Virus record (IMG/VR): IMGVR_UViG_3300027917_000026
DNA: 64,000 bases
Source of the DNA: an uncultured virus (IMG/VR IMGVR_UViG_3300027917_000026)
Taxonomy: Duplodnaviria; Heunggongvirae; Uroviricota; Caudoviricetes
Reading direction: 5' to 3' (one strand)
Part shown: in pieces, positions 1 through 64,000 of the stretch
Layout: each line of letters opens with the position of its first letter
Position numbering within the stretch: the first letter of the stretch is position 1
Translations under genes and position numbers: made by a program
Notes under the pieces: generated by a model
Told to the model about the DNA's origin: nothing
The model's database searches: none
Seen by the model: the letters and a program-made list of their open reading frames with translations, nothing else

Positions 1-109
1 TAGGAATCGAGTTATCAGAAAAATATTGTAAAATGATAAAGAGACGTGTTAAACCATATTATAAAAGACGAATAGCTAGTTTAGGATTAACATAAAAGGA
101 GATTTTTAG

Positions 110-310
110 ATGTTCACATTGGTTAAAGTGAAATGCAAAATGAATGACTGCATTCATTTCGAGACTATATCTGAATCATATGGAAGATGTGGAAGATCGG
201 AAATAAAAATAATATCATATGATGACTTTATTATTCTAAACCCATTACAACAACAAGCTGTATGTAGTGAATACTCAACGAAAGGATACCAAGATGAAGA
301 AGAATGGTAA
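110..310 (+). CDS. hypothetical protein (Cys-containing)
   Basis: 66 aa ORF with AAGGAG RBS upstream; overlaps next gene. Confidence 0.6.
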   Translation: MFTLVKVKCKMNDCIHFETISESYGRCGRSEIKIISYDDFIILNPLQQQAVCSEYSTKGYQDEEEW

Positions 311-482
311 AATTAACATTCGGCGGCTGATTAATTTGGATGAAAAAGATGGAGTAAAAAAATCAATTGACCGTATTACCAAACGGATTAGCTACTTGAA
401 ATCCAAGGCACACGCGGATCAGCCGGAATCAAGGCAAGTCAAATATCTACAATTCCATCTTAAAAAATTAAAGGCAATGTAA
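294..482 (+). CDS. hypothetical protein
   Basis: ORF 267..482; ATG at 294 after AAAGGA; stop overlaps dnaE start (TAATG). Confidence 0.55.
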   Translation: MKKNGKINIRRLINLDEKDGVKKSIDRITKRISYLKSKAHADQPESRQVKYLQFHLKKLKAM

Positions 483-3400
483 TGAAAAACAAAGATTTTG
501 TTCATCTCCATATACACACCGAATACAGCACACTTGATGGCTTCGGCAAACCCGATGACTACGTGAAACGTGCAAAGAAAATGGGTTTCAAATATTTGTC
601 TTGCACTGATCATGGATCGATTGACGGCCTAATTAAATTTCAAAAGTCATGTAGTCAACACGGTATTAAGCCTGTCATGGGTTGTGAGGCATATATAGTG
701 CCAAAGGTTTCAAAGGATCGAAAGAACGGTCATGTTTTACTACTTGTCAAAAATCAACGCGGCTTTAAAAATCTTTGCACTATGCTGTCATTTGCAAATA
801 CAGATGGCTTTTACTACAAGCCGCGTATTACAAGTGATATGCTTTTAAAGCACTGTCAGGGATTAATTGTCTCAACAGCTTGTGTTCAAAGTTTTATCTA
901 CAACAAAGATGGGATTGATCTTTGTCGCGCCTTGTATGATACCATTGGCAAAGATCTCTACTTTGAGGTCATGCCACACAAGGGTTTTCGGAAGCATAAT
1001 AAAAATGTCATTACGCTTGCAAAAGATTCTGGAAACAAAGTCATTGTAACAAATGACTGCCATTACATCTTACGCAATCAGTGGAAAGCCCAAGAAGTTT
1101 TGTTAGCAATTCAAAGGCGTGCAAAGTGGGATGATCCTGACAGGTTTCGCTTTAAAATAAAAGATCTACATTTAAGATCCGCAAATAAAATGGTTTCACC
1201 ACACCTTAAAAAATTACCACACTACAGCAAACATTGGCTAACCAACACCTTAGAGGTTGCCGAAAAGTGTAGTGATTTTCAGATCAAATCGAGATCCATT
1301 AACTTGCCAGAATTCCTACTGAATGAAACATTAAGCGCATATCAAACAAAAGAAGAAATGCTTTTTGAATTATGTCTTATGGGATTCTATGATAAATTTG
1401 GATATGAGATTTATAAAAATCAAGATTACTTCAATCGTTTCTGTATTGAGTTTGACTTAATCTCAAGTAAAGATTTTATACTTTACTTCCTTATTGTATG
1501 GGAATTGGTTACATGGTGCAAGCGCAATGGTATTCTTGTCGGGCCAGGTAGAGGTTCCGTGGGTGGCTGTCTTATCGCGTATCTATTAAATATACACGCC
1601 GTTGATCCAATTAAATTCGGCCTCATTTTTGACAGGTTTATTAATGAGGATCGAATTGACTACCCCGATATTGACATTGACTTTGAACATAGAAAACGGC
1701 ACCTTGTAAGGCAACACCTTGAAGATATTTGGGGTGAAAATAAAATTGCGGGTGTCAGCACATTCTCACGAATGAAGTCAAAAGCCATAATCCGAGACGT
1801 GTCAAGGGTTTTCAATATAAACCAACAAGAGGTTGACCGTGTAGCAAAACTAATAGACCCGCTTGTCGAAGATGGTATTGAGCAAGTTATTACCGAATAT
1901 GATGAGGGTATGCAATTCAAACAGGATCATCCACAAGTAGTCAAATTAGCAAAACAACTTGAGGGGCAAATCAAAGCAAAGAGTCAACATGCCGCCGCAT
2001 TGATAATCAGCAAGCAATCACTACATAGATCAGGCCGATGCAATTTGATTGAGCGAGACGGTATCACTATGATTAATTGGGAAGGTGATGATGCGGAATA
2101 CGTGGGTTTGATGAAGTTAGATGTATTGGCTTTGAACCTTTTGAGCATACTTGCCGAAACACATGGATTGGTAAAAGAAAATCACAATGTAGACATTGAC
2201 TTTGAAAAAATTCCATTGGATGATAAAGATGTTTTGCGCGAAATTAATGATGGAAATAATGTAGGACTTTTCCAATTGAATGCATGGGCAACAAATAATG
2301 TCATCAAAGAAATGGGTATTGATGCCTTCATGCACATACCCGCCGCCACAGCACTTGCACGACCCGGGCCTAGCAATTCTGGGATGACTGCCGATTATAT
2401 CAAGCGAAAGCATGAACTACATTGGGATCATAAGCATGAAGTATATGAGGATATTACTAAAGAAACATTTGGGGTTATAGTATATCAAGAACAAGTGATG
2501 GATGTTATTCATAGAATTGGTGGCTTGCCGTACAGTACGGCTGATAAGATTCGCAAAGTCATTGGCAAAAAACGTGATGCAAAAGAATTTGCTCCGTATA
2601 AAAAGGCATTTATCAATGGTTGCGAGAAGCAAGGATATTTTAGCCGTGATGAGGCTGAAGAATTTTGGCATGGATTACAAGAACACGCAAAATACTCCTT
2701 TAATAAAAGTCATGCAACCGCTTATGGAATGTTGGGGTATTGGTGCGGATGGCTGAAATATTACTACCCGACAGAATTCATTTGTGCATCATTGACCTAT
2801 GGTGCAAAAAACAAAAAGAATGAATTGGTCGAAGAGGCATACCGACTTGGATTATCATTAGTACTTCCGCGAGTGAATGGAAACACTAATCCTAATCAAT
2901 GGGTGGCAAAGGATAACAAACTATATATACCATTCACAGAAGTCAAAGGCATTGGCGAGAAACGTGCGCTTGACGCGAAGAAATTGACAAAGCAAAAGAT
3001 GTTGCCTACATTTTTTACCGATGGCGAGAAACCAAAGATGAGCAAATTCGAAGAAATGTTAGAATCGATTGGTGCTTTCCGAGAAACGGACAACATGAAA
3101 ATCAAACCACATATAAAAGACTACTTTGATTTTAGGGTATCGGTCAATCCACATGATGCATATCCGAATTTATTCAAGCTGTATGATAATAGTCTTCGCA
3201 TGAACATACTGGATCCGGCTTTACAGGGTGAATACAAAGCCATCAAATATCTGTCAAAAAGAAAAAAGATTCTTAAAAAAATAAAATTGAATGGTTGGCA
3301 AACATTTACGGGAAGTCTTTCCGAATGTCACGAATGTAAATTGCGTGATGAATGTACCGAACCTGTATTGCCGAGTGTAGGAAAATATAATATAATGTTT

Positions 3401-3865
3401 AATGGTGAAGCACCTGGCTTTGAGGAAGATCGTGAGGGAATCCCATTTTTTGATTCGGCAAGGGCGGGTAGTAAATTATGGTCGGCTGTTAAAAAAGCGG
3501 GTTATGATCGTAGTCAATTTTATGTAACGAATATGAACAAATGTTATCCATCAATATCCCGAACACCGCAAGTAAACGAAATAAAGGAATGTAGTTATTG
3601 GCTTAAAAAAGAAATTAAAAAAGTCAAGCCTATTGCCATTGTCGCATTTGGCAATGCAAACATGCAATTTTTTCATGGCAAAAAAAGTGGTATTATCAGC
3701 ATGTCAGGGAAGATCGAATGGTTTGATAAATATAACTGTTGGGTGATATGGTGTCTACACCCAGCCGCCGTTTTGCACAACCCCGAAAATGCCGCATATT
3801 TCAATGCTGGCACGAAGTCAATGTTTCGTTTCTTTCGCGCAATAGGTATTAAAAGAATGGTATAA
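482..3865 (+). CDS. dnaE: DNA polymerase III alpha subunit fused to C-terminal family-4 uracil-DNA glycosylase
   Basis: PHP motifs HLHIHTEYS, TDHG, NDCHY; GPGRGS; catalytic PDIDID and KLD; FNKSH; HhH KGIG; C-terminus has CHECKLRDEC, GEAPG, KCYP and HPAA typical of Fe-S family-4 UDG. Confidence 0.95.
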   Translation: MKNKDFVHLHIHTEYSTLDGFGKPDDYVKRAKKMGFKYLSCTDHGSIDGLIKFQKSCSQHGIKPVMGCEAYIVPKVSKDRKNGHVLLLVKNQRGFKNLCTMLSFANTDGFYYKPRITSDMLLKHCQGLIVSTACVQSFIYNKDGIDLCRALYDTIGKDLYFEVMPHKGFRKHNKNVITLAKDSGNKVIVTNDCHYILRNQWKAQEVLLAIQRRAKWDDPDRFRFKIKDLHLRSANKMVSPHLKKLPHYSKHWLTNTLEVAEKCSDFQIKSRSINLPEFLLNETLSAYQTKEEMLFELCLMGFYDKFGYEIYKNQDYFNRFCIEFDLISSKDFILYFLIVWELVTWCKRNGILVGPGRGSVGGCLIAYLLNIHAVDPIKFGLIFDRFINEDRIDYPDIDIDFEHRKRHLVRQHLEDIWGENKIAGVSTFSRMKSKAIIRDVSRVFNINQQEVDRVAKLIDPLVEDGIEQVITEYDEGMQFKQDHPQVVKLAKQLEGQIKAKSQHAAALIISKQSLHRSGRCNLIERDGITMINWEGDDAEYVGLMKLDVLALNLLSILAETHGLVKENHNVDIDFEKIPLDDKDVLREINDGNNVGLFQLNAWATNNVIKEMGIDAFMHIPAATALARPGPSNSGMTADYIKRKHELHWDHKHEVYEDITKETFGVIVYQEQVMDVIHRIGGLPYSTADKIRKVIGKKRDAKEFAPYKKAFINGCEKQGYFSRDEAEEFWHGLQEHAKYSFNKSHATAYGMLGYWCGWLKYYYPTEFICASLTYGAKNKKNELVEEAYRLGLSLVLPRVNGNTNPNQWVAKDNKLYIPFTEVKGIGEKRALDAKKLTKQKMLPTFFTDGEKPKMSKFEEMLESIGAFRETDNMKIKPHIKDYFDFRVSVNPHDAYPNLFKLYDNSLRMNILDPALQGEYKAIKYLSKRKKILKKIKLNGWQTFTGSLSECHECKLRDECTEPVLPSVGKYNIMFNGEAPGFEEDREGIPFFDSARAGSKLWSAVKKAGYDRSQFYVTNMNKCYPSISRTPQVNEIKECSYWLKKEIKKVKPIAIVAFGNANMQFFHGKKSGIISMSGKIEWFDKYNCWVIWCLHPAAVLHNPENAAYFNAGTKSMFRFFRAIGIKRMV

Positions 3866-3904
3866 TAATATAAGTAAATAACTAGGAAATGGGGGGGTGA
3901 TAAA

Positions 3905-4075
3905 TTGGATGGGTTATTAAAATTTCTTTACTACATTTTATTCGCCATACTTGCTATCTTTTTTGCATATGCGGTTATTCGTGCAATTGCCTATGCGATT
4001 TTTAAATCATATTATCAAGCGAAACATGAAAACAATATCACACAAAAGGAGGAATCCAATGGCTCGAAAACTTAA
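3905..4075 (+). CDS. small membrane protein (not in ORF track)
   Basis: TTG start after GGGGGTGA; 56 aa MDGLLKFLYYILFAILAIFFAYAVIRAIAYAIF... with one hydrophobic helix. Confidence 0.5.
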   Translation: MDGLLKFLYYILFAILAIFFAYAVIRAIAYAIFKSYYQAKHENNITQKEESNGSKT

Positions 4076-5357
4076 AGGCAGAAAAAGTAGTAAATCTGGT
4101 CGTGACAAAAGAAAACAACAATCATCAGCACTTGAACGAAGGATTAAAAGAGGTCAGCAACGAACTCAATTGTATCCGTCAATCATTAAACAACCTGATC
4201 GCTACACTTTATGGCGGCCGGGTGATGGTCAGCATATTATTGATATACTACCATACAACGCTGGCAAATACGATATCACTGTAGACAAAAAGGGTGATGA
4301 GACTTACACCTTTGAGGCATGGATTCACCGCAATGTAGGAACTGCCGAATCAATGGTTATTTGCCCATTAGAAACTTTTAAAAAGCCTTGCCCGATTTGT
4401 GAACATCGACAATATCTACGTGAAAATGATGCCGAAAAAGATGTTTGGAAAAAGCTTTTTCCAAAACGGCGAAACCTGTATAATATTATTTGCTACGATT
4501 CTGGCCAAGAGGAAAAAGGCGTACAAATTTGGGAAGTGCCATACTTCTATTCGGAACAGAATATACTTGCAATTGCGGAAGAGGCTGAACGCGGTGGTGG
4601 TGTTACTACTATCAGATTCCCATCTGCAAGAAATGGCAAGTCAATATCATTCAAAATTGTACCCGCACAATCAAAGAATGACTACGCATCTTATGAGGGT
4701 TTCAAATTTCTTGATCGAGATTATCGTATTAAAAAAAGTTTGCTCAAACAATGCGCAATTCTTGATACCATTGTCAAACGTTATGACTACGATGAATTGT
4801 CACAAATGTTTTATAGTGGTAAAACAAAAGAAGAAAAAATGGAAGATGACATTGGCAAAGAACCTTCGGCAAAGCACCGTGAACGCGAACCTCTCGATGA
4901 CAAAGCCGATGTTGATGTTGAAGATATGATGGATGAACTGGATGAGTGTGAAGATCTTGACGATCTTGAAGAGTTTGCCGAAAATTATGGTTTCGATATT
5001 ACCATAAAAAAGAAGTCAAAGTTTAAAACGATCAAACGGAAATTGGAACGCATGGTCATGGAATTAAAAAAGGATGAAGATGAGGATGAGGATGAAGATG
5101 AGGATCTCGATGATGACTACGATGATGACACGGATGATGATGAGGATTCAGACGATGACGATGATGAGGATGAAGATGATGATGACGATGAAGACGATGA
5201 TGAATCTGAATATGCCTATGGTGATCTTTTGGAAATGAAACGCAAAGAATTGCGCAAAGTCATTAAAGATGAGGATCTTGATGTAGATATGGATGACTAT
5301 GACAACCTTGAGGAACTGGTTGAAGCAATTGCAAGTGAGCTAGACATTCCATTTTAG
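4059..5357 (+). CDS. single-stranded DNA-binding protein, T4 gp32-like, with long acidic tail ending DIPF
   Basis: AAGGAGG RBS before ATG 4059; H...CP...CPIC Zn motif; long Asp/Glu run; C-terminal DIPF; lies between dnaE and recA. Confidence 0.8.
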   Translation: MARKLKGRKSSKSGRDKRKQQSSALERRIKRGQQRTQLYPSIIKQPDRYTLWRPGDGQHIIDILPYNAGKYDITVDKKGDETYTFEAWIHRNVGTAESMVICPLETFKKPCPICEHRQYLRENDAEKDVWKKLFPKRRNLYNIICYDSGQEEKGVQIWEVPYFYSEQNILAIAEEAERGGGVTTIRFPSARNGKSISFKIVPAQSKNDYASYEGFKFLDRDYRIKKSLLKQCAILDTIVKRYDYDELSQMFYSGKTKEEKMEDDIGKEPSAKHREREPLDDKADVDVEDMMDELDECEDLDDLEEFAENYGFDITIKKKSKFKTIKRKLERMVMELKKDEDEDEDEDEDLDDDYDDDTDDDEDSDDDDDEDEDDDDDEDDDESEYAYGDLLEMKRKELRKVIKDEDLDVDMDDYDNLEELVEAIASELDIPF

Positions 5358-5365
5358 GGGGTGGC

Positions 5366-5608
5366 ATGAAACCTGTTGACGGAATAAATGTAGTAATTAC
5401 ATTTGGTCATTATGAATCGTATAATGACCAAACCATCTTGGTGTCTGACTATATCTACGAAAATGAGGTAATGGCAAGCATTAAAAATGACATACCAAAA
5501 CACTTGCTGAAATATAAAGGTGAGGTATTGAGACAAGTAGGAAAAGCATTTTTAAGATTCATAGTTGACTACCAAACAAAAGTAAAGGAATCACTGACCA
5601 ATGGCTAA
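5366..5608 (+). CDS. hypothetical protein
   Basis: 80 aa ORF tightly packed in the operon. Confidence 0.6.
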   Translation: MKPVDGINVVITFGHYESYNDQTILVSDYIYENEVMASIKNDIPKHLLKYKGEVLRQVGKAFLRFIVDYQTKVKESLTNG

Positions 5609-5864
5609 TAACAGTGACATTGAAACGTATTACAGGAAGCAAGCCAAGGATCTGACGAACCTCTTGTTTGACAAGGGTTTCCTACAACCGATGTTGACTA
5701 GGGAATCGGTTGATTGGTTAGAAGATTATCTTGCGTTTGTCATTCAGTCTCAATGTAAATCGGCTGTCAAGGCGGCATTGCTTACAGCTAAAATAAAAAC
5801 ACATGCAGTAAGACTTAGAGGAGATGAGGATGCCAAAAAAATTGAGACGCAAGAAAAAACGTAA
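5601..5864 (+). CDS. hypothetical protein
   Basis: 87 aa ORF with overlapping neighbours. Confidence 0.6.
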   Translation: MANNSDIETYYRKQAKDLTNLLFDKGFLQPMLTRESVDWLEDYLAFVIQSQCKSAVKAALLTAKIKTHAVRLRGDEDAKKIETQEKT

Positions 5865-6918
5865 GATCAAACGTAGGAAATCCAAACCCGAATCATCCGC
5901 ACCTGTCGATTTTATATCTTCAGGATCAACCGTATTGAATTGTGCATTAAGCGGCAGAAGTAAAGGTGGTGGCTGGGCACGCGGAAGAGTTTTAAATATT
6001 GCGGGTGATAAAAGCGCGGGTAAAACCGTATTGGCACTTGAGGCGTGCTTTTCCTTTTTTAAGAACATCAAAAAAATAACTTCCCGCATTTTTCCGAAAG
6101 TCAAAAAATTTGATATTGTCTACAACAATTCAGAGGGTGTCATGGACTTTGATTTGAAGGCAATGTATGGAAAGAAATTTGTCAAGAAAATTGAAATGGT
6201 CAGATCCAAAACAGTTGAACACTTTGGGCGCGATTATGCGAGACGTGTAGACAAACTTGAAAAAGGTCATGCCTTATTGTATGTTGTTGACACACTTGAC
6301 TTCTTGAAATCAAGGGCGGCATTGGAAAGGTTTGATGTTTCGGTTGCGGATGACGATGAAATGGCGGGTTCCTACGATGCCGAGAAACAAAAATACTTAT
6401 CTACATTCTTTGCCAAGGTCAGTGAATACCTAGATAAAAATGAAAAAGATGCAACACTAATTATAGTAAGTCAAATCAGAGCAAAAATTGGTGCGAAATT
6501 CGGCAAGAAGACAATGCGCACTGGCGGCAAAGCCTTTGATCATGCGATTCACCAAGAAGTATGGATTCGTGAGGCTGAAAAATTAAGGATGACTAGAAAA
6601 GGCACGCAAGGTGTCTATGGAATTCGCACCGCATGTAGGATTGAAAAAAATAAATGTGCAAAGCCATATCGTGAGGCTGAATTTATAATCCTGTATGACT
6701 ACGGTATTGATAATCTGTCATCGATGATTAAATGGCTATACGGTAATAAACAAATAAAATTTGATGGCAAGACATTCAAAACAAAGAAGACATTCATCAA
6801 ATTTATAGAGGAAAATAATTATGAGAGGCTACTTGAAAAACAGGTCGAAATCAGGTGGGCGGAAATTGAAGAAGCGTTCTTCAATGAAGTTGAATACCGT
6901 AAAAAAAGATGGGAGTAA
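5824..6918 (+). CDS. recA: RecA/UvsX-like recombinase
   Basis: FISSGSTVLNCALSG, Walker A GDKSAGKT, Walker B YVVDT, SQIR, TGGKA, KNKCAKP. Confidence 0.9.
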   Translation: MRMPKKLRRKKKRKIKRRKSKPESSAPVDFISSGSTVLNCALSGRSKGGGWARGRVLNIAGDKSAGKTVLALEACFSFFKNIKKITSRIFPKVKKFDIVYNNSEGVMDFDLKAMYGKKFVKKIEMVRSKTVEHFGRDYARRVDKLEKGHALLYVVDTLDFLKSRAALERFDVSVADDDEMAGSYDAEKQKYLSTFFAKVSEYLDKNEKDATLIIVSQIRAKIGAKFGKKTMRTGGKAFDHAIHQEVWIREAEKLRMTRKGTQGVYGIRTACRIEKNKCAKPYREAEFIILYDYGIDNLSSMIKWLYGNKQIKFDGKTFKTKKTFIKFIEENNYERLLEKQVEIRWAEIEEAFFNEVEYRKKRWE

Positions 6919-7798
6919 ACCATATCTAATTTTTGATGCAACCGCAATTGCCTATGCCGCATTTTACTCCACAGGATCGTTGACATACAGGGGTAAACAA
7001 ACCGGCGTCATTTATGGCTTTGTACGAAGGCTTATGAACATTGGATATAAGTACAAAACTGACAAAATGATCTTTTGCTGGGATGCTGGAAAGTCTTACA
7101 GGCATAATCACTACCCGCAATATAAAAGAAACCGCGAAAAGAAAAAAATTGAATTCTCACCCGCCGAAAAAAAACTACATGATGGATTATTATTCCAAAG
7201 CTTACAACTAAACCACGAAATACTACCACGCATGGGATTGCGCAATTCTTTTTGCGTGTTGGATTATGAAGCAGATGATCTGGTTGCCTATTTTGTGAAT
7301 AAATTAAATGGTAGTAAAATAATAGTGGGTGACGATTCAGATCTTTACCAATTACTTGACCGAAGCGATATGCATTTGTTGAAGAAAAACAAAAGGGTAA
7401 ATAAAAAATGGTTCAAGAAAAAATTTGGTATTCATCCCGACCAATGGGTTGAAGCAAAAGCAATTGGCGGATGCGCGATTGATAATATAATAGGTATTCA
7501 AGGGGTGGCTGACCCTAAAAGCCCAAGTAGCAAAGCTTTGAAATATATTCGCGGTGAATTAAATGCTGGCAAAATATATGATCGAATTACTTCAAAAGAG
7601 GGGCAACAAATTATTACCCGTAATCGTCCAATTGTTACAGTTCCATATTTGCCAGACCTTATCCCACGCCTAATGTATCGTAGACATAAGGTGACTCGAA
7701 ACAAATTACTACGTGAATTTGATCGATGGCATTTTGTTTCAATGCTTGAGGATGATAACTTCAAAAAATGGCAAAGGATCTTTTTACATGGCACCTAA
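6884..7798 (+). CDS. 5'-3' exonuclease / flap endonuclease (T4 RNase H / PolA N-terminal-like)
   Basis: LIFDA, YKRNR, YEADD, DSDLYQL, DNIIGIQGV motifs; start uncertain (6821 or 6884). Confidence 0.88.
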   Translation: MKLNTVKKDGSKPYLIFDATAIAYAAFYSTGSLTYRGKQTGVIYGFVRRLMNIGYKYKTDKMIFCWDAGKSYRHNHYPQYKRNREKKKIEFSPAEKKLHDGLLFQSLQLNHEILPRMGLRNSFCVLDYEADDLVAYFVNKLNGSKIIVGDDSDLYQLLDRSDMHLLKKNKRVNKKWFKKKFGIHPDQWVEAKAIGGCAIDNIIGIQGVADPKSPSSKALKYIRGELNAGKIYDRITSKEGQQIITRNRPIVTVPYLPDLIPRLMYRRHKVTRNKLLREFDRWHFVSMLEDDNFKKWQRIFLHGT

Positions 7799-8042
7799 AA
7801 AAATGAATACAGCATCTTTTTGGCAAAGGTTATTGGTTCCCTTATTTACCTTCGTTTGGTGGCGGCGGCTGTCAGTGCCGCACCCGCATTTCCCTGACCA
7901 GTTGAGGCGAGATCATGTAGTATATGTCAAGGGGTGGCGAACCGCATTGATTGATGAAATTGGTTGCGGTAGGAAAACTGTCACATTTCTTTTTCGTTGG
8001 GAGCATGATATGGCAAGTTGGGATGGTGACGGCAGAAGATGA
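7788..8042 (+). CDS. hypothetical protein
   Basis: ATG at 7788 within ORF 7713..8042; ATGA overlap with next gene. Confidence 0.5.
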   Translation: MAPKKMNTASFWQRLLVPLFTFVWWRRLSVPHPHFPDQLRRDHVVYVKGWRTALIDEIGCGRKTVTFLFRWEHDMASWDGDGRR

Positions 8043-8980
8043 TAAATAAGTTAACCATAATAAATTTTCAAAGTCATCGGAAAACAGTACTTCGGCTATG
8101 CCATGGCATTAACGGCATTATAGGAAGATCTAACCGTGGTAAGTCAGCCATATTCCGCGCCATCGAATTAGTCAGAAGTAATCGACCATCGGGCTTTGCA
8201 TATCATAACAATCTTGTAAAAGATCATTATACAAAAGTTTATATCAAAAATCAGAATGAAGATATTCGGTTTATAAAAACAAAGTCGAAAGCTGAATATG
8301 TTATTCATCGAAAAGAAACCTTTTCCAAATTTGGTAGGCAAGTGCCTGACCGTATTACAGACGCATTAAACCTTGACGATATCAATTTTAGTAGCCAATT
8401 GGGATTGCCATATTTAATTACTTCGCCACCGAGCGAGATTGCAAGGGTTATCAACCAAGTGACCAAAGCAGAAGACATTGAAAAATGTATCGGCCTTGCA
8501 AAGACCCGCGCTAATAATTATAAGTTGAAAAAACAAAAGCTACTTGCCGAAATTGACAGTATTAAGAAACGGCTGAAACGGTTTAGACCAATGGCTAAAC
8601 TTAAAAAACTTATCAGAAAAGCTGAAGTCATTGAACGCAAGATTCAAAAAGATGGAGACAAAATCCAAGAGATTGAAAAAATTGTCAGCTTTATGAAAAC
8701 AGCCGAGAATGCTCTAATTGCCGAAGATCAAATATTAAAACCCGCCGAATTATTGAGCAAGGCAGAATCACTACAATTTGAAATTGATAGCACCTATGCC
8801 ACAATTGCACTTGTCGAACAAGCTATCAGTATGCGCGAACAAATAGAGGTAGCAAAGAATGAAAAAAAATCACTTATCAAAAAATACACAAATGAATTGA
8901 AACGACAGAAGGTATGCCCGACCTGTTTAAGCCATATTACCAACAAACAACTACAACACATAAGGAATGAATTGAAATGA
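8039..8980 (+). CDS. Rad50/SbcC-like ATPase, N-terminal half (Walker A, coiled coil, zinc hook)
   Basis: INFQSH, Walker A GRSNRGKS, Q-loop SSQ, coiled coil ending in CPTC; no signature or Walker B in this ORF. Confidence 0.88.
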   Translation: MINKLTIINFQSHRKTVLRLCHGINGIIGRSNRGKSAIFRAIELVRSNRPSGFAYHNNLVKDHYTKVYIKNQNEDIRFIKTKSKAEYVIHRKETFSKFGRQVPDRITDALNLDDINFSSQLGLPYLITSPPSEIARVINQVTKAEDIEKCIGLAKTRANNYKLKKQKLLAEIDSIKKRLKRFRPMAKLKKLIRKAEVIERKIQKDGDKIQEIEKIVSFMKTAENALIAEDQILKPAELLSKAESLQFEIDSTYATIALVEQAISMREQIEVAKNEKKSLIKKYTNELKRQKVCPTCLSHITNKQLQHIRNELK

Positions 8981-9180
8981 TCGAAAATGATAAGATAATA
9001 AAATTCTTAAAAGGTCTGAAACATCTTGAAGATGTTGCAAGTGTCACCGAGATCATGGCTGAATCATTCAAAGAAAATACAGGGGTAGCAATTCGTTTGA
9101 TAAATTGCGAATGGATCAATCATTATTCTGATGGAACGATGGATAAAAAATTAACTCACATAAAATTTGATATGGAATGA
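8977..9180 (+). CDS. hypothetical protein
   Basis: 67 aa; ATGA overlaps on both sides. Confidence 0.6.
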   Translation: MIENDKIIKFLKGLKHLEDVASVTEIMAESFKENTGVAIRLINCEWINHYSDGTMDKKLTHIKFDME

Positions 9181-9407
9181 AGATAACACCAAACATAACA
9201 ACGTCACAGTTTCAGCACATTACTACAACCACTTTGCCGCATGGTGGTATTAGGAAAACCACGAAACCAAAAGCATTGGAATTTGACTACCCTTTTAAAA
9301 AGCTTCTCAAGTGGTTAAGGCCGCGCATTGGTGGTTTTATTTTTCTGATAATTGTCGCATTATTTCTTTGGGCAACATGGCATATAGCGGAGGATTTTAA
9401 ATTTTGA
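9177..9407 (+). CDS. small membrane protein
   Basis: C-terminal hydrophobic helix IGGFIFLIIVALFLW. Confidence 0.6.
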   Translation: MKITPNITTSQFQHITTTTLPHGGIRKTTKPKALEFDYPFKKLLKWLRPRIGGFIFLIIVALFLWATWHIAEDFKF

Positions 9408-10309
9408 AAATAATTTTATTAAGTGATGTTCACCTAACAAGTCAAAACCCGATAGGTAGGCAAGATGATCTCACAGTTGCACAATGGAATAAATTAAGAT
9501 CCGTATTATCATATGCAAAAAAGCATGATGCCATTGTAGTACAAGCGGGTGACTTTTTTAATAAAGCGCGAGATTGGAATGTATTATATAAAATGATTGA
9601 ATTGCTACGAAAATTTAGCGTGCCTGTTTGTTCAGTTTGGGGGCAACATGACCAATATTTCAGATCTAGTACTGCCAATAATGCAACAACCATGGGGGTT
9701 CTCTCCGAGTTGGGGTTGATAACATTACTACATTCATGGGGTTCTGTCAGCTATGGTGAGGTTGATATTTGGGGTTGTCATTGGGGTGAGAAATTGCCTA
9801 CATTTGAAATTGATCGAGATAAAAAAAACATGCTTGTGATCCATGCGCCAATATCGCCAGAAAAACTCTTCCCGAAACACTTGATAATCAAGCCTAAAAA
9901 AATGCTGAAACGGTATAGGCAATTTGATATGATCCTTTGCGGTGACGTGCATCGACATTTCAAATATGAAATTGATGGTAGATATTTAGTTAACACCGGC
10001 CCAATGTTGCGCATGGAAGCAACAGAATACAATTTTAATCACACACCTTGCTTTTTTGTCTATGATGGCGAAAATGTCAAAGAGGTAGTCATCACTCACA
10101 AACCCGCCGATGAGGTATTGACTAGGACACACCTTGACGTTGAACAGATCACAATCAATGAAGAGAAACTTGATATACTCGCGGATGCAGTTGAACAACG
10201 CTTCGGCAAAGTCAGTAAAATCAACATTCCAAAGCTTATTGAAAAACATCGATTCGGCAAACGAATGAGAAAAGTAATTTCGGAGATTTATAAAGATGCC
10301 ACAGAATGA
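9404..10309 (+). CDS. Mre11/SbcD-like metallophosphoesterase nuclease
   Basis: SDVH, AGDFF, GQHD, GDVH, NTGP motifs; lies between the two SbcC halves. Confidence 0.9.
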   Translation: MKIILLSDVHLTSQNPIGRQDDLTVAQWNKLRSVLSYAKKHDAIVVQAGDFFNKARDWNVLYKMIELLRKFSVPVCSVWGQHDQYFRSSTANNATTMGVLSELGLITLLHSWGSVSYGEVDIWGCHWGEKLPTFEIDRDKKNMLVIHAPISPEKLFPKHLIIKPKKMLKRYRQFDMILCGDVHRHFKYEIDGRYLVNTGPMLRMEATEYNFNHTPCFFVYDGENVKEVVITHKPADEVLTRTHLDVEQITINEEKLDILADAVEQRFGKVSKINIPKLIEKHRFGKRMRKVISEIYKDATE

Positions 10310-10547
10310 TATACGAACATTAAAAAGAAAACTTGATGCTATCTTCACCAATATCAAGATTTATCAGCATGACTTGAAACGATATGAGAAAACACTTGAA
10401 GAAAAATATAGTATTACTGATGTTGACGATGCTGAAAAATTGATCGATAATTTAGAAGCAAAGAATCGAAAACGGCGCAAACAGCAACAAGCCATTTTAG
10501 CCAATGCCGCTAAACTCATAAGGAAGATAAAGATTTCCGATGATTGA
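10296..10547 (+). CDS. small coiled-coil protein
   Basis: 83 aa charged helical ORF within the SbcCD cluster. Confidence 0.6.
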   Translation: MPQNDIRTLKRKLDAIFTNIKIYQHDLKRYEKTLEEKYSITDVDDAEKLIDNLEAKNRKRRKQQQAILANAAKLIRKIKISDD

Positions 10548-11193
10548 TTTAACCGACATACAAGTTGACTACCACGATCTTGTTTCAAGAAATAAGATGT
10601 TGCAAGAATCGTTAAAGTTTTCAAGCCATAGTCAAAGGATTGCAATCCGCAAACACAATGACTACGCCAAGGCACAAAAGTTTTATATCTTTTTGGCAAA
10701 AGAGGTTCAAAAGGAAGCAAAAGAACATATCGAAAATGTTGTGACAATGGCAATTCAAACGGTCTACGATCATCCTTACAGGTTCAAGCTTTTGTACGAA
10801 GAAAAACGCGGTGCAATATATTGCACGCCGTTGATCGTTGACGGTGTAGATGAATATCAGCCAAAAGATTCCATGGGCGGCGGAATGCTTGATATCATTG
10901 GTTTTGCATTGCGTATTACTTTATGGTCAATGCAAAACCCACGTAGTGATAATGTGTTTTTACTAGATGAACCGTTCCGCTTTACAGGTCAATTGAGTGC
11001 CAAGGCTGGCCTGATGCTCAAGAAGTTATCCGACAAATTAAATTTCCAAGTGCTACTTGTGACGCATGATGATTCCTTGATTGACGTGTGCGATAAAGTC
11101 TGGGTCATAAGCAAAGAACGGCATAGCAAAGTCAGTTTAATTAAAGGGATTGTAGAAAAAGTAAAACGAAAAATAAAGAGGAGAAAAAAATGA
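10540..11193 (+). CDS. Rad50/SbcC-like ATPase, C-terminal half
   Basis: ABC signature SMGGG, Walker B LLDEP, H-loop LVTH. Confidence 0.88.
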   Translation: MIDLTDIQVDYHDLVSRNKMLQESLKFSSHSQRIAIRKHNDYAKAQKFYIFLAKEVQKEAKEHIENVVTMAIQTVYDHPYRFKLLYEEKRGAIYCTPLIVDGVDEYQPKDSMGGGMLDIIGFALRITLWSMQNPRSDNVFLLDEPFRFTGQLSAKAGLMLKKLSDKLNFQVLLVTHDDSLIDVCDKVWVISKERHSKVSLIKGIVEKVKRKIKRRKK

Positions 11194-11366
11194 ATTGGGT
11201 TGTAATGCGTTTTGATCTAACATCGGCATTGACTACTGACAAAGGAATAATGACGTGGAAAAAATTTGATATGGCACAAAAGGCGGCAGTCAATTTCGGT
11301 GGTATTGTCACCACAATTGAGGAGGCATATCGGGTAATGTCAATCATGGCAAAGGAAACAAAATGA
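11190..11366 (+). CDS. hypothetical protein (58 aa, not in ORF track)
   Basis: MNWVVMRFDL...AKETK; GAGGAG RBS; ATGA overlaps on both sides. Confidence 0.6.
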   Translation: MNWVVMRFDLTSALTTDKGIMTWKKFDMAQKAAVNFGGIVTTIEEAYRVMSIMAKETK

Positions 11367-11596
11367 GTGGTAAAGCAACATTTGATTTAGGTAACTTCCG
11401 CAAACGCCCACCAATGATGTTTGAGGGTGAATGGCGTGCATTGAAATTTTTGAAGTTATTGATGAAAGAGGGCATTTGGCGGATCAAATACAAAGAGGAT
11501 CTTTACTACCCCTTGGAACCTTTATTTGAAACTGAATTGAGGTTTCTAAAAAGAATAGGAACAATTGAGATATCATGGAACCGCATCAAGAAGTAA
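11363..11596 (+). CDS. hypothetical protein
   Basis: 77 aa packed ORF. Confidence 0.55.
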   Translation: MSGKATFDLGNFRKRPPMMFEGEWRALKFLKLLMKEGIWRIKYKEDLYYPLEPLFETELRFLKRIGTIEISWNRIKK

Positions 11597-11874
11597 TATT
11601 ACTTACTTATATTGTCGGTGTTATTGTCGCAACCCTTATATTGAGATATCTACCAAAGGTCAGGCATTTCATACATAGGGGTGACACATATCACGGAGAG
11701 GAATATTGTACGAATGCTATATTTATCTTCGTGTGGCCTATTGTCTTTATGTTCGGCACTGGATACTTGATAATGAAAGGTTTACACGCCTTTGTTTCCT
11801 ATGAAAAACCAAAAGTAGTCAAACCAAAACAAAAAGAAAAACTAAAACGAAAAATTGACGGAGTAAGACGATGA
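11575..11874 (+). CDS. two-TM membrane protein
   Basis: two hydrophobic segments and a basic C-terminus. Confidence 0.6.
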   Translation: MEPHQEVILLTYIVGVIVATLILRYLPKVRHFIHRGDTYHGEEYCTNAIFIFVWPIVFMFGTGYLIMKGLHAFVSYEKPKVVKPKQKEKLKRKIDGVRR

Positions 11875-11965
11875 AAAAATATAGGCTGATATTGGCAATC
11901 GCTTTATTGACAATTATGTCATTTTTCTTTTTACACGCATTACTACAAGTCTTAAGGGTGATAAA

Positions 11966-12346
11966 ATGATAATTGAAAAAGAAGGAAAAACAACAAAAGA
12001 AATTAATAAAATTCTAAATTATCAAATGGGCGGATGGCTTCTCGAAAGCCACGTCTGGGGCTTGCCTAATTCCCATGGTATTCAGACCTGTTACCTATGC
12101 GGCAAGGAATACATGGTAGACAAAATAGCAAAACCTAATTTCCCAATGTGCCGTAAGAACCCAGCTATATTGAAGTTATTAAGAAAATATCGAGAATTCC
12201 TTGAACAAAAAAATATTGAAGATCTAAAAGGGCAATTGCTAAAATTGCAAAAAGAAATTGATGAAATGTCAAAGCGTGCATACGAAATCGCATCCAAAGA
12301 GGAGTCAAAATGGAAAAGTCAATTGCCGAATCAAAAAAAATCATAG
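11966..12346 (+). CDS. hypothetical protein (CxxC, coiled coil)
   Basis: CYLC motif; packed in operon. Confidence 0.6.
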   Translation: MIIEKEGKTTKEINKILNYQMGGWLLESHVWGLPNSHGIQTCYLCGKEYMVDKIAKPNFPMCRKNPAILKLLRKYREFLEQKNIEDLKGQLLKLQKEIDEMSKRAYEIASKEESKWKSQLPNQKKS

Positions 12347-12543
12347 TCCACATCGATCAAAAAGTTTTACTACTTAAATGTTTAAAGTGCAAAATGAAAT
12401 TTTTGTTAACCGCAATCATAGATAAAAAAGGTGGCAAAGATTGGGTAAATGAGCAAAACTACGGCGCACCAAGATACCAATTGATGCCACAAGCATCTTT
12501 TTATTTTTGTCCGTATTGTGGAGCAAAAGAAAAAAAGGGGTAG
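12310..12543 (+). CDS. zinc-ribbon protein
   Basis: CLKC ... CPYC; GAGGAG RBS. Confidence 0.6.
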   Translation: MEKSIAESKKIIVHIDQKVLLLKCLKCKMKFLLTAIIDKKGGKDWVNEQNYGAPRYQLMPQASFYFCPYCGAKEKKG

Positions 12544-12547
12544 TCAA

Positions 12548-12742
12548 ATGCATGGTGAACATGACAAATCAGAACCGATTGAATTGATCGAAGAGTTTAG
12601 ATCATCATCAATCAGGGGTGTGACCATTGATCGGGAAACAAAAGACTTTATCTTCATTAGTTTTTTTGTTCAAGGTTATAACTTTAAATGGTATAAATGC
12701 GATGGTGCATTTATACGCAAGTGTGAAATAAAGGAGATATGA
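12548..12742 (+). CDS. hypothetical protein
   Basis: ATG 12548 within ORF 12518..12742. Confidence 0.5.
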   Translation: MHGEHDKSEPIELIEEFRSSSIRGVTIDRETKDFIFISFFVQGYNFKWYKCDGAFIRKCEIKEI

Positions 12743-13020
12743 CAATGGCTGAAATAATAAAGATCCAACATGAAGAAAATAAACCGCGAGTGATTTGCAA
12801 TCACTGCAAACAAGAAATCCTGATTGACATTATGCCGTTTGCGAATGATGTGACACAAATACTACGTGACCGTTGCCCAAAATGCTACAAGGAAATCTTT
12901 GTTGGTGTATTGATCTTGTGCCATAAAGATATGCGGTCACTTTTGGGATCGATACAGGTAGTCATTGACGCAATCCAATCACCTGATAAAATAATCGGAG
13001 GCAAAAGACAAAATGACTGA
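12739..13020 (+). CDS. zinc-ribbon protein
   Basis: CNHC ... CPKC; AAGGAG RBS. Confidence 0.6.
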   Translation: MTMAEIIKIQHEENKPRVICNHCKQEILIDIMPFANDVTQILRDRCPKCYKEIFVGVLILCHKDMRSLLGSIQVVIDAIQSPDKIIGGKRQND

Positions 13021-13264
13021 TACAATGCAAGTAATCAAAGATGGTTCGATGGATTCACTAGGCGACAAGATCGATGAATTACTACAATTAATATACGGCA
13101 GAGAAATGGCATTTGTCTTGGGCGTCTTTGAATTTGACAAAGAAGGACTTGCAACTTATATCACAAATGCGAAAAAAGAGGGTTTGGTTGAATCACTTCG
13201 GGAAATAGCCGACAAGGTTGAATCAGCAGAAGGTAACTTTCCAGAGATAAAAGGTACAGCATAA
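13013..13264 (+). CDS. hypothetical protein
   Basis: 83 aa packed ORF. Confidence 0.6.
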   Translation: MTDTMQVIKDGSMDSLGDKIDELLQLIYGREMAFVLGVFEFDKEGLATYITNAKKEGLVESLREIADKVESAEGNFPEIKGTA

Positions 13265-13273
13265 GGAGTTATT

Positions 13274-13873
13274 ATGGCTAAAGGCGGAAACTTTGAACGC
13301 GATATCTGCAAATACTTGTCTATGTGGGTAACTAGACAAATGCGAGACGATATCTTCTGGCGAACGGCGGGTTCTGGTGGTCGAGCAACAGCCCGAATGA
13401 AAAAAGGAAAACCCACGGCTGATTCGGCGGGTGATATGATGTCTACAGCAAAGTATGGCAAGCCTTATACAGATCAAGTTGTATGGGAATTCAAGCGGGG
13501 TTATGGCGGCGAAAGAAGTAAAAGAAAACCGAGCGAACAAATTGATCCCTTATCTATTCTGGATAACCCGAAGCATCAAAAGAAAAAACCTGTATTACAA
13601 GAGTGGTGGGCTAAAATATCAAAGGAAAGAAGAAGCCATAAAAGAAAATTTGCATTCATTATATTTAAACGTGACCGCAAGGATATATGCATTTCAATGA
13701 CTCAAAAAACATTTAACTACATTGAAAAAAAGAATAGAAAATTTTTGCGTAAAAAAATATATATCAAAATGTATGGCTACAATGTTGTCATAATGCGTTT
13801 GGATAATTTTTGCAAGTGGTGCAATCCACAAAAAACTTTTGTAACTAAGAAATGGTTGAGGGAAAACAAATGA
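13274..13873 (+). CDS. Holliday junction resolvase-like PD-(D/E)xK nuclease (Hjc-type)
   Basis: KGGNFER...RTAGSGG...GD...EFKRGY pattern; AAGGAG RBS. Confidence 0.8.
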   Translation: MAKGGNFERDICKYLSMWVTRQMRDDIFWRTAGSGGRATARMKKGKPTADSAGDMMSTAKYGKPYTDQVVWEFKRGYGGERSKRKPSEQIDPLSILDNPKHQKKKPVLQEWWAKISKERRSHKRKFAFIIFKRDRKDICISMTQKTFNYIEKKNRKFLRKKIYIKMYGYNVVIMRLDNFCKWCNPQKTFVTKKWLRENK

Positions 13874-14124
13874 AAGTAGAAATCAAAGGAATCAAAATAA
13901 GCCAACAAAAATATGTTGCTATAAAACCTGACGGTAGTATTTGTGGCCCAATAGGGGATAGCAAAGAATTTGTAAAGGAGGCATTAATTATTGGATATCG
14001 TAGAACAATGATTGATAAAGGTTTAATTAGGCATCACCACACACTTAATGAAGTATTGTGGAAAGAAATTGTCGATCTTGGATATACAATTAAGCTTGCA
14101 TCAATTGAACTGATTGAGGAATAG
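13870..14124 (+). CDS. hypothetical protein
   Basis: ATG overlapping the resolvase stop. Confidence 0.55.
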   Translation: MKVEIKGIKISQQKYVAIKPDGSICGPIGDSKEFVKEALIIGYRRTMIDKGLIRHHHTLNEVLWKEIVDLGYTIKLASIELIEE

Positions 14125-14126
14125 CC

Positions 14127-14501
14127 ATGAACGATAGAGATTATAAAATGCTCTTCGTGAAATTCGCGGTGGCAAAAGATCGTGAGAAGAAATTGTATAA
14201 ACGATTGCTTCATTGGCTTGCCTATGATGGAATTTTCTTTTTTGAAATGCTGATTCAAGAATATGGTAGTATTAGTAAGGCACACTGGATGGATAACGGC
14301 ATACCACATTCAGTACACTTCCGTGAGGGTATGGTAATCAGGAATTTCCTGCGGAGACAAAAATACACGCGGCATTGGGATTCGCACCGACTTGACAATG
14401 AATGGATGAATATTATAAAAACAGCATTGAAGCTATGCCGTTTAAAAAAAGAACAACGGTGTCAATTACTACTTTATAAAGGTGAAGATGAAAGTTTATA
14501 G
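14127..14501 (+). CDS. hypothetical protein
   Basis: 124 aa with GAGGA RBS. Confidence 0.6.
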   Translation: MNDRDYKMLFVKFAVAKDREKKLYKRLLHWLAYDGIFFFEMLIQEYGSISKAHWMDNGIPHSVHFREGMVIRNFLRRQKYTRHWDSHRLDNEWMNIIKTALKLCRLKKEQRCQLLLYKGEDESL

Positions 14502-14574
14502 TTATGGGTGGCGGCTGATTTACATAGCCTTGTTGTGCGGTAATTGTCATTCGGCATATAACCAAAAACTTTGG

Positions 14575-14791
14575 CTTGTTTACTTTACAGGATGGAGTAA
14601 ACGTTGTTGAAGGTGAGATGCGAGAATCACTACTTTGACCCGCATTCCCCAATGCGGTAGTGATTCTCTAATATTAGGGTATTTTAATGACAGGTTGCGC
14701 ACAAACACCCTCCAATTTACTGCATGGCAGGGGTGGTCGATTACCGTAAGGATCGACAGGTGTGAAAGTCACCTTCCATACACCCCTGCCA
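14575..14791 (+). ncRNA. candidate structured RNA / leader (several hairpins and a three-way junction)
   Basis: perfect inverted repeats GAGAATCACTA/TAGTGATTCTC (14622-14668) and TGGCAGGGGTG/CACCCCTGCCA (14725-14791) enclosing sub-hairpins, in a ~315 nt gap. Confidence 0.45.
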
Positions 14792-14816
14792 CCAAACAAT
14801 TTGAAAGGAGATATTT

Positions 14817-15179
14817 ATGAGACTTAAAAGTAATACTTATTCACCGCAAAACGCCGCGCAAGTTTTTAAAGATGTTAGTTGCCCAACACCTACTGATGAA
14901 AAGCATGGTGCCGATTGGTGGAATGAAAATTTTGGCCGGAAGATAATTTACGAATTTGAAAATAAAATGAAGCAATTCGCAAAAGAAATTGAGGAGCGGC
15001 GGCCTAACAAAAGCGTGGTATTGCTATCATTTTCAAGCTTGTATTTTCCGGGCTTAACTAACAAAGACCATACTACTGATTGGTGGGAAACAGATTTTGC
15101 AAATCTTATCAGGCAAGCAATGAAAGATCAAATCATGGAGTTATTTGAAAGCATCAAAAAAATGCGTGAGGTTGCCTAA
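14817..15179 (+). CDS. hypothetical protein
   Basis: 120 aa with GAAAGGAG RBS. Confidence 0.65.
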   Translation: MRLKSNTYSPQNAAQVFKDVSCPTPTDEKHGADWWNENFGRKIIYEFENKMKQFAKEIEERRPNKSVVLLSFSSLYFPGLTNKDHTTDWWETDFANLIRQAMKDQIMELFESIKKMREVA

Positions 15180-15196
15180 CATGGAGGTATTCTCAA

Positions 15197-15964
15197 ATGA
15201 CTACACAAGGGGGCAAAAAAATCATCGACCTGTCAAAGTGGGCGGGTGTCACTTATGACGGAAAATCATTGGATGATTATTTTTCAGAAGAAAAAGAAAA
15301 GGAAAAGGATAAGGAAATAATCGAAAATATAAAAACCGAAACCAAACATAGAAAAAAAATCCGCGCAAAAGCAAGGTATGACAACTACACAAGGGGGGCA
15401 AGCAAAATGACAAACTTACCACAAAACCAAGTCAACAAAGAATATCTTGAAAAATTTCTTGATCGTGCAAAAGGTCTGAAACAGCAAGTTGTTTTACTAC
15501 TAATTTCTGGCGGCGAATGGTATGCCGACAAAATGATTGAGGTATTGGAATCTAAAAAGAAGTATTCCAAACAACAAATCTGGAATGTGCTAAGTGATAT
15601 CATGCGGTGCGAATTCTCAAATTATATCAAACGCCGCAAAGTAGTCATTGAGGGTAACAAACAATATGAATATCGATGCACCGATGAGGGTTGCAATTTG
15701 ACTCCAAAAGAGGCACACGAATTGGCGGCAACCAAAAAGAAAAAAACAAAATCCATTCTGAAACCCGCGAAGAAAAAGCAAAAACCACTCTTTACACAAA
15801 AAGAAGCAAATGATCTTGCGGCAAAAACTCGATTGGAACCCGAAAAACAAAGTATTGACGAAGATCAAATCACACCATCAATGCTTGAAAGCCTTGCGAA
15901 GCAAACACTTAATATAGTTGTGTCTGGCGGTATTGAGATTACATTCCACCTTAAATTGAGGTAG
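15197..15964 (+). CDS. hypothetical protein, possibly DNA-binding (winged-helix-like middle region)
   Basis: 255 aa, Lys-rich, GGAGG RBS; fold is a guess. Confidence 0.55.
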   Translation: MTTQGGKKIIDLSKWAGVTYDGKSLDDYFSEEKEKEKDKEIIENIKTETKHRKKIRAKARYDNYTRGASKMTNLPQNQVNKEYLEKFLDRAKGLKQQVVLLLISGGEWYADKMIEVLESKKKYSKQQIWNVLSDIMRCEFSNYIKRRKVVIEGNKQYEYRCTDEGCNLTPKEAHELAATKKKKTKSILKPAKKKQKPLFTQKEANDLAAKTRLEPEKQSIDEDQITPSMLESLAKQTLNIVVSGGIEITFHLKLR

Positions 15965-15994
15965 TCAAATCCAAAACTGAAAGGGGGTGATGAA

Positions 15995-16219
15995 ATGGGT
16001 GAATTGTTAATTCTTTGTAGTAAAGGCGACCACAAAATTCAGTGGGATCAAAAGAAGTCCGACAGTATTGCGATTGCCGAAGCAAACTTTAACGAACTTT
16101 CCAAGAAGAAATGGAAAGCCTATTCGGTAAAACGAACAGGTAGTAAAAACAAACTTATAACCGAATTTGATCCAGCACTCGGATCAATCATCATGGTGCC
16201 GCCAATTGCAGGAGGTTAA
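15995..16219 (+). CDS. small hypothetical protein ending IAGG
   Basis: GGGGGTGA RBS; coupled to next gene. Confidence 0.65.
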   Translation: MGELLILCSKGDHKIQWDQKKSDSIAIAEANFNELSKKKWKAYSVKRTGSKNKLITEFDPALGSIIMVPPIAGG

Positions 16220-16220
16220 C

Positions 16221-17075
16221 ATGGCAGTAACAGGCAATAACTACCATTCCCAAATTTGGGAAAGTTGGTCAAGCGGTTCAGCCACATCAACCACGGCTTG
16301 CGGAGTTGACTACAATGCTCAAGATGCCATTTGGTCACAATGGACGACCACAAGTGTTCCAATGACTTCTGATGGTACAGCAAATAACTACAGTTATACC
16401 ACAAATGTTGACCAAGAATTAATTTGGATCAATTGGCAAGAAGAGTATCAGCAAGAGTTTATCGGTGGTACAGCAAACGTCACAATTACTACCGATGAAC
16501 AAAATCAAGTTTGGTATAATTGGCATGATCGAAAAGTTGTCTACGTTGGTGACACATTTAAAGAGGTAAGGCAAACACGTAGAGAACGGCTGAAAGCAAA
16601 ACGTCAAAAAATCCGTGGTGACAAACTGGCGGAGAAAACCCGCCGCAAACAACTGTTTGCAACTGAAGTAAAACGCCGTGAAACGATTGCGGCTGAATCA
16701 AAGGCTAGGGAATTGCTTGAGGATCTGATTGGTGAGGAGCAAATGCGGATCTATAAGGAAACCGGACGTATCCTTGTTCATGGAGATAACTACGATTGGC
16801 TTATCTCAAACTATCAGCATCAAGGTGGTGCCAAAGTTGATAACTACTTTGAACTGACACGCAACGTAAAAATCCAGCGTATTGAAAAAGACAAAATTGT
16901 AGATCTTTGTGTTGCTCATAAGCACGACCATGAGAAGAAGAGGATTCCTATTTCCGATCAAGTAATTGGTTTTCTTTTGAGGGTACAAGCCGATGAAGAG
17001 AACCTTAAGCAAACAGCAAACAATCGTGGTAGTCATGATTTGAAATTGCCCAAAAAGTATGCGATTGCTAGTTAA
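16221..17075 (+). CDS. hypothetical protein with Trp-containing N-terminal repeats
   Basis: GGAGG RBS; repeated (I/V)WxxW motifs then a charged helix. Confidence 0.7.
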   Translation: MAVTGNNYHSQIWESWSSGSATSTTACGVDYNAQDAIWSQWTTTSVPMTSDGTANNYSYTTNVDQELIWINWQEEYQQEFIGGTANVTITTDEQNQVWYNWHDRKVVYVGDTFKEVRQTRRERLKAKRQKIRGDKLAEKTRRKQLFATEVKRRETIAAESKARELLEDLIGEEQMRIYKETGRILVHGDNYDWLISNYQHQGGAKVDNYFELTRNVKIQRIEKDKIVDLCVAHKHDHEKKRIPISDQVIGFLLRVQADEENLKQTANNRGSHDLKLPKKYAIAS

Positions 17076-17150
17076 CTGCCGCGCCACTTGGGGTCTTTGA
17101 TCCCGTTAGGTTCTCCTCCATGTCCTAACAGGTAATCAAGGAAACGGCAG
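17076..17150 (+). ncRNA. candidate small RNA / 3' UTR structure with CUCCUCC loop
   Basis: nested stems CTGCCG/CGGCAG, TTGAT/ATCAA, GTTAGG/CCTAAC with loop TTCTCCTCCATGT. Confidence 0.4.
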
Positions 17151-17151
17151 G

Positions 17152-17190
17152 AGGGGTGGTTCGGTAACTGCCACCGACCACCCCTTTTTT
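17152..17190 (+). terminator. Rho-independent terminator
   Basis: AGGGGTGGT...ACCACCCCT stem with inner CGGT/ACCG, followed by a T run. Confidence 0.8.
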
Positions 17191-17201
17191 AAAGGATTGT
17201 T

Positions 17202-17345
17202 ATGGATTTAATTGAAGTAATCGTATTGTCATGCACCATAATCAATTTCCTATGTTCACTTGGATCAAGAAATTGGAGTGGTATTTTTGGATGGTTTTCA
17301 GCCTCAATTTTTTGGATCATTATAACTTTTAAGGTATGCCCATGA
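17202..17345 (+). CDS. small membrane protein (47 aa, not in ORF track)
   Basis: AAAGGA RBS; MDLIEVIVLSCTIINFLCSLGSRNWSGIFGWFSASIFWIIITFKVCP. Confidence 0.5.
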   Translation: MDLIEVIVLSCTIINFLCSLGSRNWSGIFGWFSASIFWIIITFKVCP

Positions 17346-17602
17346 AGATAAAAATAAATAAGCGGATTAGGGATGACTACTTAACGATAACTCATTGGAT
17401 AGCCTATATCTTTGGAAAACGGTTTGAAATGGTCACTGGAAACTTTTCTCACGCAACGGTAGTCATTGCATATCGAGAGTTTTTCGGATATAGGGTATAT
17501 ACTGAATTTAGAGTTATGTCAAACAACAATCCACGGAAATTAGCCATTCATAAGATCTTCGGCAAGTCCAATACTGATAGGCTTTTACAATGGAGAGTTT
17601 AA
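17342..17602 (+). CDS. hypothetical protein
   Basis: ORF 17336..17602; ATGA overlap suggests start at 17342. Confidence 0.55.
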   Translation: MKIKINKRIRDDYLTITHWIAYIFGKRFEMVTGNFSHATVVIAYREFFGYRVYTEFRVMSNNNPRKLAIHKIFGKSNTDRLLQWRV

Positions 17603-17973
17603 TTGAAATTCTAAAATCAGCATGGGAATGGATGCGAGAATATAATGCAGATATTATCGGCACTATATTTGTAGTAATCTTTGCTGTTGGATTATTTCCA
17701 AATTTTAAATCAAAAAAGAAGCCAAAAGATATTGAACGTGCGACAAAAGCAACTTTGCCGAAGCACTATGCCAAAACGTACAAGTCGTCTTCGTCAACAG
17801 TAATCGTATCAACACCAACAGGCGACAACAAATTTTATGATATATATAGCGAATATGCAAAAGATAATCCTGACATTTTTGAAGAAATATTAAAACCATG
17901 GGAACCAATTGATTTTGATCCACCCGATGAAAAAAAAGAAGATAAGCCATTGAAAAGGAAATTAGACCTATGA
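17590..17973 (+). CDS. single-TM membrane protein
   Basis: IIGTIFVVIFAVGLF helix. Confidence 0.6.
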   Translation: MESLIEILKSAWEWMREYNADIIGTIFVVIFAVGLFPNFKSKKKPKDIERATKATLPKHYAKTYKSSSSTVIVSTPTGDNKFYDIYSEYAKDNPDIFEEILKPWEPIDFDPPDEKKEDKPLKRKLDL

Positions 17974-18734
17974 ATGTTTCACGAAGAACATTTATGAAAA
18001 CTATCGGTGCCGGAATTTTCACTTTAGCTACAGGTGTTGGTATTGATGATTTGTTTCGACAAACACCTACACCAAATCCTATCATTGGTGCTGATTGGGA
18101 ACTAGACTTTGGAAACAAAGTCATTAAATACGTAGGCAAAGGTGATACCACATGGCGGGTACAGGAATTGTATAGTGCATTGATGGAACGATTCGATGAC
18201 TATGACTACATTGACCATGATGTGCCAATGACAGGTATTACACCTGTTTCCTACCAATTAAATAATGATTGGCGCATACTTGACGAAGATATTCAATACT
18301 TGACAGGCGGCGCAATTCAAGATTCATTCGGAAACATTTGGCACAATTTCTACTCAATTGGTCAAATCGATACAGGCGCAACGAAAAGAGAACAAGGCAC
18401 AAACCTTTGGGCATCATTTGGTGAGGAAGAAATTCTAAATGCAAGGAATGTAAAAAACCATATTGACATGCTAATCAAAACCAAAGAAAAAGGTGTAGTC
18501 AAAGGCAATGGTGAATTTGTCATCCGCGCTAGGGCGCAATCCATGAAACCCTATGAATACAGGATTGCCTACGGCATGGATACCGTTGGTCGAATGGCAA
18601 TTCCCATTGTCATTGTCAGTGATGACATTTATGGAAATATTGCACCAACAAAAATTAACTACTATCCCGATGTTCGCAAAATAACTACCAATCAGGCCAT
18701 CAAAAAAATCCAAAAAAGGAGGATAGACATTTGA
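17970..18734 (+). CDS. Tat-signal protein paralogous to the N-terminal domain of virion-type protein 28317..30848
   Basis: SRRTFMK twin-arginine motif plus h-region; colinear motifs ELYSA, TPVxY, TGGA, YSIG, HID shared with 28317..30848. Confidence 0.75.
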   Translation: MNVSRRTFMKTIGAGIFTLATGVGIDDLFRQTPTPNPIIGADWELDFGNKVIKYVGKGDTTWRVQELYSALMERFDDYDYIDHDVPMTGITPVSYQLNNDWRILDEDIQYLTGGAIQDSFGNIWHNFYSIGQIDTGATKREQGTNLWASFGEEEILNARNVKNHIDMLIKTKEKGVVKGNGEFVIRARAQSMKPYEYRIAYGMDTVGRMAIPIVIVSDDIYGNIAPTKINYYPDVRKITTNQAIKKIQKRRIDI

Positions 18735-18982
18735 AAAAGCGAAAATTGAAACGGCGTAAGGAACCTAAGAAATTACCATCACCAAGAGTAGCAAAGCTTG
18801 ATGGTCACAGGATTTGCTTCGAGTGCTATCATCATAACCCCAAATCATTGAAAGCCGCCGCAAGGGAAGATATCATCGGAATCTTTGCTGGCAAAGGGGC
18901 AAGCATTCCACCTAATCTTCAGTTAGCCCTTTGCCCACGCCACTTTAGAAAGTTGCACAAATTAATGGAGGCATTCATATGA
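18731..18982 (+). CDS. basic zinc-binding hypothetical protein
   Basis: CFEC ... CPRH; TTG start after AAGGAGG. Confidence 0.55.
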   Translation: MKKRKLKRRKEPKKLPSPRVAKLDGHRICFECYHHNPKSLKAAAREDIIGIFAGKGASIPPNLQLALCPRHFRKLHKLMEAFI

Positions 18983-19218
18983 GAAAAACTCAAATAGAGG
19001 CATTGAAAGCTATTGGTAATTTTGCATCAAGTCTTGGAGATATTACTTGCCGATCAGCACAAAGGCTTGCCGCCCTTAACTTAGCGGCATTGCCATTTGA
19101 AAAAATTCAATCAGTAGTCGTTGATTGGAAAGTGATGAAAGTTGATGGCTCGGAAGAATTGATGCCAATCATTGAAATCAAAAGTTTTACTACAAAAATT
19201 GAGGAGATATATCCATGA
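18979..19218 (+). CDS. hypothetical protein
   Basis: 79 aa with GGAGG RBS. Confidence 0.6.
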   Translation: MRKTQIEALKAIGNFASSLGDITCRSAQRLAALNLAALPFEKIQSVVVDWKVMKVDGSEELMPIIEIKSFTTKIEEIYP

Positions 19219-19403
19219 GCATTCGTGTAACAGGTGACAGAATACCGCACATTTTTAAGTACATGGAATATGATGCACTGTCAGAGGGGCAACACAACCT
19301 AGTCATTAAATACGAAGAATTTTATTTGAAAAATAAATATCTGACGACAAATCAGATGGAAGTTTTAGAAGATATATTCAAACAAGCCGCCGAAAATATT
19401 TAA
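19215..19403 (+). CDS. hypothetical protein, last gene of the + strand block
   Basis: GAGGAG RBS; stop overlaps the stop of the convergent gene in TTAA 19400-19403. Confidence 0.6.
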   Translation: MSIRVTGDRIPHIFKYMEYDALSEGQHNLVIKYEEFYLKNKYLTTNQMEVLEDIFKQAAENI

Positions 19404-19813
19404 GCCTTCTTATTATGCTTGAATCCTCTAATATCCAACAAGTGCCTTTTGAATGCCGAGAAATTGACTACCAATTCCGGCGCAATATCTGACAGCAATT
19501 CAACTTTGATTGAAGCAAAGTGAGCAACCGGTACATTCATTGATTTAATTTCAACATCTTTAAAAGAAGTCATTTTATCAATGAACCCACTTGACTTTTT
19601 GAAAAACCCATAGTAGTCAATTGCAAATATATCTTTATGCTCTAAGGTATAACCCACAAAATCGGCAAACTCACTTTTGAAAAGTCTTCCCTTTTTTGCG
19701 GGAACCTGACGCTTTTTAAAGATTTCATTATTGCCAATACTTGCTACAATGACTTTATTCTCAAAATCTTCCCTGTACTGAATCAGATCCAAATTAATTT
19801 GTTGTTTCATCAT
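19400..19813 (-). CDS. hypothetical protein, last gene of the - strand block
   Basis: 137 aa overlapping the end of the GT-A gene. Confidence 0.6.
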   Translation of the reverse strand: MMKQQINLDLIQYREDFENKVIVASIGNNEIFKKRQVPAKKGRLFKSEFADFVGYTLEHKDIFAIDYYGFFKKSSGFIDKMTSFKDVEIKSMNVPVAHFASIKVELLSDIAPELVVNFSAFKRHLLDIRGFKHNKKA

Positions 19814-20858
19814 AACCCCATTTCTTTAGCCATTCGAAGATTGTCATTTTAGATCTAGCTTTTATATGATCTCTTTGATCCTTACACAATCGCGGGATAT
19901 CTTGTAGTATATTTTGTTTCACATTAGGCCGACCACCCGACTTTGCTACATGTTCTTCAAACCATGTTTGCCCACCGTATAGATACGCGGCAATACAACG
20001 ATTGCGCAAAGTGTCGCCAGAATTGAATGCATACCCGCGTTTTTCTCCATGATGGTATAACGCCGTTTTAACAGGCATGATCCATTTCTTTTTATCCATG
20101 ACCCCTAAAGTGAAATTCATAAAATGTTCACCACCACTGTAGATCCCTAATTCTCTAGGCCACCCGCCGACCTCTTCATACAAATCCCTTGTCATCATCA
20201 TGCCACATGTAGACATACAAGGAACCTCATAAGGTTCGGCCTCTTGTCGATATGAAGCAAAACGATAATCCAATTGAACCTTATCAGGATTGCGGATAAA
20301 TCGCAAAGAGTAGATAAGCCTATGCCATTCAAGGATCTTGTAAGTCAACGGCAAATGCAATGTTCCATTCATTTCTTGATAATGATCTTTGTAGTAAAGG
20401 TATTGATCGAATATAGAATCCCTACCCGCAATGCAATGTGCATCGATAAAAAGAAGATATTTGCTGTCAGACGATTCAACACCTACCCGCTTTGCATTCC
20501 AATGTGAAAGCTTATCTTTGTAGTCAATTGTTCTAAGCCATTTATTTCCGGGCATACAATTCTTTAAAACCTGACCACCTTGATCTTCCGCGCCAATGCC
20601 CACTTCCATTGCATCAAACCAATTGCATATTGCCGTGTAGTCATCCTCAATTTTGAAACGGTTTTTCAATTGCCGAGCCAACCATCTTGATTGATCTCGA
20701 TCCTGACGAATAACTTCTTTGCAATAGTTGTTTACGGCAATTACCTCAAAATCAACTGGATCCCATCGATTCGATAGTTCTTCATTTATACTTTGCAACG
20801 TGAAGACAAGTTGCGGATACTCATTTACAAATGGCACTATGATTGATAATTCCGGCAT
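19794..20858 (-). CDS. GT-A fold glycosyltransferase (GT2/GT27-like, DxH motif)
   Basis: LSIIVPFVNE, LLFIDAHC, YEEVGGW...YSGGE. Confidence 0.88.
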   Translation of the reverse strand: MPELSIIVPFVNEYPQLVFTLQSINEELSNRWDPVDFEVIAVNNYCKEVIRQDRDQSRWLARQLKNRFKIEDDYTAICNWFDAMEVGIGAEDQGGQVLKNCMPGNKWLRTIDYKDKLSHWNAKRVGVESSDSKYLLFIDAHCIAGRDSIFDQYLYYKDHYQEMNGTLHLPLTYKILEWHRLIYSLRFIRNPDKVQLDYRFASYRQEAEPYEVPCMSTCGMMMTRDLYEEVGGWPRELGIYSGGEHFMNFTLGVMDKKKWIMPVKTALYHHGEKRGYAFNSGDTLRNRCIAAYLYGGQTWFEEHVAKSGGRPNVKQNILQDIPRLCKDQRDHIKARSKMTIFEWLKKWGYDETTN

Positions 20859-20860
20859 TA

Positions 20861-21529
20861 CTACATTTCCTTTCTTCCATATTGACCAGCGAAACTCATT
20901 ATCTCATATCCCTTCTCAAACCATACCGCATCTTTGTAGGCATTGACCTTTTCGATTAGGCTTGCATAGGTTTTAGTTATTCTTTGATATGCGAATCGTG
21001 GTAGTAATTCCATTGGCGACCATGAACGCGGATTCCATTCATTCCATTGAATCGGCCTATTGAGAAATTTCTCAATGACTACACGGTTTTGAAACATGGT
21101 TTCATATCTGACAACCAAAACAGGGTAGTCATGTTTTTTACTAGTCCAACTATCGAACATTTTTTCATAGTTAAACCAATCTTTTTCAAACAAATCAACA
21201 TTTGCTAAGTTGGTATAGCATCCACAATTCTTCGCATGAACATGGTCAAATCGGTGTCTTGCTGTAGACACAACGGCGGCAATCGGATCACCAAAAACCC
21301 AAATGACTTTTCGCTTATTCCTACAATGTTCCCAAAGTTGTTCATGCCATGGATCATGGTAGTGATCGGGCGGCGCGAGACTATGACATTTCATTACAGG
21401 CAAAGCCGCTAATGCCGCGCCTTTTGGCGAACCACTACCTTGCGGCAAACCCGCCACGGAACGAAAAAGGTATGTGGTGCCACAACGCGGCATTCCAACA
21501 ATTGCTACCTCTTTTTCCTTACATTCCAT
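20861..21529 (-). CDS. sulfotransferase-like protein
   Basis: 5'-PSB-like loop GMPRCGTT, DPIAAVVS, VVRYE. Confidence 0.7.
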   Translation of the reverse strand: MECKEKEVAIVGMPRCGTTYLFRSVAGLPQGSGSPKGAALAALPVMKCHSLAPPDHYHDPWHEQLWEHCRNKRKVIWVFGDPIAAVVSTARHRFDHVHAKNCGCYTNLANVDLFEKDWFNYEKMFDSWTSKKHDYPVLVVRYETMFQNRVVIEKFLNRPIQWNEWNPRSWSPMELLPRFAYQRITKTYASLIEKVNAYKDAVWFEKGYEIMSFAGQYGRKEM

Positions 21530-21531
21530 AA

Positions 21532-22302
21532 TTACTCCTTTCGCAACACAACACCGTGTTGACCGTGGTAATATAATATCTCATTTATTTTTCGAGTTGA
21601 AGCGGTTCTATCAATTACTTCAAAACCAATATCTTCACACATCAAAACCATTCTATTCATAGATATCTTCAAATTGATTTTTTGAATATTCGATTCCGAT
21701 TCAATGTAGGGAATGTGCTTTTCCTCATCCTCAATTGCTTTGCGCCATTCTATTTCTGTTTCATGTTTCTTTTTTCTGAATAGCCTAGAGAAATAAATGA
21801 CTGCAACACCACCTGTTTTCAACGTGCGATAACTTTCACGCAAGTAATTCTTTGCAATTTTAATCTTGCCTAGATGCATGAAAACAGTCCATGAAAAAAT
21901 GAAGTCAAAATAATTATCATCTGCCGGAATCGATTGACCATCGGGCGATTCCAGAAGTTTAAAATTAAAGCACCCCTGTTTTTTTAAGATATCACCAACT
22001 AAGTCATTGGCACCATGAATGTCTACACCAAATGACTTTTCAAAATGTTTTGCGGCGGCGGCAACTAGCAAACCCGGCCCATATCCAATTTCTAATGATC
22101 GTTTCCAACCTGACCGCAAATGACTTTCCGCAAACGGTAGGAATTGCGAACCGAAAACAGAATTCCTACTTGACCCTTGCTTATCCGCGCCGCCATGGGA
22201 TATAGAATAGAAGCGATATAGCGCACGTTGCGGATCATCTGAATTCCTTATTTTCAAAAGTGCTTCTTTATATCCATCAGGAGTGCATTTTAATTTTGTC
22301 AT
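21532..22302 (-). CDS. class I SAM-dependent methyltransferase
   Basis: LEIGYGPG, GVD, FDFIFSWTVFMHL, LKTGG. Confidence 0.88.
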   Translation of the reverse strand: MTKLKCTPDGYKEALLKIRNSDDPQRALYRFYSISHGGADKQGSSRNSVFGSQFLPFAESHLRSGWKRSLEIGYGPGLLVAAAAKHFEKSFGVDIHGANDLVGDILKKQGCFNFKLLESPDGQSIPADDNYFDFIFSWTVFMHLGKIKIAKNYLRESYRTLKTGGVAVIYFSRLFRKKKHETEIEWRKAIEDEEKHIPYIESESNIQKINLKISMNRMVLMCEDIGFEVIDRTASTRKINEILYYHGQHGVVLRKE

Positions 22303-22305
22303 TAA

Positions 22306-23535
22306 TTACTTCCTTTTTATAGGTTGTTTTCTTGCGACTATCTTTTGACCAAAAAACCAATCAATTTCATTTATCTCAATTGGATACATTTCTTCGGGTA
22401 ACATTGCAAGCATCATTTTCATGGAGATATTGTGCAAATGCCACTTCGGCATTGACTCTTTGCGCCATGGCTGATAATAAGGGCTTGGCCAGTAGAGATA
22501 CATTAAACCACCTATTTTCAAAACCCTTGACCATTCCTTTAATGCTATTTCGGGCGATTGCAAATGTTCAACACAATGACTACTAAAAATAAAGTCCACG
22601 GTGTCGGGATGCTCATTTATTTTGTAGGCATGTTCATCCTCACCCTCACCAATTGGTCTTGCCCCCGGAAGCGGATGATTACCCGCGCCGATATCCAAAT
22701 ATCTACCACTATCACGGTCCAGACTTTCGATCCAATCAAGTGCATCTTTTACTACAAATTGCACTTGATTATGTTGCTCTAATTCCTTTATCTTCCGCAA
22801 ACCCTGTACCATTCTGTGAACATCTGATGTTTGAATTTCTTTTAAGCATAGGTGTTTGATATCATTTTCGCAAGGTGATGGATTATAGCAATAACTACAC
22901 CACTTTTCATTGCACATATTGATTTGATCCTCATAACCATTCCATGACGGATGAGCAAAACCACCGTAGATAACAATTGCTTGTGTACCAACAGCCTTTG
23001 CAATGTGAGATATTCCGCCTTCCGCGCACACCACGGCATCACAACCAGAAATGAAGTAAACAAGATCTTTGATTGACGGTACTCTTGGTATTGCTACATA
23101 ACCCGGCCGTCTTGCCAATTCAGCAAATTTAGGCCAAACCTTTTTGGCATCCCAATGACCTTTATGTAGTAATTGCACACCCACAATTGGTGGTGTTTGC
23201 GGCGTGTGTTTTGGCAACTTAAAATGAATTTCGGGGTTCAGTATTGGCTTTTGTGTAGTCAATTGTGCATTTTCACAAATGATCTTCCAATCTGAAATTA
23301 TATGATGACAGGTGGGCCATTTGCGATGAATCGGATCGGGATACCCAAGAAAAATTGCCTCCTCTTTTCGATCCACGCCAATGTGATCAACATAAGGATT
23401 ATCTTCAAGTAATTCTGGAAAATTGGTATTGACTACAATTTCACTTTGTGGGTATGCCTCTTTTATACGCCGCAAAGTTGGGGTAACAAATAGAAGATCT
23501 CCAATTCCGTTAAAGCTTTTGATTTTGATAATCAT
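22306..23535 (-). CDS. GT9 (ADP-heptose heptosyltransferase-like) fused to C-terminal SAM methyltransferase
   Basis: GGAGG RBS before ATG 23535; GIGDLL, KKVWP, EGGISHIAKAVG, Cys cluster CSYC..C..C; then LDIGAG, SSHCVEHL, LKIGG. Confidence 0.85.
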   Translation of the reverse strand: MIIKIKSFNGIGDLLFVTPTLRRIKEAYPQSEIVVNTNFPELLEDNPYVDHIGVDRKEEAIFLGYPDPIHRKWPTCHHIISDWKIICENAQLTTQKPILNPEIHFKLPKHTPQTPPIVGVQLLHKGHWDAKKVWPKFAELARRPGYVAIPRVPSIKDLVYFISGCDAVVCAEGGISHIAKAVGTQAIVIYGGFAHPSWNGYEDQINMCNEKWCSYCYNPSPCENDIKHLCLKEIQTSDVHRMVQGLRKIKELEQHNQVQFVVKDALDWIESLDRDSGRYLDIGAGNHPLPGARPIGEGEDEHAYKINEHPDTVDFIFSSHCVEHLQSPEIALKEWSRVLKIGGLMYLYWPSPYYQPWRKESMPKWHLHNISMKMMLAMLPEEMYPIEINEIDWFFGQKIVARKQPIKRK

Positions 23536-23551
23536 CTTTACCTCCATTCTG

Positions 23552-24847
23552 TTATAATGCTTTAATACCTTTACCCCAAATTTTTGATTCCTGAAAAATT
23601 GGTTCATAATAATGTAGATAAAGGTTGTCCATATTATAGATCCGCCGCATATAAGTGCGTGTCAAACAACCTTCATTCTGAACAAATCGACCCAATACCA
23701 GATTTGCTACATTGTCAAAATATTCATCCCAACTCATATCAGGCTTAATATTCTTAGGATCAAAAATATTATGATGTGAACCAAAGTCTACATATAATCC
23801 AGAATTGCCATATATTTCAAGCATCATATAAAGACTTTTATTCAACACCATATAATTTCCGGCAAGTGCCGCCTCTGGGCCGACAAGCCCGAATGATTCT
23901 TCAACAGTGGGAAACATAAAAATGTTTGAACAAAGTAGTAATTCGCGCAACATTCTTTTTGTGATTCCGGTATTATATTTTTCATCCCATTCAGAAGTAA
24001 AAACAAATTCGTCAGGATCTAAACGTGCTTGTGCCGCAATTCTATGATAGTCAGGTAATTTTTGTTCGTGAGGCCGCCCATACCATTGATTTGCTACAAC
24101 CAAGAAAACACTGAATCCTTTACTTTTAATTGCACCAAAAAATTTGATTACTTTATCCACTTGTTTTGCATGTAGTCTATCCGTTGACGCGGGGTACACT
24201 TGAATAAAATCGGATTGCATCATTGCGGGGTAGTCATCTATAAATCGGCGGGTTTCTGGATGAAAATCATAAAAGCTTCGTAAATCCTTGATATGCGGTA
24301 TTATACGAACATCTTCAACGTGGCCTCTGAATTGTTCAGCAACCCTTGTGCGCTCGGTGTTGTTCGGGAAGATAAGTTTGTGATTCGGCCCATACCGTCT
24401 AATATCCCACCAATCATTCATTGTGCTAGGCACACTATGAATCCAATGTAGCCATCTGGCATTCGGCACATGTGGGCTTGCTTTGCGAATAGCTAATGAA
24501 TATGGAAGATTCCATCCAGTGAAAACCCAATCATGGGTAAAAATGTAGTCAATGTTGTGTTCATGAATTTCACCAATTAAAATTTCTTTTAATTTTTCTG
24601 CATATCGTTCATGCTTTTCGGATAACCTTTTCTCGGTGTGATAGTCATCCAAATGCACAAAAGGTATCTTCCGCAAAACCTCTGCCTGTAAGGGTTCATC
24701 ATATGCCTCATTATAGGTATCACATGTGTAGAAAAAAACTTTATTGTCATATCTTGACAACATTTCACATTGATCTTTTACAATACCTGATAAGGAATAG
24801 CCCGGATGGAAGTCTTGAAAGTTTGTGAGGATAGCAATATTAGCCAT
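23552..24847 (-). CDS. GT-B glycosyltransferase (GT4-like)
   Basis: EESFGLVGPEAALAG (Ex7E) motif; AAGGAG RBS. Confidence 0.85.
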   Translation of the reverse strand: MANIAILTNFQDFHPGYSLSGIVKDQCEMLSRYDNKVFFYTCDTYNEAYDEPLQAEVLRKIPFVHLDDYHTEKRLSEKHERYAEKLKEILIGEIHEHNIDYIFTHDWVFTGWNLPYSLAIRKASPHVPNARWLHWIHSVPSTMNDWWDIRRYGPNHKLIFPNNTERTRVAEQFRGHVEDVRIIPHIKDLRSFYDFHPETRRFIDDYPAMMQSDFIQVYPASTDRLHAKQVDKVIKFFGAIKSKGFSVFLVVANQWYGRPHEQKLPDYHRIAAQARLDPDEFVFTSEWDEKYNTGITKRMLRELLLCSNIFMFPTVEESFGLVGPEAALAGNYMVLNKSLYMMLEIYGNSGLYVDFGSHHNIFDPKNIKPDMSWDEYFDNVANLVLGRFVQNEGCLTRTYMRRIYNMDNLYLHYYEPIFQESKIWGKGIKAL

Positions 24848-24892
24848 GGTTTTACTCCTTTCATTTGCGGTTCCTATTTACATAGGCCGCGA

Positions 24893-25552
24893 TTATGATT
24901 TTGAGGTAGTCTTTATTTCGTATTTAAAGACTTTTTGTATTTCATCATGCTTGAATACTTTATTTATTGTATCATGTTTAAAAACCCTGTTTTGGTCTTG
25001 ATACTTGAAGATAATTTCTGGATCACTCGCAGGCAATACAGTGTTTTCAAGCCATAGGTAGTCAACATGAAAATGATGTGTCGGTGTGCCTGACCAATTA
25101 TGATAAATCCGAATTCTGAATTGTTGACTACTTACATAATTAGAATATTCATCACCATCGATGCTAAACGTGTAGTCATCCTCTGTTGCCCTTGACGGAA
25201 AATCACCACTATCCGCCGTGAAGTCATCCCATTGACTCAAAGTAAAATTCCACTTTTGTATTTTAACTAAGTGCGCGGGGTTGCCCTGATAATAGCCGTT
25301 TAGATGGATATCCCATGAAGTCATTACAACTGGCAATCCCTCAAAATAAAATTGAAAGTCAAAGCCGGGGTTGCCTGTTACTTCTTCAAAAACCATCGGC
25401 GTGCCATCGTCTGAACGTGTATCATTTAACGTTCCAGAATCAAGATTGCCAATGGTCAGGATATAACTACTTGCATAATACCACGGCACCGTGGTTGTGG
25501 TGGTGCTAGTGGTACTGGTGGTTGTAGTTGTTGTGGTCGTGGTAGTTGACAA
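24893..25552 (-). CDS. virion-type protein with N-terminal poly-Thr tract and C-terminal 9-aa repeats
   Basis: TTG start; 20-residue S/T run; beta-rich domain; (K/R)VFK(H/Y) x3; in frame with the upstream ORF across one TAA. Confidence 0.7.
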   Translation of the reverse strand: MSTTTTTTTTTTSTTSTTTTTVPWYYASSYILTIGNLDSGTLNDTRSDDGTPMVFEEVTGNPGFDFQFYFEGLPVVMTSWDIHLNGYYQGNPAHLVKIQKWNFTLSQWDDFTADSGDFPSRATEDDYTFSIDGDEYSNYVSSQQFRIRIYHNWSGTPTHHFHVDYLWLENTVLPASDPEIIFKYQDQNRVFKHDTINKVFKHDEIQKVFKYEIKTTSKS

Positions 25553-25555
25553 TTT

Positions 25556-25879
25556 TTAGGTTTCCTTTATCTTCATTTTAACGTCAATTTCATATTTGTT
25601 CGCAAGGCTTGTGACGATATAAAATGTGATTTTGTAAGGTGTCAGTGTAGTGGTTCCGCCTTTCACCCTAACTTTGAGATAATGCAAAACATCATCCTTT
25701 GCTTTTGTAGCAATCTCAATAACATCACTTGTGACCTCAGTGGCAAGGTCTGAATAACTCCATGCCTTGATATCACTACTTGCAAGGTCAATTGTTTCGC
25801 CTGTATCCACAACATCTTCGATAGACCCAGCAATAACCCACTCTTCCCAATTTTGCTTGGTAAAACTTTCGACAGCCAT
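25556..25879 (-). CDS. small beta-sandwich virion-type protein
   Basis: 107 aa beta-rich; late-gene context. Confidence 0.65.
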   Translation of the reverse strand: MAVESFTKQNWEEWVIAGSIEDVVDTGETIDLASSDIKAWSYSDLATEVTSDVIEIATKAKDDVLHYLKVRVKGGTTTLTPYKITFYIVTSLANKYEIDVKMKIKET

Positions 25880-25881
25880 TT

Positions 25882-26019
25882 TTACCCTTTCCTTATAATT
25901 CGTTTAAATACATAAAGTGGTTTGCCCAATGCCGTGATAATTACTTCGGCAATCCTTTTGCCATAGCCTTGTGTTACAATTAATTGGCCCGATCCGAATC
26001 CTTTTGTAATTATCTTCAT
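25882..26019 (-). CDS. small protein with IITKGFG/IVTQGYG repeat (45 aa, not in ORF track)
   Basis: MKIITKGFGSGQLIVTQGYGKRIAEV...; fills the gap, with ATGA overlap. Confidence 0.6.
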   Translation of the reverse strand: MKIITKGFGSGQLIVTQGYGKRIAEVIITALGKPLYVFKRIIRKG

Positions 26020-26672
26020 ACACGCCAGCTATCATAGATTTTATAGAAGTTATCACTGACAAGTTTTTTCAAACGGTTTTCTAGTCTGTGATCTAGTTCG
26101 CCATAATTTCTTTTTTCTGTCTTGAAGTCAAAATTGCGAAAGTCCTTTTTAATTGCCGCATTATAAGGAAGATCTTTATAAAAAAATTCGTATCTGATAA
26201 TTTTATTGCCCGATGCTAAAAAATCTTTTACAATCGGATTCCATTGACTACACCACTTTTCAACCGCGCCAATCGTATTGAACCCTCCCAATGCCCGACA
26301 GTGGTTAGGGTGTCGATGACCAAAATAAGAAACATAAGCGTGTAGCGGATGCCTGACAATGCAATATGCGCGGATTTTATTTCTAGTCAAAAACATTTTT
26401 CGCATAGAACACCAGCCCGACAGCAAAACCCAATGACTACATGATTCAATCATATCCACAAGATTTTGTTCAATTGTCTTCATCGGACTTAGAACATGAC
26501 CACCGGTACGGATTGCCCACACCTTTTGTTTTTTTAGATTTGGTAGCATTTCGATATTCAAACCCTCACCCCACAAGGTATCAGGCCGCTTCGCGCAACG
26601 CCCGATATGTCTGTGAATATAAGTAGTGCCATGACCACCCATCGGTGTTATTATCGTTTTTTTCTTAAGCAT
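26016..26672 (-). CDS. sulfotransferase-like protein
   Basis: PMGGHGTT loop, 3'-PB-like IVRHPLHAYVSY, IIRYE. Confidence 0.72.
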   Translation of the reverse strand: MLKKKTIITPMGGHGTTYIHRHIGRCAKRPDTLWGEGLNIEMLPNLKKQKVWAIRTGGHVLSPMKTIEQNLVDMIESCSHWVLLSGWCSMRKMFLTRNKIRAYCIVRHPLHAYVSYFGHRHPNHCRALGGFNTIGAVEKWCSQWNPIVKDFLASGNKIIRYEFFYKDLPYNAAIKKDFRNFDFKTEKRNYGELDHRLENRLKKLVSDNFYKIYDSWRV

Positions 26673-26686
26673 AATTTAACCCTTAT

Positions 26687-27214
26687 TTAAGGAAGAAAAT
26701 CAATAGCCTCTAAGTCGAAGTTCGGGGGTGCTGTAATATCCGTAAAGATGTATAGCCATTGAATATCGTATGGCTCCGTCCAGTTTAGATCCACAATATC
26801 TCCCGATTGATATGTGTACCACGAACCATCCAGCGATGAATAAATGTAGTTATTATTATCATCGTATAGCCTGACTCCAAACTGGTACTCTGTATCACTA
26901 AGAGTCAGCCGCATTTTACTCGGACGGTATTCCTCTTCCCAACTGTTGATCGGGGATATCTTGAGAAGATATTGCTCTGGCTCATATTGACTCTGCCAAT
27001 GGTCAGTTACCCAAGACCCGTAAGGATCTGAGGGCCACGGAGTCCATTTTGTGTTATCAAAATAATCATCTTCCCACGATGGATGCCTTGCATCCCAACG
27101 CTTTTCCCAACCCGAACCTCTTCCCGGCGTTGCACGTCTGGCCGCACGTTTCGGGCCAATTCCACGAAGGCTTGATCTTTTCACACCCCTTTTTCTTTTT
27201 ATCTGTTTTACCAT
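26687..27214 (-). CDS. hypothetical virion-type protein with basic N-terminus
   Basis: 175 aa; Arg/Lys-rich N-terminus then aromatic beta domain. Confidence 0.65.
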   Translation of the reverse strand: MVKQIKRKRGVKRSSLRGIGPKRAARRATPGRGSGWEKRWDARHPSWEDDYFDNTKWTPWPSDPYGSWVTDHWQSQYEPEQYLLKISPINSWEEEYRPSKMRLTLSDTEYQFGVRLYDDNNNYIYSSLDGSWYTYQSGDIVDLNWTEPYDIQWLYIFTDITAPPNFDLEAIDFLP

Positions 27215-27226
27215 TCGACTACCTCT

Positions 27227-27430
27227 TTAAGTAGTTGTTGTGGTTGTAGTGGTTGTTGTGGTTGTCGGGCCAGATCCACCACCACCAACACGTTGCCATC
27301 CCGACTCTCCACCACGTATCAATGGCGGATGACCTTTTTTCTGATCGATACGAAGATTATCAGGACTAAAACTTTTCACCGCATCCCGACCAATTTTTTT
27401 CTTAATAATTTTTACAGGTGGTTTTGCCAT
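27227..27430 (-). CDS. small basic protein with GGGGSGP linker and C-terminal T12
   Basis: GGAGTAAAA RBS; ends GGGGSGPTTTTTTTTTTTT. Confidence 0.75.
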   Translation of the reverse strand: MAKPPVKIIKKKIGRDAVKSFSPDNLRIDQKKGHPPLIRGGESGWQRVGGGGSGPTTTTTTTTTTTT

Positions 27431-27441
27431 CTTTTACTCCT

Positions 27442-28116
27442 CTAAGTTGTTGTGGTTGTTGTGCTGGTCGTAGTTGTTGTGGTACTTGTAGTTGTAGTAA
27501 TTCGTACCCTCTCAAAAACATCATCTGACGCGGGTACACCATTTGAATCAAACAGATTGAATCTAGCAATTTCTGTCACATTATCTTCATCATAAAAAAT
27601 CATTTGATTCGTTGTTGTATCAATTTTCCAACGACCACCTTCCATTGAATGAATAAATTGTGTCTTCGTATAAATGTCCGACAATTGGGCTTGCTCAGAA
27701 GGTGTCAATCCACTTCCACTATCAACTTCACTTATTGTCGGTGATGAAGACAATGCCCTATCAACAGTGATATAATCTGTTGGATATCTAGGATCTATTG
27801 GATCACCATTATCATCTACTGCAACTAAATTTCCGCCGCTTATTATACATAAAGTCCAACTAGGGCCACCTCTTGCTTCAAAAGCTAAAACAGCATTATT
27901 AAGCGTTGCGGTAATTCCTACAAAGTCAGTGGCACCGATTGGTTCTTTACCACCCGCATCAATTAGGTAGTCAAATACAAGTCCGTTTGGACTATCCTCC
28001 AAATATTTGCAAGTGTCGTATAAGTCCTGAACTGTTATTTCCGTAGAGGGTGACGCAACAGTTAACAATCTAGGGCTTAAATCCCAATCGATGCTGACAT
28101 CACTTCTTATCGTCAT
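27442..28116 (-). CDS. virion-type protein with C-terminal poly-Thr/Ser tail
   Basis: 224 aa; 18-residue T/S tail; TVQDLYD motif echoes 28317..30848. Confidence 0.75.
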   Translation of the reverse strand: MTIRSDVSIDWDLSPRLLTVASPSTEITVQDLYDTCKYLEDSPNGLVFDYLIDAGGKEPIGATDFVGITATLNNAVLAFEARGGPSWTLCIISGGNLVAVDDNGDPIDPRYPTDYITVDRALSSSPTISEVDSGSGLTPSEQAQLSDIYTKTQFIHSMEGGRWKIDTTTNQMIFYDEDNVTEIARFNLFDSNGVPASDDVFERVRITTTTSTTTTTTSTTTTTT

Positions 28117-28303
28117 CCTTTGACTCCTCTAAGTTAACGACAATTCTGTTTTCATTGGCTTGCATTTGTTTTCTTTCAATGACTTCTTTCATACGCCGAT
28201 ATTCCTTAATCGTTGCGTATTCTTTTTCAATTGCTTCCTCAAAAGTCTTGATGTTTTTTCTACAAGCCTCAATTCCTTTTTCAAGTGCATCCGCATTATA
28301 CAA
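28100..28303 (-). CDS. small coiled-coil protein
   Basis: TTG start at 28303 after AAGGAG; heptad-like EKGIEACRKNIKTFEEAIEKE. Confidence 0.6.
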   Translation of the reverse strand: MYNADALEKGIEACRKNIKTFEEAIEKEYATIKEYRRMKEVIERKQMQANENRIVVNLEESKDDDKK

Positions 28304-28316
28304 TGATTTACTCCTT

Positions 28317-30848
28317 TTATGAAATGATAGTATCTTCCGTTCGCACAACAGGAATCGATTGATCGGTGCCGGAAGTTGAACCGTCAGAACTGTAAGGTTT
28401 AATTTTCTTGACAGAACTTCGGGTATTTCTAACTTTAACCCTAAAGTAAACGGGTGATCCGGGGTAGATAATTGAAACTTGTTCTTCCGTGTTTGCGGCA
28501 TAACGATGCATAATCGCCGCAAACACTCGATCAGAGGAAGTTGTCACAATGGGAACGGCATTAATTTCAACATTATCTCCATTCCCTTGACCCGTAATTG
28601 GCGGATCAATAGTCACCGAGTTTGCACTATCTACCGTTTTAATGTAGGAAATCGCATTGCTTTGAGATTTGTTTAAAACCAAATCCCCTCTTTTTGCGTT
28701 GGTAAATGCACTGGCCTCCGTCAATGTCGTGGTGGTCGCACCTGTAATCGAAGGCAAATCGATGTTCGCCAAGGTAAACGTGTCGGTGCCGGAATCATAG
28801 GAAGAGTACCGAATAACATATTCATTATTGTCATCGGTAACATCGACCAAAATAATTCTTCCGGCAGATGGCACTTGATCGCCAATTGCGTCAACCGCAA
28901 TCGTGGTATCACCAATTGCTTCACCACCATCACAAGTCATTTCAGTTTTGTTAACATCTCCACCCGAAGCTGTCAACTGGTAAATTCCTACAAGGTCATC
29001 AGTATCAGTTGTCTCATCCGTACCCTCAAGATTCGTGACTTCAATGACTATTGATGTTGGTCGTTCCCTTGTGGTGCCGCCAATATCGGTCAGGATGAAA
29101 GAGTTTTCATCCGCCGCAAGGTAATCACTAAGTAGTAAACCCCGCGCCCCGAAATACGTGCCACCCGCGAAGGTGCCTAATGGTGCCGCAACCTTGGCGG
29201 CAAAATTACCCGCCGCACTTGGAGTAAAGTAATCGGAATCATCATCAGCATCAATTTGATTACTACCATTGAAAGTACCTCTTGTGGATCTAAGCAAAAC
29301 AATCTGATTGCTTGCATCGTGCGAAATAATTACTCCTGTCGCGCCACTTGTTTGTTGCGTAACAGACTCACCTTCCGCAATCGTGCCACTAATAGCACTA
29401 TACGTGAAGTATGCTGTGGCACCCTCATATTCTTCACCATAAATATCCGCTTGTGATAAGTCATCGGTAAATGCCTGTTCTACAATATCGGCATCACCTT
29501 GCGTGTATTGACAAATATATTTTGCCCATTGATAAACTTCTGTCAGTGGGTTCTGATTACAATCAATGGTCACACCGTAGTATTCGTCAGTGCCATCATT
29601 GTCTATATCTGCCGTAGTATTACCAATGACTAGATCGGGCGGCGTGCCGGAATTCGTAAACCAAGTTGAATCGGATGGCCCATCATCACTAGGCCCACTT
29701 GAAGCAGTTGCCGAACCACTACCCGCGCCTTGACTAGTAATAACATCACCATTTTGCAATGCTGTCAATGCGCCACCAGTGGTATCTTCCGCAATTGGGA
29801 AGTAAACAATTTCAGTGTCAACGGTCGAGTTTGTCAGGTCAATAATACCTCTTCCGCTTGATGTGCCACCCTCAATAATTTCACCATCAACAAACGTTCC
29901 CGTCCATGACCCTGTAGATATTTTCTTTGTTCCATGGCCTTGATCCAAATCAACGGCAGTCTGTAATGGTACAGGATTCCGACCACCGGATGTAGTTGAA
30001 TTGGCAACCTCAAATGAGGAGTAAAGATCACCACCCTTGCGTGCAAATACCCGCAAATAACCACCGTCAATAATCGGAAAACCGGATGACTTCCAATCTT
30101 TAATAGGCACAACGAAGTCAATATGACCTTGACCCCAATAATCAAGCGTTGTACTATTAACAGAATAAACGCGATTGCTGTCATCTGTAGTCAAACGCTC
30201 GCCTTGATACACATACAGGTGAACACTTGATTCAATAGTACCAATTGAGTAGATATTCGCCCAAATCATATCACCCGTAATCGCCGCCGTAGTAATTGAC
30301 GTTGCACTTTGGCCAGAACAGGTAAGGGTTCCTGTAGTATTGTCAAAGCTGTTACCAATTGCATCTGAATCTGGTCGGATGAAAAGATAGTCACTAGCGC
30401 CACCATCTGAAATGACTTCAAGCAAAGTGCCACTATCACCATCTGTATGCGTGATATCTACACCTCGATTTGTGTTATCTATATCACTTGATGCCGATGC
30501 GACTTCAACCATGACAATGCCTGTATTAGAATCCTGCACTCGCGCCCAATTCGCGGTACGCAAGGCACCACCAGTGATATGCTCCATCAAATCAAAAGTA
30601 ATATACCACGGATCATTATCACCCGCATCAATTATGCCGGTAGTATATTCGACAGGGGTTTCAGCGGAGAACGCTGAACCATCGTCAATAGTTGTTTCTT
30701 CATCCAACAGATTCGCCATTGCCGAGTATAATTCATTCATGGTGTAGTTATCATTGCTACCACCAATCCAATACATCATCTTTGTTCGATTATTGGAAAA
30801 GTAGTAAACGCCGATATCACCATTTAGAATAGTTGTATCATTCGCCAT
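28317..30848 (-). CDS. large acidic beta-rich virion-type protein
   Basis: 843 aa, Gly/Thr/Asp/Ser-rich; repeated GExIxxxTS(G)AxG-like modules. Confidence 0.75.
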   Translation of the reverse strand: MANDTTILNGDIGVYYFSNNRTKMMYWIGGSNDNYTMNELYSAMANLLDEETTIDDGSAFSAETPVEYTTGIIDAGDNDPWYITFDLMEHITGGALRTANWARVQDSNTGIVMVEVASASSDIDNTNRGVDITHTDGDSGTLLEVISDGGASDYLFIRPDSDAIGNSFDNTTGTLTCSGQSATSITTAAITGDMIWANIYSIGTIESSVHLYVYQGERLTTDDSNRVYSVNSTTLDYWGQGHIDFVVPIKDWKSSGFPIIDGGYLRVFARKGGDLYSSFEVANSTTSGGRNPVPLQTAVDLDQGHGTKKISTGSWTGTFVDGEIIEGGTSSGRGIIDLTNSTVDTEIVYFPIAEDTTGGALTALQNGDVITSQGAGSGSATASSGPSDDGPSDSTWFTNSGTPPDLVIGNTTADIDNDGTDEYYGVTIDCNQNPLTEVYQWAKYICQYTQGDADIVEQAFTDDLSQADIYGEEYEGATAYFTYSAISGTIAEGESVTQQTSGATGVIISHDASNQIVLLRSTRGTFNGSNQIDADDDSDYFTPSAAGNFAAKVAAPLGTFAGGTYFGARGLLLSDYLAADENSFILTDIGGTTRERPTSIVIEVTNLEGTDETTDTDDLVGIYQLTASGGDVNKTEMTCDGGEAIGDTTIAVDAIGDQVPSAGRIILVDVTDDNNEYVIRYSSYDSGTDTFTLANIDLPSITGATTTTLTEASAFTNAKRGDLVLNKSQSNAISYIKTVDSANSVTIDPPITGQGNGDNVEINAVPIVTTSSDRVFAAIMHRYAANTEEQVSIIYPGSPVYFRVKVRNTRSSVKKIKPYSSDGSTSGTDQSIPVVRTEDTIIS

Positions 30849-30916
30849 TTAACATTTCTCCTTAAGGTTTGTAGTTATCAGTTAATCCCAAAACTATTGC
30901 TGTTTTCATCACCCCC

Positions 30917-32626
30917 TTAAGTAGTTGTTGTGGTTGTGGTTGTTGTCGTTGTGGTTCCAATCCAAGTATTTAGCGGATCTACAACTAATGTTATTGACAA
31001 TGACAAACCACTTGCACCGATAGTTTGTAGTGAACTATATGCCTTATATTTTGTGCCACCATATGCGCCACTTGCCTCCCTTGCCCTAACCTCTGCTTCG
31101 GCAGGTGTTGACCCTGTATAATTTGCACTGACCTCACCACTTGCATTTGTTACCGTATTAACTACTTCCGTTCTGTCAGATGTTAAATAAATTCCAACCC
31201 TCACATCTTTAAGCGTATTGCCATCTTCATCCTTTACGGTAATTGCAATCGGCACTGATCCAGTAATATTTACAGTATCACCCGTTCTTGCCTTGTAGTA
31301 ACTTATCGTGCCTGTCGTTCCAGTATGGGCAACAGTCCATGTGGTATCACTACCTTTATCTGGAAAGTAAAGAACAGAAGTTGTTTGTTGGTCAGACGTG
31401 CTAAAATCAGTGAAAGTCATGTTAGTTAAATTGATAGTGGTCGGCGCGGAAGTACCAAATTCAATTGCATGATGTGACCCCGCGCCTTTTGTGAAAGTCA
31501 TATCATTTAAGTAGGTATTTGGATCACTAGATTCATTCCATAAAAGCGCACCACCACCCGCACTGCCGCCACCTGTAACAGCCGATACAAGAATGCTAGA
31601 ATAAGATAAATCTCCGCCACCCGGATCTACTTGCAAACACCTGACCCACCTACATTGCAAGGCAACTGTATTGGAGTCAAATGTAAATGTTCCCATATCT
31701 TGAAATGAACACGTTTCAAGATTTATATCAGCATTTGCATTTGTAACCCATCTTCCTTTTGATGCATTTGTTGATGGAGTAATACAGATAAATTGAAAGT
31801 TAGTCATATCAACGCGAGAACCAGAATTATTTACTTCAATGGTATTAAAGTTTGACGTAACTTTTGGACACCATTTGACTAGAATAATTCTGTTACTATC
31901 TCTGAAGTCAACTGCATTAGACGCGGTGCCAAGAGTCATCTTACCTTGCCACAAATAACCACCAAGCACGCGAGTTATCAAGCCCCATCTATTGTAGCCA
32001 TTTGTTCCATCATTATAGGCATCCTCTGTAGCAAACCCGTCTATCGTGCAATAATCAGCCGTTTCACCAAATTCAAAAATTGACGAACATCTTCCATATC
32101 TAATTGCATCACAACCATGCGGATAACCCTTGCCCGAACCAGTCGCCACATTAACAGTACTACCCACAACCTCTTCAGATGTTGTTGGCGAACCAACTGT
32201 AACATCGACACTGACAGTAGTATTTACAGCATTGCAAACCCATCCGCCAGCCGGATATGGCGGAATATCTACACCACCAACATGCCAGACATAAAAATGG
32301 TTTGGGTCATTTCCTACAGCAATCCCAAATCCGCCATTGCTGTAATTTTGCAGGTTACTATTTACTCCGTACATTTGCCAAACCAAATATGCACCATCGG
32401 TTCCATGACCACCTGTACCACTACCATTATCATAAGCAATAGATCCTAATGCTGTTTTCGTACAAATCTGCGTAATGGCGTACTGGCCTTGAATAAATTG
32501 GTAGTCAGTATCAGCCGCAATTCCTCCTTGACCATCATAGTTGCCAGCTTGCAACTCATCCCAACCACTAGTTGATTCGGCAAGATTAAAATCAGTTAAA
32601 TCTTCTGTATAACTAGGCGCGGTCAT
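30917..32626 (-). CDS. virion-type protein (beta-rich, C-terminal Ig-like domain) with C-terminal T12
   Basis: 569 aa; ITVKDEDG...TNASG; ends GTTTTTTTTTTTT. Confidence 0.75.
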   Translation of the reverse strand: MTAPSYTEDLTDFNLAESTSGWDELQAGNYDGQGGIAADTDYQFIQGQYAITQICTKTALGSIAYDNGSGTGGHGTDGAYLVWQMYGVNSNLQNYSNGGFGIAVGNDPNHFYVWHVGGVDIPPYPAGGWVCNAVNTTVSVDVTVGSPTTSEEVVGSTVNVATGSGKGYPHGCDAIRYGRCSSIFEFGETADYCTIDGFATEDAYNDGTNGYNRWGLITRVLGGYLWQGKMTLGTASNAVDFRDSNRIILVKWCPKVTSNFNTIEVNNSGSRVDMTNFQFICITPSTNASKGRWVTNANADINLETCSFQDMGTFTFDSNTVALQCRWVRCLQVDPGGGDLSYSSILVSAVTGGGSAGGGALLWNESSDPNTYLNDMTFTKGAGSHHAIEFGTSAPTTINLTNMTFTDFSTSDQQTTSVLYFPDKGSDTTWTVAHTGTTGTISYYKARTGDTVNITGSVPIAITVKDEDGNTLKDVRVGIYLTSDRTEVVNTVTNASGEVSANYTGSTPAEAEVRAREASGAYGGTKYKAYSSLQTIGASGLSLSITLVVDPLNTWIGTTTTTTTTTTTT

Positions 32627-33077
32627 TCTTAAACATCTCCATTCTCTTTTTTACTTCTTGTTTAATCCATGGTAATTCAACACCTTTGGCTCGATGCACA
32701 ACAAAAGTTCCATTGCGGTGAATAACTACTGAAAAACCATCTTTTAAGAATGCTTTGATTTGTTTTCCTACAACGCTATTGATATCATAGTCTGGATCCA
32801 CAAGTCCGAACATTATTTTATTTTCGCCAATTCTTTCAAAAATTACATGGCAGTTATTCGGTCTTAATGATGGATTACATTTTTCCATTGCATTGTAGGC
32901 ACATTTATATTCTTTGCAACGTTGCGGTATTGCTAAGTTGTAAATCTTGCAACCATTCTTGGGATCACAATGCCTACACCACTTTCCGGCTGGGCTGTCC
33001 ATCCAAAATACATCTAACAATTTGCAACATAGCGTGCAGTCATCACATTTCACGTTGGCACCTATCAATAATTTCAC
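32613..33077 (-). CDS. CxxCxxCC (YkgJ/FliB-like) metal-binding protein
   Basis: CDDCTLCC ... CRHC ... CKIY ... C; start uncertain. Confidence 0.75.
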   Translation of the reverse strand: MKLLIGANVKCDDCTLCCKLLDVFWMDSPAGKWCRHCDPKNGCKIYNLAIPQRCKEYKCAYNAMEKCNPSLRPNNCHVIFERIGENKIMFGLVDPDYDINSVVGKQIKAFLKDGFSVVIHRNGTFVVHRAKGVELPWIKQEVKKRMEMFKNDRA

Positions 33078-33441
33078 TTGTAGATGTTCTGAAACGAAAG
33101 TTGATAAATTTGACTTCGGCTAAATCCTCACCCACAATGGGTTTGCCTTTCCAATCCGCACCTTTAACAATGTAGTCAGGCTTGACCATTTTTATTGTTT
33201 CATATAATTCGGGTTCGCCATCAAAAATAATTACTTCATCAATCAATCGAATTGACAACAAAATATATTGTCGTTGATCCTGATTCATAATAGGTCTGCC
33301 ATCACCCTTTAATTCGTGAACGGATCTATCAGAATTTAAACCGACAATCAGATAGTCACCAAAACCCCTTGCTTGCTCGAAGCAATCAATGTGACCTGGA
33401 TGTAGTAAATCAAAACAACCGTTTGTCCATACCTTAATCAT
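33043..33441 (-). CDS. hldC: D-glycero-beta-D-manno-heptose-1-phosphate adenylyltransferase (HldE domain II)
   Basis: WTNGCFDLLHPGH, VGLNSDRSVHELKG.GRP, VKGADW, STS. Confidence 0.92.
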   Translation of the reverse strand: MIKVWTNGCFDLLHPGHIDCFEQARGFGDYLIVGLNSDRSVHELKGDGRPIMNQDQRQYILLSIRLIDEVIIFDGEPELYETIKMVKPDYIVKGADWKGKPIVGEDLAEVKFINFRFRTSTSEIIDRCQREM

Positions 33442-34744
33442 TTATACCTCCTTTATGATAGTAAGTATCGGCGTCTGAATGGTGCGTGCTAAATTCAATG
33501 AATGTAGCAAACCCTGTTTCCGCCTTGAATCTGTGATTGATCCCGGGCCTAATCCGAAAGAAGTCACCCGCCCCTAGCCTATGAATTTTGTCATCCAAAA
33601 TATCAAGTAGTAAAACACCATTGGTCACATAAAAAGTTTCATCTTTTTTCTTATGACTATGATATTTGCCTTTACTACTCCACACACTATGTACTGTTAA
33701 CTCTTTGCCGCAGTACATATCATTATTTTCGATCCACTTTTCAAAACCCCAATCCTTCGACACATGCTTTGCCTTACTGATTTTAAATTTCTCATCTTGG
33801 AAGATATCATCCCAAGTGACCGTTGCGGTTCCTACTTTTGAAACCACCATTGATGATGCTTTATTGGCATATCTCAATGTAGTACTTGTCGAAAACTTTC
33901 CGCGTTCAACTGCACCAAAGACAAAACCAAGTACAGCAAAAAATGTGTCACCCGCACCTGTCAGATCATTTACTTCAACGAATTCAGATTCGATTTTCAA
34001 GGGTTTCTCATAATAAGTGCGACCTTTATCCATATATAATAAACCATCCTTGCCAAGAGTGACTACAAGCCGTTCCGTATCGGCACACTCATCCAGTATT
34101 TTCTTTGCGGCAAGTTGGTAGTCATTTTCAATGCCTGATGCCAAACCCGCTTCATAACGATTGCATTTTATCAATTCGACTTTTCCATATTTCATGTAGT
34201 CAACTTTATTATTTGGCGGATCAACTAAAATATTGGTATTGCCACATGATTGAATTTCATCAATTACTTCATCTGTAATAACGCCCTTGCCATAATCGCT
34301 TATCATAATAACATCAACTTCCGGCAAGATATGATTCAATCTTGATCTAAGCGTTGCGGTAATTCGTTTGTCTACAGGTGCCATAGATTCAGTATCTAAG
34401 CGGCATACCTGCTGACCATTCGCAATGATCCTATTTTTCAAGGTTGTCGGTCGTTTGTCATCGATGATTAACCCTGAAGTATTTATCCCATACTTATCAA
34501 GTAAATGAATTAATTCTTTTCCTTGGTTATCATTTCCTACAACACCGACAATGTAAACTTGCGCACCTAGCGCAATCAAATTACTACAAACATTACCCGC
34601 ACCACCGGGCATTTCGTTTGAATTGCCATCCATAGTAATTAATAGTGCAGATGCTTCTGGATTTACCCGATTGTTAGTGCCGTACAAGTAGGTATCCAGC
34701 ATTACATCACCGACAACTAAAATTTTTGGATTTTTGTTTTGCAT
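33434..34744 (-). CDS. hldA: heptose-7-phosphate kinase (HldE domain I, PfkB family) fused to C-terminal cupin
   Basis: VVGDVMLD, PGGAGNV, TTLKNR, SDYGKG, DLTGAGD; C-terminal KDWGFEKW...HSHKKKDETF...HRF cupin. Confidence 0.92.
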   Translation of the reverse strand: MQNKNPKILVVGDVMLDTYLYGTNNRVNPEASALLITMDGNSNEMPGGAGNVCSNLIALGAQVYIVGVVGNDNQGKELIHLLDKYGINTSGLIIDDKRPTTLKNRIIANGQQVCRLDTESMAPVDKRITATLRSRLNHILPEVDVIMISDYGKGVITDEVIDEIQSCGNTNILVDPPNNKVDYMKYGKVELIKCNRYEAGLASGIENDYQLAAKKILDECADTERLVVTLGKDGLLYMDKGRTYYEKPLKIESEFVEVNDLTGAGDTFFAVLGFVFGAVERGKFSTSTTLRYANKASSMVVSKVGTATVTWDDIFQDEKFKISKAKHVSKDWGFEKWIENNDMYCGKELTVHSVWSSKGKYHSHKKKDETFYVTNGVLLLDILDDKIHRLGAGDFFRIRPGINHRFKAETGFATFIEFSTHHSDADTYYHKGGIND

Positions 34745-35308
34745 TTAACTACACCTTTTTATTTTAAACTTATATCCGCACTCGCCATTCGGCGGCGTTT
34801 CTTCAGGGTTTTCGGGATATGATTTCCTTCTGTCAAAATTACAACCTTGCGTTGGATCATCATATACTTTACAATAACTTTCCCTTTGACCCCATTTATA
34901 CTTCCATTCAAGAAACTTACAACCAATCTCAATCTTTACTACACGTGCGAATAGATGATTACTTCCATTATAGCCAACGTCTCGCTCATCAACCTCTTCG
35001 ATCCATGATGAAACTTTTTGCACAAAACGCTTGTCACACTTACTTTCATTGTAGGCAAGTATCCTTGCTTTTTTAGAACTGTAACTTTCAGGATAGTAGT
35101 AATATTCAATCCGATCACAACACCATCCGCAATCAGTACATCTGCCGTAGCGTTCATATTCAGTAGTCAAACGGTTATCACCACCTTTTGTTCCGAATTT
35201 TTGAAAATGGCTACCACCCATCCTATTCAACACCCCTGTCGAGTTAGGATTTATCTTTTGCTTGTCACAACAAAATAGGGTGGTAGCCATAGTCATATTC
35301 CCTTTCAA
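34745..35308 (-). CDS. CxxCxxCC (YkgJ-like) metal-binding protein
   Basis: CTDCGWCC ... CKFL ... CKVY ... C ... YP ... CGY. Confidence 0.72.
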   Translation of the reverse strand: MKGNMTMATTLFCCDKQKINPNSTGVLNRMGGSHFQKFGTKGGDNRLTTEYERYGRCTDCGWCCDRIEYYYYPESYSSKKARILAYNESKCDKRFVQKVSSWIEEVDERDVGYNGSNHLFARVVKIEIGCKFLEWKYKWGQRESYCKVYDDPTQGCNFDRRKSYPENPEETPPNGECGYKFKIKRCS

Positions 35309-35312
35309 TGAT

Positions 35313-35768
35313 TTAATTGCCTGTTTGCACTTGAACCTTTACACTGAAAGGTCTTCCAATGGGCAATTTGATAACGATGTAGTCATTGCCTGTTGATTCA
35401 TCAACAGCCTGATTACTATAAGCCGTTTGGTATCCCTCATTGTCTACAGCCGTCAAAACAAAGTATGCATTGACAGTTGTTCCTGACGCACCGGGTATTA
35501 CCATGGTCTGGGCTGAAGTATAATTACCATCGGTATCCGCCGAATCATAAGGAATGACAATATCTGCACCGTTAACATCTTTTGCCGCCGTGTATGGCCC
35601 GCCGGAAGCAAAGCCGATATAAAGCCGCCATTCTCTAAGGTTCGCAAGATCATCTGTCGATTGCTCCCAAAGAAATGTAAAAGTTTGGTTAACGTCAGCA
35701 AATGTAGGCAATACCCAAAAAGAAAACACACAAAATGCGATAACTAGAATTTTAAATATTTTTTTCAT
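35313..35768 (-). CDS. secreted Fn3-like protein
   Basis: signal peptide MKKIFKILVIAFCVFSFWVLPTFA; W...Y.G..SGGPY...YFVLTAVD. Confidence 0.7.
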   Translation of the reverse strand: MKKIFKILVIAFCVFSFWVLPTFADVNQTFTFLWEQSTDDLANLREWRLYIGFASGGPYTAAKDVNGADIVIPYDSADTDGNYTSAQTMVIPGASGTTVNAYFVLTAVDNEGYQTAYSNQAVDESTGNDYIVIKLPIGRPFSVKVQVQTGN

Positions 35769-35944
35769 TGTTGATCTCCATCAAAGTCTGGATGCGGGTG
35801 GCTTGCCGGATCTTTGGCTACCACTTTGGCGTATGATGCCTGATATTGAGCGTCAATTTCTTCCTGTTTCATATTTGCGGATCGCGCCAATTCAATTGCC
35901 AAAGAGAACATACCCGCAACCGCGTTAGCAATTGCTGCGGACAT
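35765..35944 (-). CDS. small hypothetical protein
   Basis: AAGGAG RBS before ATG 35944. Confidence 0.55.
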   Translation of the reverse strand: MSAAIANAVAGMFSLAIELARSANMKQEEIDAQYQASYAKVVAKDPASHPHPDFDGDQQ

Positions 35945-35969
35945 TTTTATATCTCCTTTTAAAGTTAGA

Positions 35970-36392
35970 TTAATCAACGTATGCCAGCAGAGTATTAATC
36001 AGTTGAACAAGTTGATACTCAAGTTCTGCTGATGGAACCCCGCCAGCGATGACTACCTCATTATAGGCTTTAAGCATGGGATGCACTTGAATAAAGATAT
36101 CCCTTTTTGCTTTCAGCACTTTTGCTTCATCAGCCGCAAAATTTGTACGCAACATTTCCGGCTTAATCAAGCTGGGATCGCCTTTTAGCTGTAGTCGTTC
36201 TGCCGCCGATATGCTTGACAAAAGAATTTGATCCAAGTAAAGATCGTATTGCCTTGCATAGACATTGTTCATCCATGTAGCATTTTGCTTGGGAGTCATA
36301 TCACCCAAACCCGGCAAGCTTGAACATCCTGCAATTGCTACAATTAAAAGTGCAATCAAGCCAACACTAAGCAACTGATTTTTTCTTAACAT
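35970..36392 (-). CDS. lipoprotein (lysis region, possible spanin component)
   Basis: basic n-region, hydrophobic h-region and lipobox IAGC. Confidence 0.7.
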   Translation of the reverse strand: MLRKNQLLSVGLIALLIVAIAGCSSLPGLGDMTPKQNATWMNNVYARQYDLYLDQILLSSISAAERLQLKGDPSLIKPEMLRTNFAADEAKVLKAKRDIFIQVHPMLKAYNEVVIAGGVPSAELEYQLVQLINTLLAYVD

Positions 36393-36427
36393 TTTCTCAC
36401 CACCTTTCAAATTCATTTAACTCCTTT

Positions 36428-36709
36428 TTATTCCCTTGGTTTTCTTACGGTTCGTTGAAGCTCATACAGACCTGTCGCGCTTGCGCCGACCATCAAACCG
36501 TATAATGAGTAGTCAACGATATTTACTACCGTAAACGGCAACCCATTATACGGAATTGCTACAAGCCCCAAAACCATTCCAGCGGCACACGCAATTGCAG
36601 TCTTGTACTTATCCGTAAACGTCACAAACTTGTAGATAATTCCAAGTACCACCATCAGAATCACTGGCAATGCGTATTGCCCGAAAGTAACATCAATCGC
36701 TGGATCCAT
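36428..36709 (-). CDS. holin
   Basis: 93 aa, three TM segments, G..ASATGLYE motif, basic C-terminus. Confidence 0.75.
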   Translation of the reverse strand: MDPAIDVTFGQYALPVILMVVLGIIYKFVTFTDKYKTAIACAAGMVLGLVAIPYNGLPFTVVNIVDYSLYGLMVGASATGLYELQRTVRKPRE

Positions 36710-37193
36710 TTGTTTTACCTCCTTTCTTTTTTTCTAATAACTGCATTTGCAAATCTTCTCTTTGTTTTTGTTTATGTTGTTCTTTTAAACAATGTTTGCA
36801 ACCCTCAACCGGCCGCCCACAATAAGAACAACGGATAAAAACTCTTCTTTCATTAAAAGTTCCATCATTATATTTATAAGACAAATAAACTCTTCGTGTC
36901 ATCCTTATATTAATGGCAACTAACGAAGATAAGACAACTAATGGCCCAACAGACCACCAAAAAGATTTTATAAAATAATCGTAATATGGATTATTCAAAG
37001 CATAAATAATCCTTGAGTAAATACCAATTGCGGAAGATATTCCAATGCCAAGAAACATTACAGTAATGTAGATATAAATTTCCGTGGCCTTTCCCATCTT
37101 CCACCACCACCATCCAAAAAGGCCTAGCCCATATGTAGATATAAAGGCAATAACTATATATACCCACGTTGTATAGTCAATCAATCCACTCAT
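36693..37193 (-). CDS. three-TM membrane protein with Cys-rich C-terminus
   Basis: hydrophobic helices; CSYC..CKHC. Confidence 0.65.
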   Translation of the reverse strand: MSGLIDYTTWVYIVIAFISTYGLGLFGWWWWKMGKATEIYIYITVMFLGIGISSAIGIYSRIIYALNNPYYDYFIKSFWWSVGPLVVLSSLVAINIRMTRRVYLSYKYNDGTFNERRVFIRCSYCGRPVEGCKHCLKEQHKQKQREDLQMQLLEKKKGGKTNGSSD

Positions 37194-37429
37194 TTTTTAT
37201 TACACTCCTTTACTACATCCAAGACACACTTTGGATCGTTTTTTACCAACCTTAAAAACCAATCGTCTTCGCCATTAAGCGTGGCACGTGTAACTACATC
37301 AAGTCGGGCATCTAAATCCTTTCGTATTATTTCCTGATTTACTTGAACAGTTTCAGCATCAAATATGCTTTTGACTAGACGGGAGAAAACCCGAAAACGA
37401 AAAACCTTGTCAAGCAAACTCATTTCCAT
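37190..37429 (-). CDS. hypothetical protein
   Basis: 79 aa packed ORF. Confidence 0.6.
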   Translation of the reverse strand: MEMSLLDKVFRFRVFSRLVKSIFDAETVQVNQEIIRKDLDARLDVVTRATLNGEDDWFLRLVKNDPKCVLDVVKECNKK

Positions 37430-37653
37430 TAATCCTCCCTTTTTTGCCCCCGACTCACTAGGATTTCAAGAAGAGTAACCATTTTGGATTGTCTCTCAAT
37501 GTCAGCTTGACTTCCATTTACCAATTTGCTGATAGTCTCATCCTTTTTCACAATAATTCGATACATAAGGTAGATCACTGTCAATAGCGCAACCACAGCA
37601 GGTGTAAATTTGAAAATTTCAACAATAACTTCAGGTTTTAGCAATTGTGTCAT
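37429..37653 (-). CDS. single-TM coiled-coil protein (holin-like)
   Basis: N-terminal TM followed by coiled coil. Confidence 0.55.
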   Translation of the reverse strand: MTQLLKPEVIVEIFKFTPAVVALLTVIYLMYRIIVKKDETISKLVNGSQADIERQSKMVTLLEILVSRGQKRED

Positions 37654-37943
37654 GTCGTCGTCGTAGTACTAGTTGTTGTCGTGGTGGTTGTAGTTGTTGT
37701 GGTCGTTGTAGATATATGGTGATATCCCGGCTCAAGTGCCTTACGTTCCCAATTTTGACTACTTGATTTATAAACAAGAATATCTCCATTCGTCAAACCT
37801 GTTGTGTCGGTATCCAACAATGCTGTAAATTTCAATAGGGTATTATTCAATACCGTCCAATTATAATTTACTACATCAGTGCGCCAATTGGTGTACCCAA
37901 TATCACAATACCTTAAACCACTTGATAATGCATAATAAGCCAT
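37650..37943 (-). CDS. short tail-fibre-module protein with C-terminal poly-Thr tail
   Basis: N-terminal module paralogous to 37953..38162 and 40706..42298; 19-residue T/S tail. Confidence 0.75.
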   Translation of the reverse strand: MAYYALSSGLRYCDIGYTNWRTDVVNYNWTVLNNTLLKFTALLDTDTTGLTNGDILVYKSSSQNWERKALEPGYHHISTTTTTTTTTTTTTSTTTTT

Positions 37944-37952
37944 TTTACTCCT

Positions 37953-38162
37953 TTATGGATAAATTCCTACAACCCATTTTGATTTTGCACTATCCCAATA
38001 TAAGAAGCTATTGTCTTTAAGCTTATCCGTTTTAACATCTTGCAATGCCTGTATCTTGAGAAGTACCGCATTAAGCAATTCAACATTTCTGTTATACAAC
38101 GCCCACCAATCGGCTTGATTGTATGTATCTGTTTCTAAACCACTTGGAGATAATACTGTCAT
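37953..38162 (-). CDS. short tail-fibre-module protein
   Basis: start 38162 (MTVLSPSGL) after GAGGA; paralogous module, no Thr tail. Confidence 0.7.
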   Translation of the reverse strand: MTVLSPSGLETDTYNQADWWALYNRNVELLNAVLLKIQALQDVKTDKLKDNSFLYWDSAKSKWVVGIYP

Positions 38163-38170
38163 TTCTTCCT

Positions 38171-40696
38171 CTAAGTTGTTGTGGTTGTAGTTGTTGTGGT
38201 TGTAGTTGTTGTCGTTGTTGTAGTAATATCCAAACAAGCAAACTCAACAAATCCAGTCGGTGGCGAATAATCCCATTCATCCGAAGATAATCTAATTGTA
38301 ACTTCATCATTAGTATTGTAAAGCGCCGCCGCCGCTTGAAACTTATCTCCACTCAAATTACTATATGCTGGATCCGTATCAGTTGCGGGATTAGGCGAAC
38401 CACTACCTTGCCATGTATTATTTTTCGACCACCATATTTTATTTGTAGCTAAATTAATTGCTACACCAATAACATCACCCGTTGTGTAGGTACTTCCAAA
38501 ACTCGAACTTGAGGTGTTATAGGTAACACCTGTAGTATGATAACCCCATGAATCATTGGTTTGACCAACATAATTTGATACAATAAAATCTTCGTTGCCA
38601 ATACCTAACAATAATTCATTAGCACGATTATCTACATAAAATTCAAAGTAAAATTTATTTTGTCCAAATGCACCCTTTGCCGTGAAGTACTTGCTAACCG
38701 CTGATTTCCAACCAAATCCTGTTGCTTTAGCATTTCTATTTCTATCTGATAAAGTGATATTACTACCTATGTCAACAGGATCAAAACTACAATTGTATAG
38801 CGGCATTGTAACAGTTGTAGTACTTGTCGTGGTGGTTGTAGTTGTTGTGGTTGTAGTTGTTGTCGGCCAAACATCATCACAAGGCATTCCACCAAATCCT
38901 GTTGGCGGAGTATAATCCCAATCACTGGAATGTAGGTATAATCGCCATTTGGTATTCAAAGCATATGCGGCGACAAACGCATATATTTCACTACCATCAA
39001 CATCGTCAAACGCTGGATCCGTGCCACTCGCGGGATCAGGAGAACCACTTCCTTGCCATACATTTTCTTTTGCAAACCAAATTTTACCTGTAGAACTATC
39101 AATATCATTAACATCAATTGCTACACCAATTCTATCTCCAGCTGTATATGAAGAACCAAATGATATGTTCGATCCATTGTGATATTTCTCACCTGTTTGT
39201 CCACGATAACCCCAGCCATACTGATCGCTTCCCGGATACGTGGATGGAACCGCATTCTCATTTCCTATACCAATTATTATGTTGCCATCACCCATAGTAA
39301 TTGGTTCAACTTCGAAGTAAAACTTACTTGTACCCATTCCATTGACAACATAAGGTTTAGAAATTACTCCTTTCCATTGACTGGTTGAAGTTATTCTTGT
39401 TGCATCAACATTGCCGTTGCTCAATCCAACCAATGCATCTTTATTCGCTGGATCCCACGCACAAGCATATTGAGGCACTGTTACAGTAGTCGTTGTTGTT
39501 GTAGTCGTTGTTGTTGTAGTCGTTTGTGTGATTAATGAACCATACCAATAAATTTCACCACATTGCACATAGCTAGGATCACCGTGATTGTCAGTTATAT
39601 CAACTCTATGATATCGATAATAGGTTGTCGAATCGACAAAGTAATTTCTTCTTTCACCATTACTCCAACTAGGCTCACTTGTTAATGTTTTTAAAGTGTA
39701 CCAATCGGAATTATTATTACTACCTTGAATTGTAAAGTCTTTTGGTGCCCTATATTCTTCAGATAGGTTGTTTACCTGATATCCTACAACTTGTATCTTT
39801 GCGGCGCGGTTTACACCAAAATCTACTTTCCACCAACCAACACCACCACCTGTCTCACCGACCCAATATTGACTAGAGCCAATTTGTCCATCTAATGCCT
39901 TCCAAGCATTTAGCGTAACATATTCAGAATCTGCGCTGACAGTTCGATTATTTCTGGTATAATCAGTCCAAGTGTGCGGTGCTAAAAGATCAGGCGCGGT
40001 TGATGTAGTTGTTGTGCTTGTTGTCGTTGTGCTGGTTGTAGTTGTTGTGGTTGTAAATCCCTCATAGTAAAGCGCATAAATTTCCTGTTGTGTCAAGCCA
40101 CCACTACCACCAAGAGTATAAATTTTTACATGATCGATTCTTCCATCAATGCCATTGGTGTTGTCAGCCTTGCCCCCTATGACTACACCATCAAAGCCTG
40201 TCGCATCCGCGTTCCCAAAGGATCCAGCCCGATCCAACTCTTTTACTCCATTAACCCACAACTCAAAATTTGTAGTTGTTTTCTGCACAACCATATGATA
40301 CCAAGTGGTTGCTGATACGGCAAAGCCTGACCCTGCCGTTGCCTGATCATCTACCTCATATGCACCCGCGCCGCCGCTTGCCGATCTAGTTATATGCACC
40401 CTTGCGGCACCTGTTACCTTCACCAAACCGATGCCACTATTGGTTCCATCCGAATTACTACAAACAACCAAAGGCCGATTGACCGAATCTGTTGGCACCG
40501 TATCGAAGCGAACAAAAAATGATATTGCCATGTTGTTATTCAATTCACTTGGAAATGACTTCGTTCGCACAAAATCAGTACCATCAAAGTCAAGTGCAAA
40601 TGATCCTAACGACACACCTGTCTTTGTAGCTGTTTGTGTTGCATCAAAAATTAATGCATTGTAATTGGCTTGCTGATCTGGTAATTTAATTGCCAT
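38171..40696 (-). CDS. multidomain adhesin: LamG-like, discoidin(F5/8)-like and two SPRY/B30.2-like domains joined by poly-Thr linkers
   Basis: WYHMVV..LWVNG..GRIDHV (LamG); WWKVDFG..PKDFTIQGSN..YRYHR (discoidin); twice KFYFE..GIG..GDxIGVA..KIW..PP.GF (SPRY); four T-tracts. Confidence 0.82.
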   Translation of the reverse strand: MAIKLPDQQANYNALIFDATQTATKTGVSLGSFALDFDGTDFVRTKSFPSELNNNMAISFFVRFDTVPTDSVNRPLVVCSNSDGTNSGIGLVKVTGAARVHITRSASGGAGAYEVDDQATAGSGFAVSATTWYHMVVQKTTTNFELWVNGVKELDRAGSFGNADATGFDGVVIGGKADNTNGIDGRIDHVKIYTLGGSGGLTQQEIYALYYEGFTTTTTTTSTTTTSTTTTSTAPDLLAPHTWTDYTRNNRTVSADSEYVTLNAWKALDGQIGSSQYWVGETGGGVGWWKVDFGVNRAAKIQVVGYQVNNLSEEYRAPKDFTIQGSNNNSDWYTLKTLTSEPSWSNGERRNYFVDSTTYYRYHRVDITDNHGDPSYVQCGEIYWYGSLITQTTTTTTTTTTTTTVTVPQYACAWDPANKDALVGLSNGNVDATRITSTSQWKGVISKPYVVNGMGTSKFYFEVEPITMGDGNIIIGIGNENAVPSTYPGSDQYGWGYRGQTGEKYHNGSNISFGSSYTAGDRIGVAIDVNDIDSSTGKIWFAKENVWQGSGSPDPASGTDPAFDDVDGSEIYAFVAAYALNTKWRLYLHSSDWDYTPPTGFGGMPCDDVWPTTTTTTTTTTTTTSTTTVTMPLYNCSFDPVDIGSNITLSDRNRNAKATGFGWKSAVSKYFTAKGAFGQNKFYFEFYVDNRANELLLGIGNEDFIVSNYVGQTNDSWGYHTTGVTYNTSSSSFGSTYTTGDVIGVAINLATNKIWWSKNNTWQGSGSPNPATDTDPAYSNLSGDKFQAAAALYNTNDEVTIRLSSDEWDYSPPTGFVEFACLDITTTTTTTTTTTTTTTTT

Positions 40697-40705
40697 TTAC
40701 TACCT

Positions 40706-42298
40706 TTAAGTTGTTGTCGTTGTTGTTGTAGTCGTTGTTGTTGTAGTCGTTGTGTAGTTATCCACATTTCTGATATAGAAATTCTTTGTGTATCCTGATA
40801 TCGTTGCTGTTCCAGATGCATCCCTACTTCCAACCGCAACTAAATATCTCAATGTCGTGGTGTGACAAATAGTTGTTAGGCTATCAACTAACGTTTCCCT
40901 ACATTCATCTGAAAAGATATCAAGATACAGATTGCTACCTATTCGATAGAAATTAAAATACCAATGACCTGTTGTTCCACTTCCCACATATGTATCTGTT
41001 ACCGCATTATAAGGATCAAAAAGTTCTATTGTTAAATTGCCAGCGTTGTTATATATTGAAACAGTAAAACCATTATTTGAATTATCTATATCCTGATAGG
41101 TTCCAGTGCTATTAGAGATAGCACAAACCATCACAAAACCATCGGTATCAGATGCAGTTATTTCAGCCTCAAATTTTACATGGAAATCACCAAAGTTACC
41201 CGCGCCATGATCTTCTGAAATCCAACTATTCGCAACACGTTGCATGGTATCAAATGTTGCCGTATGTAGATATCTAGTCAGATCACCCGCACTATCGGTT
41301 TCATCATATGTAGTCAAATCCTCATAAGGCATTGTGTACCATACATGCAGTTCAACCACTTCGGCGGCGGATGCATGTTCATATGCTGATAGATCTCTAT
41401 ATACCCAAGAACCAGAAGCATTGTCTCTAATTTGCGCAATTACTGCATCACCACATTGCCAATTGGCGGCATCAATAATAGTTTGCAAAATTGTTTTTAA
41501 TTGTGGGGTGTACCATTCTTCGCCATCATACCAATAACCTTGCGGTATCCAATTGACAGCAGAAGTAAGACTTGCACCTGTTATCTCAGTAGCATTTGCA
41601 TAGGCATCTGGATTCTTTGCTGTATCAAAGTAGATATTTACATTCGGGTTGCCTGTTTCTTTTGTGCTTTGTGCCGTGACTTTCATGTAGGCACTTTGAA
41701 TCGTTGCCCCCTCTGGAATAGTGACACTATCAAATCTAAAGAAGCCATATACTGCAAAAGATGAATATTTACCCATGTAGATATTAGCGGATGTATTACT
41801 ATAATTTGTGCCACCCGAATAGCAACGCCCATCATCTGTACCCGCCGCAATTAAGAATTGACCACCAATAGCCGATGTAGTTGTTGTGCTTGTTGTCGTT
41901 GTTGTGCTTGTTGTCGTTGTGGTGGTCGTACCTTCCATGTTATAGAAAATCAGCATTTGAGCCGCCGCCACGGTGGTTGTTGTAGTCGTTGACGTTGTGG
42001 TGGTTGTCGATGAGGATGTTGTACTAGTTGATGTTGTACTAGTTGATGTAGTACTAGTGGTTGTAGTGGTTGTGGTTACAGGCAAAATAGTATTATACGG
42101 CACATTAATAAATTTTTGTGTCGGCTGATCCCACACCAACATATCATTATTTGCCAGCGAAGTAATATTGGTATCAATCATGCCATCGACATAGAGCAAT
42201 ACATCGTTGAGCAAACGTGTATTTCTCTCCATGATCTCATTCCATGCTTGAGTGCCATACCCCAATTTTTGTAGTAATGTTGGTGAAAGTTTTGCCAC
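40706..42298 (-). CDS. tail fibre/adhesin with three poly-Thr/Ser tracts
   Basis: N-terminal fibre module; FRFDSVTIPEGATIQSAY beta-sandwich; T15 C-terminus. Confidence 0.78.
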   Translation of the reverse strand: MAKLSPTLLQKLGYGTQAWNEIMERNTRLLNDVLLYVDGMIDTNITSLANNDMLVWDQPTQKFINVPYNTILPVTTTTTTTSTTSTSTTSTSTTSSSTTTTTSTTTTTTVAAAQMLIFYNMEGTTTTTTTSTTTTTSTTTTSAIGGQFLIAAGTDDGRCYSGGTNYSNTSANIYMGKYSSFAVYGFFRFDSVTIPEGATIQSAYMKVTAQSTKETGNPNVNIYFDTAKNPDAYANATEITGASLTSAVNWIPQGYWYDGEEWYTPQLKTILQTIIDAANWQCGDAVIAQIRDNASGSWVYRDLSAYEHASAAEVVELHVWYTMPYEDLTTYDETDSAGDLTRYLHTATFDTMQRVANSWISEDHGAGNFGDFHVKFEAEITASDTDGFVMVCAISNSTGTYQDIDNSNNGFTVSIYNNAGNLTIELFDPYNAVTDTYVGSGTTGHWYFNFYRIGSNLYLDIFSDECRETLVDSLTTICHTTTLRYLVAVGSRDASGTATISGYTKNFYIRNVDNYTTTTTTTTTTTTTTT

Positions 42299-42301
42299 TA
42301 A

Positions 42302-44548
42302 TTAACTCCAATACTCGCCATCTGTGGTGTCAACAGATACACTGACCCACGAAGATTGATATGAACCATTCACTTGTCTTGCATAATAAATGAATGCGCC
42401 AGCCTTAGTTCTTGTATCGTGCCCTGTAGTCAAAAATTGACTTGCACCTGATCCCTCATCTGAATCATACACTTCCAAGGTATCATCAACACTGATCGGC
42501 GTGTAGTCATTTTGTGCATCCGCCGCCAATTTACCAGAACCATCATAGAATTGCGTTGTAGTATAAATGGTCAAGATAACAGATGAACCACTTCGCTCGG
42601 CTTTAATTGCCATCGGTATCCATGGCTGTTGCGCTCGGTTATAAACTGTAGTAACATGCATTGCAGTTGCGGAAGATTCCGCAACTTTTGACCCACCATG
42701 ATAAGGCAAATACTTCATGTAAAAATCTGATGATGTTACACCGGTTAAAATACTACCAACTCCAAAATTGAAAAGCCAAATGGCTGAACCACTGTTATGT
42801 GTTGATGGCGTTGTGTTTAGACAGCCACGAATTACTCCTGTCAAACGATAACTACTTGCCCCCTCTGCCGTGACCGTTTGAAACTTGACGATCTCATTAC
42901 CCATCAATGCATATCTATGTGTAGCAAACAAATCGCCACGGCTTAACGACTCAAATATTGGATCATCACGATATGGCGTATAAAGAATTCCAATTTCATC
43001 ATCGATAGTATAGGTGTTTACAGTATATGCTTCATCTAACGTGCCATATTGTGACCACCCGCTGAAGTCACCCTTGCTTGTATAGTCAGATCCAGTGGTT
43101 GAAAATATTACTTCCCATCCATCCTCAAAACTATTAACTCTCGCCGCAAGTAGTAAATATACTCTATCTGAACCTGTCAATGAATTATATGGAAGTTCAT
43201 AATAACCTTGATAAACAAGTGCATCAGGCGAAGTATCTATTGGTATCCATCCGGGTTCTCCACCTGTCGAATAGTTAGCATCAAATAATGTTTCACTGAA
43301 TTGCTCCATTTCCCAAGTTAGTTTATTTTGATCTATTTCCGTAACATTTTTTTCAGTGATCCTAAAATCTGCATCCGCAATATTATATTCACTATTATTA
43401 ACTCTAACAATATCACCGACATTTACTTCCCAAAACTTAAGTGTAGTTGAACCTGTTATCCTTGCGTAAGGATAACTTTCCTTTTTCATAATTTCCCACA
43501 AGCGTTTGCTTGCTGTATCTAAATCACGGAAAGCAGTCAAGTCAACTGATAATGGTTTTTTCCTACCTTGCAATGCCGCATTTGCGGGGTTTCGAGCAAT
43601 TACGGTTCTTTGACTCCAATCCTGATCCGCATCAATAAAGTTCCCACGAAATTCATTGTAGGTATCATACCAAGTTCTTCGCTGGAAATTAAAATCACCC
43701 CAATCCTCTGTATCAAAAGTATCAACATAAGTGTCATTTTCATCAAATGCTTTCAATCTAAATTTGTTTTCATGATCAACACCAAAGGAGCCACCAACCA
43801 TACCTAACACATGGGAGATCTTTTCTTTTGCTTTAGATTGTTTTTTAAATTGGATATTAAGCCCATATCCTTTGTTATACCAATATGTGCCAGCCGCATT
43901 GAATGAAGACAGATCAAATTGACTAGGTAAAGCACCCGCCTCAAGTAAAATATCATAGATGATTGCATGTGCATTTGCTCCATTGGAAAGTGTTGGATTT
44001 GTTACACCTGCCGAAGATAAATCTCTTTCGACAACATAGTGAATAGTTGGCACAACAGTATTGTTATCACCAAGTAGCATTTGCTTGTAAAATACATGAG
44101 CAACACCCGGCAATTTATTTGCATCAGCACCAGGATATGTAGGAAAAGTTTCTTCGGTTCCATCATTCTCTTGAGTCACTTCTGCTGATACAGTTTCCAA
44201 ATCATCTTGCACGTATGTTTCAATCCAAGTTATTTTCCCACGACAAACAGCTTGCCATATATCTAGCCAATATCGATATCCAACAACAACTTCACTACTC
44301 CCACCTTTGCCGCCGGACTTTTCTTTTACTTCTTTTGATTTTAAATTACCATACCAGATAATATTTCCAGTAATTCTTACTCTTCCATAAACTATTGGTA
44401 CAACAGCACCTTCAGAGGCTTGAGTTATATTTAGGTCATCAGTTGATGCTGGAGACATATCGGGTTGTTGCCCTTTGGCAAGCACCGATGCCAATACTAA
44501 ACCACCGATAATTACTACAGCCGCAACTAAGGCATAAACAAGACCCAT
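42302..44548 (-). CDS. tail tip / central tail protein (GTA-type phage tail family)
   Basis: VPIVYGRVRITGNIIWYG, GGKGG, VGDIV, RGCLNT..H..G. Confidence 0.85.
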   Translation of the reverse strand: MGLVYALVAAVVIIGGLVLASVLAKGQQPDMSPASTDDLNITQASEGAVVPIVYGRVRITGNIIWYGNLKSKEVKEKSGGKGGSSEVVVGYRYWLDIWQAVCRGKITWIETYVQDDLETVSAEVTQENDGTEETFPTYPGADANKLPGVAHVFYKQMLLGDNNTVVPTIHYVVERDLSSAGVTNPTLSNGANAHAIIYDILLEAGALPSQFDLSSFNAAGTYWYNKGYGLNIQFKKQSKAKEKISHVLGMVGGSFGVDHENKFRLKAFDENDTYVDTFDTEDWGDFNFQRRTWYDTYNEFRGNFIDADQDWSQRTVIARNPANAALQGRKKPLSVDLTAFRDLDTASKRLWEIMKKESYPYARITGSTTLKFWEVNVGDIVRVNNSEYNIADADFRITEKNVTEIDQNKLTWEMEQFSETLFDANYSTGGEPGWIPIDTSPDALVYQGYYELPYNSLTGSDRVYLLLAARVNSFEDGWEVIFSTTGSDYTSKGDFSGWSQYGTLDEAYTVNTYTIDDEIGILYTPYRDDPIFESLSRGDLFATHRYALMGNEIVKFQTVTAEGASSYRLTGVIRGCLNTTPSTHNSGSAIWLFNFGVGSILTGVTSSDFYMKYLPYHGGSKVAESSATAMHVTTVYNRAQQPWIPMAIKAERSGSSVILTIYTTTQFYDGSGKLAADAQNDYTPISVDDTLEVYDSDEGSGASQFLTTGHDTRTKAGAFIYYARQVNGSYQSSWVSVSVDTTDGEYWS

Positions 44549-45058
44549 TTATTTCTCCTCAATTATTATTCGCCACACGGTAGTCAAACATCGATTCCAT
44601 GCGCGGTTATATTCAATCTCACAAACACCCATTGAGTTTATACTATTAACCATCCAGTTTCTCTTCCCCAGCCACATAGCCGTGTGGTTCGTGCATTTGC
44701 TACGTGGTGTTTTAAAACCAAGCAAATCACCACGAAAAAAATCATCTGTAGTTATTTCACATTTTTTCAAAGTGATTGACGTGTAGCCATCTGCAAGATG
44801 ATTATCCAAATGATAAATTAAACTGTTTTTTACCATTTCTTCATTTGTATGAACATTCCAATCTTTTGGGTAGTAATCCGGCCTTTCAAGTTTTTTCATC
44901 AAACCAACTTCATGATAACAGGCGGCCAGAAACAATGTGCAATCAGCACCCCTTTGCTTCACCATCATCATATGCCTATAAGGTGTACCGAGCCATGACT
45001 GCATAATAGGGATCATCTTATCCCAAAGTTTATCTTCAGCAAATGCAGGAACCATCAT
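44549..45058 (-). CDS. NlpC/P60 tail-associated peptidase
   Basis: WLGTPY..GADC..GDLL..HTAM. Confidence 0.88.
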   Translation of the reverse strand: MMVPAFAEDKLWDKMIPIMQSWLGTPYRHMMMVKQRGADCTLFLAACYHEVGLMKKLERPDYYPKDWNVHTNEEMVKNSLIYHLDNHLADGYTSITLKKCEITTDDFFRGDLLGFKTPRSKCTNHTAMWLGKRNWMVNSINSMGVCEIEYNRAWNRCLTTVWRIIIEEK

Positions 45059-45846
45059 ACTCCCCAGTAAACCGGATTTTTACTTGGTATATATGGAAAC
45101 CCCAAGAAGTGATCCTCAAAATTATTAAATACTCTACACGTATCAGGCTTGCCATCACAACCGGGATATACTACAACTGATGAACCATCAACCAATGTTG
45201 AATCAAACGGCATATGAATTTCTAGATCAGTTCCCGTATGATCAGTTATCAATCGTTCATCCGCACCATATTGAACACGTCCAATATTAAAGTAGCCATC
45301 ATCATAAGTATCAAAAGTGGCACTTGACAAAGTGCTTCCACTAACTGTTACAACAGCATTGACAATATATGCCGTGTAGTCAAGTCCACAACCCGCATCA
45401 AAAATTTCATGGTTGCAATAACTTTGATAAACTATACGTGGAGTTTCATGATTTAAAATTCCGGAGTTACTTTCACAAATTGCTTGTGCAATCCTATTTG
45501 AAAACCCAACAGTTAAAATCAATCCAACGAAGAGAATGCTATAATCTGTTAGATCCGACTTTAATGCTCTGTAGATAGTCAATGTTGTTGGTTCTAAAGG
45601 TGTATTTGTTACAAACCTCTCAAACCCTGCTGTTACAGGCGCACTAATAGTGCATCTAACAGAAGAGAATTCTTTATCAAAAGTAAAACCTGACCTCTTT
45701 ATTGGTGCGGTCTGAAAAGTTGTTCCAAGAAACACAATATCTTCCGGCCAGGTAGTATATCGTTCATGGTTGCCAGCATATACAAAATCATACATTTCCG
45801 GCAAACCCTGCATTTCTGCTTCTGTATATTCTGTACTAAGTGTCAC
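45055..45846 (-). CDS. baseplate hub protein (DUF2163/BR0599-like)
   Basis: CNHEIFDAGC ... PGCDG..TC..FNN...F.GFPYIP..NP. Confidence 0.85.
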   Translation of the reverse strand: MTLSTEYTEAEMQGLPEMYDFVYAGNHERYTTWPEDIVFLGTTFQTAPIKRSGFTFDKEFSSVRCTISAPVTAGFERFVTNTPLEPTTLTIYRALKSDLTDYSILFVGLILTVGFSNRIAQAICESNSGILNHETPRIVYQSYCNHEIFDAGCGLDYTAYIVNAVVTVSGSTLSSATFDTYDDGYFNIGRVQYGADERLITDHTGTDLEIHMPFDSTLVDGSSVVVYPGCDGKPDTCRVFNNFEDHFLGFPYIPSKNPVYWGV

Positions 45847-46454
45847 GGATATTCCTTTACTAGTTCACGAACATAAATAGTTATTTGCGGGTAGTAATCC
45901 TGACTATAATTCATTATCAAAGCATCTTCATCAAAACGACAAAACAATAACCGACAAATTTTGTAGTGATTTGTTAAGGTGATATCTCTATCAAGGGATG
46001 TAGTTAAAGACAATGATAAATAAGTTGTTTCATCTGTTGTATCATTTACTTCCCTTGTTAAGATATCACCTGTATGCATATCTATCCAAACTCTTTCATA
46101 CCCTTGATATTGCCTCTCCGCTAAATTCCTTTCAACTCTTAATTCAGTTGAACCACTTAATGCGGTTGTAGTTAAAGTAAATTCAGTATGCGGTAACTTC
46201 ATCCAAAAGGCACCAGTGCGACCATACTTACCAACAAAGAAATTGATGAGGTCATATTCTTCATCTTTATCTGGACTAAAACCAAATGACCATACTTCGG
46301 GAACATCATAAGTAAAGCCAATTAACTGCGATACTGTACCCGGATAGTTAATAAGTTCTTTTGCAAGATCAAGATCTCCTTTAGGTGTAACGGCCCAATT
46401 GGGTTCAATCGGGAACAAATCATATCCGCCTAAATCTTCTAAGCTATCCGCCAT
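45843..46454 (-). CDS. distal tail-type virion protein
   Basis: PNW, GRTGAFW, RFDED; position in tail cluster. Confidence 0.7.
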   Translation of the reverse strand: MADSLEDLGGYDLFPIEPNWAVTPKGDLDLAKELINYPGTVSQLIGFTYDVPEVWSFGFSPDKDEEYDLINFFVGKYGRTGAFWMKLPHTEFTLTTTALSGSTELRVERNLAERQYQGYERVWIDMHTGDILTREVNDTTDETTYLSLSLTTSLDRDITLTNHYKICRLLFCRFDEDALIMNYSQDYYPQITIYVRELVKEYP

Positions 46455-47543
46455 TTATACTCCTGTTGCCCGTTCATATTGAATCATTCTAAAATCTCCA
46501 TAAAAAACACTATCAGATTGAGGGTTAACAGAAGTGCCCTCTGCCGTACACATTACTACAGGATAAACAATACACCGTTGCCAAGTAAAAGTGTCACTGA
46601 CCGCAACCGCACATTCAATTGAGTTTGCATTCACAGTATCAATTTCTTTGATTTCAGCTTGCAATGTAGTATGATCAATAATAACTATATATTCAGCCTG
46701 ATTATTCAGATTCCAAAGATTTGTCAAATCATTTGATGTAGTTATTGTGGTTGACGAATTAAAATCTGACGCTGGATATGCATGTTCAGTGAAGACAGGA
46801 ATACCAAAAACTTTGTCATGCCCATAAGACATTGTTTGCTTCATTTTTTGAGCCGACAGGCCTTCCGCTATTATACGAAAAGCAAACTTATAATATGGAG
46901 TATATCTCAACGGTCGGCGTTGTTCCACAAAGTATTTATTTCTTTGCAGTGCTGTTGTAAAATGCATTTCTATATTAACCTTGCTATCCCAATCAGGTTC
47001 CCATGGTACAGGCACAACACGGATGCCTTCAATTTCAGTAGTATAGTCAACCGAATTAACTGTTACTGTATAGATCGTTGATTGTAAAGGCGGCCCTTCT
47101 CCTAAAACAGTTAATATAAGTTGTTCATCACCAAATTTACCGATACTAATTGGTAGTGAATCATGAGATATAGTTGTACCATCAGTGGCAACGCCACTTA
47201 CAGCAGTAATTGATGCCGTTACATCTAAGTAGGCATTCCAAACTTTAATTTCATATTCTTTATTCTCCACTATAAAACCAGCATCGATAGTCGCGGGTTC
47301 ATACCAAATTCTCCAAAATAGAAATTCATCACCAAATGAAAAATGTAGTATAGCGTCGCGGGTCTTTGCTATATCCGTCATTCCTTGACCAACACGAATT
47401 GGAAGCATTGCATCATAATCACTAGGGCTGTTTGCTATCAAAAACAATTCAAGACTAGTGCTTCTGGTCCCAGGTGGCACCCAATTTGATGCGTGATTAG
47501 GTAGCATTCGATCACTTACAACGATACCATTTACTGTACCCAT
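46455..47543 (-). CDS. tail virion structural protein
   Basis: VWNAY, PDW, EQRRPLR..P motifs; tail cluster. Confidence 0.7.
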   Translation of the reverse strand: MGTVNGIVVSDRMLPNHASNWVPPGTRSTSLELFLIANSPSDYDAMLPIRVGQGMTDIAKTRDAILHFSFGDEFLFWRIWYEPATIDAGFIVENKEYEIKVWNAYLDVTASITAVSGVATDGTTISHDSLPISIGKFGDEQLILTVLGEGPPLQSTIYTVTVNSVDYTTEIEGIRVVPVPWEPDWDSKVNIEMHFTTALQRNKYFVEQRRPLRYTPYYKFAFRIIAEGLSAQKMKQTMSYGHDKVFGIPVFTEHAYPASDFNSSTTITTSNDLTNLWNLNNQAEYIVIIDHTTLQAEIKEIDTVNANSIECAVAVSDTFTWQRCIVYPVVMCTAEGTSVNPQSDSVFYGDFRMIQYERATGV

Positions 47544-48535
47544 TAAACCACCCTAAATGCAATGCCATTAGTTCTTGTAGAGAAGTAATCTGGAAAAACC
47601 AAATATTCTTCAGAACCATATGTTAATGTGTCACCAAAACCCAACCCACCAAAAGGAGTATAAAACCACGGCCAGTAACCAACAGGAAACCAAACAGAAT
47701 CAATTTCTCTTTGTAGGAAAACAACTGGATTGATCATCGTTCTTTTTCCCGTCCATGGATTTAATTTTATCGCACCAATGCAGTTATTAAAATAACCTGG
47801 GGTCGCCTGACCTTCAGCTTGTAAATTACAAGCTGTACTCCAATGCCAAGTCGGATGATTATTACCCGCCGCAACATCCCATGATGAGGGATATGTTATA
47901 TTCCCTTTATATTCATGTGGAAATCTCCATCTTGTCGGATATGTAAATGCATCATACCACTTTGAAAATGTAGGACTATCCCAATGATGCCCCGTATTAC
48001 AACGATAAAAAGTATTTGTACTATTTGTTTTAAACATCTCCGGCATACCAAAGTGCATAAAGCACATAAACGAAGTATCAATTGCAAGTGCTATCATTAC
48101 AAACCTTGCATTGCCAAAGAACCAAACAGCACTCATCGTTCCGGGAGATAAATATATTTTCTGTCTAAGATGACTAGTATAGCTATTTTGTAACTGAGGT
48201 TCCGTTGAACTACTACCATCAGGGGTAGTACTTGTACCCGGATTTATACCACTCATCCACCATATTTCAGCCGATGGATCACTACCCGTTGCCTCACACC
48301 TAAAACGCATATGCAAGTCATTTGAACCATAACCTGTAGATGAAAGTGACAAATGAGATTCAGAACCACTTATCCATCCGTAAGGCGGCGAAGATCCTGT
48401 TGCACCCCATATCTTATTTTGATTATTGTAGTAATTGCTTGTCCAACCATTTGCCTCTGCAAATGTTTTTAACTTCGCCAAAACATCATGATGGCTTGAT
48501 GGATTTGCATGATACGAATAATTTACAAGTGTCAT
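47543..48535 (-). CDS. tail virion structural protein
   Basis: FAEANGW; tail cluster; resembles neighbour 48549..49829. Confidence 0.7.
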   Translation of the reverse strand: MTLVNYSYHANPSSHHDVLAKLKTFAEANGWTSNYYNNQNKIWGATGSSPPYGWISGSESHLSLSSTGYGSNDLHMRFRCEATGSDPSAEIWWMSGINPGTSTTPDGSSSTEPQLQNSYTSHLRQKIYLSPGTMSAVWFFGNARFVMIALAIDTSFMCFMHFGMPEMFKTNSTNTFYRCNTGHHWDSPTFSKWYDAFTYPTRWRFPHEYKGNITYPSSWDVAAGNNHPTWHWSTACNLQAEGQATPGYFNNCIGAIKLNPWTGKRTMINPVVFLQREIDSVWFPVGYWPWFYTPFGGLGFGDTLTYGSEEYLVFPDYFSTRTNGIAFRVV

Positions 48536-48548
48536 TTACTTCATCCTT

Positions 48549-49829
48549 TTAAGTCGTTGTGGTTGTAGTACTTGTGGTTGTAGTACTTGTGGTTGTCGAA
48601 ACAGCCGCACCCTCTAAAACTGCACAGTAGTCATAATAAGTTGTTCGATGACAATTCTGAAAAATCCGATATCTGTCACCCGCATAGTTAACGTGATCTT
48701 CACTCTGGATACCGGTACCCGCTATATGATATACTCCATCTAAATCAAACCATACCACTGATCCTGTATCATCATATGGCGTGTAGTAAACAGGTGTCAT
48801 TAACCTTTCACCGTTTTCTGTTGGGGCAAGCGCACCTTGATTACTCCATGCATCGTAAGGTAATATAATCGGGCCATTGTTTTGTCCAAAACTTCCCTCC
48901 CATGCACAAATGCCTGTACCCGGATCTATAATCCAAACATTTAGACTATTGTTTTGTCTATAACTACCCAAAGGCCACAGATGATAATATGATGTTTCGG
49001 AGTAAAGATATGTGCTTGTAGTGGTTCCGCCAATTAATAGCGGAAACGGATAATCACCGGGATTGCCAAAACGTCTTCCAAAACCAAGATACATAATCTC
49101 ATAATTCGAAGACACTTTGACAACCACAACAATTCTTTGTTGATTGGAGTAAACCCAATAACTCATTGTATCATCTACGAGTGGTAAATGTGGGTGTTCT
49201 GTAAAGCTATTATAAGTAGCACTGTAGGCATCCATATTATGCCATGCGGAATTCTGATCCCATTCACCAGAATCATTGAATGTAGTATATCCATTCAAAT
49301 CCCAAACATAAAAATTTGCGCTTACATAATAGCATTCACGAATTCCCACAATGACTGCCTCTTGCCCTGACAATCCTGTATTGGAAATTACTACCTCTTT
49401 ACAGGGTGAACATACTTCTGTATAACCAGCACCTTGATTATCTCTTGTGTTTCGATTTAATTCCTGCCGCCAATCCTGACCCTCATTTCCATATATGTAG
49501 TCAGCCGTGGGTGTTGCATCAGGCGTGCCTGTAAACGTAATACTGTAGGCACCTGTCGAATATGTAATTGAGCCGGAAGATATATTTGTACCTGTAATAT
49601 TTCCAGACCCATCATCTACACCCTCATAATTGGTCGATGAAAAAGCGTAGTTAATTATCAACCGACCTAAACCAACTGGCGAATTGGCAAGTGTGCCCGA
49701 CCATGCCGCACCCGTTCCACTAAGGTTTTCACCTGTTACTTCAGTACCAAGTATTTGACCCAAAATGGTTTGTAGTAAACCTGACGCACCCGCAAACGCC
49801 GTGACCGTACCTGTATTATAATATGACAT
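48549..49829 (-). CDS. tail virion structural protein with C-terminal poly-Thr/Ser tail
   Basis: directly after tape measure; YPFPLLIGG; 16-residue T/S tail. Confidence 0.75.
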   Translation of the reverse strand: MSYYNTGTVTAFAGASGLLQTILGQILGTEVTGENLSGTGAAWSGTLANSPVGLGRLIINYAFSSTNYEGVDDGSGNITGTNISSGSITYSTGAYSITFTGTPDATPTADYIYGNEGQDWRQELNRNTRDNQGAGYTEVCSPCKEVVISNTGLSGQEAVIVGIRECYYVSANFYVWDLNGYTTFNDSGEWDQNSAWHNMDAYSATYNSFTEHPHLPLVDDTMSYWVYSNQQRIVVVVKVSSNYEIMYLGFGRRFGNPGDYPFPLLIGGTTTSTYLYSETSYYHLWPLGSYRQNNSLNVWIIDPGTGICAWEGSFGQNNGPIILPYDAWSNQGALAPTENGERLMTPVYYTPYDDTGSVVWFDLDGVYHIAGTGIQSEDHVNYAGDRYRIFQNCHRTTYYDYCAVLEGAAVSTTTSTTTTSTTTTTT

Positions 49830-49832
49830 ATT

Positions 49833-52800
49833 TTACTCCGCCGCTAAAATTTGTTTTACCGCAAAAGAATTTTGACTAATTACATTTAAAATGTTCTTTT
49901 GCCCATGGGTTGTCGAAACATATTGATCCATCATATTTGGATCAACTACATTGACTACATTAATATTCTGGCCACTTTCCTTTGGTTTCTGACCATCCAC
50001 CCCACCAACAGCACCACCTGTTTGAAACGCATAGGAGTAATTCGTTTGTGGCGGTCTAATGTTCGCCGCAAAATTCATAATTGCTTCACGCGGTATGACC
50101 TTTTGCCGAATTGCTTCCATGCCCCTTCTACTATAATGTTTTACTACATCAACTGGGTGAATAAATTCACCCGCCGTTGCATTTATAGTGATATTATCCG
50201 AAGTGGATTGTGGGCTATGACCTAAAACCATACCACCATCGGCTAATCGTTGTACTCCCTTGATCACAGTTTCACTACGTTTGAAAACAGTACCACCATG
50301 GGCATATCCCTCAAATACCTCTTTTGGAATTCTTCTTTTCTGAATCAATTCCATTGCACGTTCACCGTAGTATTTGACAGACTTGACAGGATGCATAAAT
50401 TCACCCGCCGTTGCGTTGATAGTAACATTGTCGGCCTTTGGGTGTGGAGATGTTCCTTTGATTTTTCCGCCACCTTGCCTGTAGTCATCAAGACGAATGA
50501 CTTTACCTGTTCGCACCTTCCCACCCTCAGCCAGTGATTGTGAAGCAATTGCCGCAACCTTTGCCATACCTGCCGCGACAGCCGTTGCCGCAAAGATAGG
50601 CGCAAGATAAATGCCTACATACGGAATTTGTAAACCTTGCTGATATGCGAGTACCGCATTTTGATATGTTTGAATAACCGTTTGCGCAATTGCCGCCGCT
50701 TTTTGTAGATAAAAGAATTCCTTTATCTGTTGACCGCTTGCCTCATACAAATCACCAAATGCTTCATTCAAGTACCCGATACTAGTCATTGCCCCCTCTA
50801 AATACATATCGAGAACCTGTTGTCTTTGATCCGCTGCAAGTTTATCTTTTTCCAATTGTTGCAAACGATGTGCTTCTTCAATTTGATCCAGTGATGCTTT
50901 GTGTGTAATCAATTGCTGTTGTTCTTCGGCATGGGCACGTTCCATTGCGGCACGTTCTTCTGCAAACCTTGATTCCGTATCGGCTGGCGCAATTATTCTT
51001 GATCGTATTGTAGCTAATGATTCTTGAATTGCTCTAACATCTTGAGCCGCCTTGATTTCCGCCTTGCGCCGTTCCTCTAATAACTTCATTTTGTCTTGCT
51101 CATATTTCTGATCCAAAACAAAAATTTTGTCTAGTTGCTGTTGACGTTTTTTAGGATCTTCGACGCCAAGTGTTTCAAGTTGTGCTTTCAATATCTGACG
51201 TTCTTTTTGATATCCGGTAGTCAATAAGTCAAGACGTTCATTGAAGTATTTGTCAAGTGATATTTTACTATTCTCATAGAAAATACCTAGTTCCGTTAAA
51301 GCCGTAGCTGTCGTGGCTTTGAGGCGAGTCAATTCACTTTTTAAAGCATCAAATCTTCCAAGTTCAGGAGTCAATTGTATTCTTGCTTGCCCGGGTGCCT
51401 TTCCCGCTTTTTCCGCTTCTGCTCTATATTCAGCCGCCTTTGCTCTGATCTTTTCAAGTAGTGTATTAACTCTTGACCATGCAGATTCCTTTTCAGACAA
51501 AACGGATAACTCTTTACTACTTTCTTCTACAACATCATCCCACCATTGCGCCTGATTCCTTAAATGATCACCCATTTTGCCTATTTCAACATTAGACATT
51601 TCAAGGCCTTCGAGCATAAGACCAAGTGATTGAGTTCCAGGTAGGTATTTTAAAATACTACCAAGTTTTTGTGCGTCAACACCTAATTCACGTAACTTCA
51701 CTCTAACTTGATCCACAATGTCATAAACACCCGCCATTCCTAAGTTTATGACTTTAGCAAATAAACCGAAACCAACTTTTAATGAATTCCATATTAACTG
51801 CAAACCTCTGAAAGAATCCACCAAAAGTGCGACGGCTTTTATAATTCCTTCAAGTGCCGTAATAACTCCATCCGCCATTGACCTTGCCCACTGATCTAGG
51901 CGACCCTCTTTTCTCAATTGTTTAATGTATTCAAGGAATGTAGATAATGCGGCTCGAATGAAGTCAAAGACACCCGCTTCCATAACTAGGTTTCTAAACT
52001 GAAACCATGAATCACTCAGCATGGAAAGCATACCTCCCCAAGTTCTAGCAAGTGCGGCTGATGCACCCGCAAACTTGGATTGCGGATCTTCAAATGCGGC
52101 AATTAATTTTTTTCGGGTTTCTTCTGCTGAATGAGAAACACCCGCTTGAAAGCCGAGCATGGAAAGAACACCACGTTCGCGGAAGAGATCGGCTGACGCG
52201 GCACCAGCCGAATACATACGAATGACTTGTGTAGTTGTTTCTTGAATTCCTAGACCTGTTGTTGCGGCAAGGTCGGCAATAATTGGCATATACTTTTCAA
52301 CTTCTGCTGTTCCGCCTTTCAAAACACCGGCAAGTTGCGTTGCGGAACCAATTATATCTTGATATTCAAAAGATACAGTTGAAGCATATTCAGCCATCGA
52401 CTGAAATAACTCATTTGCCTTTGCTTGACTACCTAAAATTACAGTTAACCGCGTTCTGTATTGTTCGGCAGAAGATGCCGCTTGAACAAAAGATCTTGCA
52501 AGTAAACCTACGCCAAGACCAGCAAATGCGCCTTTTAGTGAGAAGATAGCACCTGATACACCACGAATGCCACGGCGCATTAAACTTCCAGCCCTTTGCA
52601 ACGTAGCAAAAGTCTTTGCCGTTCTTGCGGCTGACCTATTAAGATCATCAATATCGCTTGTTACTTTGTCGGCACGTTGACCAAGCTTTCGCATTTCCTG
52701 TTGGAGTTGTGCCAACTCAAGATCTGCTGAAGATGCTGTTTTCTGTGTATTTTTTAATTCAGCATTTACTTCATCTAAACCTTTAGATGCCGCATCTTTT

Positions 52801-52838
52801 AGGCGAAGTAATATTTCTAAAGTTTCACTACTGGGCAT
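49833..52838 (-). CDS. tape measure protein
   Basis: 1001 aa Ala-rich helical; TWGGMLSMLSD-type motif; follows tail chaperone; duplicated C-terminal GEF module. Confidence 0.9.
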   Translation of the reverse strand: MPSSETLEILLRLKDAASKGLDEVNAELKNTQKTASSADLELAQLQQEMRKLGQRADKVTSDIDDLNRSAARTAKTFATLQRAGSLMRRGIRGVSGAIFSLKGAFAGLGVGLLARSFVQAASSAEQYRTRLTVILGSQAKANELFQSMAEYASTVSFEYQDIIGSATQLAGVLKGGTAEVEKYMPIIADLAATTGLGIQETTTQVIRMYSAGAASADLFRERGVLSMLGFQAGVSHSAEETRKKLIAAFEDPQSKFAGASAALARTWGGMLSMLSDSWFQFRNLVMEAGVFDFIRAALSTFLEYIKQLRKEGRLDQWARSMADGVITALEGIIKAVALLVDSFRGLQLIWNSLKVGFGLFAKVINLGMAGVYDIVDQVRVKLRELGVDAQKLGSILKYLPGTQSLGLMLEGLEMSNVEIGKMGDHLRNQAQWWDDVVEESSKELSVLSEKESAWSRVNTLLEKIRAKAAEYRAEAEKAGKAPGQARIQLTPELGRFDALKSELTRLKATTATALTELGIFYENSKISLDKYFNERLDLLTTGYQKERQILKAQLETLGVEDPKKRQQQLDKIFVLDQKYEQDKMKLLEERRKAEIKAAQDVRAIQESLATIRSRIIAPADTESRFAEERAAMERAHAEEQQQLITHKASLDQIEEAHRLQQLEKDKLAADQRQQVLDMYLEGAMTSIGYLNEAFGDLYEASGQQIKEFFYLQKAAAIAQTVIQTYQNAVLAYQQGLQIPYVGIYLAPIFAATAVAAGMAKVAAIASQSLAEGGKVRTGKVIRLDDYRQGGGKIKGTSPHPKADNVTINATAGEFMHPVKSVKYYGERAMELIQKRRIPKEVFEGYAHGGTVFKRSETVIKGVQRLADGGMVLGHSPQSTSDNITINATAGEFIHPVDVVKHYSRRGMEAIRQKVIPREAIMNFAANIRPPQTNYSYAFQTGGAVGGVDGQKPKESGQNINVVNVVDPNMMDQYVSTTHGQKNILNVISQNSFAVKQILAAE

Positions 52839-52842
52839 TCGC

Positions 52843-53366
52843 TTATCCTTTTCTTCTCAAGTATAATCGCCATTGCCGCTTATCCGCAAATCTTGCGGTT
52901 CTAACAGCAATAGCTGTTTGCTTCTGTTTGTCGAATTTGATTAATTCGTGTTCATTCAAAGCATCGATAAAGAACGAATACCCATAATCTAAGACGAAGA
53001 TATGTCCTGACTCAATGAGGGTACAAGCAGTTTTGAAAAGTCTTCGATGATCGCCCGACGCAAGTTGTGTATCACTTCCTCTAATCCCAACTGTCGGGCG
53101 GCTCCGAAAAAAACTTTATTTGTTTCTTGAAATTTATCCCAAATAACTTTTATATCACTTGGAGCCATATCGATCAAATCATCGATTGAAACATTTGTTA
53201 CTGCGGGTAGTATTGCCTCACCGAAATACTCCTTAAACGCATTAAGCGATAAGTTATCAGTTATCTTCTCATCTTGCATTAGATCAATGATTTGCCGTAT
53301 CGTCAATTCATAAACCTCAAACGACCGATCATAATCTTCGATTTTAAAGGAATGCGTCTTTCGCAT
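52843..53366 (-). CDS. tail assembly chaperone G (52989..53366) with -1 frameshift extension GT to 52843
   Basis: slippery T TTT TTC at 53112-53106; -1 frame open from there to TAA 52843-52845, just before the tape measure ATG. Confidence 0.8.
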
Positions 53367-53406
53367 ATTTTTCTCCCATTCACTTTTACTACCAACAAAA
53401 CCGCTA

Positions 53407-53967
53407 TTAAGTTGTAGTGGTTGTGGTGGTGGTCGTGGTTGTGGTTGCATAAGTTATGGTGATATACGGTGAATCCGCATGGTTCGCGGAGTCAGACAAA
53501 CCTTCACCCGCAAAACTCATAACCATGTATTCCTCACCGATCAATTGAAACGGGCCATTTGGAGATAAAGTCATTTTCCAAAAACGCCAAATCTGATTCG
53601 GCCCGATCGGATTATCGGAAATAAACTTCAACGCATATTCCTTATCAGTTTCGGTCAAGGCTTTTACTACATTGCTTGCCTTCGTTCCCATAAGGAATTT
53701 ATTAAGGTTAATTGCGGCGGGTTCATCCAAGTCAAAACGAACCGCATATTCCGTTTGGATGACAGGGTTTTTATCCTTTTGTCTAAACCCTGATCTGGAG
53801 CTATAATGCGGAAGACGTTCCAAAGTCGGCTCGACCTCAAGCGAAGTACAGTTGCCCATATCTACATAACCCGCCGGATCTGTTGGCGGAGTATTTCCTG
53901 ACCATTCGCCAATGTAGAGAATGCCTTTGCCGATTGCGTAATTTTGAACATTATGCGGAGTTGCCAT
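53407..53967 (-). CDS. major tail tube protein with C-terminal T12
   Basis: YAIGKGILY..DMGNC..LEVE; between tail terminator and chaperone; ends ATTTTTTTTTTTT. Confidence 0.85.
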   Translation of the reverse strand: MATPHNVQNYAIGKGILYIGEWSGNTPPTDPAGYVDMGNCTSLEVEPTLERLPHYSSRSGFRQKDKNPVIQTEYAVRFDLDEPAAINLNKFLMGTKASNVVKALTETDKEYALKFISDNPIGPNQIWRFWKMTLSPNGPFQLIGEEYMVMSFAGEGLSDSANHADSPYITITYATTTTTTTTTTTT

Positions 53968-53969
53968 GA

Positions 53970-54422
53970 TTAAATGCCTCCTGTATCATGCACATAGATT
54001 GAATTATCAGTTAACTTGAAAGCCACGAATGGCTCCCAATAAGCATGATTTTCATCGAGTTCCAGTGTAGTCGAAATGACTAGATTACCCTTGGTTTGAT
54101 CCGCATAGAGTTTTACCCAAATATCATCAGCAATTGTAGATATTGCTGTATCGGGATTTACATTATCTTGAATATAAACAAAAATATCTACAGCAAGAGA
54201 CGATTGAATAATTTCTACACCACCAGGTTTGCGACCCGAAACCTTTGGCCCGGGTACAGGCAACCGCCCAACTACAGCCGCTACAGGGAATTGCGGCAAG
54301 GCAAATGATTCAAGATCAGAATAAGCTTGCATTTTTCTGACCACGGTGCCAATCGATGAAATCTCTTTTAACAGATTTACTACATACAAAATGATCTGTT
54401 CACGCTTGCTGTTTTCAGCCAT
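53970..54422 (-). CDS. tail terminator / completion protein
   Basis: SKREQII N-terminus; synteny. Confidence 0.7.
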   Translation of the reverse strand: MAENSKREQIILYVVNLLKEISSIGTVVRKMQAYSDLESFALPQFPVAAVVGRLPVPGPKVSGRKPGGVEIIQSSLAVDIFVYIQDNVNPDTAISTIADDIWVKLYADQTKGNLVISTTLELDENHAYWEPFVAFKLTDNSIYVHDTGGI

Positions 54423-54431
54423 TTTACTTCC

Positions 54432-54965
54432 TTAATCAGTTCCCGCATCCGTAAAAATTAAATTGCGAAGATGTTCGGAAACCATATCCAAGATTTGTTG
54501 TTGCTCATTTGCGGATATCGCAAAAAATCTGCGATCCTCATTTAGAAAATAGGCTTTTTGTGCGGAAGTAATCTTTTGTTTTCGCTCCCGCCGTTCGCCG
54601 CTTTTCGTTTCATATCTATAAGGTTTGCCAGTGGTTGGCAAGAAGAAAATCCTTGCCGTATCTTTTGTAGCACTGAAAGTCATACTACTCATCATGGTGC
54701 CATGAAAAAACAAATTAACTTTATCAGTTGGATGGCCCGTCTTCTGCCGGAATAAAGCCCAACCCGGCGAGTATGGAGTAAAAGGCGTACCGCCAGCGTC
54801 AACCCCTTGACTAGTGCGCAATTGAATCTTCGCAATTAAAAAATTTGCAATTTCTGACATTAGATCTTTTGTCAGAAAATATCTTTGCGCCCGATCAAAT
54901 CTTCTGATTAATCGGTCAAGGCCGCGTATAGCAATGGTGTGGTCGGTAGTAATATCTTCCGGCAT
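54432..54965 (-). CDS. neck / virion morphogenesis protein (Mu gpG-like)
   Basis: GVD..G.PF.PYS, NL...G.M..SM, RRFFAIS. Confidence 0.75.
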   Translation of the reverse strand: MPEDITTDHTIAIRGLDRLIRRFDRAQRYFLTKDLMSEIANFLIAKIQLRTSQGVDAGGTPFTPYSPGWALFRQKTGHPTDKVNLFFHGTMMSSMTFSATKDTARIFFLPTTGKPYRYETKSGERRERKQKITSAQKAYFLNEDRRFFAISANEQQQILDMVSEHLRNLIFTDAGTD

Positions 54966-55412
54966 TTAACACCTTACTAATCTTCGTTGACGCGGTTGAT
55001 ATTTCTCATCTGACGCAAACGAATCATCATCATCCCAATCGTAGTTAATTCCCAATGCCAGCAATTCTGACAATTCGTTATTGTACTTTGTAGCAAAGAG
55101 TTCCATTTGCCTTTCAAAGCCATCCGCTTCGGGTGAGTCTTTCATAAGATACATATAAATCAACTCTAATGTTTTGTAGCAACTCAATCGTAGTAATTGA
55201 TCCACGTCAACCAATTCTGGATCGAATTCGGTTGTGCGCCAATCCACATCATTATCTTCCGCAACCTCACGATACCAGCGGGAGATAAGCACTCGATTGA
55301 TAATCGAAAATGCTTCTCGGTGTTGCTCTTCCCAATCAGACACACCCAAAGTCAGGATGTTAGGCCGAATCTTTACTAAATCATCATCAGTAGAGTATTC
55401 AGTGACGGCCAT
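54966..55412 (-). CDS. head-tail adaptor
   Basis: YSTDDDL N-terminus; synteny. Confidence 0.7.
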   Translation of the reverse strand: MAVTEYSTDDDLVKIRPNILTLGVSDWEEQHREAFSIINRVLISRWYREVAEDNDVDWRTTEFDPELVDVDQLLRLSCYKTLELIYMYLMKDSPEADGFERQMELFATKYNNELSELLALGINYDWDDDDSFASDEKYQPRQRRLVRC

Positions 55413-55895
55413 TTACTTTTTTCTCCTTTTAATCTTGCGTGTTTTTGATTTAGAGGTTGTTGCCTTGGCTGTAGTCGTTTTCTTTTTACTATCCGCTTTT
55501 TTGGGTTTATCGGCGGCGGCGGGTTTTAAATCTTTGCCGCCTGATTCATTGCTACTTTTATCACTATCCACAAGCGAGTCACCAACAACAGTAAATCCAA
55601 CACTCTTTGACTCCGCTTGTCTTCCTTGCCTAATAGCCATTGCCGCTTCGGTCATACCTTGCGGCATTACCTTTACATCAGGCTGACTTATCGGCACTGG
55701 ATCTGGAATCAAAATCGGTGGATCAATTGCATCAAGTTTTACTTCTGGATAGCCGATATCCTTAAGCGTTTCCGCGACCTCATCATCTTCGGTTTCAAAT
55801 TGACCGTTAACGAATTCAGCCAAGGCGCGACCCTCTTTCGGGTTCCATACAATTGTAGGCAAAGTTGCCCTGTAAAATTTTCGTTTTTTACCCAT
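55413..55895 (-). CDS. hypothetical head-region protein with Lys-rich disordered tail
   Basis: AEFVNGQFETED..L...GY; AAGGAG RBS. Confidence 0.7.
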   Translation of the reverse strand: MGKKRKFYRATLPTIVWNPKEGRALAEFVNGQFETEDDEVAETLKDIGYPEVKLDAIDPPILIPDPVPISQPDVKVMPQGMTEAAMAIRQGRQAESKSVGFTVVGDSLVDSDKSSNESGGKDLKPAAADKPKKADSKKKTTTAKATTSKSKTRKIKRRKK

Positions 55896-55933
55896 TGTTT
55901 TACTCCTTTACTACATTAAGCCCAACAACACTT

Positions 55934-56092
55934 TTAAGTGGTGGTGGTTGTAGTGGTGGTCGTGGTGCTGGTGGTCGTGGTCGTGGTCACAAAATCACCA
56001 ATTGACGCATTGACCCCTTCCGCCCACTTGCGCATATTGGGATGGACACCCGGATTCTCTTCCATCCACTTTTTGACTTTTTCGTAAGACAT
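55934..56092 (-). CDS. 52-aa protein with 17-residue C-terminal poly-Thr tail (not in ORF track); candidate capsid decoration peptide
   Basis: AGGAGG RBS; MSYEKVKKWMEENPGVHPNMRKWAEGVNASIGDFV-T6-S-T10; directly downstream of major capsid gene. Confidence 0.8.
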   Translation of the reverse strand: MSYEKVKKWMEENPGVHPNMRKWAEGVNASIGDFVTTTTTTSTTTTTTTTTT

Positions 56093-56169
56093 TTTACTAC
56101 CTCCTATTTTTTAGTTTGTTTAGGTTTACTACATTCTAATACCGCGCTAATACCGCGAAAATAGGATGC

Positions 56170-57132
56170 TTACGAAGTCGCAAGATTCGTGATGGTTCCG
56201 TGATATTCTTCCGGGCCATAGTCAAGACCGATCTGACCATAGATCTGGCCGGATTCACTCGCACCTGTTTTACTTAACTCCTCATAAAACAGGACACCCT
56301 TTTCCGGTACAGGTAGGAAAACAGGCGAACATACGGAAAGATCCGCAATCAGTAACGTTGCCGCAGGCACGTTCGGTGCCCAAACAACGCCGAGAATGGC
56401 GAAGTCGGTTTCGATCTGATTGATGTTATAACCACCAACATTCCGATCTTGCGGCGCATAGCCGTAGATATCCGACAGCTTTTGCTTCTGAAATGCGTTA
56501 ACAAAAATTACCGGATTCACAAATTCCGCACCGTTAGCCGCCATGGTGCGAAGCAATTGATCAACCAATGGCTTATCAAGTGTTGCGGTGGCGGCACCGA
56601 CCGTATTGGTGGTGCATGCAGTAATAACACCGCGAGTCTTTGCCGCGACAGCCGCACTTGTGGCTTGCTGATATGCACCGTTCAAAAAGGTGTAGTCAGT
56701 GTTAACCGCGATTTGACGCATATGCGCGGAGATCTGAAAATCCCTTTCGTTCTGAACCGGTTGCACACCTGTAATATCTACAAGGTTGGTTGTAGCATCC
56801 GCCGTGACTTGACCAACAACGGATTGCTTCGCATAAGACACCGTGACAGCCCGATGGAAAATTTGCACCGTGTTAACATCTTGATCACGAACATAAGTCC
56901 ACGGATTCGGGGCAGTCAATGATGCCGTTTCGGTGACGGCAGGTTGGGCGGCGGATTCCAACGCCCACGGTTGAGCAAGCGGAAATTGGAAATCTGAAAC
57001 GGTACGGATGGCACCACCCTGAAGACCACCGATCATATTCAAGAACGGCGTTTGATTCGCGCCGATCAAGTAAAGTTCACCAGTGTAGTTAGGACAATTC
57101 CAAGTTGTTGCGGTAGCATTTACGTTAGCCAT
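56170..57132 (-). CDS. major capsid protein (DUF5309/SU10-like)
   Basis: TPFL, NTVQIFHRAV.VS, ETDF, EELSKTG..E.GQI..G; follows scaffold. Confidence 0.88.
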   Translation of the reverse strand: MANVNATATTWNCPNYTGELYLIGANQTPFLNMIGGLQGGAIRTVSDFQFPLAQPWALESAAQPAVTETASLTAPNPWTYVRDQDVNTVQIFHRAVTVSYAKQSVVGQVTADATTNLVDITGVQPVQNERDFQISAHMRQIAVNTDYTFLNGAYQQATSAAVAAKTRGVITACTTNTVGAATATLDKPLVDQLLRTMAANGAEFVNPVIFVNAFQKQKLSDIYGYAPQDRNVGGYNINQIETDFAILGVVWAPNVPAATLLIADLSVCSPVFLPVPEKGVLFYEELSKTGASESGQIYGQIGLDYGPEEYHGTITNLATS

Positions 57133-57158
57133 TTTATTTCACTCCTTATAAATGGTTG

Positions 57159-58049
57159 CTATGCCGCGCTTCTACGTTTTTGCCTCAATGCAAAGATAGC
57201 ATTCTTAAGTCGAACACTGTTCTTTGCATCTTTTGCTTCGATTGCGGCGGCATATTCTTTTTCAAGTTTTTTAAGTTCATCATCTTCGTCAAAGCCGCCA
57301 TCACCGTCACCACCCCTAGATCCTGTACCGGGCGCACCTCCGCGAATCATTGCATCTTTGTCGGGATGTGCCTCAAAAATCAGGTTCATTGCTTCACGAA
57401 ATTCTGCAATGTCACCCGGATTCTCTTTTGAGTAAACAATATCTCCATTGGCATAATGACCAATTAAAGATAGTTCACCGGTCTTTTCATTTTCTTCGAT
57501 CTTAAACTGTTTACCAAAATGGTCAACAGCCATTGCGGGTAGTACATTGGTTTTTGGTTTTGTGCCACTGAAAAGCGGATGTGTAGCAAATTTGTTGTTG
57601 ACCATAAGATCACGAATTTGCGTATCCTTTTTTGACAGCCGCGTGCCGAATGACTCCTCTTTTTCCTTAAAGGCATCCGCCTGTTGAGTCAATTGTTTTT
57701 CATAGCTGTCTTTGATATCATCCTTTAACTTCTTCACTTTATCAGCGGCCAGCCAATCTTTTTCATTGAAATTAGCTACCTTCTCCAAAGCCTCATCAGC
57801 CTTAGTTTTCCACTCGCCAATATCATCAATGCCCTCGAAGATATCAAGATTTGTCCTCAATGACTTGTTTGATTCACGGTGCTTTTTATTTTCAAGACCG
57901 AGATCAATTATCTTCTGATACATGGCTGGTGGGTCAAGTGCTAATTCCTTCCCATCCGGGTCAAAGTAAATTGGCTTTCCATCATCACTAAAAACAGGTG
58001 ACTTTGACTCCTCATCAATTTTGATTTTCCACTCTTTTGGTTCTGGCAT
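57159..58049 (-). CDS. capsid scaffolding protein
   Basis: charged coiled coil, PGTGSRGG linker, C-terminal helix; precedes capsid gene. Confidence 0.8.
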   Translation of the reverse strand: MPEPKEWKIKIDEESKSPVFSDDGKPIYFDPDGKELALDPPAMYQKIIDLGLENKKHRESNKSLRTNLDIFEGIDDIGEWKTKADEALEKVANFNEKDWLAADKVKKLKDDIKDSYEKQLTQQADAFKEKEESFGTRLSKKDTQIRDLMVNNKFATHPLFSGTKPKTNVLPAMAVDHFGKQFKIEENEKTGELSLIGHYANGDIVYSKENPGDIAEFREAMNLIFEAHPDKDAMIRGGAPGTGSRGGDGDGGFDEDDELKKLEKEYAAAIEAKDAKNSVRLKNAIFALRQKRRSAA

Positions 58050-58112
58050 GGCATCCGCCTCCTTGCCCCATCCGGGGTCATTTGTAGTAATTAGTTTTGT
58101 TGCATCCGCAAC
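58050..58112 (-). promoter_or_regulatory. three GGAU-loop hairpins in scaffold leader (putative translational operator)
   Basis: GTTGC-GGAT-GCAAC, CCCC-GGAT-GGGG, GGC-GGAT-GCC; the last overlaps SD AAGGAGG and abuts the ATG. Confidence 0.6.
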
Positions 58113-58174
58113 GCTCTAGTCAATAGCTTCAAGCACAAAATGACTACAACAAACTCGTAGTAATTATCCAATTA

Positions 58175-58615
58175 CTACGATGGTTTGAAATAGAAAATTC
58201 CGCCATCCGCAAGTTTGTGGTTCCTTACATCGAAGTGAAACCAAGTGATGTCAGTTTCAATTGCCTTAATGAGTGAATACTCTTCCCGGTCAGGGTTTGC
58301 AATGATATCCTGACGAATCTCTTCGGCTGTCACTTTGACAGGAATCAAATCCAAAGCTCTTCCAAATTTATGTTGACTTAAAGCCGCGCCAAACGCGGAG
58401 CCAAAAGGTCTAAAACCCCTCAAGGTGCTGTCACCACCCCATTGCCACGTATTGACTACAATGGTTCCGAAACGATGACGCAACAAATCAGCCGTTATCA
58501 ATACCCGATCATCAAATAACAGCCAAAGTTTGTCTACCTTGTTTTGTTTGGCATACTTTTCAAATAAATCCTTCGGCACAAGTTCATAAATTTCAAAGAA
58601 TTCTGGGATATACAT
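58175..58615 (-). CDS. peptidase M15-family endolysin
   Basis: RGFR, SQHKFGRALD, WFHFDVR. Confidence 0.85.
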   Translation of the reverse strand: MYIPEFFEIYELVPKDLFEKYAKQNKVDKLWLLFDDRVLITADLLRHRFGTIVVNTWQWGGDSTLRGFRPFGSAFGAALSQHKFGRALDLIPVKVTAEEIRQDIIANPDREEYSLIKAIETDITWFHFDVRNHKLADGGIFYFKPS

Positions 58616-58617
58616 TT

Positions 58618-58818
58618 TTACTCCTTTTCATATATGATATCATTGCCTTGATCCGGCAATGGTTCAGAATGAAGGTTTTCGCCATAGGCAATCTCCTCTG
58701 GAATGCGATCTGGAAAGGCTTTGCAAACAACCCTTTCCGTTTCCTCTTCCTCATTATCTTGTTTCACCCCAAGGAAATGCCTACATTTCCGAATTGAACA
58801 TTTTGGTTGCTCGATCAT
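58618..58818 (-). CDS. small Cys-rich protein, candidate MuF-toxin partner/immunity
   Basis: CSIRKCRH...CKAFPDRIPEEI..G...H; downstream of MuF. Confidence 0.65.
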   Translation of the reverse strand: MIEQPKCSIRKCRHFLGVKQDNEEEETERVVCKAFPDRIPEEIAYGENLHSEPLPDQGNDIIYEKE

Positions 58819-59099
58819 ATTTCACCATGTATTGCAATATGTTTTTCATATGCGGCTTTTACTCCATCAAAATTTTCTGGATCAATTAAAACCGCTTGAC
58901 GAAAGAAAAAAGTGTAGGGATTAAATTTCCCTATTATTTCCGCAAAGTCAGAATAGCTTTTATATTGATGCTTCGGCAATTCATGGACTATATTGATCTT
59001 GCCGCCTTTGACCACATCAAAGGATTGATATTGATCCTCATTTGTTACCCATCCAGAAATGTAGTCATCTGAAATATCTATAACGCAAATTAAATCCAT
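58815..59099 (-). CDS. small acidic protein, candidate immunity protein
   Basis: translationally coupled (TAATG) to the MuF stop. Confidence 0.6.
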   Translation of the reverse strand: MDLICVIDISDDYISGWVTNEDQYQSFDVVKGGKINIVHELPKHQYKSYSDFAEIIGKFNPYTFFFRQAVLIDPENFDGVKAAYEKHIAIHGEI

Positions 59100-61870
59100 T
59101 ATAAGAATTCCACTGGAATGTTGTACCGTTCCGCCAATTGGCGTATATGCGACAGACCACTTCCATAATCAGACTTGTGAACAATTATCTTTACTACATC
59201 ACCCCTTGCCAAATCGATGCCGCCATAGACTTGCGCCTCTACGTATGAATAAGCACCATCCGCCCATCCGCCCAATGTCTCCTGACCACTAAGCAAACGG
59301 CGAACATACCGCGACGCCTCATCTATACTTCTTGATCCACGTATCCATCCCGCAAGTCGGCGCAATATAGGTGCGCTATTTTCTAACGTTCCCAAACCAT
59401 CAGGGATATGTACTGCCGAAGAGTTACCACTAGTCAATGTCACATTTGCCTTGAATTTATCATGTAGTACAAATTCAATATCTCCATATTGACTAGCTGA
59501 TCCCGGATGAATCGGATCACGTAGAAATCCGTAAATCGGCCTTTCACCCGCAACAGCCGCAGGCAAATCCGCGCCATCACTGACTTTGCGGTAGGCAGGA
59601 TTTTTCTGCAACGTTCCATTTGATAATGCACGTTCCCAACGGTCACGACCAGAACCTTTGTATGGGCCGAGATAACCACTACTTGAACCAGCATTCTTTC
59701 CTAATTGAAATTGATTTTTAAACTTTCCATTTTTAAAAATATCTTTATAACTTGCCGCCGTTGCCGAATGCAATTGTCTACGTACAGAAATAACTGCATT
59801 GTCAGCAACCATTTGTGCAAGTTGCTGAACCTCTTCCGGTTCAATGCCCAAATATTCCGCAATGCGCCTTGTTTTTTCAGTAGTCAATTTTCCTGTATCA
59901 TCGGCAAATTTAATTGTTTGCTTCTGCCGAGTGTTTAGCGGCGGCCTTTCAGCCGCTTTTTTTAGCGTCACCTTTTTGACAGGCGGAAGTTTTACTACAG
60001 GTATCTCACCCTTAAATAAATTATCAAAAAAATCTTCGATCTCTTTTGGCAACATACCTTTTCGATAATGTTTGCTTGTGCGAATCGCCCATGCTTCCGC
60101 AAATGCCTCTTTGACATTGGTTGCCGAGTAGTTAGTTACTTTACTTTCCCACCATGACTTCCCATGTTTATTCCAAATATTATCCCACGCCTCATCAAAT
60201 TTGTTTAGTGGTGCATAACGTTTAAATAAAATGGAGTGAACATGATGACCGAATTCATGCCGAAAAGTAATTGACGGTAAATGCGCGGCATGTGTGGATG
60301 TTGACGAAGACCATGGTGTAGTCAATTTCATAATACTACGTTCAAGCACCATATTATCAGCCGCAATCGCCATCCGCGTTCCGCCATGGATTCCAAATGT
60401 TGACTTCCATCTTTCGGCAAGCTTGCCTAGATATTTATCCTTTACAAATTTGATATGTGTTATTGGATGACTACTTAGAGCATCCGCAATTAATGGACTT
60501 AAGCCGGTCATGTGTTCAACTGCATCAGCGACAGGTTTGACAATCATTTCAATAAAATTATCATAAGCATCTTCGCTGAAATCCACAATTCCATAGACCC
60601 CACGGTCAGCAAGCCTTTCATGCGGATCGACACCCGAAACCTTTGGAGGCTTTCCGCCTTTTACTACTTTCAATTCGGGTTTCTTTGGTTTCGGTGCCGC
60701 CTTTGGTTTTGGCTTTGCCTTCTTTTTAACAGCCGCGCCATAGGCTTTCAATTCATCTTTCAATTCCTTTAATTCGGCACGCAAGATTTTCCGCATTGCT
60801 ACGCCCTCTTTATATTCGGCATACAAGGCGGCACGTTCCTTTGTGAATTCTTTGCCCTTTTTGCCTTTCATGGCGTAGTATTTGGTTTTCAATTCATCGG
60901 TTCGCGCACTTGACTCCTTTAATTCCTTTTCCTTTGCGTCAACCCTTGCGGCAATTCGTTTTGCTTCATCGTCACCCGCATCCGCCGCCATTCTCGCAAC
61001 AATTTCTTCTTGAGAAATTTCTTCGCCTAATTCATCCTCAAGCCATTCTTTTCTGACAGGCCGCCAATGATGCCTACAATTATATCCGCCACGGTATTGA
61101 AAAGCTGGGCCACGTTTGCCTTGCCATGGCATCGAATCCCATGAGTCAATTGTTCTCTTCGTGTAAACCTTGCCAGCGCGGGTTATACAGAAGGGGCGTG
61201 ATGTTTGGATCACATCACCCACATATAAATAATGAGTGTAGTTAAGATCCTCAGCCTTTTTTAGAGTCACCGCATTATGGAAGTCATGCACCGCATCATG
61301 CGCAAAAGTGGTTGCATATAAACTCATAGGTCTTCCGCGTGCATCGGTGTGACCTGTCAGGACACCCGCAATCGTATTGCGCAATGTAGAAAACTTTTGA
61401 CCCCTGATAACATGGTCATACATTGCCGCCGCAATTGCGTCTCGCGCCTCTTCGCCAAAAGCCGCGAATTGCCTGTATGTCTGAAGCCTTAATTGATCCA
61501 TTATTGTTTTGTCGATTCCTGTAAATGCAATTGCATCACCAAAAGATCTAAAACGCCGTTTGACTACATCGGAAATGCTTGAAAAGTCACCCAGCATTTC
61601 ATCAACCGTCACATTATATGACTTCTCAAATTCCTTTACAAGCTGTGTGTGCATTGACTGCGCCATTTTGATATTTGCCTTTGTTGCGGCAAGTGTACCC
61701 CTAGGCGTTGTATCAAGTTTATTCAGCATATCAGTAATGTCTTCGCGCAATCCATTAATAGCACCTAGCAATCGCCGTTCATGGTTGTCGGCTAAATGAG
61801 ATAAGAAGTCATCGTCATCAAGTGACGATTGTAGCAATTCGGCGATGCCTATTTCACGAACCGTTGCCAA
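59099..61870 (-). CDS. MuF/minor head protein with zincin metallopeptidase and DUF3626/ART-like C-terminal domains
   Basis: follows portal; SRPFC...GGYNCRHHW; HEFGH...YSATNVKEAFAE; FKNQF...RPIYG...YGDI.FVL...YVEAQVYG. Confidence 0.82.
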   Translation of the reverse strand: MATVREIGIAELLQSSLDDDDFLSHLADNHERRLLGAINGLREDITDMLNKLDTTPRGTLAATKANIKMAQSMHTQLVKEFEKSYNVTVDEMLGDFSSISDVVKRRFRSFGDAIAFTGIDKTIMDQLRLQTYRQFAAFGEEARDAIAAAMYDHVIRGQKFSTLRNTIAGVLTGHTDARGRPMSLYATTFAHDAVHDFHNAVTLKKAEDLNYTHYLYVGDVIQTSRPFCITRAGKVYTKRTIDSWDSMPWQGKRGPAFQYRGGYNCRHHWRPVRKEWLEDELGEEISQEEIVARMAADAGDDEAKRIAARVDAKEKELKESSARTDELKTKYYAMKGKKGKEFTKERAALYAEYKEGVAMRKILRAELKELKDELKAYGAAVKKKAKPKPKAAPKPKKPELKVVKGGKPPKVSGVDPHERLADRGVYGIVDFSEDAYDNFIEMIVKPVADAVEHMTGLSPLIADALSSHPITHIKFVKDKYLGKLAERWKSTFGIHGGTRMAIAADNMVLERSIMKLTTPWSSSTSTHAAHLPSITFRHEFGHHVHSILFKRYAPLNKFDEAWDNIWNKHGKSWWESKVTNYSATNVKEAFAEAWAIRTSKHYRKGMLPKEIEDFFDNLFKGEIPVVKLPPVKKVTLKKAAERPPLNTRQKQTIKFADDTGKLTTEKTRRIAEYLGIEPEEVQQLAQMVADNAVISVRRQLHSATAASYKDIFKNGKFKNQFQLGKNAGSSSGYLGPYKGSGRDRWERALSNGTLQKNPAYRKVSDGADLPAAVAGERPIYGFLRDPIHPGSASQYGDIEFVLHDKFKANVTLTSGNSSAVHIPDGLGTLENSAPILRRLAGWIRGSRSIDEASRYVRRLLSGQETLGGWADGAYSYVEAQVYGGIDLARGDVVKIIVHKSDYGSGLSHIRQLAERYNIPVEFL

Positions 61871-61874
61871 TCAG

Positions 61875-63401
61875 TTATTCCTCAATTCCCTCATCTTCGT
61901 CAGACAGTGGTGGTTGTTGGTTTGGCGGAAGATTTTGACCCGGCATGTTCTGTGAATATTCATCAAATTCTTCTGTCGCGTCAATCTCATCATCGATATC
62001 CTTTATCATATCAACATCGGCGGCGGGTAGCATTTTCCGCGCAACCTGTTTTTGTAGTTGTTTATTGAATATGTCAGATTTGACTATAATTGATGCAGTC
62101 AAAATATTTTCAAGGTCTGTCGCAAGATCCTCAACGTCATACGTTCTTTCACGTTCAATTGAAAATTCGCCAACATCTACATTTTCCCATGCCGCCCAAT
62201 ACTCAACAATCTTGCGTTCCGCTTTTTCAAGGTTAATTGCTTTTCGCACCAACATGGAGTTAAGCAATTGAAATTCGGCTTTCAATGCCGTACCCGATTT
62301 TGCTGTTGTAGATATTTCAGTGGATGCCATTCCGCCAGCGTTCACGGCTCGATATATCTCCATAACTTTTCTTTCAATCCATGCTAAAACCGCGTCAATC
62401 GGTTCTTTAACTGCGGCGGCAAGCCAATCAGGTTTTGACTCCGGATGTTCGGGATCAAATTCTAAAATTGCAGTAACACCTGTTTCATCCTCTCCGGCAA
62501 CCTGTTGATGACCGGGCACTTGCTCCTGTTTCGGTTTTCTCATCATAGGAAAAGCCGCATAAGTAATAATTTCTTCGCCGTGACTTAAATTCCTTAGTAT
62601 TGAAACATCGATTCTCGAAACATCATGGATATCCGAAATACCTATCGGCCTAACTTTACTTCTAAGATTTTGTAGCCAAACAAACGGAATCTCACCCAAT
62701 GTATTATCACCCTCACCAATCAATTCCGCTTCTTTTGAATTTATCTTCGCGGCGTGCTTATCACCCGCCGAATCCTCATCATTTTCATCATCAGGTATCT
62801 CCCATATCTCCCAATGGTCTGGCCACCACAAGCGATATTGTTTATCCTCATCCAATAACTTCAAATAAGACAGATACGGCCGGTTGTTTTCGTCTCGCGC
62901 ATATTCCCAATCCATAATAGCTTGCGGAAGATATCTTGCCACATATGGATAAACATTTTCTTCGACTTGCTCGGCGCGGGTTTCAAATGATCGGGATGCC
63001 TTATCTACAAGTATTCCGACAAGACCTGTCACACCCGCCCACCGACCGCATTCCGTCAAGAAGTCATCCCATGGATCACCATACAAATTGCAGTCATCTT
63101 GAAATTCGGCAAACAGGTTGTCATTTTTAAGGTTCGCCATATCACGCTTTACAGGTTTCTTGAAAAGGTAGAAATTGAAAAGGTCAACTATCGATTTGCT
63201 ATAACTAAAACCATATGCTTCTTTTATTCGCCGTTCATAGTTGCCTTGGCTTTCACGTTCATGTTTTTCAAGATACCCTCTTCGCACCAACTCTTTTGCA
63301 CCCTCATATGCCGCCATCAAAAAAATCCATTCTGGGAAGTAAAACGTATAGAGTTCATGCGTTTCCTTAAGATCACCAGCTTTCAGTTGTTCTTTCGGCA
63401 T
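61875..63401 (-). CDS. portal protein (SPP1-like)
   Basis: 508 aa; YL.KH.RES..Y.RR, LGEIPFV, KSGTAL; precedes MuF. Confidence 0.88.
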   Translation of the reverse strand: MPKEQLKAGDLKETHELYTFYFPEWIFLMAAYEGAKELVRRGYLEKHERESQGNYERRIKEAYGFSYSKSIVDLFNFYLFKKPVKRDMANLKNDNLFAEFQDDCNLYGDPWDDFLTECGRWAGVTGLVGILVDKASRSFETRAEQVEENVYPYVARYLPQAIMDWEYARDENNRPYLSYLKLLDEDKQYRLWWPDHWEIWEIPDDENDEDSAGDKHAAKINSKEAELIGEGDNTLGEIPFVWLQNLRSKVRPIGISDIHDVSRIDVSILRNLSHGEEIITYAAFPMMRKPKQEQVPGHQQVAGEDETGVTAILEFDPEHPESKPDWLAAAVKEPIDAVLAWIERKVMEIYRAVNAGGMASTEISTTAKSGTALKAEFQLLNSMLVRKAINLEKAERKIVEYWAAWENVDVGEFSIERERTYDVEDLATDLENILTASIIVKSDIFNKQLQKQVARKMLPAADVDMIKDIDDEIDATEEFDEYSQNMPGQNLPPNQQPPLSDEDEGIEE

Positions 63402-63551
63402 TTATCTTTTTCCTTTTTTCTTCTTTTTCTTTTTGCCTGTTTTATATGACTGCCCTGTTTGATCTTGACAGATCCGAATTGCGGATACTTTGCTTTTTCC
63501 CGAAGCAATTACTTTTCGCACTCACCTATGGACTTTCGTGCCTTTTGGCAT
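63402..63551 (-). CDS. 49-aa basic protein with in-frame TGA at codon 10 (candidate selenoprotein; not in ORF track)
   Basis: AAGGAG RBS; MPKGTKVHR*VRKVIASGKSKVSAIRICQDQTGQSYKTGKKKKKKKGKR; terminal TAA abuts the portal ATG; hairpin just 3' of the TGA. Confidence 0.65.
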
Positions 63552-63560
63552 TTTTACTCC

Positions 63561-63830
63561 TTAACCAAATTTCGGATTAAAACTAATTCTTCGTCGCGTT
63601 GACTTATACCCACCTGTTGACAATTTATATGCGGCTTGCGCCGTTCTTATGTTTCCGGGAGATCCTGTACGTGCAATATGCTTCAGTGCGGCCTTTTTTA
63701 ATTTCGGTGATGTTCGCATACCGCGCTTTAATGCTTCCCGCGCTTTTGCCATATTCAGCTTACGTGCCGCACGTTGTCGCGGGGTGATCCGTTTCGGCCT
63801 AAGACTTTTACTTCTTTTTCTTTTAGCCAT
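63561..63830 (-). CDS. highly basic small protein (possible DNA-binding core protein)
   Basis: 89 aa Arg/Lys/Ala-rich; AAGGAG RBS. Confidence 0.7.
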   Translation of the reverse strand: MAKRKRSKSLRPKRITPRQRAARKLNMAKAREALKRGMRTSPKLKKAALKHIARTGSPGNIRTAQAAYKLSTGGYKSTRRRISFNPKFG

Positions 63831-64000
63831 TTTTACTCCTTAATTTTCTTTTTAATTTCAAGTAGTGTTTCTTGATTGCTCGGAAACAGGTACACCAACT
63901 TTCACTGTCATCCGGCGGCGGAGGCGGATCGGGCGTAGGTGGCGGATCGGGCGGCGATTCTTTTCCGCCAAACATTACTCCCGCTTTGTTTTCGCTTGAC
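63823..64000 (-). CDS. 3' end of a gene running off the window (Pro-rich linker then Cys and basic tail)
   Basis: open frame ...KESPPDPPPTPDPPPPPDDSESWCTCFRAIKKHYLKLKRKLRSKNG*. Confidence 0.5.
   Translation of the reverse strand, partial: SSENKAGVMFGGKESPPDPPPTPDPPPPPDDSESWCTCFRAIKKHYLKLKRKLRSKNG

Follow-up and report, generated by a model that had tools for sequence, protein, structure and literature searches.

The window, by which we mean the whole 64,000-nucleotide stretch of uncultured tailed-phage DNA that was analysed, carries three glycosyltransferase genes in its late operon. The one studied here encodes a GT-A enzyme and is the second-last gene of that operon, closing a soluble glycan-tailoring cluster (Table 1). 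The genes from 19400 to 28116 lie tightly packed on the late strand, with gaps of -56 to +136 nt; no membrane-like segment was detected in the cluster proteins from 19400 to 27214 (maximum KD19 of 1.50), and no membrane protein, flippase, polymerase or initiating phosphoglycosyltransferase was found in the cluster. Scans for consensus promoters and terminators around it remained at or below chance. The 218-aa protein is called sulfotransferase-like by inspection only, because it has no family match. The split HldE-like pair, on the same strand, is a likely source of nucleotide-heptose. The last operon gene, p137, has no Pfam, PHROG or NCBIfam family and finds only unnamed clusters, at TM < 0.4, in the ESM Atlas; 27 of 71 related loci have it on the same strand, and in many of these it adjoins the GT-A gene. 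A complex prediction for GT-A with p137, run without controls, gave a score of 0.00, which says nothing either way.

Table 1. Glycan-related genes and Thr-tagged proteins of the window, in order of position
Position	Strand	Feature	Remarks
19400..19813	minus	p137, 137 aa	last operon gene; start overlaps GT-A stop by 20 nt
19794..20858	minus	GT-A glycosyltransferase, GT27-like, soluble (predicted), without lectin domain	354 aa, ATG start
20861..21529	minus	sulfotransferase-like protein	PF00685, E 3e-7
21532..22302	minus	SAM-dependent methyltransferase	PF08241, E 7e-11
22306..23607	minus	fusion of GT9 heptosyltransferase-like domain and methyltransferase
23552..24847	minus	GT-B glycosyltransferase, GT4-like, 431 aa	conserved GT-A partner
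24893..25552	minus	219-aa protein	N-terminal 20-residue poly-Thr right after start Met
26016..26672	minus	218-aa protein	GGHGTTY resembling sulfotransferase P-loop; inspection only
27227..27430	minus	67-aa mini-protein	C-terminal T12
27442..28116	minus	224-aa protein	C-terminal 18-residue Thr/Ser tag
30917..32626	minus	569-aa fibre-like protein (Big_1 domain)	C-terminal T12
33043..34744	minus	split HldE-like pair
33043-33441	minus	heptose-1-phosphate adenylyltransferase	half of HldE-like pair
33434-34744	minus	heptose-7-phosphate kinase fused to cupin	half of HldE-like pair
37650..37943	minus	97-aa protein	C-terminal 20-residue Thr tag
38171..40696	minus	841-aa fibre-like protein	C-terminal T17
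40706..42298	minus	530-aa protein	two internal Thr/Ser runs and C-terminal T15
48549..49829	minus	structural protein (phrog_687)	C-terminal 16-residue Thr/Ser tag
53407..53967	minus	major tail protein = tail tube (phrog_807)	C-terminal T12
55934..56092	minus	52-aa mini-protein	C-terminal 17-residue Thr tag; just downstream of major head protein gene

The GT-A reading frame is a genuine gene and not a chance frame, because it has 785 homologous proteins at E <= 0.001, a Pfam match and a conserved motif core. The best homologue is 85% identical, and identities are mostly 44-52% over 97-99% of the length. The Pfam match is to PF00535 (Glycos_transf_2, which covers GT2, GT27 and others), at 29.5 bits for a cut-off of 23.3, and all 42 family members match it (best E 4e-15). 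The motifs that the original prediction had quoted are present in the translation in the order SIIVPFVNEYPQLVFTLQS, NAKRVG...LLFIDAHC, EVPCMSTCGMMMTRDLYEEVGGWPRELGIYSGGE and LYHH, and in a 42-sequence alignment they form the conserved core of the family, in which D139, H141, G242, G243, E244, H269 and H270 are invariant. The protein has no membrane segment, its 19-residue Kyte-Doolittle mean peaking at 1.02. No family was found for it in PHROGs or NCBIfam; GenBank phage records hold a single weak match, a Tunturiibacter phage glycosyltransferase (24.7% identity, E 4e-7); and PF11397 (GT60, cytoplasmic or Golgi polypeptide alpha-GlcNAc-transferases) was matched by none of the 42 members at E <= 1, a search in which HMMER filters may drop very weak matches.

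The AlphaFold (AF2) model of GT-A (pLDDT 94.2, pTM 0.92, first beta strand from residue 4) is most similar to GT27 polypeptide GalNAc-transferases. All 30 of the PDB matches listed by Foldseek are GT27 enzymes (E 4.1e-14 to 9.5e-10, TMq 0.59-0.67). VIA-align, run against 48,161 chains, places mouse GalNAc-T1 at Z 26.4 (rmsd 2.9 over 285 residues, residues 2-352 of the model being aligned on 116-427 of the chain) and Toxoplasma gondii GalNAc-T3 at Z 25.3 (rmsd 2.9, 279 residues); the next fold is WrtF at Z 19.3, and TarP, TarS, heparosan synthase and SpsA follow at Z 17.7-18.9. Viral models in BFVD give a poorer match than GT27 structures do, the best of them reaching E 2.7e-11 and TMq 0.59. 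Both halves of the GT27 catalytic domain, the nucleotide-binding half and the Gal/GalNAc-T half, can be superposed on the model. At the sequence level, GT-A and GT27 are only 12-16% identical, and the E values of a 42-homologue profile searched against PDB sequences are marginal, at 1e-4 to 1e-2; its top three matches are nevertheless GalNAc-T10, the 6s22 GalNAc-T and GalNAc-T7 (E 1.8e-4, 3.1e-4 and 1e-3), and GT27 accounts for 9 of the 18 sequences among the matches listed, with TarP in the same range (E 2.5e-3). Searching the PDB with the single GT-A sequence (phmmer) returned no GT27 enzyme and one unrelated match at E 1.9, and PF02709 was seen in 2 of the 42 family members (E 0.055).

GT27 enzymes are retaining transferases that move GalNAc from UDP-GalNAc to Ser/Thr of peptides, and in them the DxH motif and a distal His are metal ligands. 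The FxDAHC motif of the phage family aligns on LDSHC/LDAHC of GT27, and H270 aligns on the His of VGHVFR (HMMER, 2d7i, 6s22 and 6iwq). The family GGEN, whose GGE corresponds to the invariant G242, G243 and E244, aligns on WGGEN, the Gal/GalNAc-T motif, with the Trp replaced (IYSGGEH here, IYGGGEN in the family consensus). By its fold and motifs GT-A is GT27-like, with a catalytic domain built like that of the eukaryotic enzymes. The colinear GT27-type match put forward by the original prediction holds, since GT27 is best by Foldseek, VIA-align and the PDB profile search; the structural test set in advance was whether generic GT2 chain-extending enzymes would match best, and GT27 did instead. 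The match spans the whole catalytic domain, which GT-A shares with mouse GalNAc-T1 (8v9q), human T2 (2ffu/4d0t), T10 (2d7i) and T. gondii T3 (6s22/8uhv). GT-A differs from these enzymes in being phage-encoded and predicted to be cytoplasmic, in lacking the type II membrane stem that serves as Golgi anchor, in replacing the Trp of WGGEN by Tyr then Ser or Gly, and in carrying a variable helical insert (residues 47-104). It also lacks, as had been claimed, the C-terminal ricin-type lectin domain that most GT27 members have: Pfam finds no lectin family in it, and the protein ends with the catalytic domain. TarP and TarS, GT2 wall-teichoic-acid glycosyltransferases whose acceptor is a polyol-phosphate polymer, have the GT-A fold and PF00535 in common with the phage enzyme, but their fold match is weaker (Z 17.7-18.4 versus 26.4). 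TarP is itself phage-encoded.

The poly-Thr tags on which the original prediction was built are real. Defining a run as [TS]>=7 with T>=6, we found 15 runs in ten virion-module proteins, every one on the minus strand, as is GT-A. Nine runs immediately precede a stop codon and one comes right after the start Met; the other five are internal, three of them being linkers between the LamG, F5/8-type-C and two SPRY domains of the 841-aa fibre-like protein. Together they contain 235 Thr and 27 Ser (90% Thr), and their mixed ACA, ACC, ACT and ACG codons imply that what is maintained is the protein sequence and not a repeat in the DNA. Among the 120 homologues closest to the tail tube protein, 110 retain a C-terminal Ser/Thr run, the untagged ones being on short contigs. 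The major head protein has no tag. As presumed acceptors, these Thr-rich, disordered sequences resemble the mucin repeats used by GT27 enzymes.

The GT-A family co-occurs with such runs in other phages. A poly-Thr run lies at most 10 kb from a GT-A family gene in 36 of 63 de-duplicated viral loci, compared with 3 of 78 random viral loci (Fisher p 7e-13, which is no true probability because the loci come from related phages), and run density is 24.2 per 100 kb at GT-A family loci versus 0.28 at random viral loci. Among 15 GT-bearing records without a nearby run, 10 have runs elsewhere, including all five that are at least 90% complete, versus 0 of 10 random records; the five without any Thr7 run are all 51-80% complete. 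The link is one-sided: among 80 flanked viral loci that a Thr12 pattern retrieved, just five, on two contigs, hold a GT-A family gene at E < 1e-30 within 10 kb. The nearest record among those examined, a 49-kb fragment that is 58% complete, has Thr runs and lacks the GT region, and is uninformative.

The other conserved element of these loci is the GT4-type GT-B gene, which is paired with the GT-A family in 57 of 71 viral loci and lies upstream on the same strand in 56. The two are co-inherited (57/71; 56/80 loci), therefore their distribution cannot tell which of them primes. The GT-B model has generic GT4 matches only (best Z 16.4), the protein O-GlcNAc transferase GtfA coming at rank 25 (Z 12.4) and SdgB at Z 11.8. 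Between GT-B and GT-A the gene content varies: 53 of the 113 ORFs scanned (out of 267, from 22 of 49 loci) have Pfam matches, all but one to glycan-building or glycan-tailoring families. A rule that the gene directly upstream of GT-B ends in poly-Thr was rejected, being true in only 9 of 64 distinct loci.

The presence of a mucin-initiator-like enzyme together with ten Thr-tagged particle proteins leads us to propose that this phage probably coats its own virions with sugars. What we observed directly is the GT-A gene in its operon setting, the fold and motifs of its product, the tags, and the co-occurrence of the family with poly-Thr runs in other phages; what we infer is that the acceptor is protein and that GT-A initiates, as well as the sugar donor and the sequence of steps. 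GT-A, soluble and metal-dependent, would be made late from the virion operon, would bind a nucleotide sugar in the host cytoplasm through a metal site formed by D139-x-H141 and H270, and would move the first sugar to Thr hydroxyls of the disordered tags of the ten virion-module proteins, namely the tail tube, tail and fibre-like proteins and the two mini-proteins. GT-B and the variable enzymes encoded between GT-B and GT-A would then extend and decorate the chain, the decorators being here the GT9-like heptosyltransferase/methyltransferase fusion, the second methyltransferase and one or two sulfotransferase-like proteins, fed by the phage HldE-like heptose pathway; the product would be a mucin-like glycan brush on tail and fibres. 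We consider the chances about even that GT-A starts O-glycosylation of the tags. Its candidacy as the primer, already favoured by the original prediction, is strengthened by the strong co-occurrence of its family with poly-Thr runs and helped by the fact that GT-B, the sole other conserved glycosyltransferase, has generic fold matches only.

GT-B could itself prime the tags, in the manner of GtfA-GtfB and SdgA/SdgB, with GT-A adding a sugar later on or as a cap. GT-B equals GT-A in conservation, it heads the cassette and adjoins tagged genes, an ORF ending in poly-Thr stops at most 400 nt upstream of it in 9 of 64 distinct loci, and GT4 protein O-GlcNAc transferases are among its fold matches. 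However, GtfA and SdgB rank 25 and lower, under lipid, thiol and polysaccharide GT4 enzymes (Z 15-16.4), so they provide no specific pointer to a protein acceptor. Moreover, GT27 enzymes prefer Thr while Ser-rich repeats are the substrate of the GtfA and Sdg systems, and it is the former preference that fits the composition of the tags. Overall, we regard priming by GT-B as unlikely.

It is rather improbable, in our view, that GT-A acts on a non-protein acceptor such as a host wall polymer, lipopolysaccharide or a free glycan, the poly-Thr runs being plain flexible linkers; action on the wall polymer or lipopolysaccharide could mask receptors or exclude superinfecting phages, much as with TarP or TagN. 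In favour of this explanation, the next-best folds include TarP, TarS, heparosan synthase and SpsA, TarP scores like GT27 enzymes in the profile search, and five of the 15 runs are internal and link domains. In addition, a bacterial gene annotated as a polypeptide GalNAc-transferase is equated, in a passage of PMC11032452, with TagN, a wall teichoic acid decorator, so that a GT27-type annotation is no proof of a protein acceptor. Nevertheless, 6-7 Z units separate GT27 from those four enzymes, the cluster is devoid of the membrane, flippase, polymerase and initiating functions looked for, the GT-A gene belongs to a late virion operon, and its family strongly co-occurs with poly-Thr runs; furthermore, the nine terminal tags have nothing to link. 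That the cluster glycosylates phage DNA (base hypermodification) against restriction appears highly improbable. This is a frequent role of phage glycosyltransferases according to parts of 10.1101/2023.12.21.572611 and PMC12619734, but the scan of replication-module proteins turned up no hydroxymethylase, no TET/JBP-like gene and no other gene for base modification. DNA glucosylation is also a poor fit for sulfotransferases, a heptose pathway and an enzyme of GT27-like fold, and it would leave the co-occurrence with poly-Thr without explanation.

A few mycobacteriophages are the only phages shown to have glycosylated particles, according to sections of PMC11256854 and PMC12619734. Virion O-glycosylation there involves Che8 gp108-110 (Freeman et al. 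2023, Cell Host Microbe, as cited in parts of the same two articles), and capsid and tail tube subunits carry the glycans at their C-termini (PMC12619734, in part). As in mycobacteriophages, where phage-encoded glycosyltransferases put glycans on virion proteins with Ser/Thr-rich C-termini, the tail tube protein of the uncultured phage studied here ends in T12, and eight other proteins have such C-termini. The enzyme families are different, since hhalign of the GT-A family with gp108, gp109 and gp110 gave probabilities of 39.7, 0.4 and 0.3. In contrast with mycobacteriophages, the tags are almost pure Thr homopolymers and occur on ten proteins, fibres and mini-proteins among them, the head protein is without a tag, and a conserved GT-B...GT-A bracket surrounds a variable tailoring cassette.

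The serine-rich-repeat adhesins of Gram-positive bacteria offer another likeness: their GtfA-GtfB and SdgA/SdgB (GT4) enzymes are soluble and carry out stepwise cytoplasmic O-glycosylation of low-complexity Ser/Thr tracts, and GT4 GT-B and GT-A enzymes share one cluster, likewise here. In those systems, GT-B primes and the tracts are Ser-rich, whereas the tracts here are 90% Thr and the phage GT-B has no specific likeness to GtfA.

In the literature on phage virion glycosylation and on GT27, we found neither a GT27-like enzyme from a phage nor poly-Thr tags on virions described. As a tentative and rather doubtful generalization, a large clade of uncultured tailed phages might run a self-contained cytoplasmic mucin-type O-glycosylation, in which genetically encoded poly-Thr sequences on tail tube, fibre and mini-proteins would act as portable 'glycosylate me' signals, priming would fall to a lectin-less GT27-like enzyme, a swappable tailoring cassette between two fixed glycosyltransferases would diversify the glycan, and the animal mucin initiators would have their nearest non-eukaryotic relative in this phage family. 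If true, this system would be distinct from, and much wider than, mycobacteriophage glycosylation, would affect the phage surface as met by hosts, grazers and immune systems, and would bear on the evolutionary origin of GT27 enzymes and of the animal mucin pathway. It would also pair a compact soluble primer enzyme with a tag that is simple and transplantable, about 12 Thr in a row, a glyco-engineering tool amounting to a mucin-type O-glycosylation kit for the bacterial cytoplasm. The relatives of GT-A that we retrieved are on more than 100 viral contigs of 30 to 60% GC, some of which are complete genomes with terminal repeats.

The GT-A gene, which encodes the GT27-like glycosyltransferase, is an ATG-started ORF in which all the motif strings quoted in the original prediction are found in the same order, so that this observation is confirmed. 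As judged from its homologues, the ORF is a conserved gene: 785 homologous proteins were found at E <= 0.001, led by one with 85% identity, and the majority of the 120 listed share 44-52% identity across 97-99% of the length. The sole Pfam match is Glycos_transf_2 (29.5 bits versus a cut-off of 23.3), and no family was found in PHROGs or NCBIfam. D139 and H141 (FIDAHC), G242-G243-E244 and H269-H270 are invariant in a 42-sequence alignment of the family (A1), the GGE region reading YSGGEH in the window and YGGGEN in the A1 consensus. GT-A has no membrane segment (maximum KD19 1.02) and, as had been claimed, no lectin domain, the protein stopping where its catalytic domain ends.

The single GT-A sequence found no match among PDB sequences. 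The A1 profile placed GalNAc-T10 (2d7i, E 1.8e-4), the GalNAc-transferase 6s22 (3.1e-4) and GalNAc-T7 (1e-3) first; GT27 enzymes are 9 of the 18 sequences listed, interspersed with TarP (2.5e-3), a Pyrobaculum mannosyltransferase and TarS. The GT27 alignments run colinearly for as many as 245 profile positions and pair the DAHC of the family with LDSHC or LDAHC, GGEN with WGGEN, and H270 with the histidine of VGHVFR. An AlphaFold2 model of GT-A built on A1 is confident (pLDDT 94.2, pTM 0.92), and all 30 matches listed by Foldseek against the PDB are polypeptide GalNAc-transferases (E 4.1e-14 to 9.5e-10, TMq 0.59-0.67, identity 12-16%). A second, independent aligner, run exhaustively against 48,161 representative chains, ranked mouse GalNAc-T1 (Z 26.4, rmsd 2.9 over 285 residues, model 2-352 on chain 116-427) and Toxoplasma gondii GalNAc-T3 (25.3) ahead of WrtF (19.3), a Leptospira glycosyltransferase (19.2), heparosan synthase (18.9), TarS (18.4), SpsA (18.1) and TarP (17.7). 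The best structural matches in both comparisons are thus GT27 enzymes and not generic GT2 chain extenders, and the model supports the proposed GT27-like structure. This resemblance is one of fold and active site, not membership of GT27 or GT60 proper, which is not established because PF02709 matches just 2 of the 42 family members (E 0.055) and PF11397 (GT60) none.

The putative acceptors are the tags, runs of threonine with some serine, defined as [TS]>=7 with T>=6. The six-frame scan of the window yielded 15 minus-strand runs and no others, spread over ten proteins; nine are followed immediately by a stop codon, one is preceded immediately by the start methionine and five are internal. They comprise 235 Thr and 27 Ser, with mixed ACA, ACC, ACT and ACG codons, a mixture that points to selection at the level of the tag peptide. 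The two tagged mini-proteins comprise hardly anything besides a short head and, behind it, a Thr12-17 tail; the major head protein itself is untagged, and directly after its gene lies that of the 52-aa mini-protein. The tail tube protein carries a C-terminal Ser/Thr run of at least 5 residues and variable length in 110 of its 120 closest homologues, 13 of the 110 having poly-Ser instead of poly-Thr (P0152, P0156, P0158, P0164 and nine others); a few other homologues have Ser/Glu-rich tails or no tag. In the window's own major tail protein, residues 7-97 align with positions 4-92 of the 256 in the phrog_807 profile ("major tail protein with Ig-like domain"), which is just its N-terminal part, and the protein ends in T12 where that family has a surface Ig-like domain.

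Open-frame poly-Thr runs lie within 10 kb of GT-A in 42 of 71 viral loci (36 of 63 after removal of eight near-duplicates), versus 3 of 78 control loci of at least 4 kb, from 118 returned by sampling with an arbitrary 14-mer. This corresponds to 277 versus 3 runs, or 24.2 versus 0.28 per 100 kb (Fisher p 7e-13, an overstatement because the loci are related). Among 15 GT-A-bearing records with no nearby run, ten have Thr7-codon runs elsewhere, including all five with a completeness of 90% or more; completeness is 51-80% in the five without such runs. None of ten random records of 56-92 kb has such a run. In the opposite direction the association is weak: a Thr12 codon pattern retrieved 80 flanked loci, some on giant-virus contigs, of which only five (from two contigs) hold the GT-A family within 10 kb (E < 1e-30) and three more are on contigs with GT-A farther off, so that poly-Thr is much more widespread than GT-A.

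The 71 loci with a GT-A relative (31-63% identity, GC 0.30-0.60) were compared with all window ORFs by tblastn. GT-B, the GT4-like glycosyltransferase, is present in 57 (56 upstream on the same strand, one on the opposite strand), p137, the 137-aa protein of the last operon gene, in 27, and the remaining cluster genes in just 3-11. In the reverse search, 56 of 80 GT-B loci contain GT-A; six lack GT-A although their downstream flank extends the full 10 kb, and in three of these GT-A lies farther along the contig. Between the two genes of 49 loci lie 267 ORFs, of which 113, in 22 of these loci, were scanned; 53 have Pfam matches at E <= 1e-5: 23 methyltransferases (two fused to GT9), 12 further glycosyltransferases, nine hexapeptide acyltransferases, three epimerase/dehydratases, two UDP-sugar dehydrogenases, two radical SAM enzymes, one sulfotransferase and one M15 peptidase. 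As GT-B and GT-A are co-conserved while the intervening genes vary, the conserved architecture is that of a variable tailoring cassette bracketed by GT-B at its start and GT-A at its end. Some relatives carry radical SAM enzymes in the cassette, at L003:4665-5645 and L036:9055-9936, and the L006 cassette has a C-methyltransferase (PF08484).

The window is from a tailed phage, and GT-A is the penultimate gene of its minus-strand late block. In the direction of transcription, the N-terminally tagged protein and GT-B are followed by a GT9-like heptosyltransferase-methyltransferase fusion, a methyltransferase, a sulfotransferase-like protein, GT-A and p137, with intergenic gaps of -56 to +136 nt for the genes from 19400 to 28116. 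No membrane-like segment was found in the proteins from 19400 to 27214 (maximum KD19 1.50), and no flippase, polymerase or initiating phosphoglycosyltransferase among the cluster proteins. This speaks against a pathway through lipid-linked polysaccharide and in favour of glycosylation directly in the cytoplasm.

Features of the window and their positions
Feature	Position	Strand	Remarks
GT-A	19794..20858	-	354 aa
p137	19400..19813	-	no known family; start overlaps GT-A stop
GT-B	23552-24847	-	
Tagged protein adjoining GT-B	24893-25552		N-terminal tag
Tagged 67-aa mini-protein	27227-27430	-	
Tagged 52-aa mini-protein	55934-56092	-	just after head protein gene
Tagged major tail protein	53407-53967	-	phrog_807
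Tagged structural protein			phrog_687
Two tagged large fibre-like proteins			one with LamG, F5/8-C and SPRY domains, Thr linkers between
Tagged 97-aa protein			
Tagged Big_1-domain protein			
Tagged 224-aa protein			
Split HldE-like heptose kinase and adenylyltransferase	33043-34744		
Heptose-7-phosphate kinase	33434-34744	-	C-terminal cupin fusion (phrog_7851, residues 323-429)
Cys-rich CxxC-cluster proteins	32613-33077; 34745-35308	-	either side of HldE-like genes
Three small proteins	35970-36416; 36693-37193; 35313-35768	-	look membrane-bound or secreted
923-aa protein	59099-61870	-	between portal and endolysin-like gene
DNA polymerase, gp32-like, RecA/UvsX-like, SbcCD-like genes		+	
Portal, scaffold, major head, major tail, tape measure, tail and fibre proteins		-	

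To ask which enzyme would add the first sugar to the tags, the two conserved glycosyltransferases were compared. The GT-B model (pLDDT 93.2) is nearest to generic GT4 enzymes (a Rickettsia glycosyltransferase, Z 16.4; PimB', 16.2; MshA, 15.6; BshA, 15.5), and protein O-GlcNAc transferases rank lower (GtfA, 12.4, rank 25; SdgB, 11.8; OGT, 11.7), so that priming by GT-B, the conserved partner, is possible but doubtful. For GT-A, dedicated peptide O-glycosyltransferases are 6-7 Z units nearer than any other fold. GT27 enzymes prefer Thr, and the Thr-dominated tags fit this preference. Together these properties rank GT-A above GT-B, and GT-A is the predicted primer of the poly-Thr tags, the best-supported reading, to which we give about an even chance.

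A non-protein acceptor for GT-A appears improbable; in its favour, a passage in PMC11032452 equates a bacterial gene annotated as a polypeptide GalNAc-transferase with TagN, a teichoic-acid enzyme. Modification of the phage DNA by the cluster is unlikely, since the proteins scanned include no base-modifying enzyme. Priming of the tags by GT-A would differ from the known phage case: Che8 gp108-110, given as proven virion glycosylation enzymes in excerpts of PMC11256854 and PMC12619734, are not of the GT-A family (hhalign probabilities 39.7, 0.4 and 0.3). The literature searched describes neither a GT27-like phage enzyme of this kind nor poly-Thr virion tags. The GT-A family is essentially phage-borne and uncultured, with one weak match in 50,697 GenBank phage records and seven loci, each on a MAG contig, in the set of representative genomes that covers 185,579 species (four Deltaproteobacteria or Desulfobacteraceae, one Proteobacteria, one Thermoplasmatota and one Thorarchaeota).

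Other genes of the window deserve mention. The adenylyltransferase next to the heptose kinase is a gene of its own, the HldE arrangement thus being split and re-fused; of the flanking CxxC proteins, both without a Pfam family, one is a match to phrog_9155, a family of unknown function. Of the three small proteins, which lie between the fibre and sugar genes, the first has a lipobox-like LIVAIAGC, the second is hydrophobic and multi-pass, and the third has an N-terminus like a signal peptide; they may form a lysis or spanin module. The 923-aa protein has no PHROG family; it matches DUF3626 (E 5e-15) and, weakly and below threshold, PF07737, the anthrax lethal-factor-type metalloprotease (E 4e-4, 20.5 bits versus a cut-off of 27.4), and could be a large component of the head or of the ejection machinery that includes an enzymatic domain.

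Follow-up and report, generated by a model that had tools for sequence, protein, structure and literature searches.

The window analysed here, a 64-kb stretch of DNA, represents most of the genome of an uncultured siphophage, and the 52-aa protein described below is recorded on a contig of 96,882 bp. The plus strand carries the replication genes from 0.5 to 18.7 kb, encoding a DNA polymerase III alpha-UDG fusion as well as gp32-like, RecA-like and 5'-3' exonuclease proteins. The late block is located on the minus strand and runs from 63.4 down to 19.4 kb. It begins with the genes for the portal, a 923-aa head protein, the scaffold (57159-58049) and a major capsid protein of the SU10 type, followed by a 52-aa ORF, a 160-aa ORF and the genes for the neck proteins, the tail tube and the tape measure. 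Its end is formed by RcGTA-like distal tail genes, lectin-domain fibres and a holin, and then by a sugar cassette. The following features were assigned at and around the 52-aa ORF:

56170..57132, minus strand: major capsid protein, SU10 type (PF17236 SU10_MCP, E 1.7e-61; phrog_1328, major head protein)
56100..56105, minus strand: Shine-Dalgarno sequence AGGAGG, 7 nt before the ATG
55934..56092, minus strand: 52-aa ORF consisting of a head and a poly-Thr tail, with ATG start and stop codon included
55988..56092, minus strand: head, residues 1-35, proposed docking module (AlphaFold2 model, conserved positions)
55937..55987, minus strand: tail, residues 36-52, made up of 16 Thr and 1 Ser in mixed codons

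The gap between the capsid gene and the ORF amounts to 77 nt. An initial sequence-only reading of this stretch had pointed out an AGGAGG ribosome-binding site in front of a 52-aa ORF after the capsid gene, as well as a 17-residue T/S tail accounting for one-third of the protein; both descriptions were confirmed, with the tail making up 33% of the 52 residues. Since the tail is encoded by a mixture of ACC, ACG, ACT and ACA codons, it is not a DNA microsatellite. When all six frames of the window were scanned, 16 T/S runs of at least 12 residues were obtained, as compared to 0 in each of 20 shuffled versions. Scans for promoters and terminators around the gene gave no excess over shuffled sequence (3 versus 3.1 and 3 versus 2.0, respectively). 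Neither Pfam nor PHROGs contained a family for the 52-aa protein, with phrog_385 (E 0.04) and phrog_18763 (E 0.27) being taken as chance matches. The sequence is present letter for letter in the ESM Atlas, which returned no usable match, and an identical copy of the entire ORF was identified on a contig from another study's run.

Conservation of the gene downstream of the capsid gene

Relatives were collected by searching IMG/VR with the capsid protein, which yielded 118 hits, the best 80 of which (49-100% identity) were retained; 74 of these 80 loci extend for at least 300 nt beyond the capsid gene. An ORF was counted as tagged if a head of 34-48 residues was followed by a T/S-rich tail of 13-147 residues. 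Such an ORF, starting at most 700 nt downstream of the capsid gene, is present in 63 of the 74 loci, so that the synteny in related phages, named in the sequence-only reading as a check, was indeed found among these best 80 of 118 relatives. Ten loci of the same set harbour two tandem paralogues, one with a short and one with a long tail, and the distance between the capsid gene and the mini-protein gene varies from 27 to 166 nt. The 11 loci that were missed include one with a Ser-rich member (L014), which had been dropped by the filter and was recovered by the head profile at E 1.7e-11, and six (L064, L067 and L077-80) in which an Ig-type variant follows the capsid gene. Nothing similar was seen after the capsid gene in L066, L071, L072 and L076, and no such gene was found in cultured phages whose capsid protein is 35-39% identical.

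The 60 distinct heads from the best 80 of 118 loci have the motif NPGxxPxxRx[YWF] in common, and a Shine-Dalgarno core precedes 58 of these 60 homologues. Selection was assessed in 59 pairs of equal length and at least 55% identity. In 22 of them, synonymous sites were unsaturated and dN/dS ranged from 0.031 to 0.185; the remaining 37 showed saturated synonymous sites with a dN of only 0.13-0.41. The gene of the window lacks a close head of equal length and was therefore analysed by gapped comparison with L004, L017 and L025, which gave pN values of 0.26-0.30 versus pS values of 0.66-0.99, with a dN/dS of about 0.2 relative to L004 and L017. The tails of the relatives comprise 13-147 residues (median 24) and use the Thr codons near-evenly (ACC 324, ACG 298, ACA 282 and ACT 246 of 1,928), arguing for selection on the amino acid rather than on a DNA repeat. 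The head profile matched the 52-aa ORF alone within the window (E 1.4e-16). When run against 1.84 billion cluster representatives at E<=1e-3, it retrieved 67 clusters, all of metagenomic origin and none with a name. Of these, 12 scored at E<=1e-10, and nearly all matches were proteins of 38-87 aa whose head begins at residue 1. Two matches to longer proteins, the WD40 protein P0045 and P0055, were judged to be spurious.

The 52-aa ORF is a real, selected and syntenic gene. That it might have arisen by chance, as a mere reading frame in the spacer that follows the capsid gene, as its shortness, the low complexity of its last third and its lack in cultured relatives could suggest, has next to no probability and, as far as sequence evidence goes, is already refuted by a dN/dS well under 1 and synonymous sites that are saturated, by the invariant key residues of 60 distinct heads and the Shine-Dalgarno cores upstream of 58 of them, and by the 67 clusters obtained at a database-wide E<=1e-3. 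A fusion product of capsid protein and mini-protein, generated by readthrough or frameshifting, was also considered and rejected because the gene has its own Shine-Dalgarno sequence and ATG and lies at a variable distance of 27-166 nt.

Head structure and exchangeable cargo

The 35-residue head had been called helical-looking from the sequence, in agreement with an AlphaFold2 model (64-sequence alignment) that consists of two helices, spanning residues 3-12 and 18-34, connected by an NPGVH turn (mean pLDDT 67.6, i.e. moderate confidence). The 60 distinct heads align at a mean column identity of only 27%. Conservation is concentrated in R7 (0.82), N13-P14-G15, P18 (0.91) and R21 (0.98); position 23 is aromatic, positions 10, 20, 24, 27 and 31 are hydrophobic, and a W or F at position 34 abuts the tail. 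Helix 2 is amphipathic, with a hydrophobic moment of 0.42 in the protein of the window and a family mean of 0.35 versus 0.25 after shuffling, and 50 of 64 members lie above the mean of their own shuffled sequences. As modelled, the hairpin has a single hydrophobic face and a core too small for a free-standing domain, suggesting that this face makes contact with a partner or with further copies of the protein. The mean column identity of 27% for the head, as opposed to 81% for the capsid protein, counts against docking on the capsid. Complex prediction with two capsid copies and one head returned a score of 0.00 and a mark of 0.32, with no controls folded, which speaks neither for nor against docking. 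A sequence-profile search with the capsid protein yielded no relative whose structure has been solved.

In the six loci with the Ig-type variant, which belong to more distant relatives, the ORF directly after the capsid gene comprises 139-140 aa. The alignment of this variant covers five of the six sequences, and its model (pLDDT 73.8) shows an N-terminal helix (residues 12-25) followed by an Ig-like beta-sandwich (residues 28-140). Structural comparison with VIA-align gave a Z score of 10.9 for 5euv_A (rmsd 2.6, 96 residues aligned), which is the Ig-like C-terminal domain of a GH2 enzyme, and Z scores of 8.0-8.3 for invasin and intimin domains, and a Foldseek search of PDB and BFVD retrieved nothing at E<=1e-3. 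A head profile built without the Ig variants still matched the N-terminus of L064, with E 7.7e-4 among 530 ORFs; L067 and L077 individually fell below the profile threshold and are tied in through their 52-53% identity to L064. By this measure, the homology of the Ig-variant heads to the mini-protein heads is weakly indicated. The same profile matched a 257-aa protein (P0057) at E 1.5e-10. The head of this protein is followed by about 220 residues located near viral Laminin_G_3 clusters in the ESM Atlas (scores 0.97-0.98, to be taken as a lead only), so that this cargo is probably a ConA-like, i.e. lectin-like, domain.

In different relatives, a Thr/Ser run, an Ig-like domain or a probable lectin-like domain is thus found attached to one and the same small module at the N-terminus. 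Exchangeable cargo behind the same head follows the logic of an anchor with a swappable outward part. Two hallmarks of decoration proteins are found in this family, namely an exchangeable outward part, even though the match of the Ig-variant head is weak (E 7.7e-4), and a gene adjacent to that of the capsid protein, at 77 nt in the window and with the position kept in 63 of 74 loci among the best 80 of 118 relatives.

Threonine tags and sugar genes

All 10 ORFs of the window that comprise at least 40 aa and contain a T/S run of at least 8 residues are located in the minus-strand late block, between 24.9 and 56.1 kb. Besides the mini-protein and the tail tube, they encode a structural protein of 426 aa and several proteins resembling fibres, and some are small ORFs; in one fibre-like protein, Thr runs serve as linkers between ConA-like, F5/8-type-C and SPRY domains. 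Two of the tagged ORFs are described here:

53407..53967, minus strand: major tail (tube) protein ending in T12 (phrog_807, E 1.2e-26)
27227..27430, minus strand: 67-aa ORF with basic head, GGGGSGP linker and T12, preceded by GAGGAG, a good Shine-Dalgarno sequence

The tail tube protein aligns with the N-terminal part of phrog_807, annotated as 'major tail protein with Ig-like domain'; here, too, the Thr run occupies the place of the Ig-like domain of other phages. The basic head, GGGGSGP linker and T12 of the 67-aa ORF read as previously described. Its proposed role as a second minimal adaptor found no support, as the head profile of the mini-protein does not match it and tblastn detected no relative in nine related phage records, the closest complete genome included. 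The set of 5.8 billion proteins contained only the ORF itself. It is an orphan outside the head family and, going by its appearance, may be a real tagged protein.

Each of the five complete relatives (75-95 kb) possesses 4-11 tagged ORFs, always including the mini-protein after the capsid gene, and four of them (G002, G004, G005 and G006) contain an ORF of the size of a tail tube gene (186-215 aa) that ends in a T/S run. No T/S run of at least 8 residues was detected in the 103 kb of G007-G010, four relatives that lack a Thr-tagged mini-protein; G007 and G008 have the Ig variant, and G009 and G010 have neither the variant nor a tagged mini-protein. The capsid protein of the window has the C-terminus NLATS and, as stated in the sequence-only reading, is itself devoid of such a tail. 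The same is true of all relatives with a complete 3' end of the capsid gene, with 0 tails in 78 sequences from the best 80 of 118. As the capsid protein is never tagged, the head could obtain a tag only by way of the mini-protein. Throughout the lineage, Thr runs characterize proteins of the virion, as seen in the tail tube and the fibres. The tags are restricted to late-gene proteins and co-occur with a GT-B glycosyltransferase, which is encoded together with other enzymes of sugar metabolism:

23552..24847, minus strand: GT-B (GT4-like) glycosyltransferase, candidate Thr-tag enzyme (phrog_2170, E 4.3e-7)
19794..20858, minus strand: GT2 glycosyltransferase (PF00535, E 8.5e-7, above cut-off)
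22306..23607, minus strand: GT9 heptosyltransferase-like domain fused to a methyltransferase (PF01075, E 5.7e-10; PF08241)
33043..34744, minus strand: split HldE-like pair, putative ADP-heptose supply (TIGR02198, TIGR02199)

The gene for the GT-B enzyme sits where the block of fibre genes ends. Its match to PF13439 is weak (E 5.6e-4) and below the cut-off, so that the class assignment depends on a sub-threshold Pfam match together with PHROG, and no relative of solved structure was found by sequence. Homologues are present in all five complete tagged relatives (E 7e-30 to 3.5e-189). The GT2 enzyme was detected by tblastn in four of these five genomes and as a PF00535 match in five, over the cut-off in four. 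The GT9-like domain scores above its Pfam cut-off, with the heptosyltransferase models (E 6.8e-8) staying below theirs, and comparison of the fusion protein with solved structures matched only a methyltransferase. The window additionally encodes a second methyltransferase and a sulfotransferase-like protein; together with the GT9-methyltransferase fusion, these are found in only one of the five complete relatives (G002). The HldE-like pair consists of a heptose-7-phosphate kinase with cupin domain (33434-34744; TIGR02198, E 5.3e-77) and a heptose-1-phosphate adenylyltransferase (33043-33441; TIGR02199, E 7.5e-39), with neither score reaching its equivalog cut-off. Since the heptose genes were found in 0 of 5 complete relatives, they cannot belong to the core of the system. 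Judged from the gene content of these genomes, this core likely comprises GT-B and GT2, surrounded by a variable periphery.

A simple rule equating the tag with the presence of a glycosyltransferase was rejected because untagged relatives also have GT-like genes, with a sub-threshold GT2-like match in G007 and a GT1 match above cut-off in G009. GT-B was found in 0 of 5 records searched as untagged; these are fragments that are 13-76% complete, and one of them (G011) is itself a tagged fragment, so that its absence from untagged records constitutes weak evidence. PF23452, the family of HPAT-type glycosyltransferases, gave no match to 49 proteins of the window scanned at E<=0.01 or to 12 of them at E<=10; the five complete relatives gave none either, in a scan that also stayed silent on the control genomes. 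Near-pure Thr/Ser tracts are typical of the hydroxyl acceptors in mucin-type and serine-rich-repeat glycoproteins. The composition of the Thr runs, the co-occurrence with GT-B and the precedent of the mycobacteriophages, discussed below, suggest that these runs are probably glycosylated.

A possible role on the virion surface

The protein had originally been interpreted as a minimal adaptor that clips a Thr tag, and hence a glycan, onto the capsid surface at high copy number. What remains of this proposal is a genuine selected gene, a separable head and a tag used throughout the lineage; the second adaptor at 27227-27430 is not supported. We regard it as slightly more probable than the sum of its alternatives that the 52-aa protein is a modular protein of the decoration type, with a head docked to the capsid and a Thr brush that is probably O-glycosylated. 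Capsid docking, its stoichiometry, the glycosylation and the role of the brush are what we infer at this point.

The mini-protein would be a very small head-accessory protein of a siphophage lineage encountered in metagenomes of sediment and estuary. A helix-turn-helix fold is predicted for residues 1-35, whose conserved face (P18, R21, the aromatic residue 23 and hydrophobic residues 20, 24, 27, 31 and 34) could dock on the outside of the SU10-type shell, with residues 36-52 forming an extended Thr run directed into the medium. The head would in this way obtain the tag that the tail tube and the fibres bear fused to their own ends. The tag would most likely be O-glycosylated in the infected cell by GT-B and GT2, in this phage with the addition of a heptose branch, which would give the virion a mucin-like brush of glycans that may serve in shielding, dispersal or adhesion.

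Accessory head proteins with comparable features are known from other phages. Hoc of T4 and pb10 of T5 combine a capsid-binding domain with one or more outward Ig-like domains and bind to capsid hexamers (PMC7602432); they are dispensable for assembly and thought to serve adhesion or dispersal (PMC7602432, PMC5292684). The Ig-carrying variants L064, L067 and L077-80 have the same layout. In contrast to Hoc and pb10, the anchor is only a helical hairpin of about 35 residues, and most members of the family display a bare Thr/Ser run instead of a folded domain. Homology to either protein was not apparent, as no Pfam or PHROG family reached E<=1 for the 52-aa protein beyond the chance-level rows given above and VIA-align listed only generic Ig-like domains for the Ig variant. 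The gp12 protein of SPP1, an accessory protein of the head that is very small and has its gene next to that of the capsid protein, binds to the centre of the hexamers and consists mostly of a low-complexity repeat described as collagen-like (PMC7602432). It resembles the 52-aa protein in its tiny size, the adjacency to the capsid gene and its low complexity, whereas the tail described here, with its 16 Thr and 1 Ser, contains no Gly and no Gly-X-Y pattern. No report of gp12 glycosylation was found, and the stem 'glycos' occurs 0 times in the review (PMC7602432).

The 52-aa protein would share its proposed modification with a third group of phages. A study by Freeman et al. that appeared in Cell Host Microbe in 2023 reportedly describes O-glycosylation of mycobacteriophage virions via Ser/Thr-rich C-terminal extensions. 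In a later article, glycans are located at the C-terminal ends of the subunits that form capsid and tail tube (PMC12619734 citing Freeman 2023) and are attributed to phage-encoded glycosyltransferases (PMC12619734). Similarly, the tail tube of the phage studied here ends in T12, and GT-B, GT2 and GT9-like enzymes are encoded in its genome. Unlike in the mycobacteriophages, the capsid protein has no extension (0 of 78 among the best 80 of 118 relatives) and the run resides on a separate 52-aa protein; moreover, the tag consists almost purely of Thr, and there is no relation between the two sets of hosts or the two lineages. By its sequence or by the defining feature of each type, the 52-aa protein appears to fall outside the Hoc/pb10, gp12 and mycobacteriophage types. 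A literature search for poly-Thr-tagged phage proteins retrieved no paper describing them.

A broader version of the proposal, which we put forward tentatively and consider appreciably less probable, views the 35-residue hairpin as a portable capsid-docking module for interchangeable cargo, be it a glycosylated poly-Thr brush, an Ig-like or a lectin-like domain. Poly-Thr would then be the address for the sugar-coating of the whole virion, with tail length and tandem paralogues tuning the thickness of the coat, and the hairpin would rank among the smallest docking modules known.

The alternative that survives best, unlikely as we judge it to be, is a surface mini-protein with a bare, unglycosylated Thr run that acts as a hydrophilic disordered bristle or a weak polysaccharide adhesive. 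Such a bristle could prevent aggregation and fouling on sediment particles, and the glycosyltransferases would serve another purpose, for instance modification of the host surface or DNA. This reading would account for the glycosyltransferase genes of untagged relatives and for the differences in accessory sugar genes between phages, and the Ig-like or lectin-like domain at the same position does not need any sugar. It is harder to reconcile with the retention of one GT-B gene, at the end of the fibre block, in 5 of 5 complete tagged genomes, and the near-purity of Thr/Ser runs of 13-147 residues in mixed codons gives these the look of hydroxyl acceptor tracts. The mycobacteriophage precedent likewise points to glycosylation (PMC12619734).

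Still less likely is a structural protein located off the shell, with the head docking on the portal, the 160-aa neighbour or a connector, or acting transiently during assembly. The gene does lie between the capsid gene and the equally syntenic gene for the 160-aa protein, followed by the neck genes, and a fast-diverging head next to a near-invariant capsid protein would fit a partner that diverges as well, such as the 160-aa protein, which is variable in its C-terminal part. Against this location stand the conserved gene order, with the mini-protein gene next in line behind the capsid gene in 63 of 74 loci from the best 80 of 118 relatives, and the combination of head and Ig-like domain, which is the layout of the hexamer-binding Hoc and pb10 (PMC7602432). 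The tail tube and the fibres, in addition, carry tags of their own, leaving the head as the only large untagged surface.

A function outside the virion, either as a soluble peptide that serves the glycosyltransferase as acceptor or decoy, or as a regulatory or lysis-timing peptide in the late operon, would suit a small protein of no known family and is very improbable given its strict synteny with the capsid gene, the occurrence of the same head in front of Ig-like and lectin-like domains, which are typical of virion surfaces, and the presence of the tag on bona fide structural proteins.

If the favoured interpretation, a capsid-docked head with a glycosylated Thr brush, is correct, environmental phages build a mucin-like coat from two parts, a poly-Thr address and a transferase, with a separate adaptor of 4 kDa providing the link to the capsid so that the capsid protein itself stays unchanged. 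Virion glycosylation, so far documented for mycobacteriophages, would extend to an unrelated lineage from sediment and estuary, which would also provide a testable case of phage-head surface chemistry evolving by the swapping of cargo on a fixed anchor and, possibly, a very small natural display tag for SU10-type capsids. Genes of this kind are left nameless by routine gene calling and annotation: the 22 relatives matched in the set of 5.8 billion proteins are all metagenomic, two being labelled 'hypothetical protein' and the others having no name.

Paralogues and 3' neighbour of the mini-protein gene

Among the viral loci with a related capsid gene (the best 80 of 118 IMG/VR relatives), tandem paralogues of the mini-protein, a helical head with a Thr tail, were found in L007, L024, L031, L044, L047, L050, L058, L070, L073 and L074. 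The tail comprised 13-17 residues in the first copy and 27-147 residues in the second, which suggests that a single head bears brushes of two lengths or offers two positions for binding. The Thr-coding part of the mini-protein gene (55937-55988) was the sole matched part for many unrelated contigs from four sediment and estuary runs, and coding stretches for Thr runs seem common in those communities.

The mini-protein gene is followed by this ORF:

55413-55895, minus strand: 160-aa ORF

Its synteny in relatives equals that of the mini-protein. The N-terminal part (~55 residues), which contains FYRATLPTIVWNP, is conserved, and the variable, charged C-terminal part is probably disordered. The product, which is without known family, could be a partner of the mini-protein, or else another protein associated with the head.

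Threonine runs in other late genes

Thr runs were also detected in or next to the following features:

53407-53967, minus strand: tail tube protein, phrog_807 match, T12 at the C-terminus
52989-53450, minus strand: ORF after the tail tube gene, phrog_7608 match to residues 37-121 only
38171-42298, minus strand: two large fibre-like proteins with Thr/Ser runs and lectin-type domains
25556-25879, minus strand: 107-aa ORF with a TAA stop
24893-25552, minus strand: 219-aa ORF, in frame with the 107-aa ORF past its TAA

The tail tube protein is covered by phrog_807 ('major tail protein with Ig-like domain') in its N-terminal part only; the Thr run occupies the place of the Ig-like domain of other phages. 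The listed start of the ORF that follows falls within the Thr-run codons, here read in another frame as Pro/Gln, and its real start probably lies further downstream. In both fibre-like proteins, ConA-like, F5/8-type-C and SPRY lectin-type domains are joined by Thr/Ser linkers of 13-35 residues, and a Thr run is also present at the end.

After the TAA of the 107-aa ORF, K-L and a 20-residue Thr/Ser run are encoded, with the frame unbroken into the 219-aa ORF. In G002, a complete relative, a 44-aa ORF that lies in a different frame and opens with a Thr run comes after the 107-aa ORF homologue. The stretch 24893-25879 could be a single gene that a stop codon interrupts. Alternatively, readthrough of the pair could yield both a short product and a longer one joined through the Thr run.

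Sugar cassette

The sugar cassette is located in two blocks of the window:

33043-34744, minus strand: split HldE-like pair, heptose kinase (with cupin) and adenylyltransferase
19794-24847, minus strand: GT-B, GT9-like domain fused to a methyltransferase, second methyltransferase, sulfotransferase-like protein and GT2

This enzyme set suggests a heptose-containing glycan that would be methylated or sulfated. Of the cassette genes, only those for GT-B and GT2 are common to the window and its five complete relatives.

Domains of two further proteins

59099-61870, minus strand: late protein of 923 aa, encoded between portal and scaffold
482-3865, plus strand: DNA polymerase III alpha, fused to a uracil-DNA glycosylase superfamily domain

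The 923-aa protein, in which DUF3626 was matched at the C-terminus (E 5e-15) and a metalloprotease-like match was weak and sub-threshold, may be a minor head protein that carries cargo. The polymerase comprises PHP, NTPase and finger domains, with the glycosylase superfamily domain at its C-terminus.

Follow-up and report, generated by a model that had tools for sequence, protein, structure and literature searches.

The 64,000-nt stretch of DNA analysed here (hereafter the window), which belongs to the uncultured virus record IMGVR_UViG_3300027917_000026, contains a short reading frame whose tenth codon is TGA and which, read past that codon, runs directly up to the portal protein gene. The question raised by this locus is whether the UGA ends a nine-residue peptide or is decoded, and, if it is decoded, which residue is inserted. 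The reading that we favour, with a probability of roughly 70%, is that the UGA is read through by SelB/SECIS-dependent insertion of selenocysteine (Sec), carried out by the host machinery, and that Sec10 faces Cys28 in a two-helix hairpin. As the UGA stands where relatives hold a conserved cysteine, and is accompanied by a SECIS-type hairpin, the gene probably encodes a phage selenoprotein. The gene, its ribosome binding site (RBS), the hairpin and the portal gene all lie on the minus strand, and their coordinates are collected in Table 1.

Table 1. Features of the candidate selenoprotein locus, in window coordinates
Feature	Position	Strand	Remarks
Upstream ORF, 89 aa, very basic	63561..63830	-	Identical RBS-plus-start motif; weak phrog_25996 match, E 0.003
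Shine-Dalgarno AAGGAG	63557..63562	-	5 nt spacing to ATG
ATG start of the 49-codon read-through ORF	63549..63551	-	N-terminal MPKGTKV nearly invariant across the family
Whole candidate selenoprotein gene	63402..63551	-	49 codons plus TAA; codon 10 is TGA
In-frame TGA, codon 10, proposed Sec codon	63522..63524	-	Aligns with the conserved Cys of homologs
SECIS-like element as folded	63475..63524	-	Lower stem including the UGA, internal loop and upper stem-loop (minimum-energy fold)
Upper stem-loop, 6 bp, 7-nt loop	63490..63508	-	Loop start 19 nt past the UGA
Cys28 codon TGT, proposed partner of residue 10	63468..63470	-	Present in all 8 TGA sequences
TAA stop	63402..63404	-	Directly abuts the portal ATG at 63401
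Portal protein gene, 508 aa, immediately downstream	61875..63401	-	phrog_145, 4.4e-57

A preliminary description of this DNA had pointed to a strong RBS with an ATG at 63551, to TGA as codon 10, and to a further 39 sense codons ending in a TAA that touches the portal ATG, and all of these elements are present in the minus-strand sequence. The frame stays open over the 39 codons between the TGA and the TAA and includes the downstream cysteine that had been remarked upon within the motif AIRIC, which is Cys28. With U in place of the TGA, the read-through product is MPKGTKVHRUVRKVIASGKSKVSAIRICQDQTGQSYKTGKKKKKKKGKR. Its gene fills the sole gap (63402-63560) that the gene calls made under translation table 11 leave uncovered at this end of the window. 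The combined RBS and start motif, TAAGGAGTAAAAATG at 63549-63563, includes the ATG, and the same 15 nt, allowing at most one mismatch, also precede two other called gene starts, at 63828-63842 and, with one mismatch, at 58613-58627. The window thus holds three matches to the motif, against 0.01 expected by chance.

One way for a frame to continue past a TGA would be for the codon to be sense throughout the genome, or throughout its late genes, as a result of an alternative code or of phage stop-codon recoding. Such recoding is known in some phages, and the gene does sit in the late, structural module. Against this, the window is 97.5% coding under table 11, and TGA terminates 26 of its 92 greedily called genes, structural ones included, so that the earlier remark that TGA is an ordinary stop elsewhere in the window holds. 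The same is true of three other TGA-bearing phage records, two of them rated complete, in which TGA ends 32 of 139, 29 of 121 and 11 of 53 genes. Treating TGA as a sense codon changed the coding density from 0.912 to 0.911, from 0.918 to 0.913 and from 0.858 to 0.886, which is no clear or consistent gain. A suppressor tRNA was not found: the window has no tRNA gene of any kind, and the other records have only tRNA-Gly(UCC) and tRNA-Ile(UAU). Nor does the window contain any other convincing gene with an in-frame TGA. Global or late-gene recoding of TGA is excluded for practical purposes, and we attach a negligible probability to this explanation.

The identity of the residue expected at codon 10 was approached through the protein family. 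Searching with the read-through peptide, with C in place of U, gave 19 metagenomic protein homologs of 37-74 aa (E 8e-15 to 6e-6). The column of the TGA is Cys in 17 of these 19; of the remaining two, one has Leu and has also lost the second Cys, and the other (P0015, 37 aa) begins just after the position. A profile scan of IMG/VR returned 179 relatives, from which 80 loci were retained, and codon 10 in these viral loci is TGT or TGC in 64 cases, a codon for Leu, Val or Ile in 13, and TGA in three. At the other codons of the module, about 45 in number, there is not a single in-frame stop among the 80 loci. The family is large, with 407 members at E <= 1e-3 and 262 at E <= 1e-10 in a profile search of 1.84 billion representatives, and the module is almost always N-terminal, in proteins of 42 to more than 600 aa. 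The preliminary description had looked to homologs for Cys or TGA at codon 10, and had regarded Trp or some other residue there as an argument against a Sec codon. What the homologs hold is Cys (17 of 19 proteins, 64 of 80 loci), together with a TGA that recurs in seven lineages, and no pattern of Trp or of another residue was seen.

Residue 10 does not vary independently. In most relatives both residues 10 and 28 are Cys, and a Leu, Val or Ile at position 10 is accompanied by Ala at position 28 in 13 of 13 loci; because the second Cys is replaced in all of these, the two positions co-vary. An AlphaFold model built from 68 sequences (pLDDT 86) has helices at residues 6-17 and 21-32. Residues 10 and 28 are equidistant from the turn and therefore should face each other, so that in the modelled two-helix hairpin residue 10 of helix 1 would be opposite residue 28 of helix 2. 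The three states of this pair, Cys/Cys, Sec/Cys and Leu, Val or Ile with Ala, taken with the predicted facing arrangement, suggest a helix-helix staple or a shared site.

The module has few recognisable connections. A sequence search for PDB relatives gave only spurious repeat matches, and Foldseek against the PDB gave none at E <= 0.001. The window's own protein matches no Pfam or PHROG family (no Pfam family at E <= 1). Among the 68 family members, 15 match Pfam DUF7218 (PF23855, function unknown), with a best E of 4e-9; these matches span both helices, and some exceed the 27-bit cut-off, reaching 33.3 bits among the ten listed. DUF7218 is thus linked to the window's protein via family members and not directly. 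As the best DUF7218 matches include forms with Leu, Val or Ile and Ala, the Cys/Cys and Sec/Cys pairs characterise the phage branch. Matches to PHROGs without a known function, three in all, were given by 13, 9 and 8 of the 68 relatives. A protein cluster search with a Cys homolog returned only clusters annotated as 'hypothetical protein' and a weak lead to DUF6496.

The recurrence of the TGA was followed by pattern scans of viral contigs and metagenome contigs, which combined the N- or C-terminal family motifs with TGA at codon 10. Counting the window, TGA stands at this codon in 11 contigs, which represent eight distinct sequences and seven lineages: the window with G001, L026 with L027, L105 with L107, L108, L109, L113 with L115, and L114. 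Other pattern matches (L084, L090-L094, L096-L100, L102-L104, L106, L110, L116 and L117) were chance matches and were dropped after reading. A pattern of TGA followed by Tyr or Phe, as for the RC[YF] sub-branch, gave one chance match and no TGA form.

The first consequence concerns the possibility that the TGA is an assembly or sequencing error at 63522, the true base being T or C. The evidence does consist of contigs, and the sole run that covers the site may be the window's own source; contigs of three further runs (X3, X4 and X5) cover the flanks at 63276-63400 and 63531-63913 but not the TGA. An error is unlikely in the extreme, because the IMG/VR record G001 is 100% identical to the window over 601 bases that include the TGA, and because the TGA recurs at the homologous codon of ten other contigs.

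The TGA forms are also conserved on both sides of the stop. MPKGT[KR]V, Cys28, Q..T..SY.TG and the normal stop are kept in eight of eight TGA sequences, while the lineages differ from one another at 28-32% of nucleotides across the initial 120 nt. Within the first 40 codons, synonymously and non-synonymously changed codons number 18 and 7 between the window and L026, 16 and 7 between the window and L109, and 15 and 10 between L113 and L114; further between-lineage comparisons gave 16 to 9 and 16 to 10. Within a single lineage, L105 and L107 differ at 11 of 120 nt, with nine synonymous codons to one non-synonymous. These counts indicate that purifying selection acts across the TGA. A frame left unconserved after the TGA had been named beforehand as a sign of a pseudogene; instead, the frame is kept in all TGA lineages.

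It is in this light that a broken or shortened gene has to be considered, the TGA being a nonsense mutation that leaves either no functional product or a 39-residue product started from the GTG at 63521. The ORF listing does give a 39-aa GTG ORF (63402..63521), and gene callers take this route, as in the database protein P0015, which begins just past codon 10. Yet the same stop occupies the same codon in seven lineages that are 28-32% apart, with synonymous changes predominating on both sides of it, and every TGA form preserves the nine N-terminal residues. The window has GTG as codon 11, but L026, L108, L109 and L114 have GTC, GTA, GTT and GTA; as these are not start codons, an alternative start at the GTG of 63521 is not conserved. 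The RBS, moreover, precedes the ATG at 63551 and not the GTG, and there is none before 63521. For termination followed by reinitiation, with products of 9 and 39 aa, a conserved start with an RBS after the stop was likewise not found. We therefore consider a broken or shortened gene very unlikely.

How often the TGA arose is a separate matter. In trees of 38 usable columns the TGA forms fall in at least two places, and 3 or 5 changes are needed, depending on the tree, but a single TGA clade was not rejected by the AU test on the same 38 columns (p = 0.37). As a result, we claim long retention of the TGA across diverged phages and not independent origins, and the hairpin considered below could be partly inherited. 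The divergence extends beyond this gene: the window and L026 have portals with 52% identity, and their replicative polymerases differ.

The second element that the preliminary description had proposed was a hairpin with its apical loop about 20 nt after the UGA and a G at loop position 2. It is present, the strands being UUGCUU (63503-63508) and AAGCAA (63490-63495) on either side of the loop CGGGAAA (63496-63502), again on the minus strand. Taken alone, the upper hairpin is A-U rich and has an energy of only -3.9 kcal/mol. The fold of a 63-nt segment has -10.4 kcal/mol, against -9.85 +/- 2.35 for shuffles (z = -0.23), and under synonymous shuffling 1311 of 2000 sequences had an energy at least as low, which is not significant. 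An Rfam scan of 63200-63800 at E <= 10 gave two chance-level matches and no SECIS family. By itself, the window's hairpin is not more than chance would provide, and it is weak and unremarkable by energy. Evidence that the hairpin matters comes from the relatives.

All eight TGA sequences have a perfect stem of 5-8 bp, closed by a G-containing loop of 3-7 nt that starts 19-21 nt after the UGA. This includes L113 and L114, two further lineages whose stems of 7 and 6 bp carry the loops GGGG and AGGGAA, both 19 nt past the UGA. Stems of 5 bp or more, with a loop of 3-7 nt starting 17-24 nt after the codon, occur in six of six TGA sequences and in six of 62 unique non-TGA loci (Fisher p 8e-6, or 5e-5 counting five lineages), the threshold of 5 bp having been picked after the data were seen. 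A G in the first two loop positions is found in 6/6 TGA sequences against 1/62 non-TGA loci. Folding energy, computed over the 60 nt that follow the codon, does not set the two kinds of locus apart (mean -13.9 for TGA and -11.7 for Cys loci), and in 20 of 55 Cys loci the local structure is at least as stable as the window hairpin. The suggestion that a hairpin would be conserved with the TGA is upheld, the SECIS-like stem-loop being found at 19-21 nt in TGA sequences and rarely in Cys forms.

These structures can be compared with the constraints published for bacterial SECIS elements (bSECIS), which are given in a figure legend as a loop of 3-9 nt, an upper stem of 4-16 bp, a G in the first two loop positions, a distance of 16-37 nt from the UGA and a minimum free energy of <= -7.5 kcal/mol (PMC13188914, Fig. 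2 legend). Judged by the rules of that legend, the window does have the bacterial SECIS geometry that had been ascribed to it (6-bp stem, CGGGAAA, 19 nt), and so do the other seven TGA sequences, whereas 42 of 60 non-TGA relatives have no structure of this geometry. The outcome with energy included depends on the implementation. A strict one passes two of six TGA sequences, the window failing, and seven of 60 non-TGA loci; a loose one, in which the UGA may pair and the ends dangle, places five of six TGA sequences at <= -7.5 kcal/mol, against ten of 60 non-TGA loci. In both tests two non-TGA loci were left out because their contigs end too soon. The loose energies are -9.0 kcal/mol for the single-domain structure of the window, -12.3 for L113 and -13.3 for L114, while L108 fails at -5.8; they differ between TGA and non-TGA sequences with a Mann-Whitney p of 2e-4, or 7e-4 without L107.

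Two further tests addressed the stem itself. Among 2000 synonymous recodings of each sequence, the observed stem length was reached by 50 for the window, 4 for L026, 118 for L105, 23 for L107, 306 for L108 and 17 for L109. In an ungapped alignment of six sequences, the helix of columns 17-23/27-33 has 76% of its cells paired and four pairs changed on both sides, with a covariation score of 0.638 against 0.295; none of 500 shuffles reached this score, and slid controls gave at most 0.381. The window's helix is shifted in register by 2 relative to L026, L108 and L109, and the register that fits the window best, columns 17-24/28-35, carries no covariation signal. Since the sequences are few and the structure was derived from the same sequences, we treat the covariation as supportive only.

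It is possible to ask whether read-through of another kind would account for these observations equally well. A near-cognate tRNA, for Trp or Cys, might decode the UGA at low efficiency, maybe aided by the hairpin, and the UGA would then throttle the synthesis of a protein made of normal amino acids. The conserved downstream frame and the hairpin fit any mechanism of read-through; the window hairpin, taken by itself, is not strong enough to be recognised as a SECIS, and searches of the phage records gave no Sec machinery. What such a mechanism explains less well is the restriction of stops to the codon of Cys10 when some 45 other codons were available in the 80 loci. In addition, Cys28 is kept in eight of eight TGA forms and a hydrophobic residue 10 always occurs with Ala28, which together make insertion of Trp unlikely. 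Stimulation of read-through by a hairpin is also, to our knowledge, not an established bacterial mechanism, which counts further against it. On balance we regard SelB-independent read-through as improbable.

In the SelB-dependent mechanism that we prefer, the UGA of codon 10 would be decoded as selenocysteine by the SelB/tRNA-Sec system of the host. SelB would be recruited by the short stem-loop in the coding region, whose G-containing apical loop begins 19-21 nt past the UGA. In place of Cys/Cys, the product would have Sec10 paired with Cys28, whether as a selenylsulfide or as part of a redox or metal site. The residue inserted at the UGA would accordingly be Sec, residues 10 and 28 would presumably be bonded to each other, and the host would be expected to possess SelABCD. 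Against this reading, insertion of Sec is usually inefficient, and it is typical of redox enzymes and not of small structural proteins. The phage records themselves were searched for parts of this machinery. No tRNA-Sec scored above the cut-off in the window or in six related phage records, and a sub-threshold match to the tRNA-Sec model beside the gene in G004 and G006 is a tRNA-Gly. SelB was not found in G001, G002, G004, G005 or G006, and no Sec genes turned up when 83 ORFs of the window and 43 of G002 were compared with Pfam.

The host was sought by several routes. Among the genomes of 185,579 prokaryote species, one each, there is no copy of the family: the TGA pattern was absent, and the profile confirmed none of 61 pattern matches. 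Against 50,697 GenBank phage records, neither blastn in its distant mode with 62800-64000 nor tblastn with a Cys homolog (P0002) gave a match. In a tblastn search with the portal, the best cultured-phage matches (Pelagibacter, Rhizobium and other proteobacterial phages) were below 31% identity, too distant for host assignment. One related record, G002, is labelled a provirus, but its 37 kb, with 43 ORFs compared with Pfam, hold only phage-type and sugar-metabolism genes and no host flank. Heptose-type sugar genes in the window hint at a Gram-negative host. The runs that contain the stretch are labelled as marine sediment and estuary metagenomes, the gene itself being covered by the probable source run only.

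As regards function, the product is a very basic protein of 49 residues, and it belongs to a widespread phage family whose genes sit among those for head and packaging. Of 123 unique flanking ORFs with a length of 80 aa or more, 65 were chosen and scanned, and 18 of these match PHROGs for portal, terminase, adaptor, scaffold, protease or virion proteins. Several loci have the module at the start of long, basic proteins of low complexity (200-920 aa). From this gene neighbourhood, we infer that the protein is a head, virion or packaging component. It is plausible that the protein acts inside the virion or in packaging and that its tail binds nucleic acid.

A more specific version of the Sec reading, which we put forward tentatively and consider rather unlikely as a whole, is that a Sec10-Cys28 selenylsulfide staples a two-helix module of the virion or of packaging in phages that live in anoxic, sulfidic sediments. 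Sec would then have a structural and not an enzymatic role, and this would be the first family of phage selenoproteins. If this version were true, the point of a selenylsulfide would be that an ordinary disulfide would be reduced in such sediments. The phages could then make the protein only where the host has a functioning Sec pathway and is supplied with selenium, and Sec competence would be a hidden determinant of host range and fitness.

The broader proposal of host-dependent Sec insertion has implications of its own. If it is correct, phages exploit the most specialised translation pathway of their hosts, and their fitness is tied to the availability of selenium and to the Sec competence of the host. 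Sec would be used in a 45-residue non-enzyme module, very unlike the known bacterial selenoproteins. Since gene callers systematically miss or truncate such genes, present catalogues would give no view of viral selenoproteomes. One small fold that exists in Cys, Sec and Leu/Ala forms would also constitute a natural series bearing on the advantage of Sec over Cys.

The natural point of comparison is the bacterial selenoprotein gene, of which E. coli fdhF is the textbook case of decoding by SECIS and SelB. The present gene shares with these an in-frame UGA aligned with Cys and a stem-loop inside the ORF directly downstream. It differs in residing in a phage genome and in encoding a basic two-helix module of about 45 residues without a recognisable oxidoreductase fold. 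There is also no CxxU or UxxC motif, the partner Cys being 18 residues away, and no more than 27 nt separate the UGA from the start codon. As in the bSECIS model, the apical loop is small and has a G in its first two positions, at 19-21 nt, on an upper stem of 5-8 bp; in contrast, the window hairpin is weaker than is usual for the model.

With phage recoding and with read-through of the Q-beta type, the gene has in common a stop inside a phage ORF that must be read through. UGA read-through in Q-beta extends a protein that is already complete, whereas the UGA considered here falls inside a conserved domain, at the position of a Cys. In recoded phages many genes are affected and suppressor tRNAs are usually present, and neither is seen here.

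A connection between phages and the Sec system has been made in Basilisk-like Bacillus phages, where a predicted tRNA-SeC gene was reported in 2018 as a first (PMC6145125). Both cases link phages to Sec, but theirs is a tRNA gene, with no phage selenoprotein named (PMC6145125), while here there is a candidate selenoprotein and no tRNA-Sec in the window and six records. Searches of the full-text literature open without subscription gave no paper that describes a phage-encoded selenoprotein. The words phage, virus and viral are absent from a 2026 review of the prokaryotic selenoproteome (PMC13188914). According to a marine trace-element survey, the metalloprotein and selenoprotein families examined, beyond a few named ones, have no or very few viral sequences (PMC9402790). 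Four supplement files of the GOS selenoproteome paper contain neither of two family motifs nor the word 'phage'.

The closest viral precedents are two poxvirus selenoproteins, the glutathione peroxidase homologs of molluscum contagiosum virus and fowlpox virus, which are the only ones named in a 2021 review of recoding (PMC8310308). These resemble the present case in that a virus-encoded UGA is read as Sec by host machinery, and in that the SECIS of fowlpox virus lies in the coding region (PMC8310308). The poxvirus proteins are captured cellular enzymes of eukaryotic viruses with SECIS elements of eukaryotic type, whereas here we have a bacteriophage, a hairpin of bacterial type and a phage-specific family without a cellular homolog among the genomes of 185,579 species. 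Decoding of Sec is known in cells and in two poxviruses, and a phage-encoded selenoprotein would be new.

The basic two-helix module of the candidate selenoprotein's family (about 45 residues, predicted fold) is also found within much longer proteins. At seven loci (L005, L007, L015, L030, L043, L070 and L072) it forms the N-terminal domain of proteins of 205–922 aa, which are basic, rich in Pro, Gly and Ala, and of low complexity, and many further module-bearing proteins of 100–600 aa are among the matches listed in the profile search of protein representatives. In the 1682-aa match P0021, profile positions 2–17 were matched in 30 separate stretches; this is a repeat protein, with units something like the module's N-terminal motif.

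Further features of the TGA-bearing records are collected in the table below. The small basic ORF upstream of the candidate selenoprotein gene carries an identical 15-mer of ribosome-binding motif plus start codon, so that a second small basic protein is encoded in front of the portal gene; its only match was a weak one, to a PHROG. Contigs of other sequencing runs stop in the A-rich tract (repeats were skipped in the contig mapping), where assemblies of relatives are likely to break. The large protein following the portal has a C-terminal DUF3626 domain (Pfam, 5e-15) and a weak, sub-threshold Pfam match to ATLF, a zinc-metalloprotease-type domain (4e-4), and may represent a large enzyme that is either associated with the head or ejected.

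Features of the window and of related TGA-bearing records
Feature	Location	Strand	Remarks
DnaE-type Pol III alpha with C-terminal uracil-DNA-glycosylase (UDG)-family domain	window 482-3865	+	Pfam scan
Sugar-modification gene run within phage	window 19794-35308	-	Pfam scan of window ORFs
923-aa protein	window 59099-61870	-	directly 3' of portal gene
A-rich tract encoding Lys tail	window 63401-63440		candidate selenoprotein gene
89-aa extremely basic ORF	window 63561-63830	-	upstream of candidate selenoprotein gene
Family-A polymerase with N-terminal UDG-family domain	L112 13506-16043	+	another TGA-bearing phage
tRNA-Gly(UCC) gene	L113 2647-2719 (record G004)	+	same place in L115

In both records of one lineage the TGA-bearing gene is preceded, at a distance of ∼280 nt, by the tRNA-Gly(UCC) gene, which gave a sub-threshold match to the tRNA-Sec model. 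The 37-kb record G002, which holds L111 and L112, is labelled a provirus by IMG/VR; the Pfam scan of its ORFs revealed no visible host flank, all recognisable genes being of phage type or for sugar metabolism. The UDG-family domain is a fusion partner common to two polymerase types, DnaE-type in the window and family-A in L112.

The sugar-modification run comprises GT2 and GT9-like glycosyltransferases, a sulfotransferase, methyltransferases, a cytidylyltransferase and a PfkB kinase–cupin fusion. Its gene content resembles that of a heptose or nucleotide-sugar pathway, which hints at a Gram-negative host for the phage.
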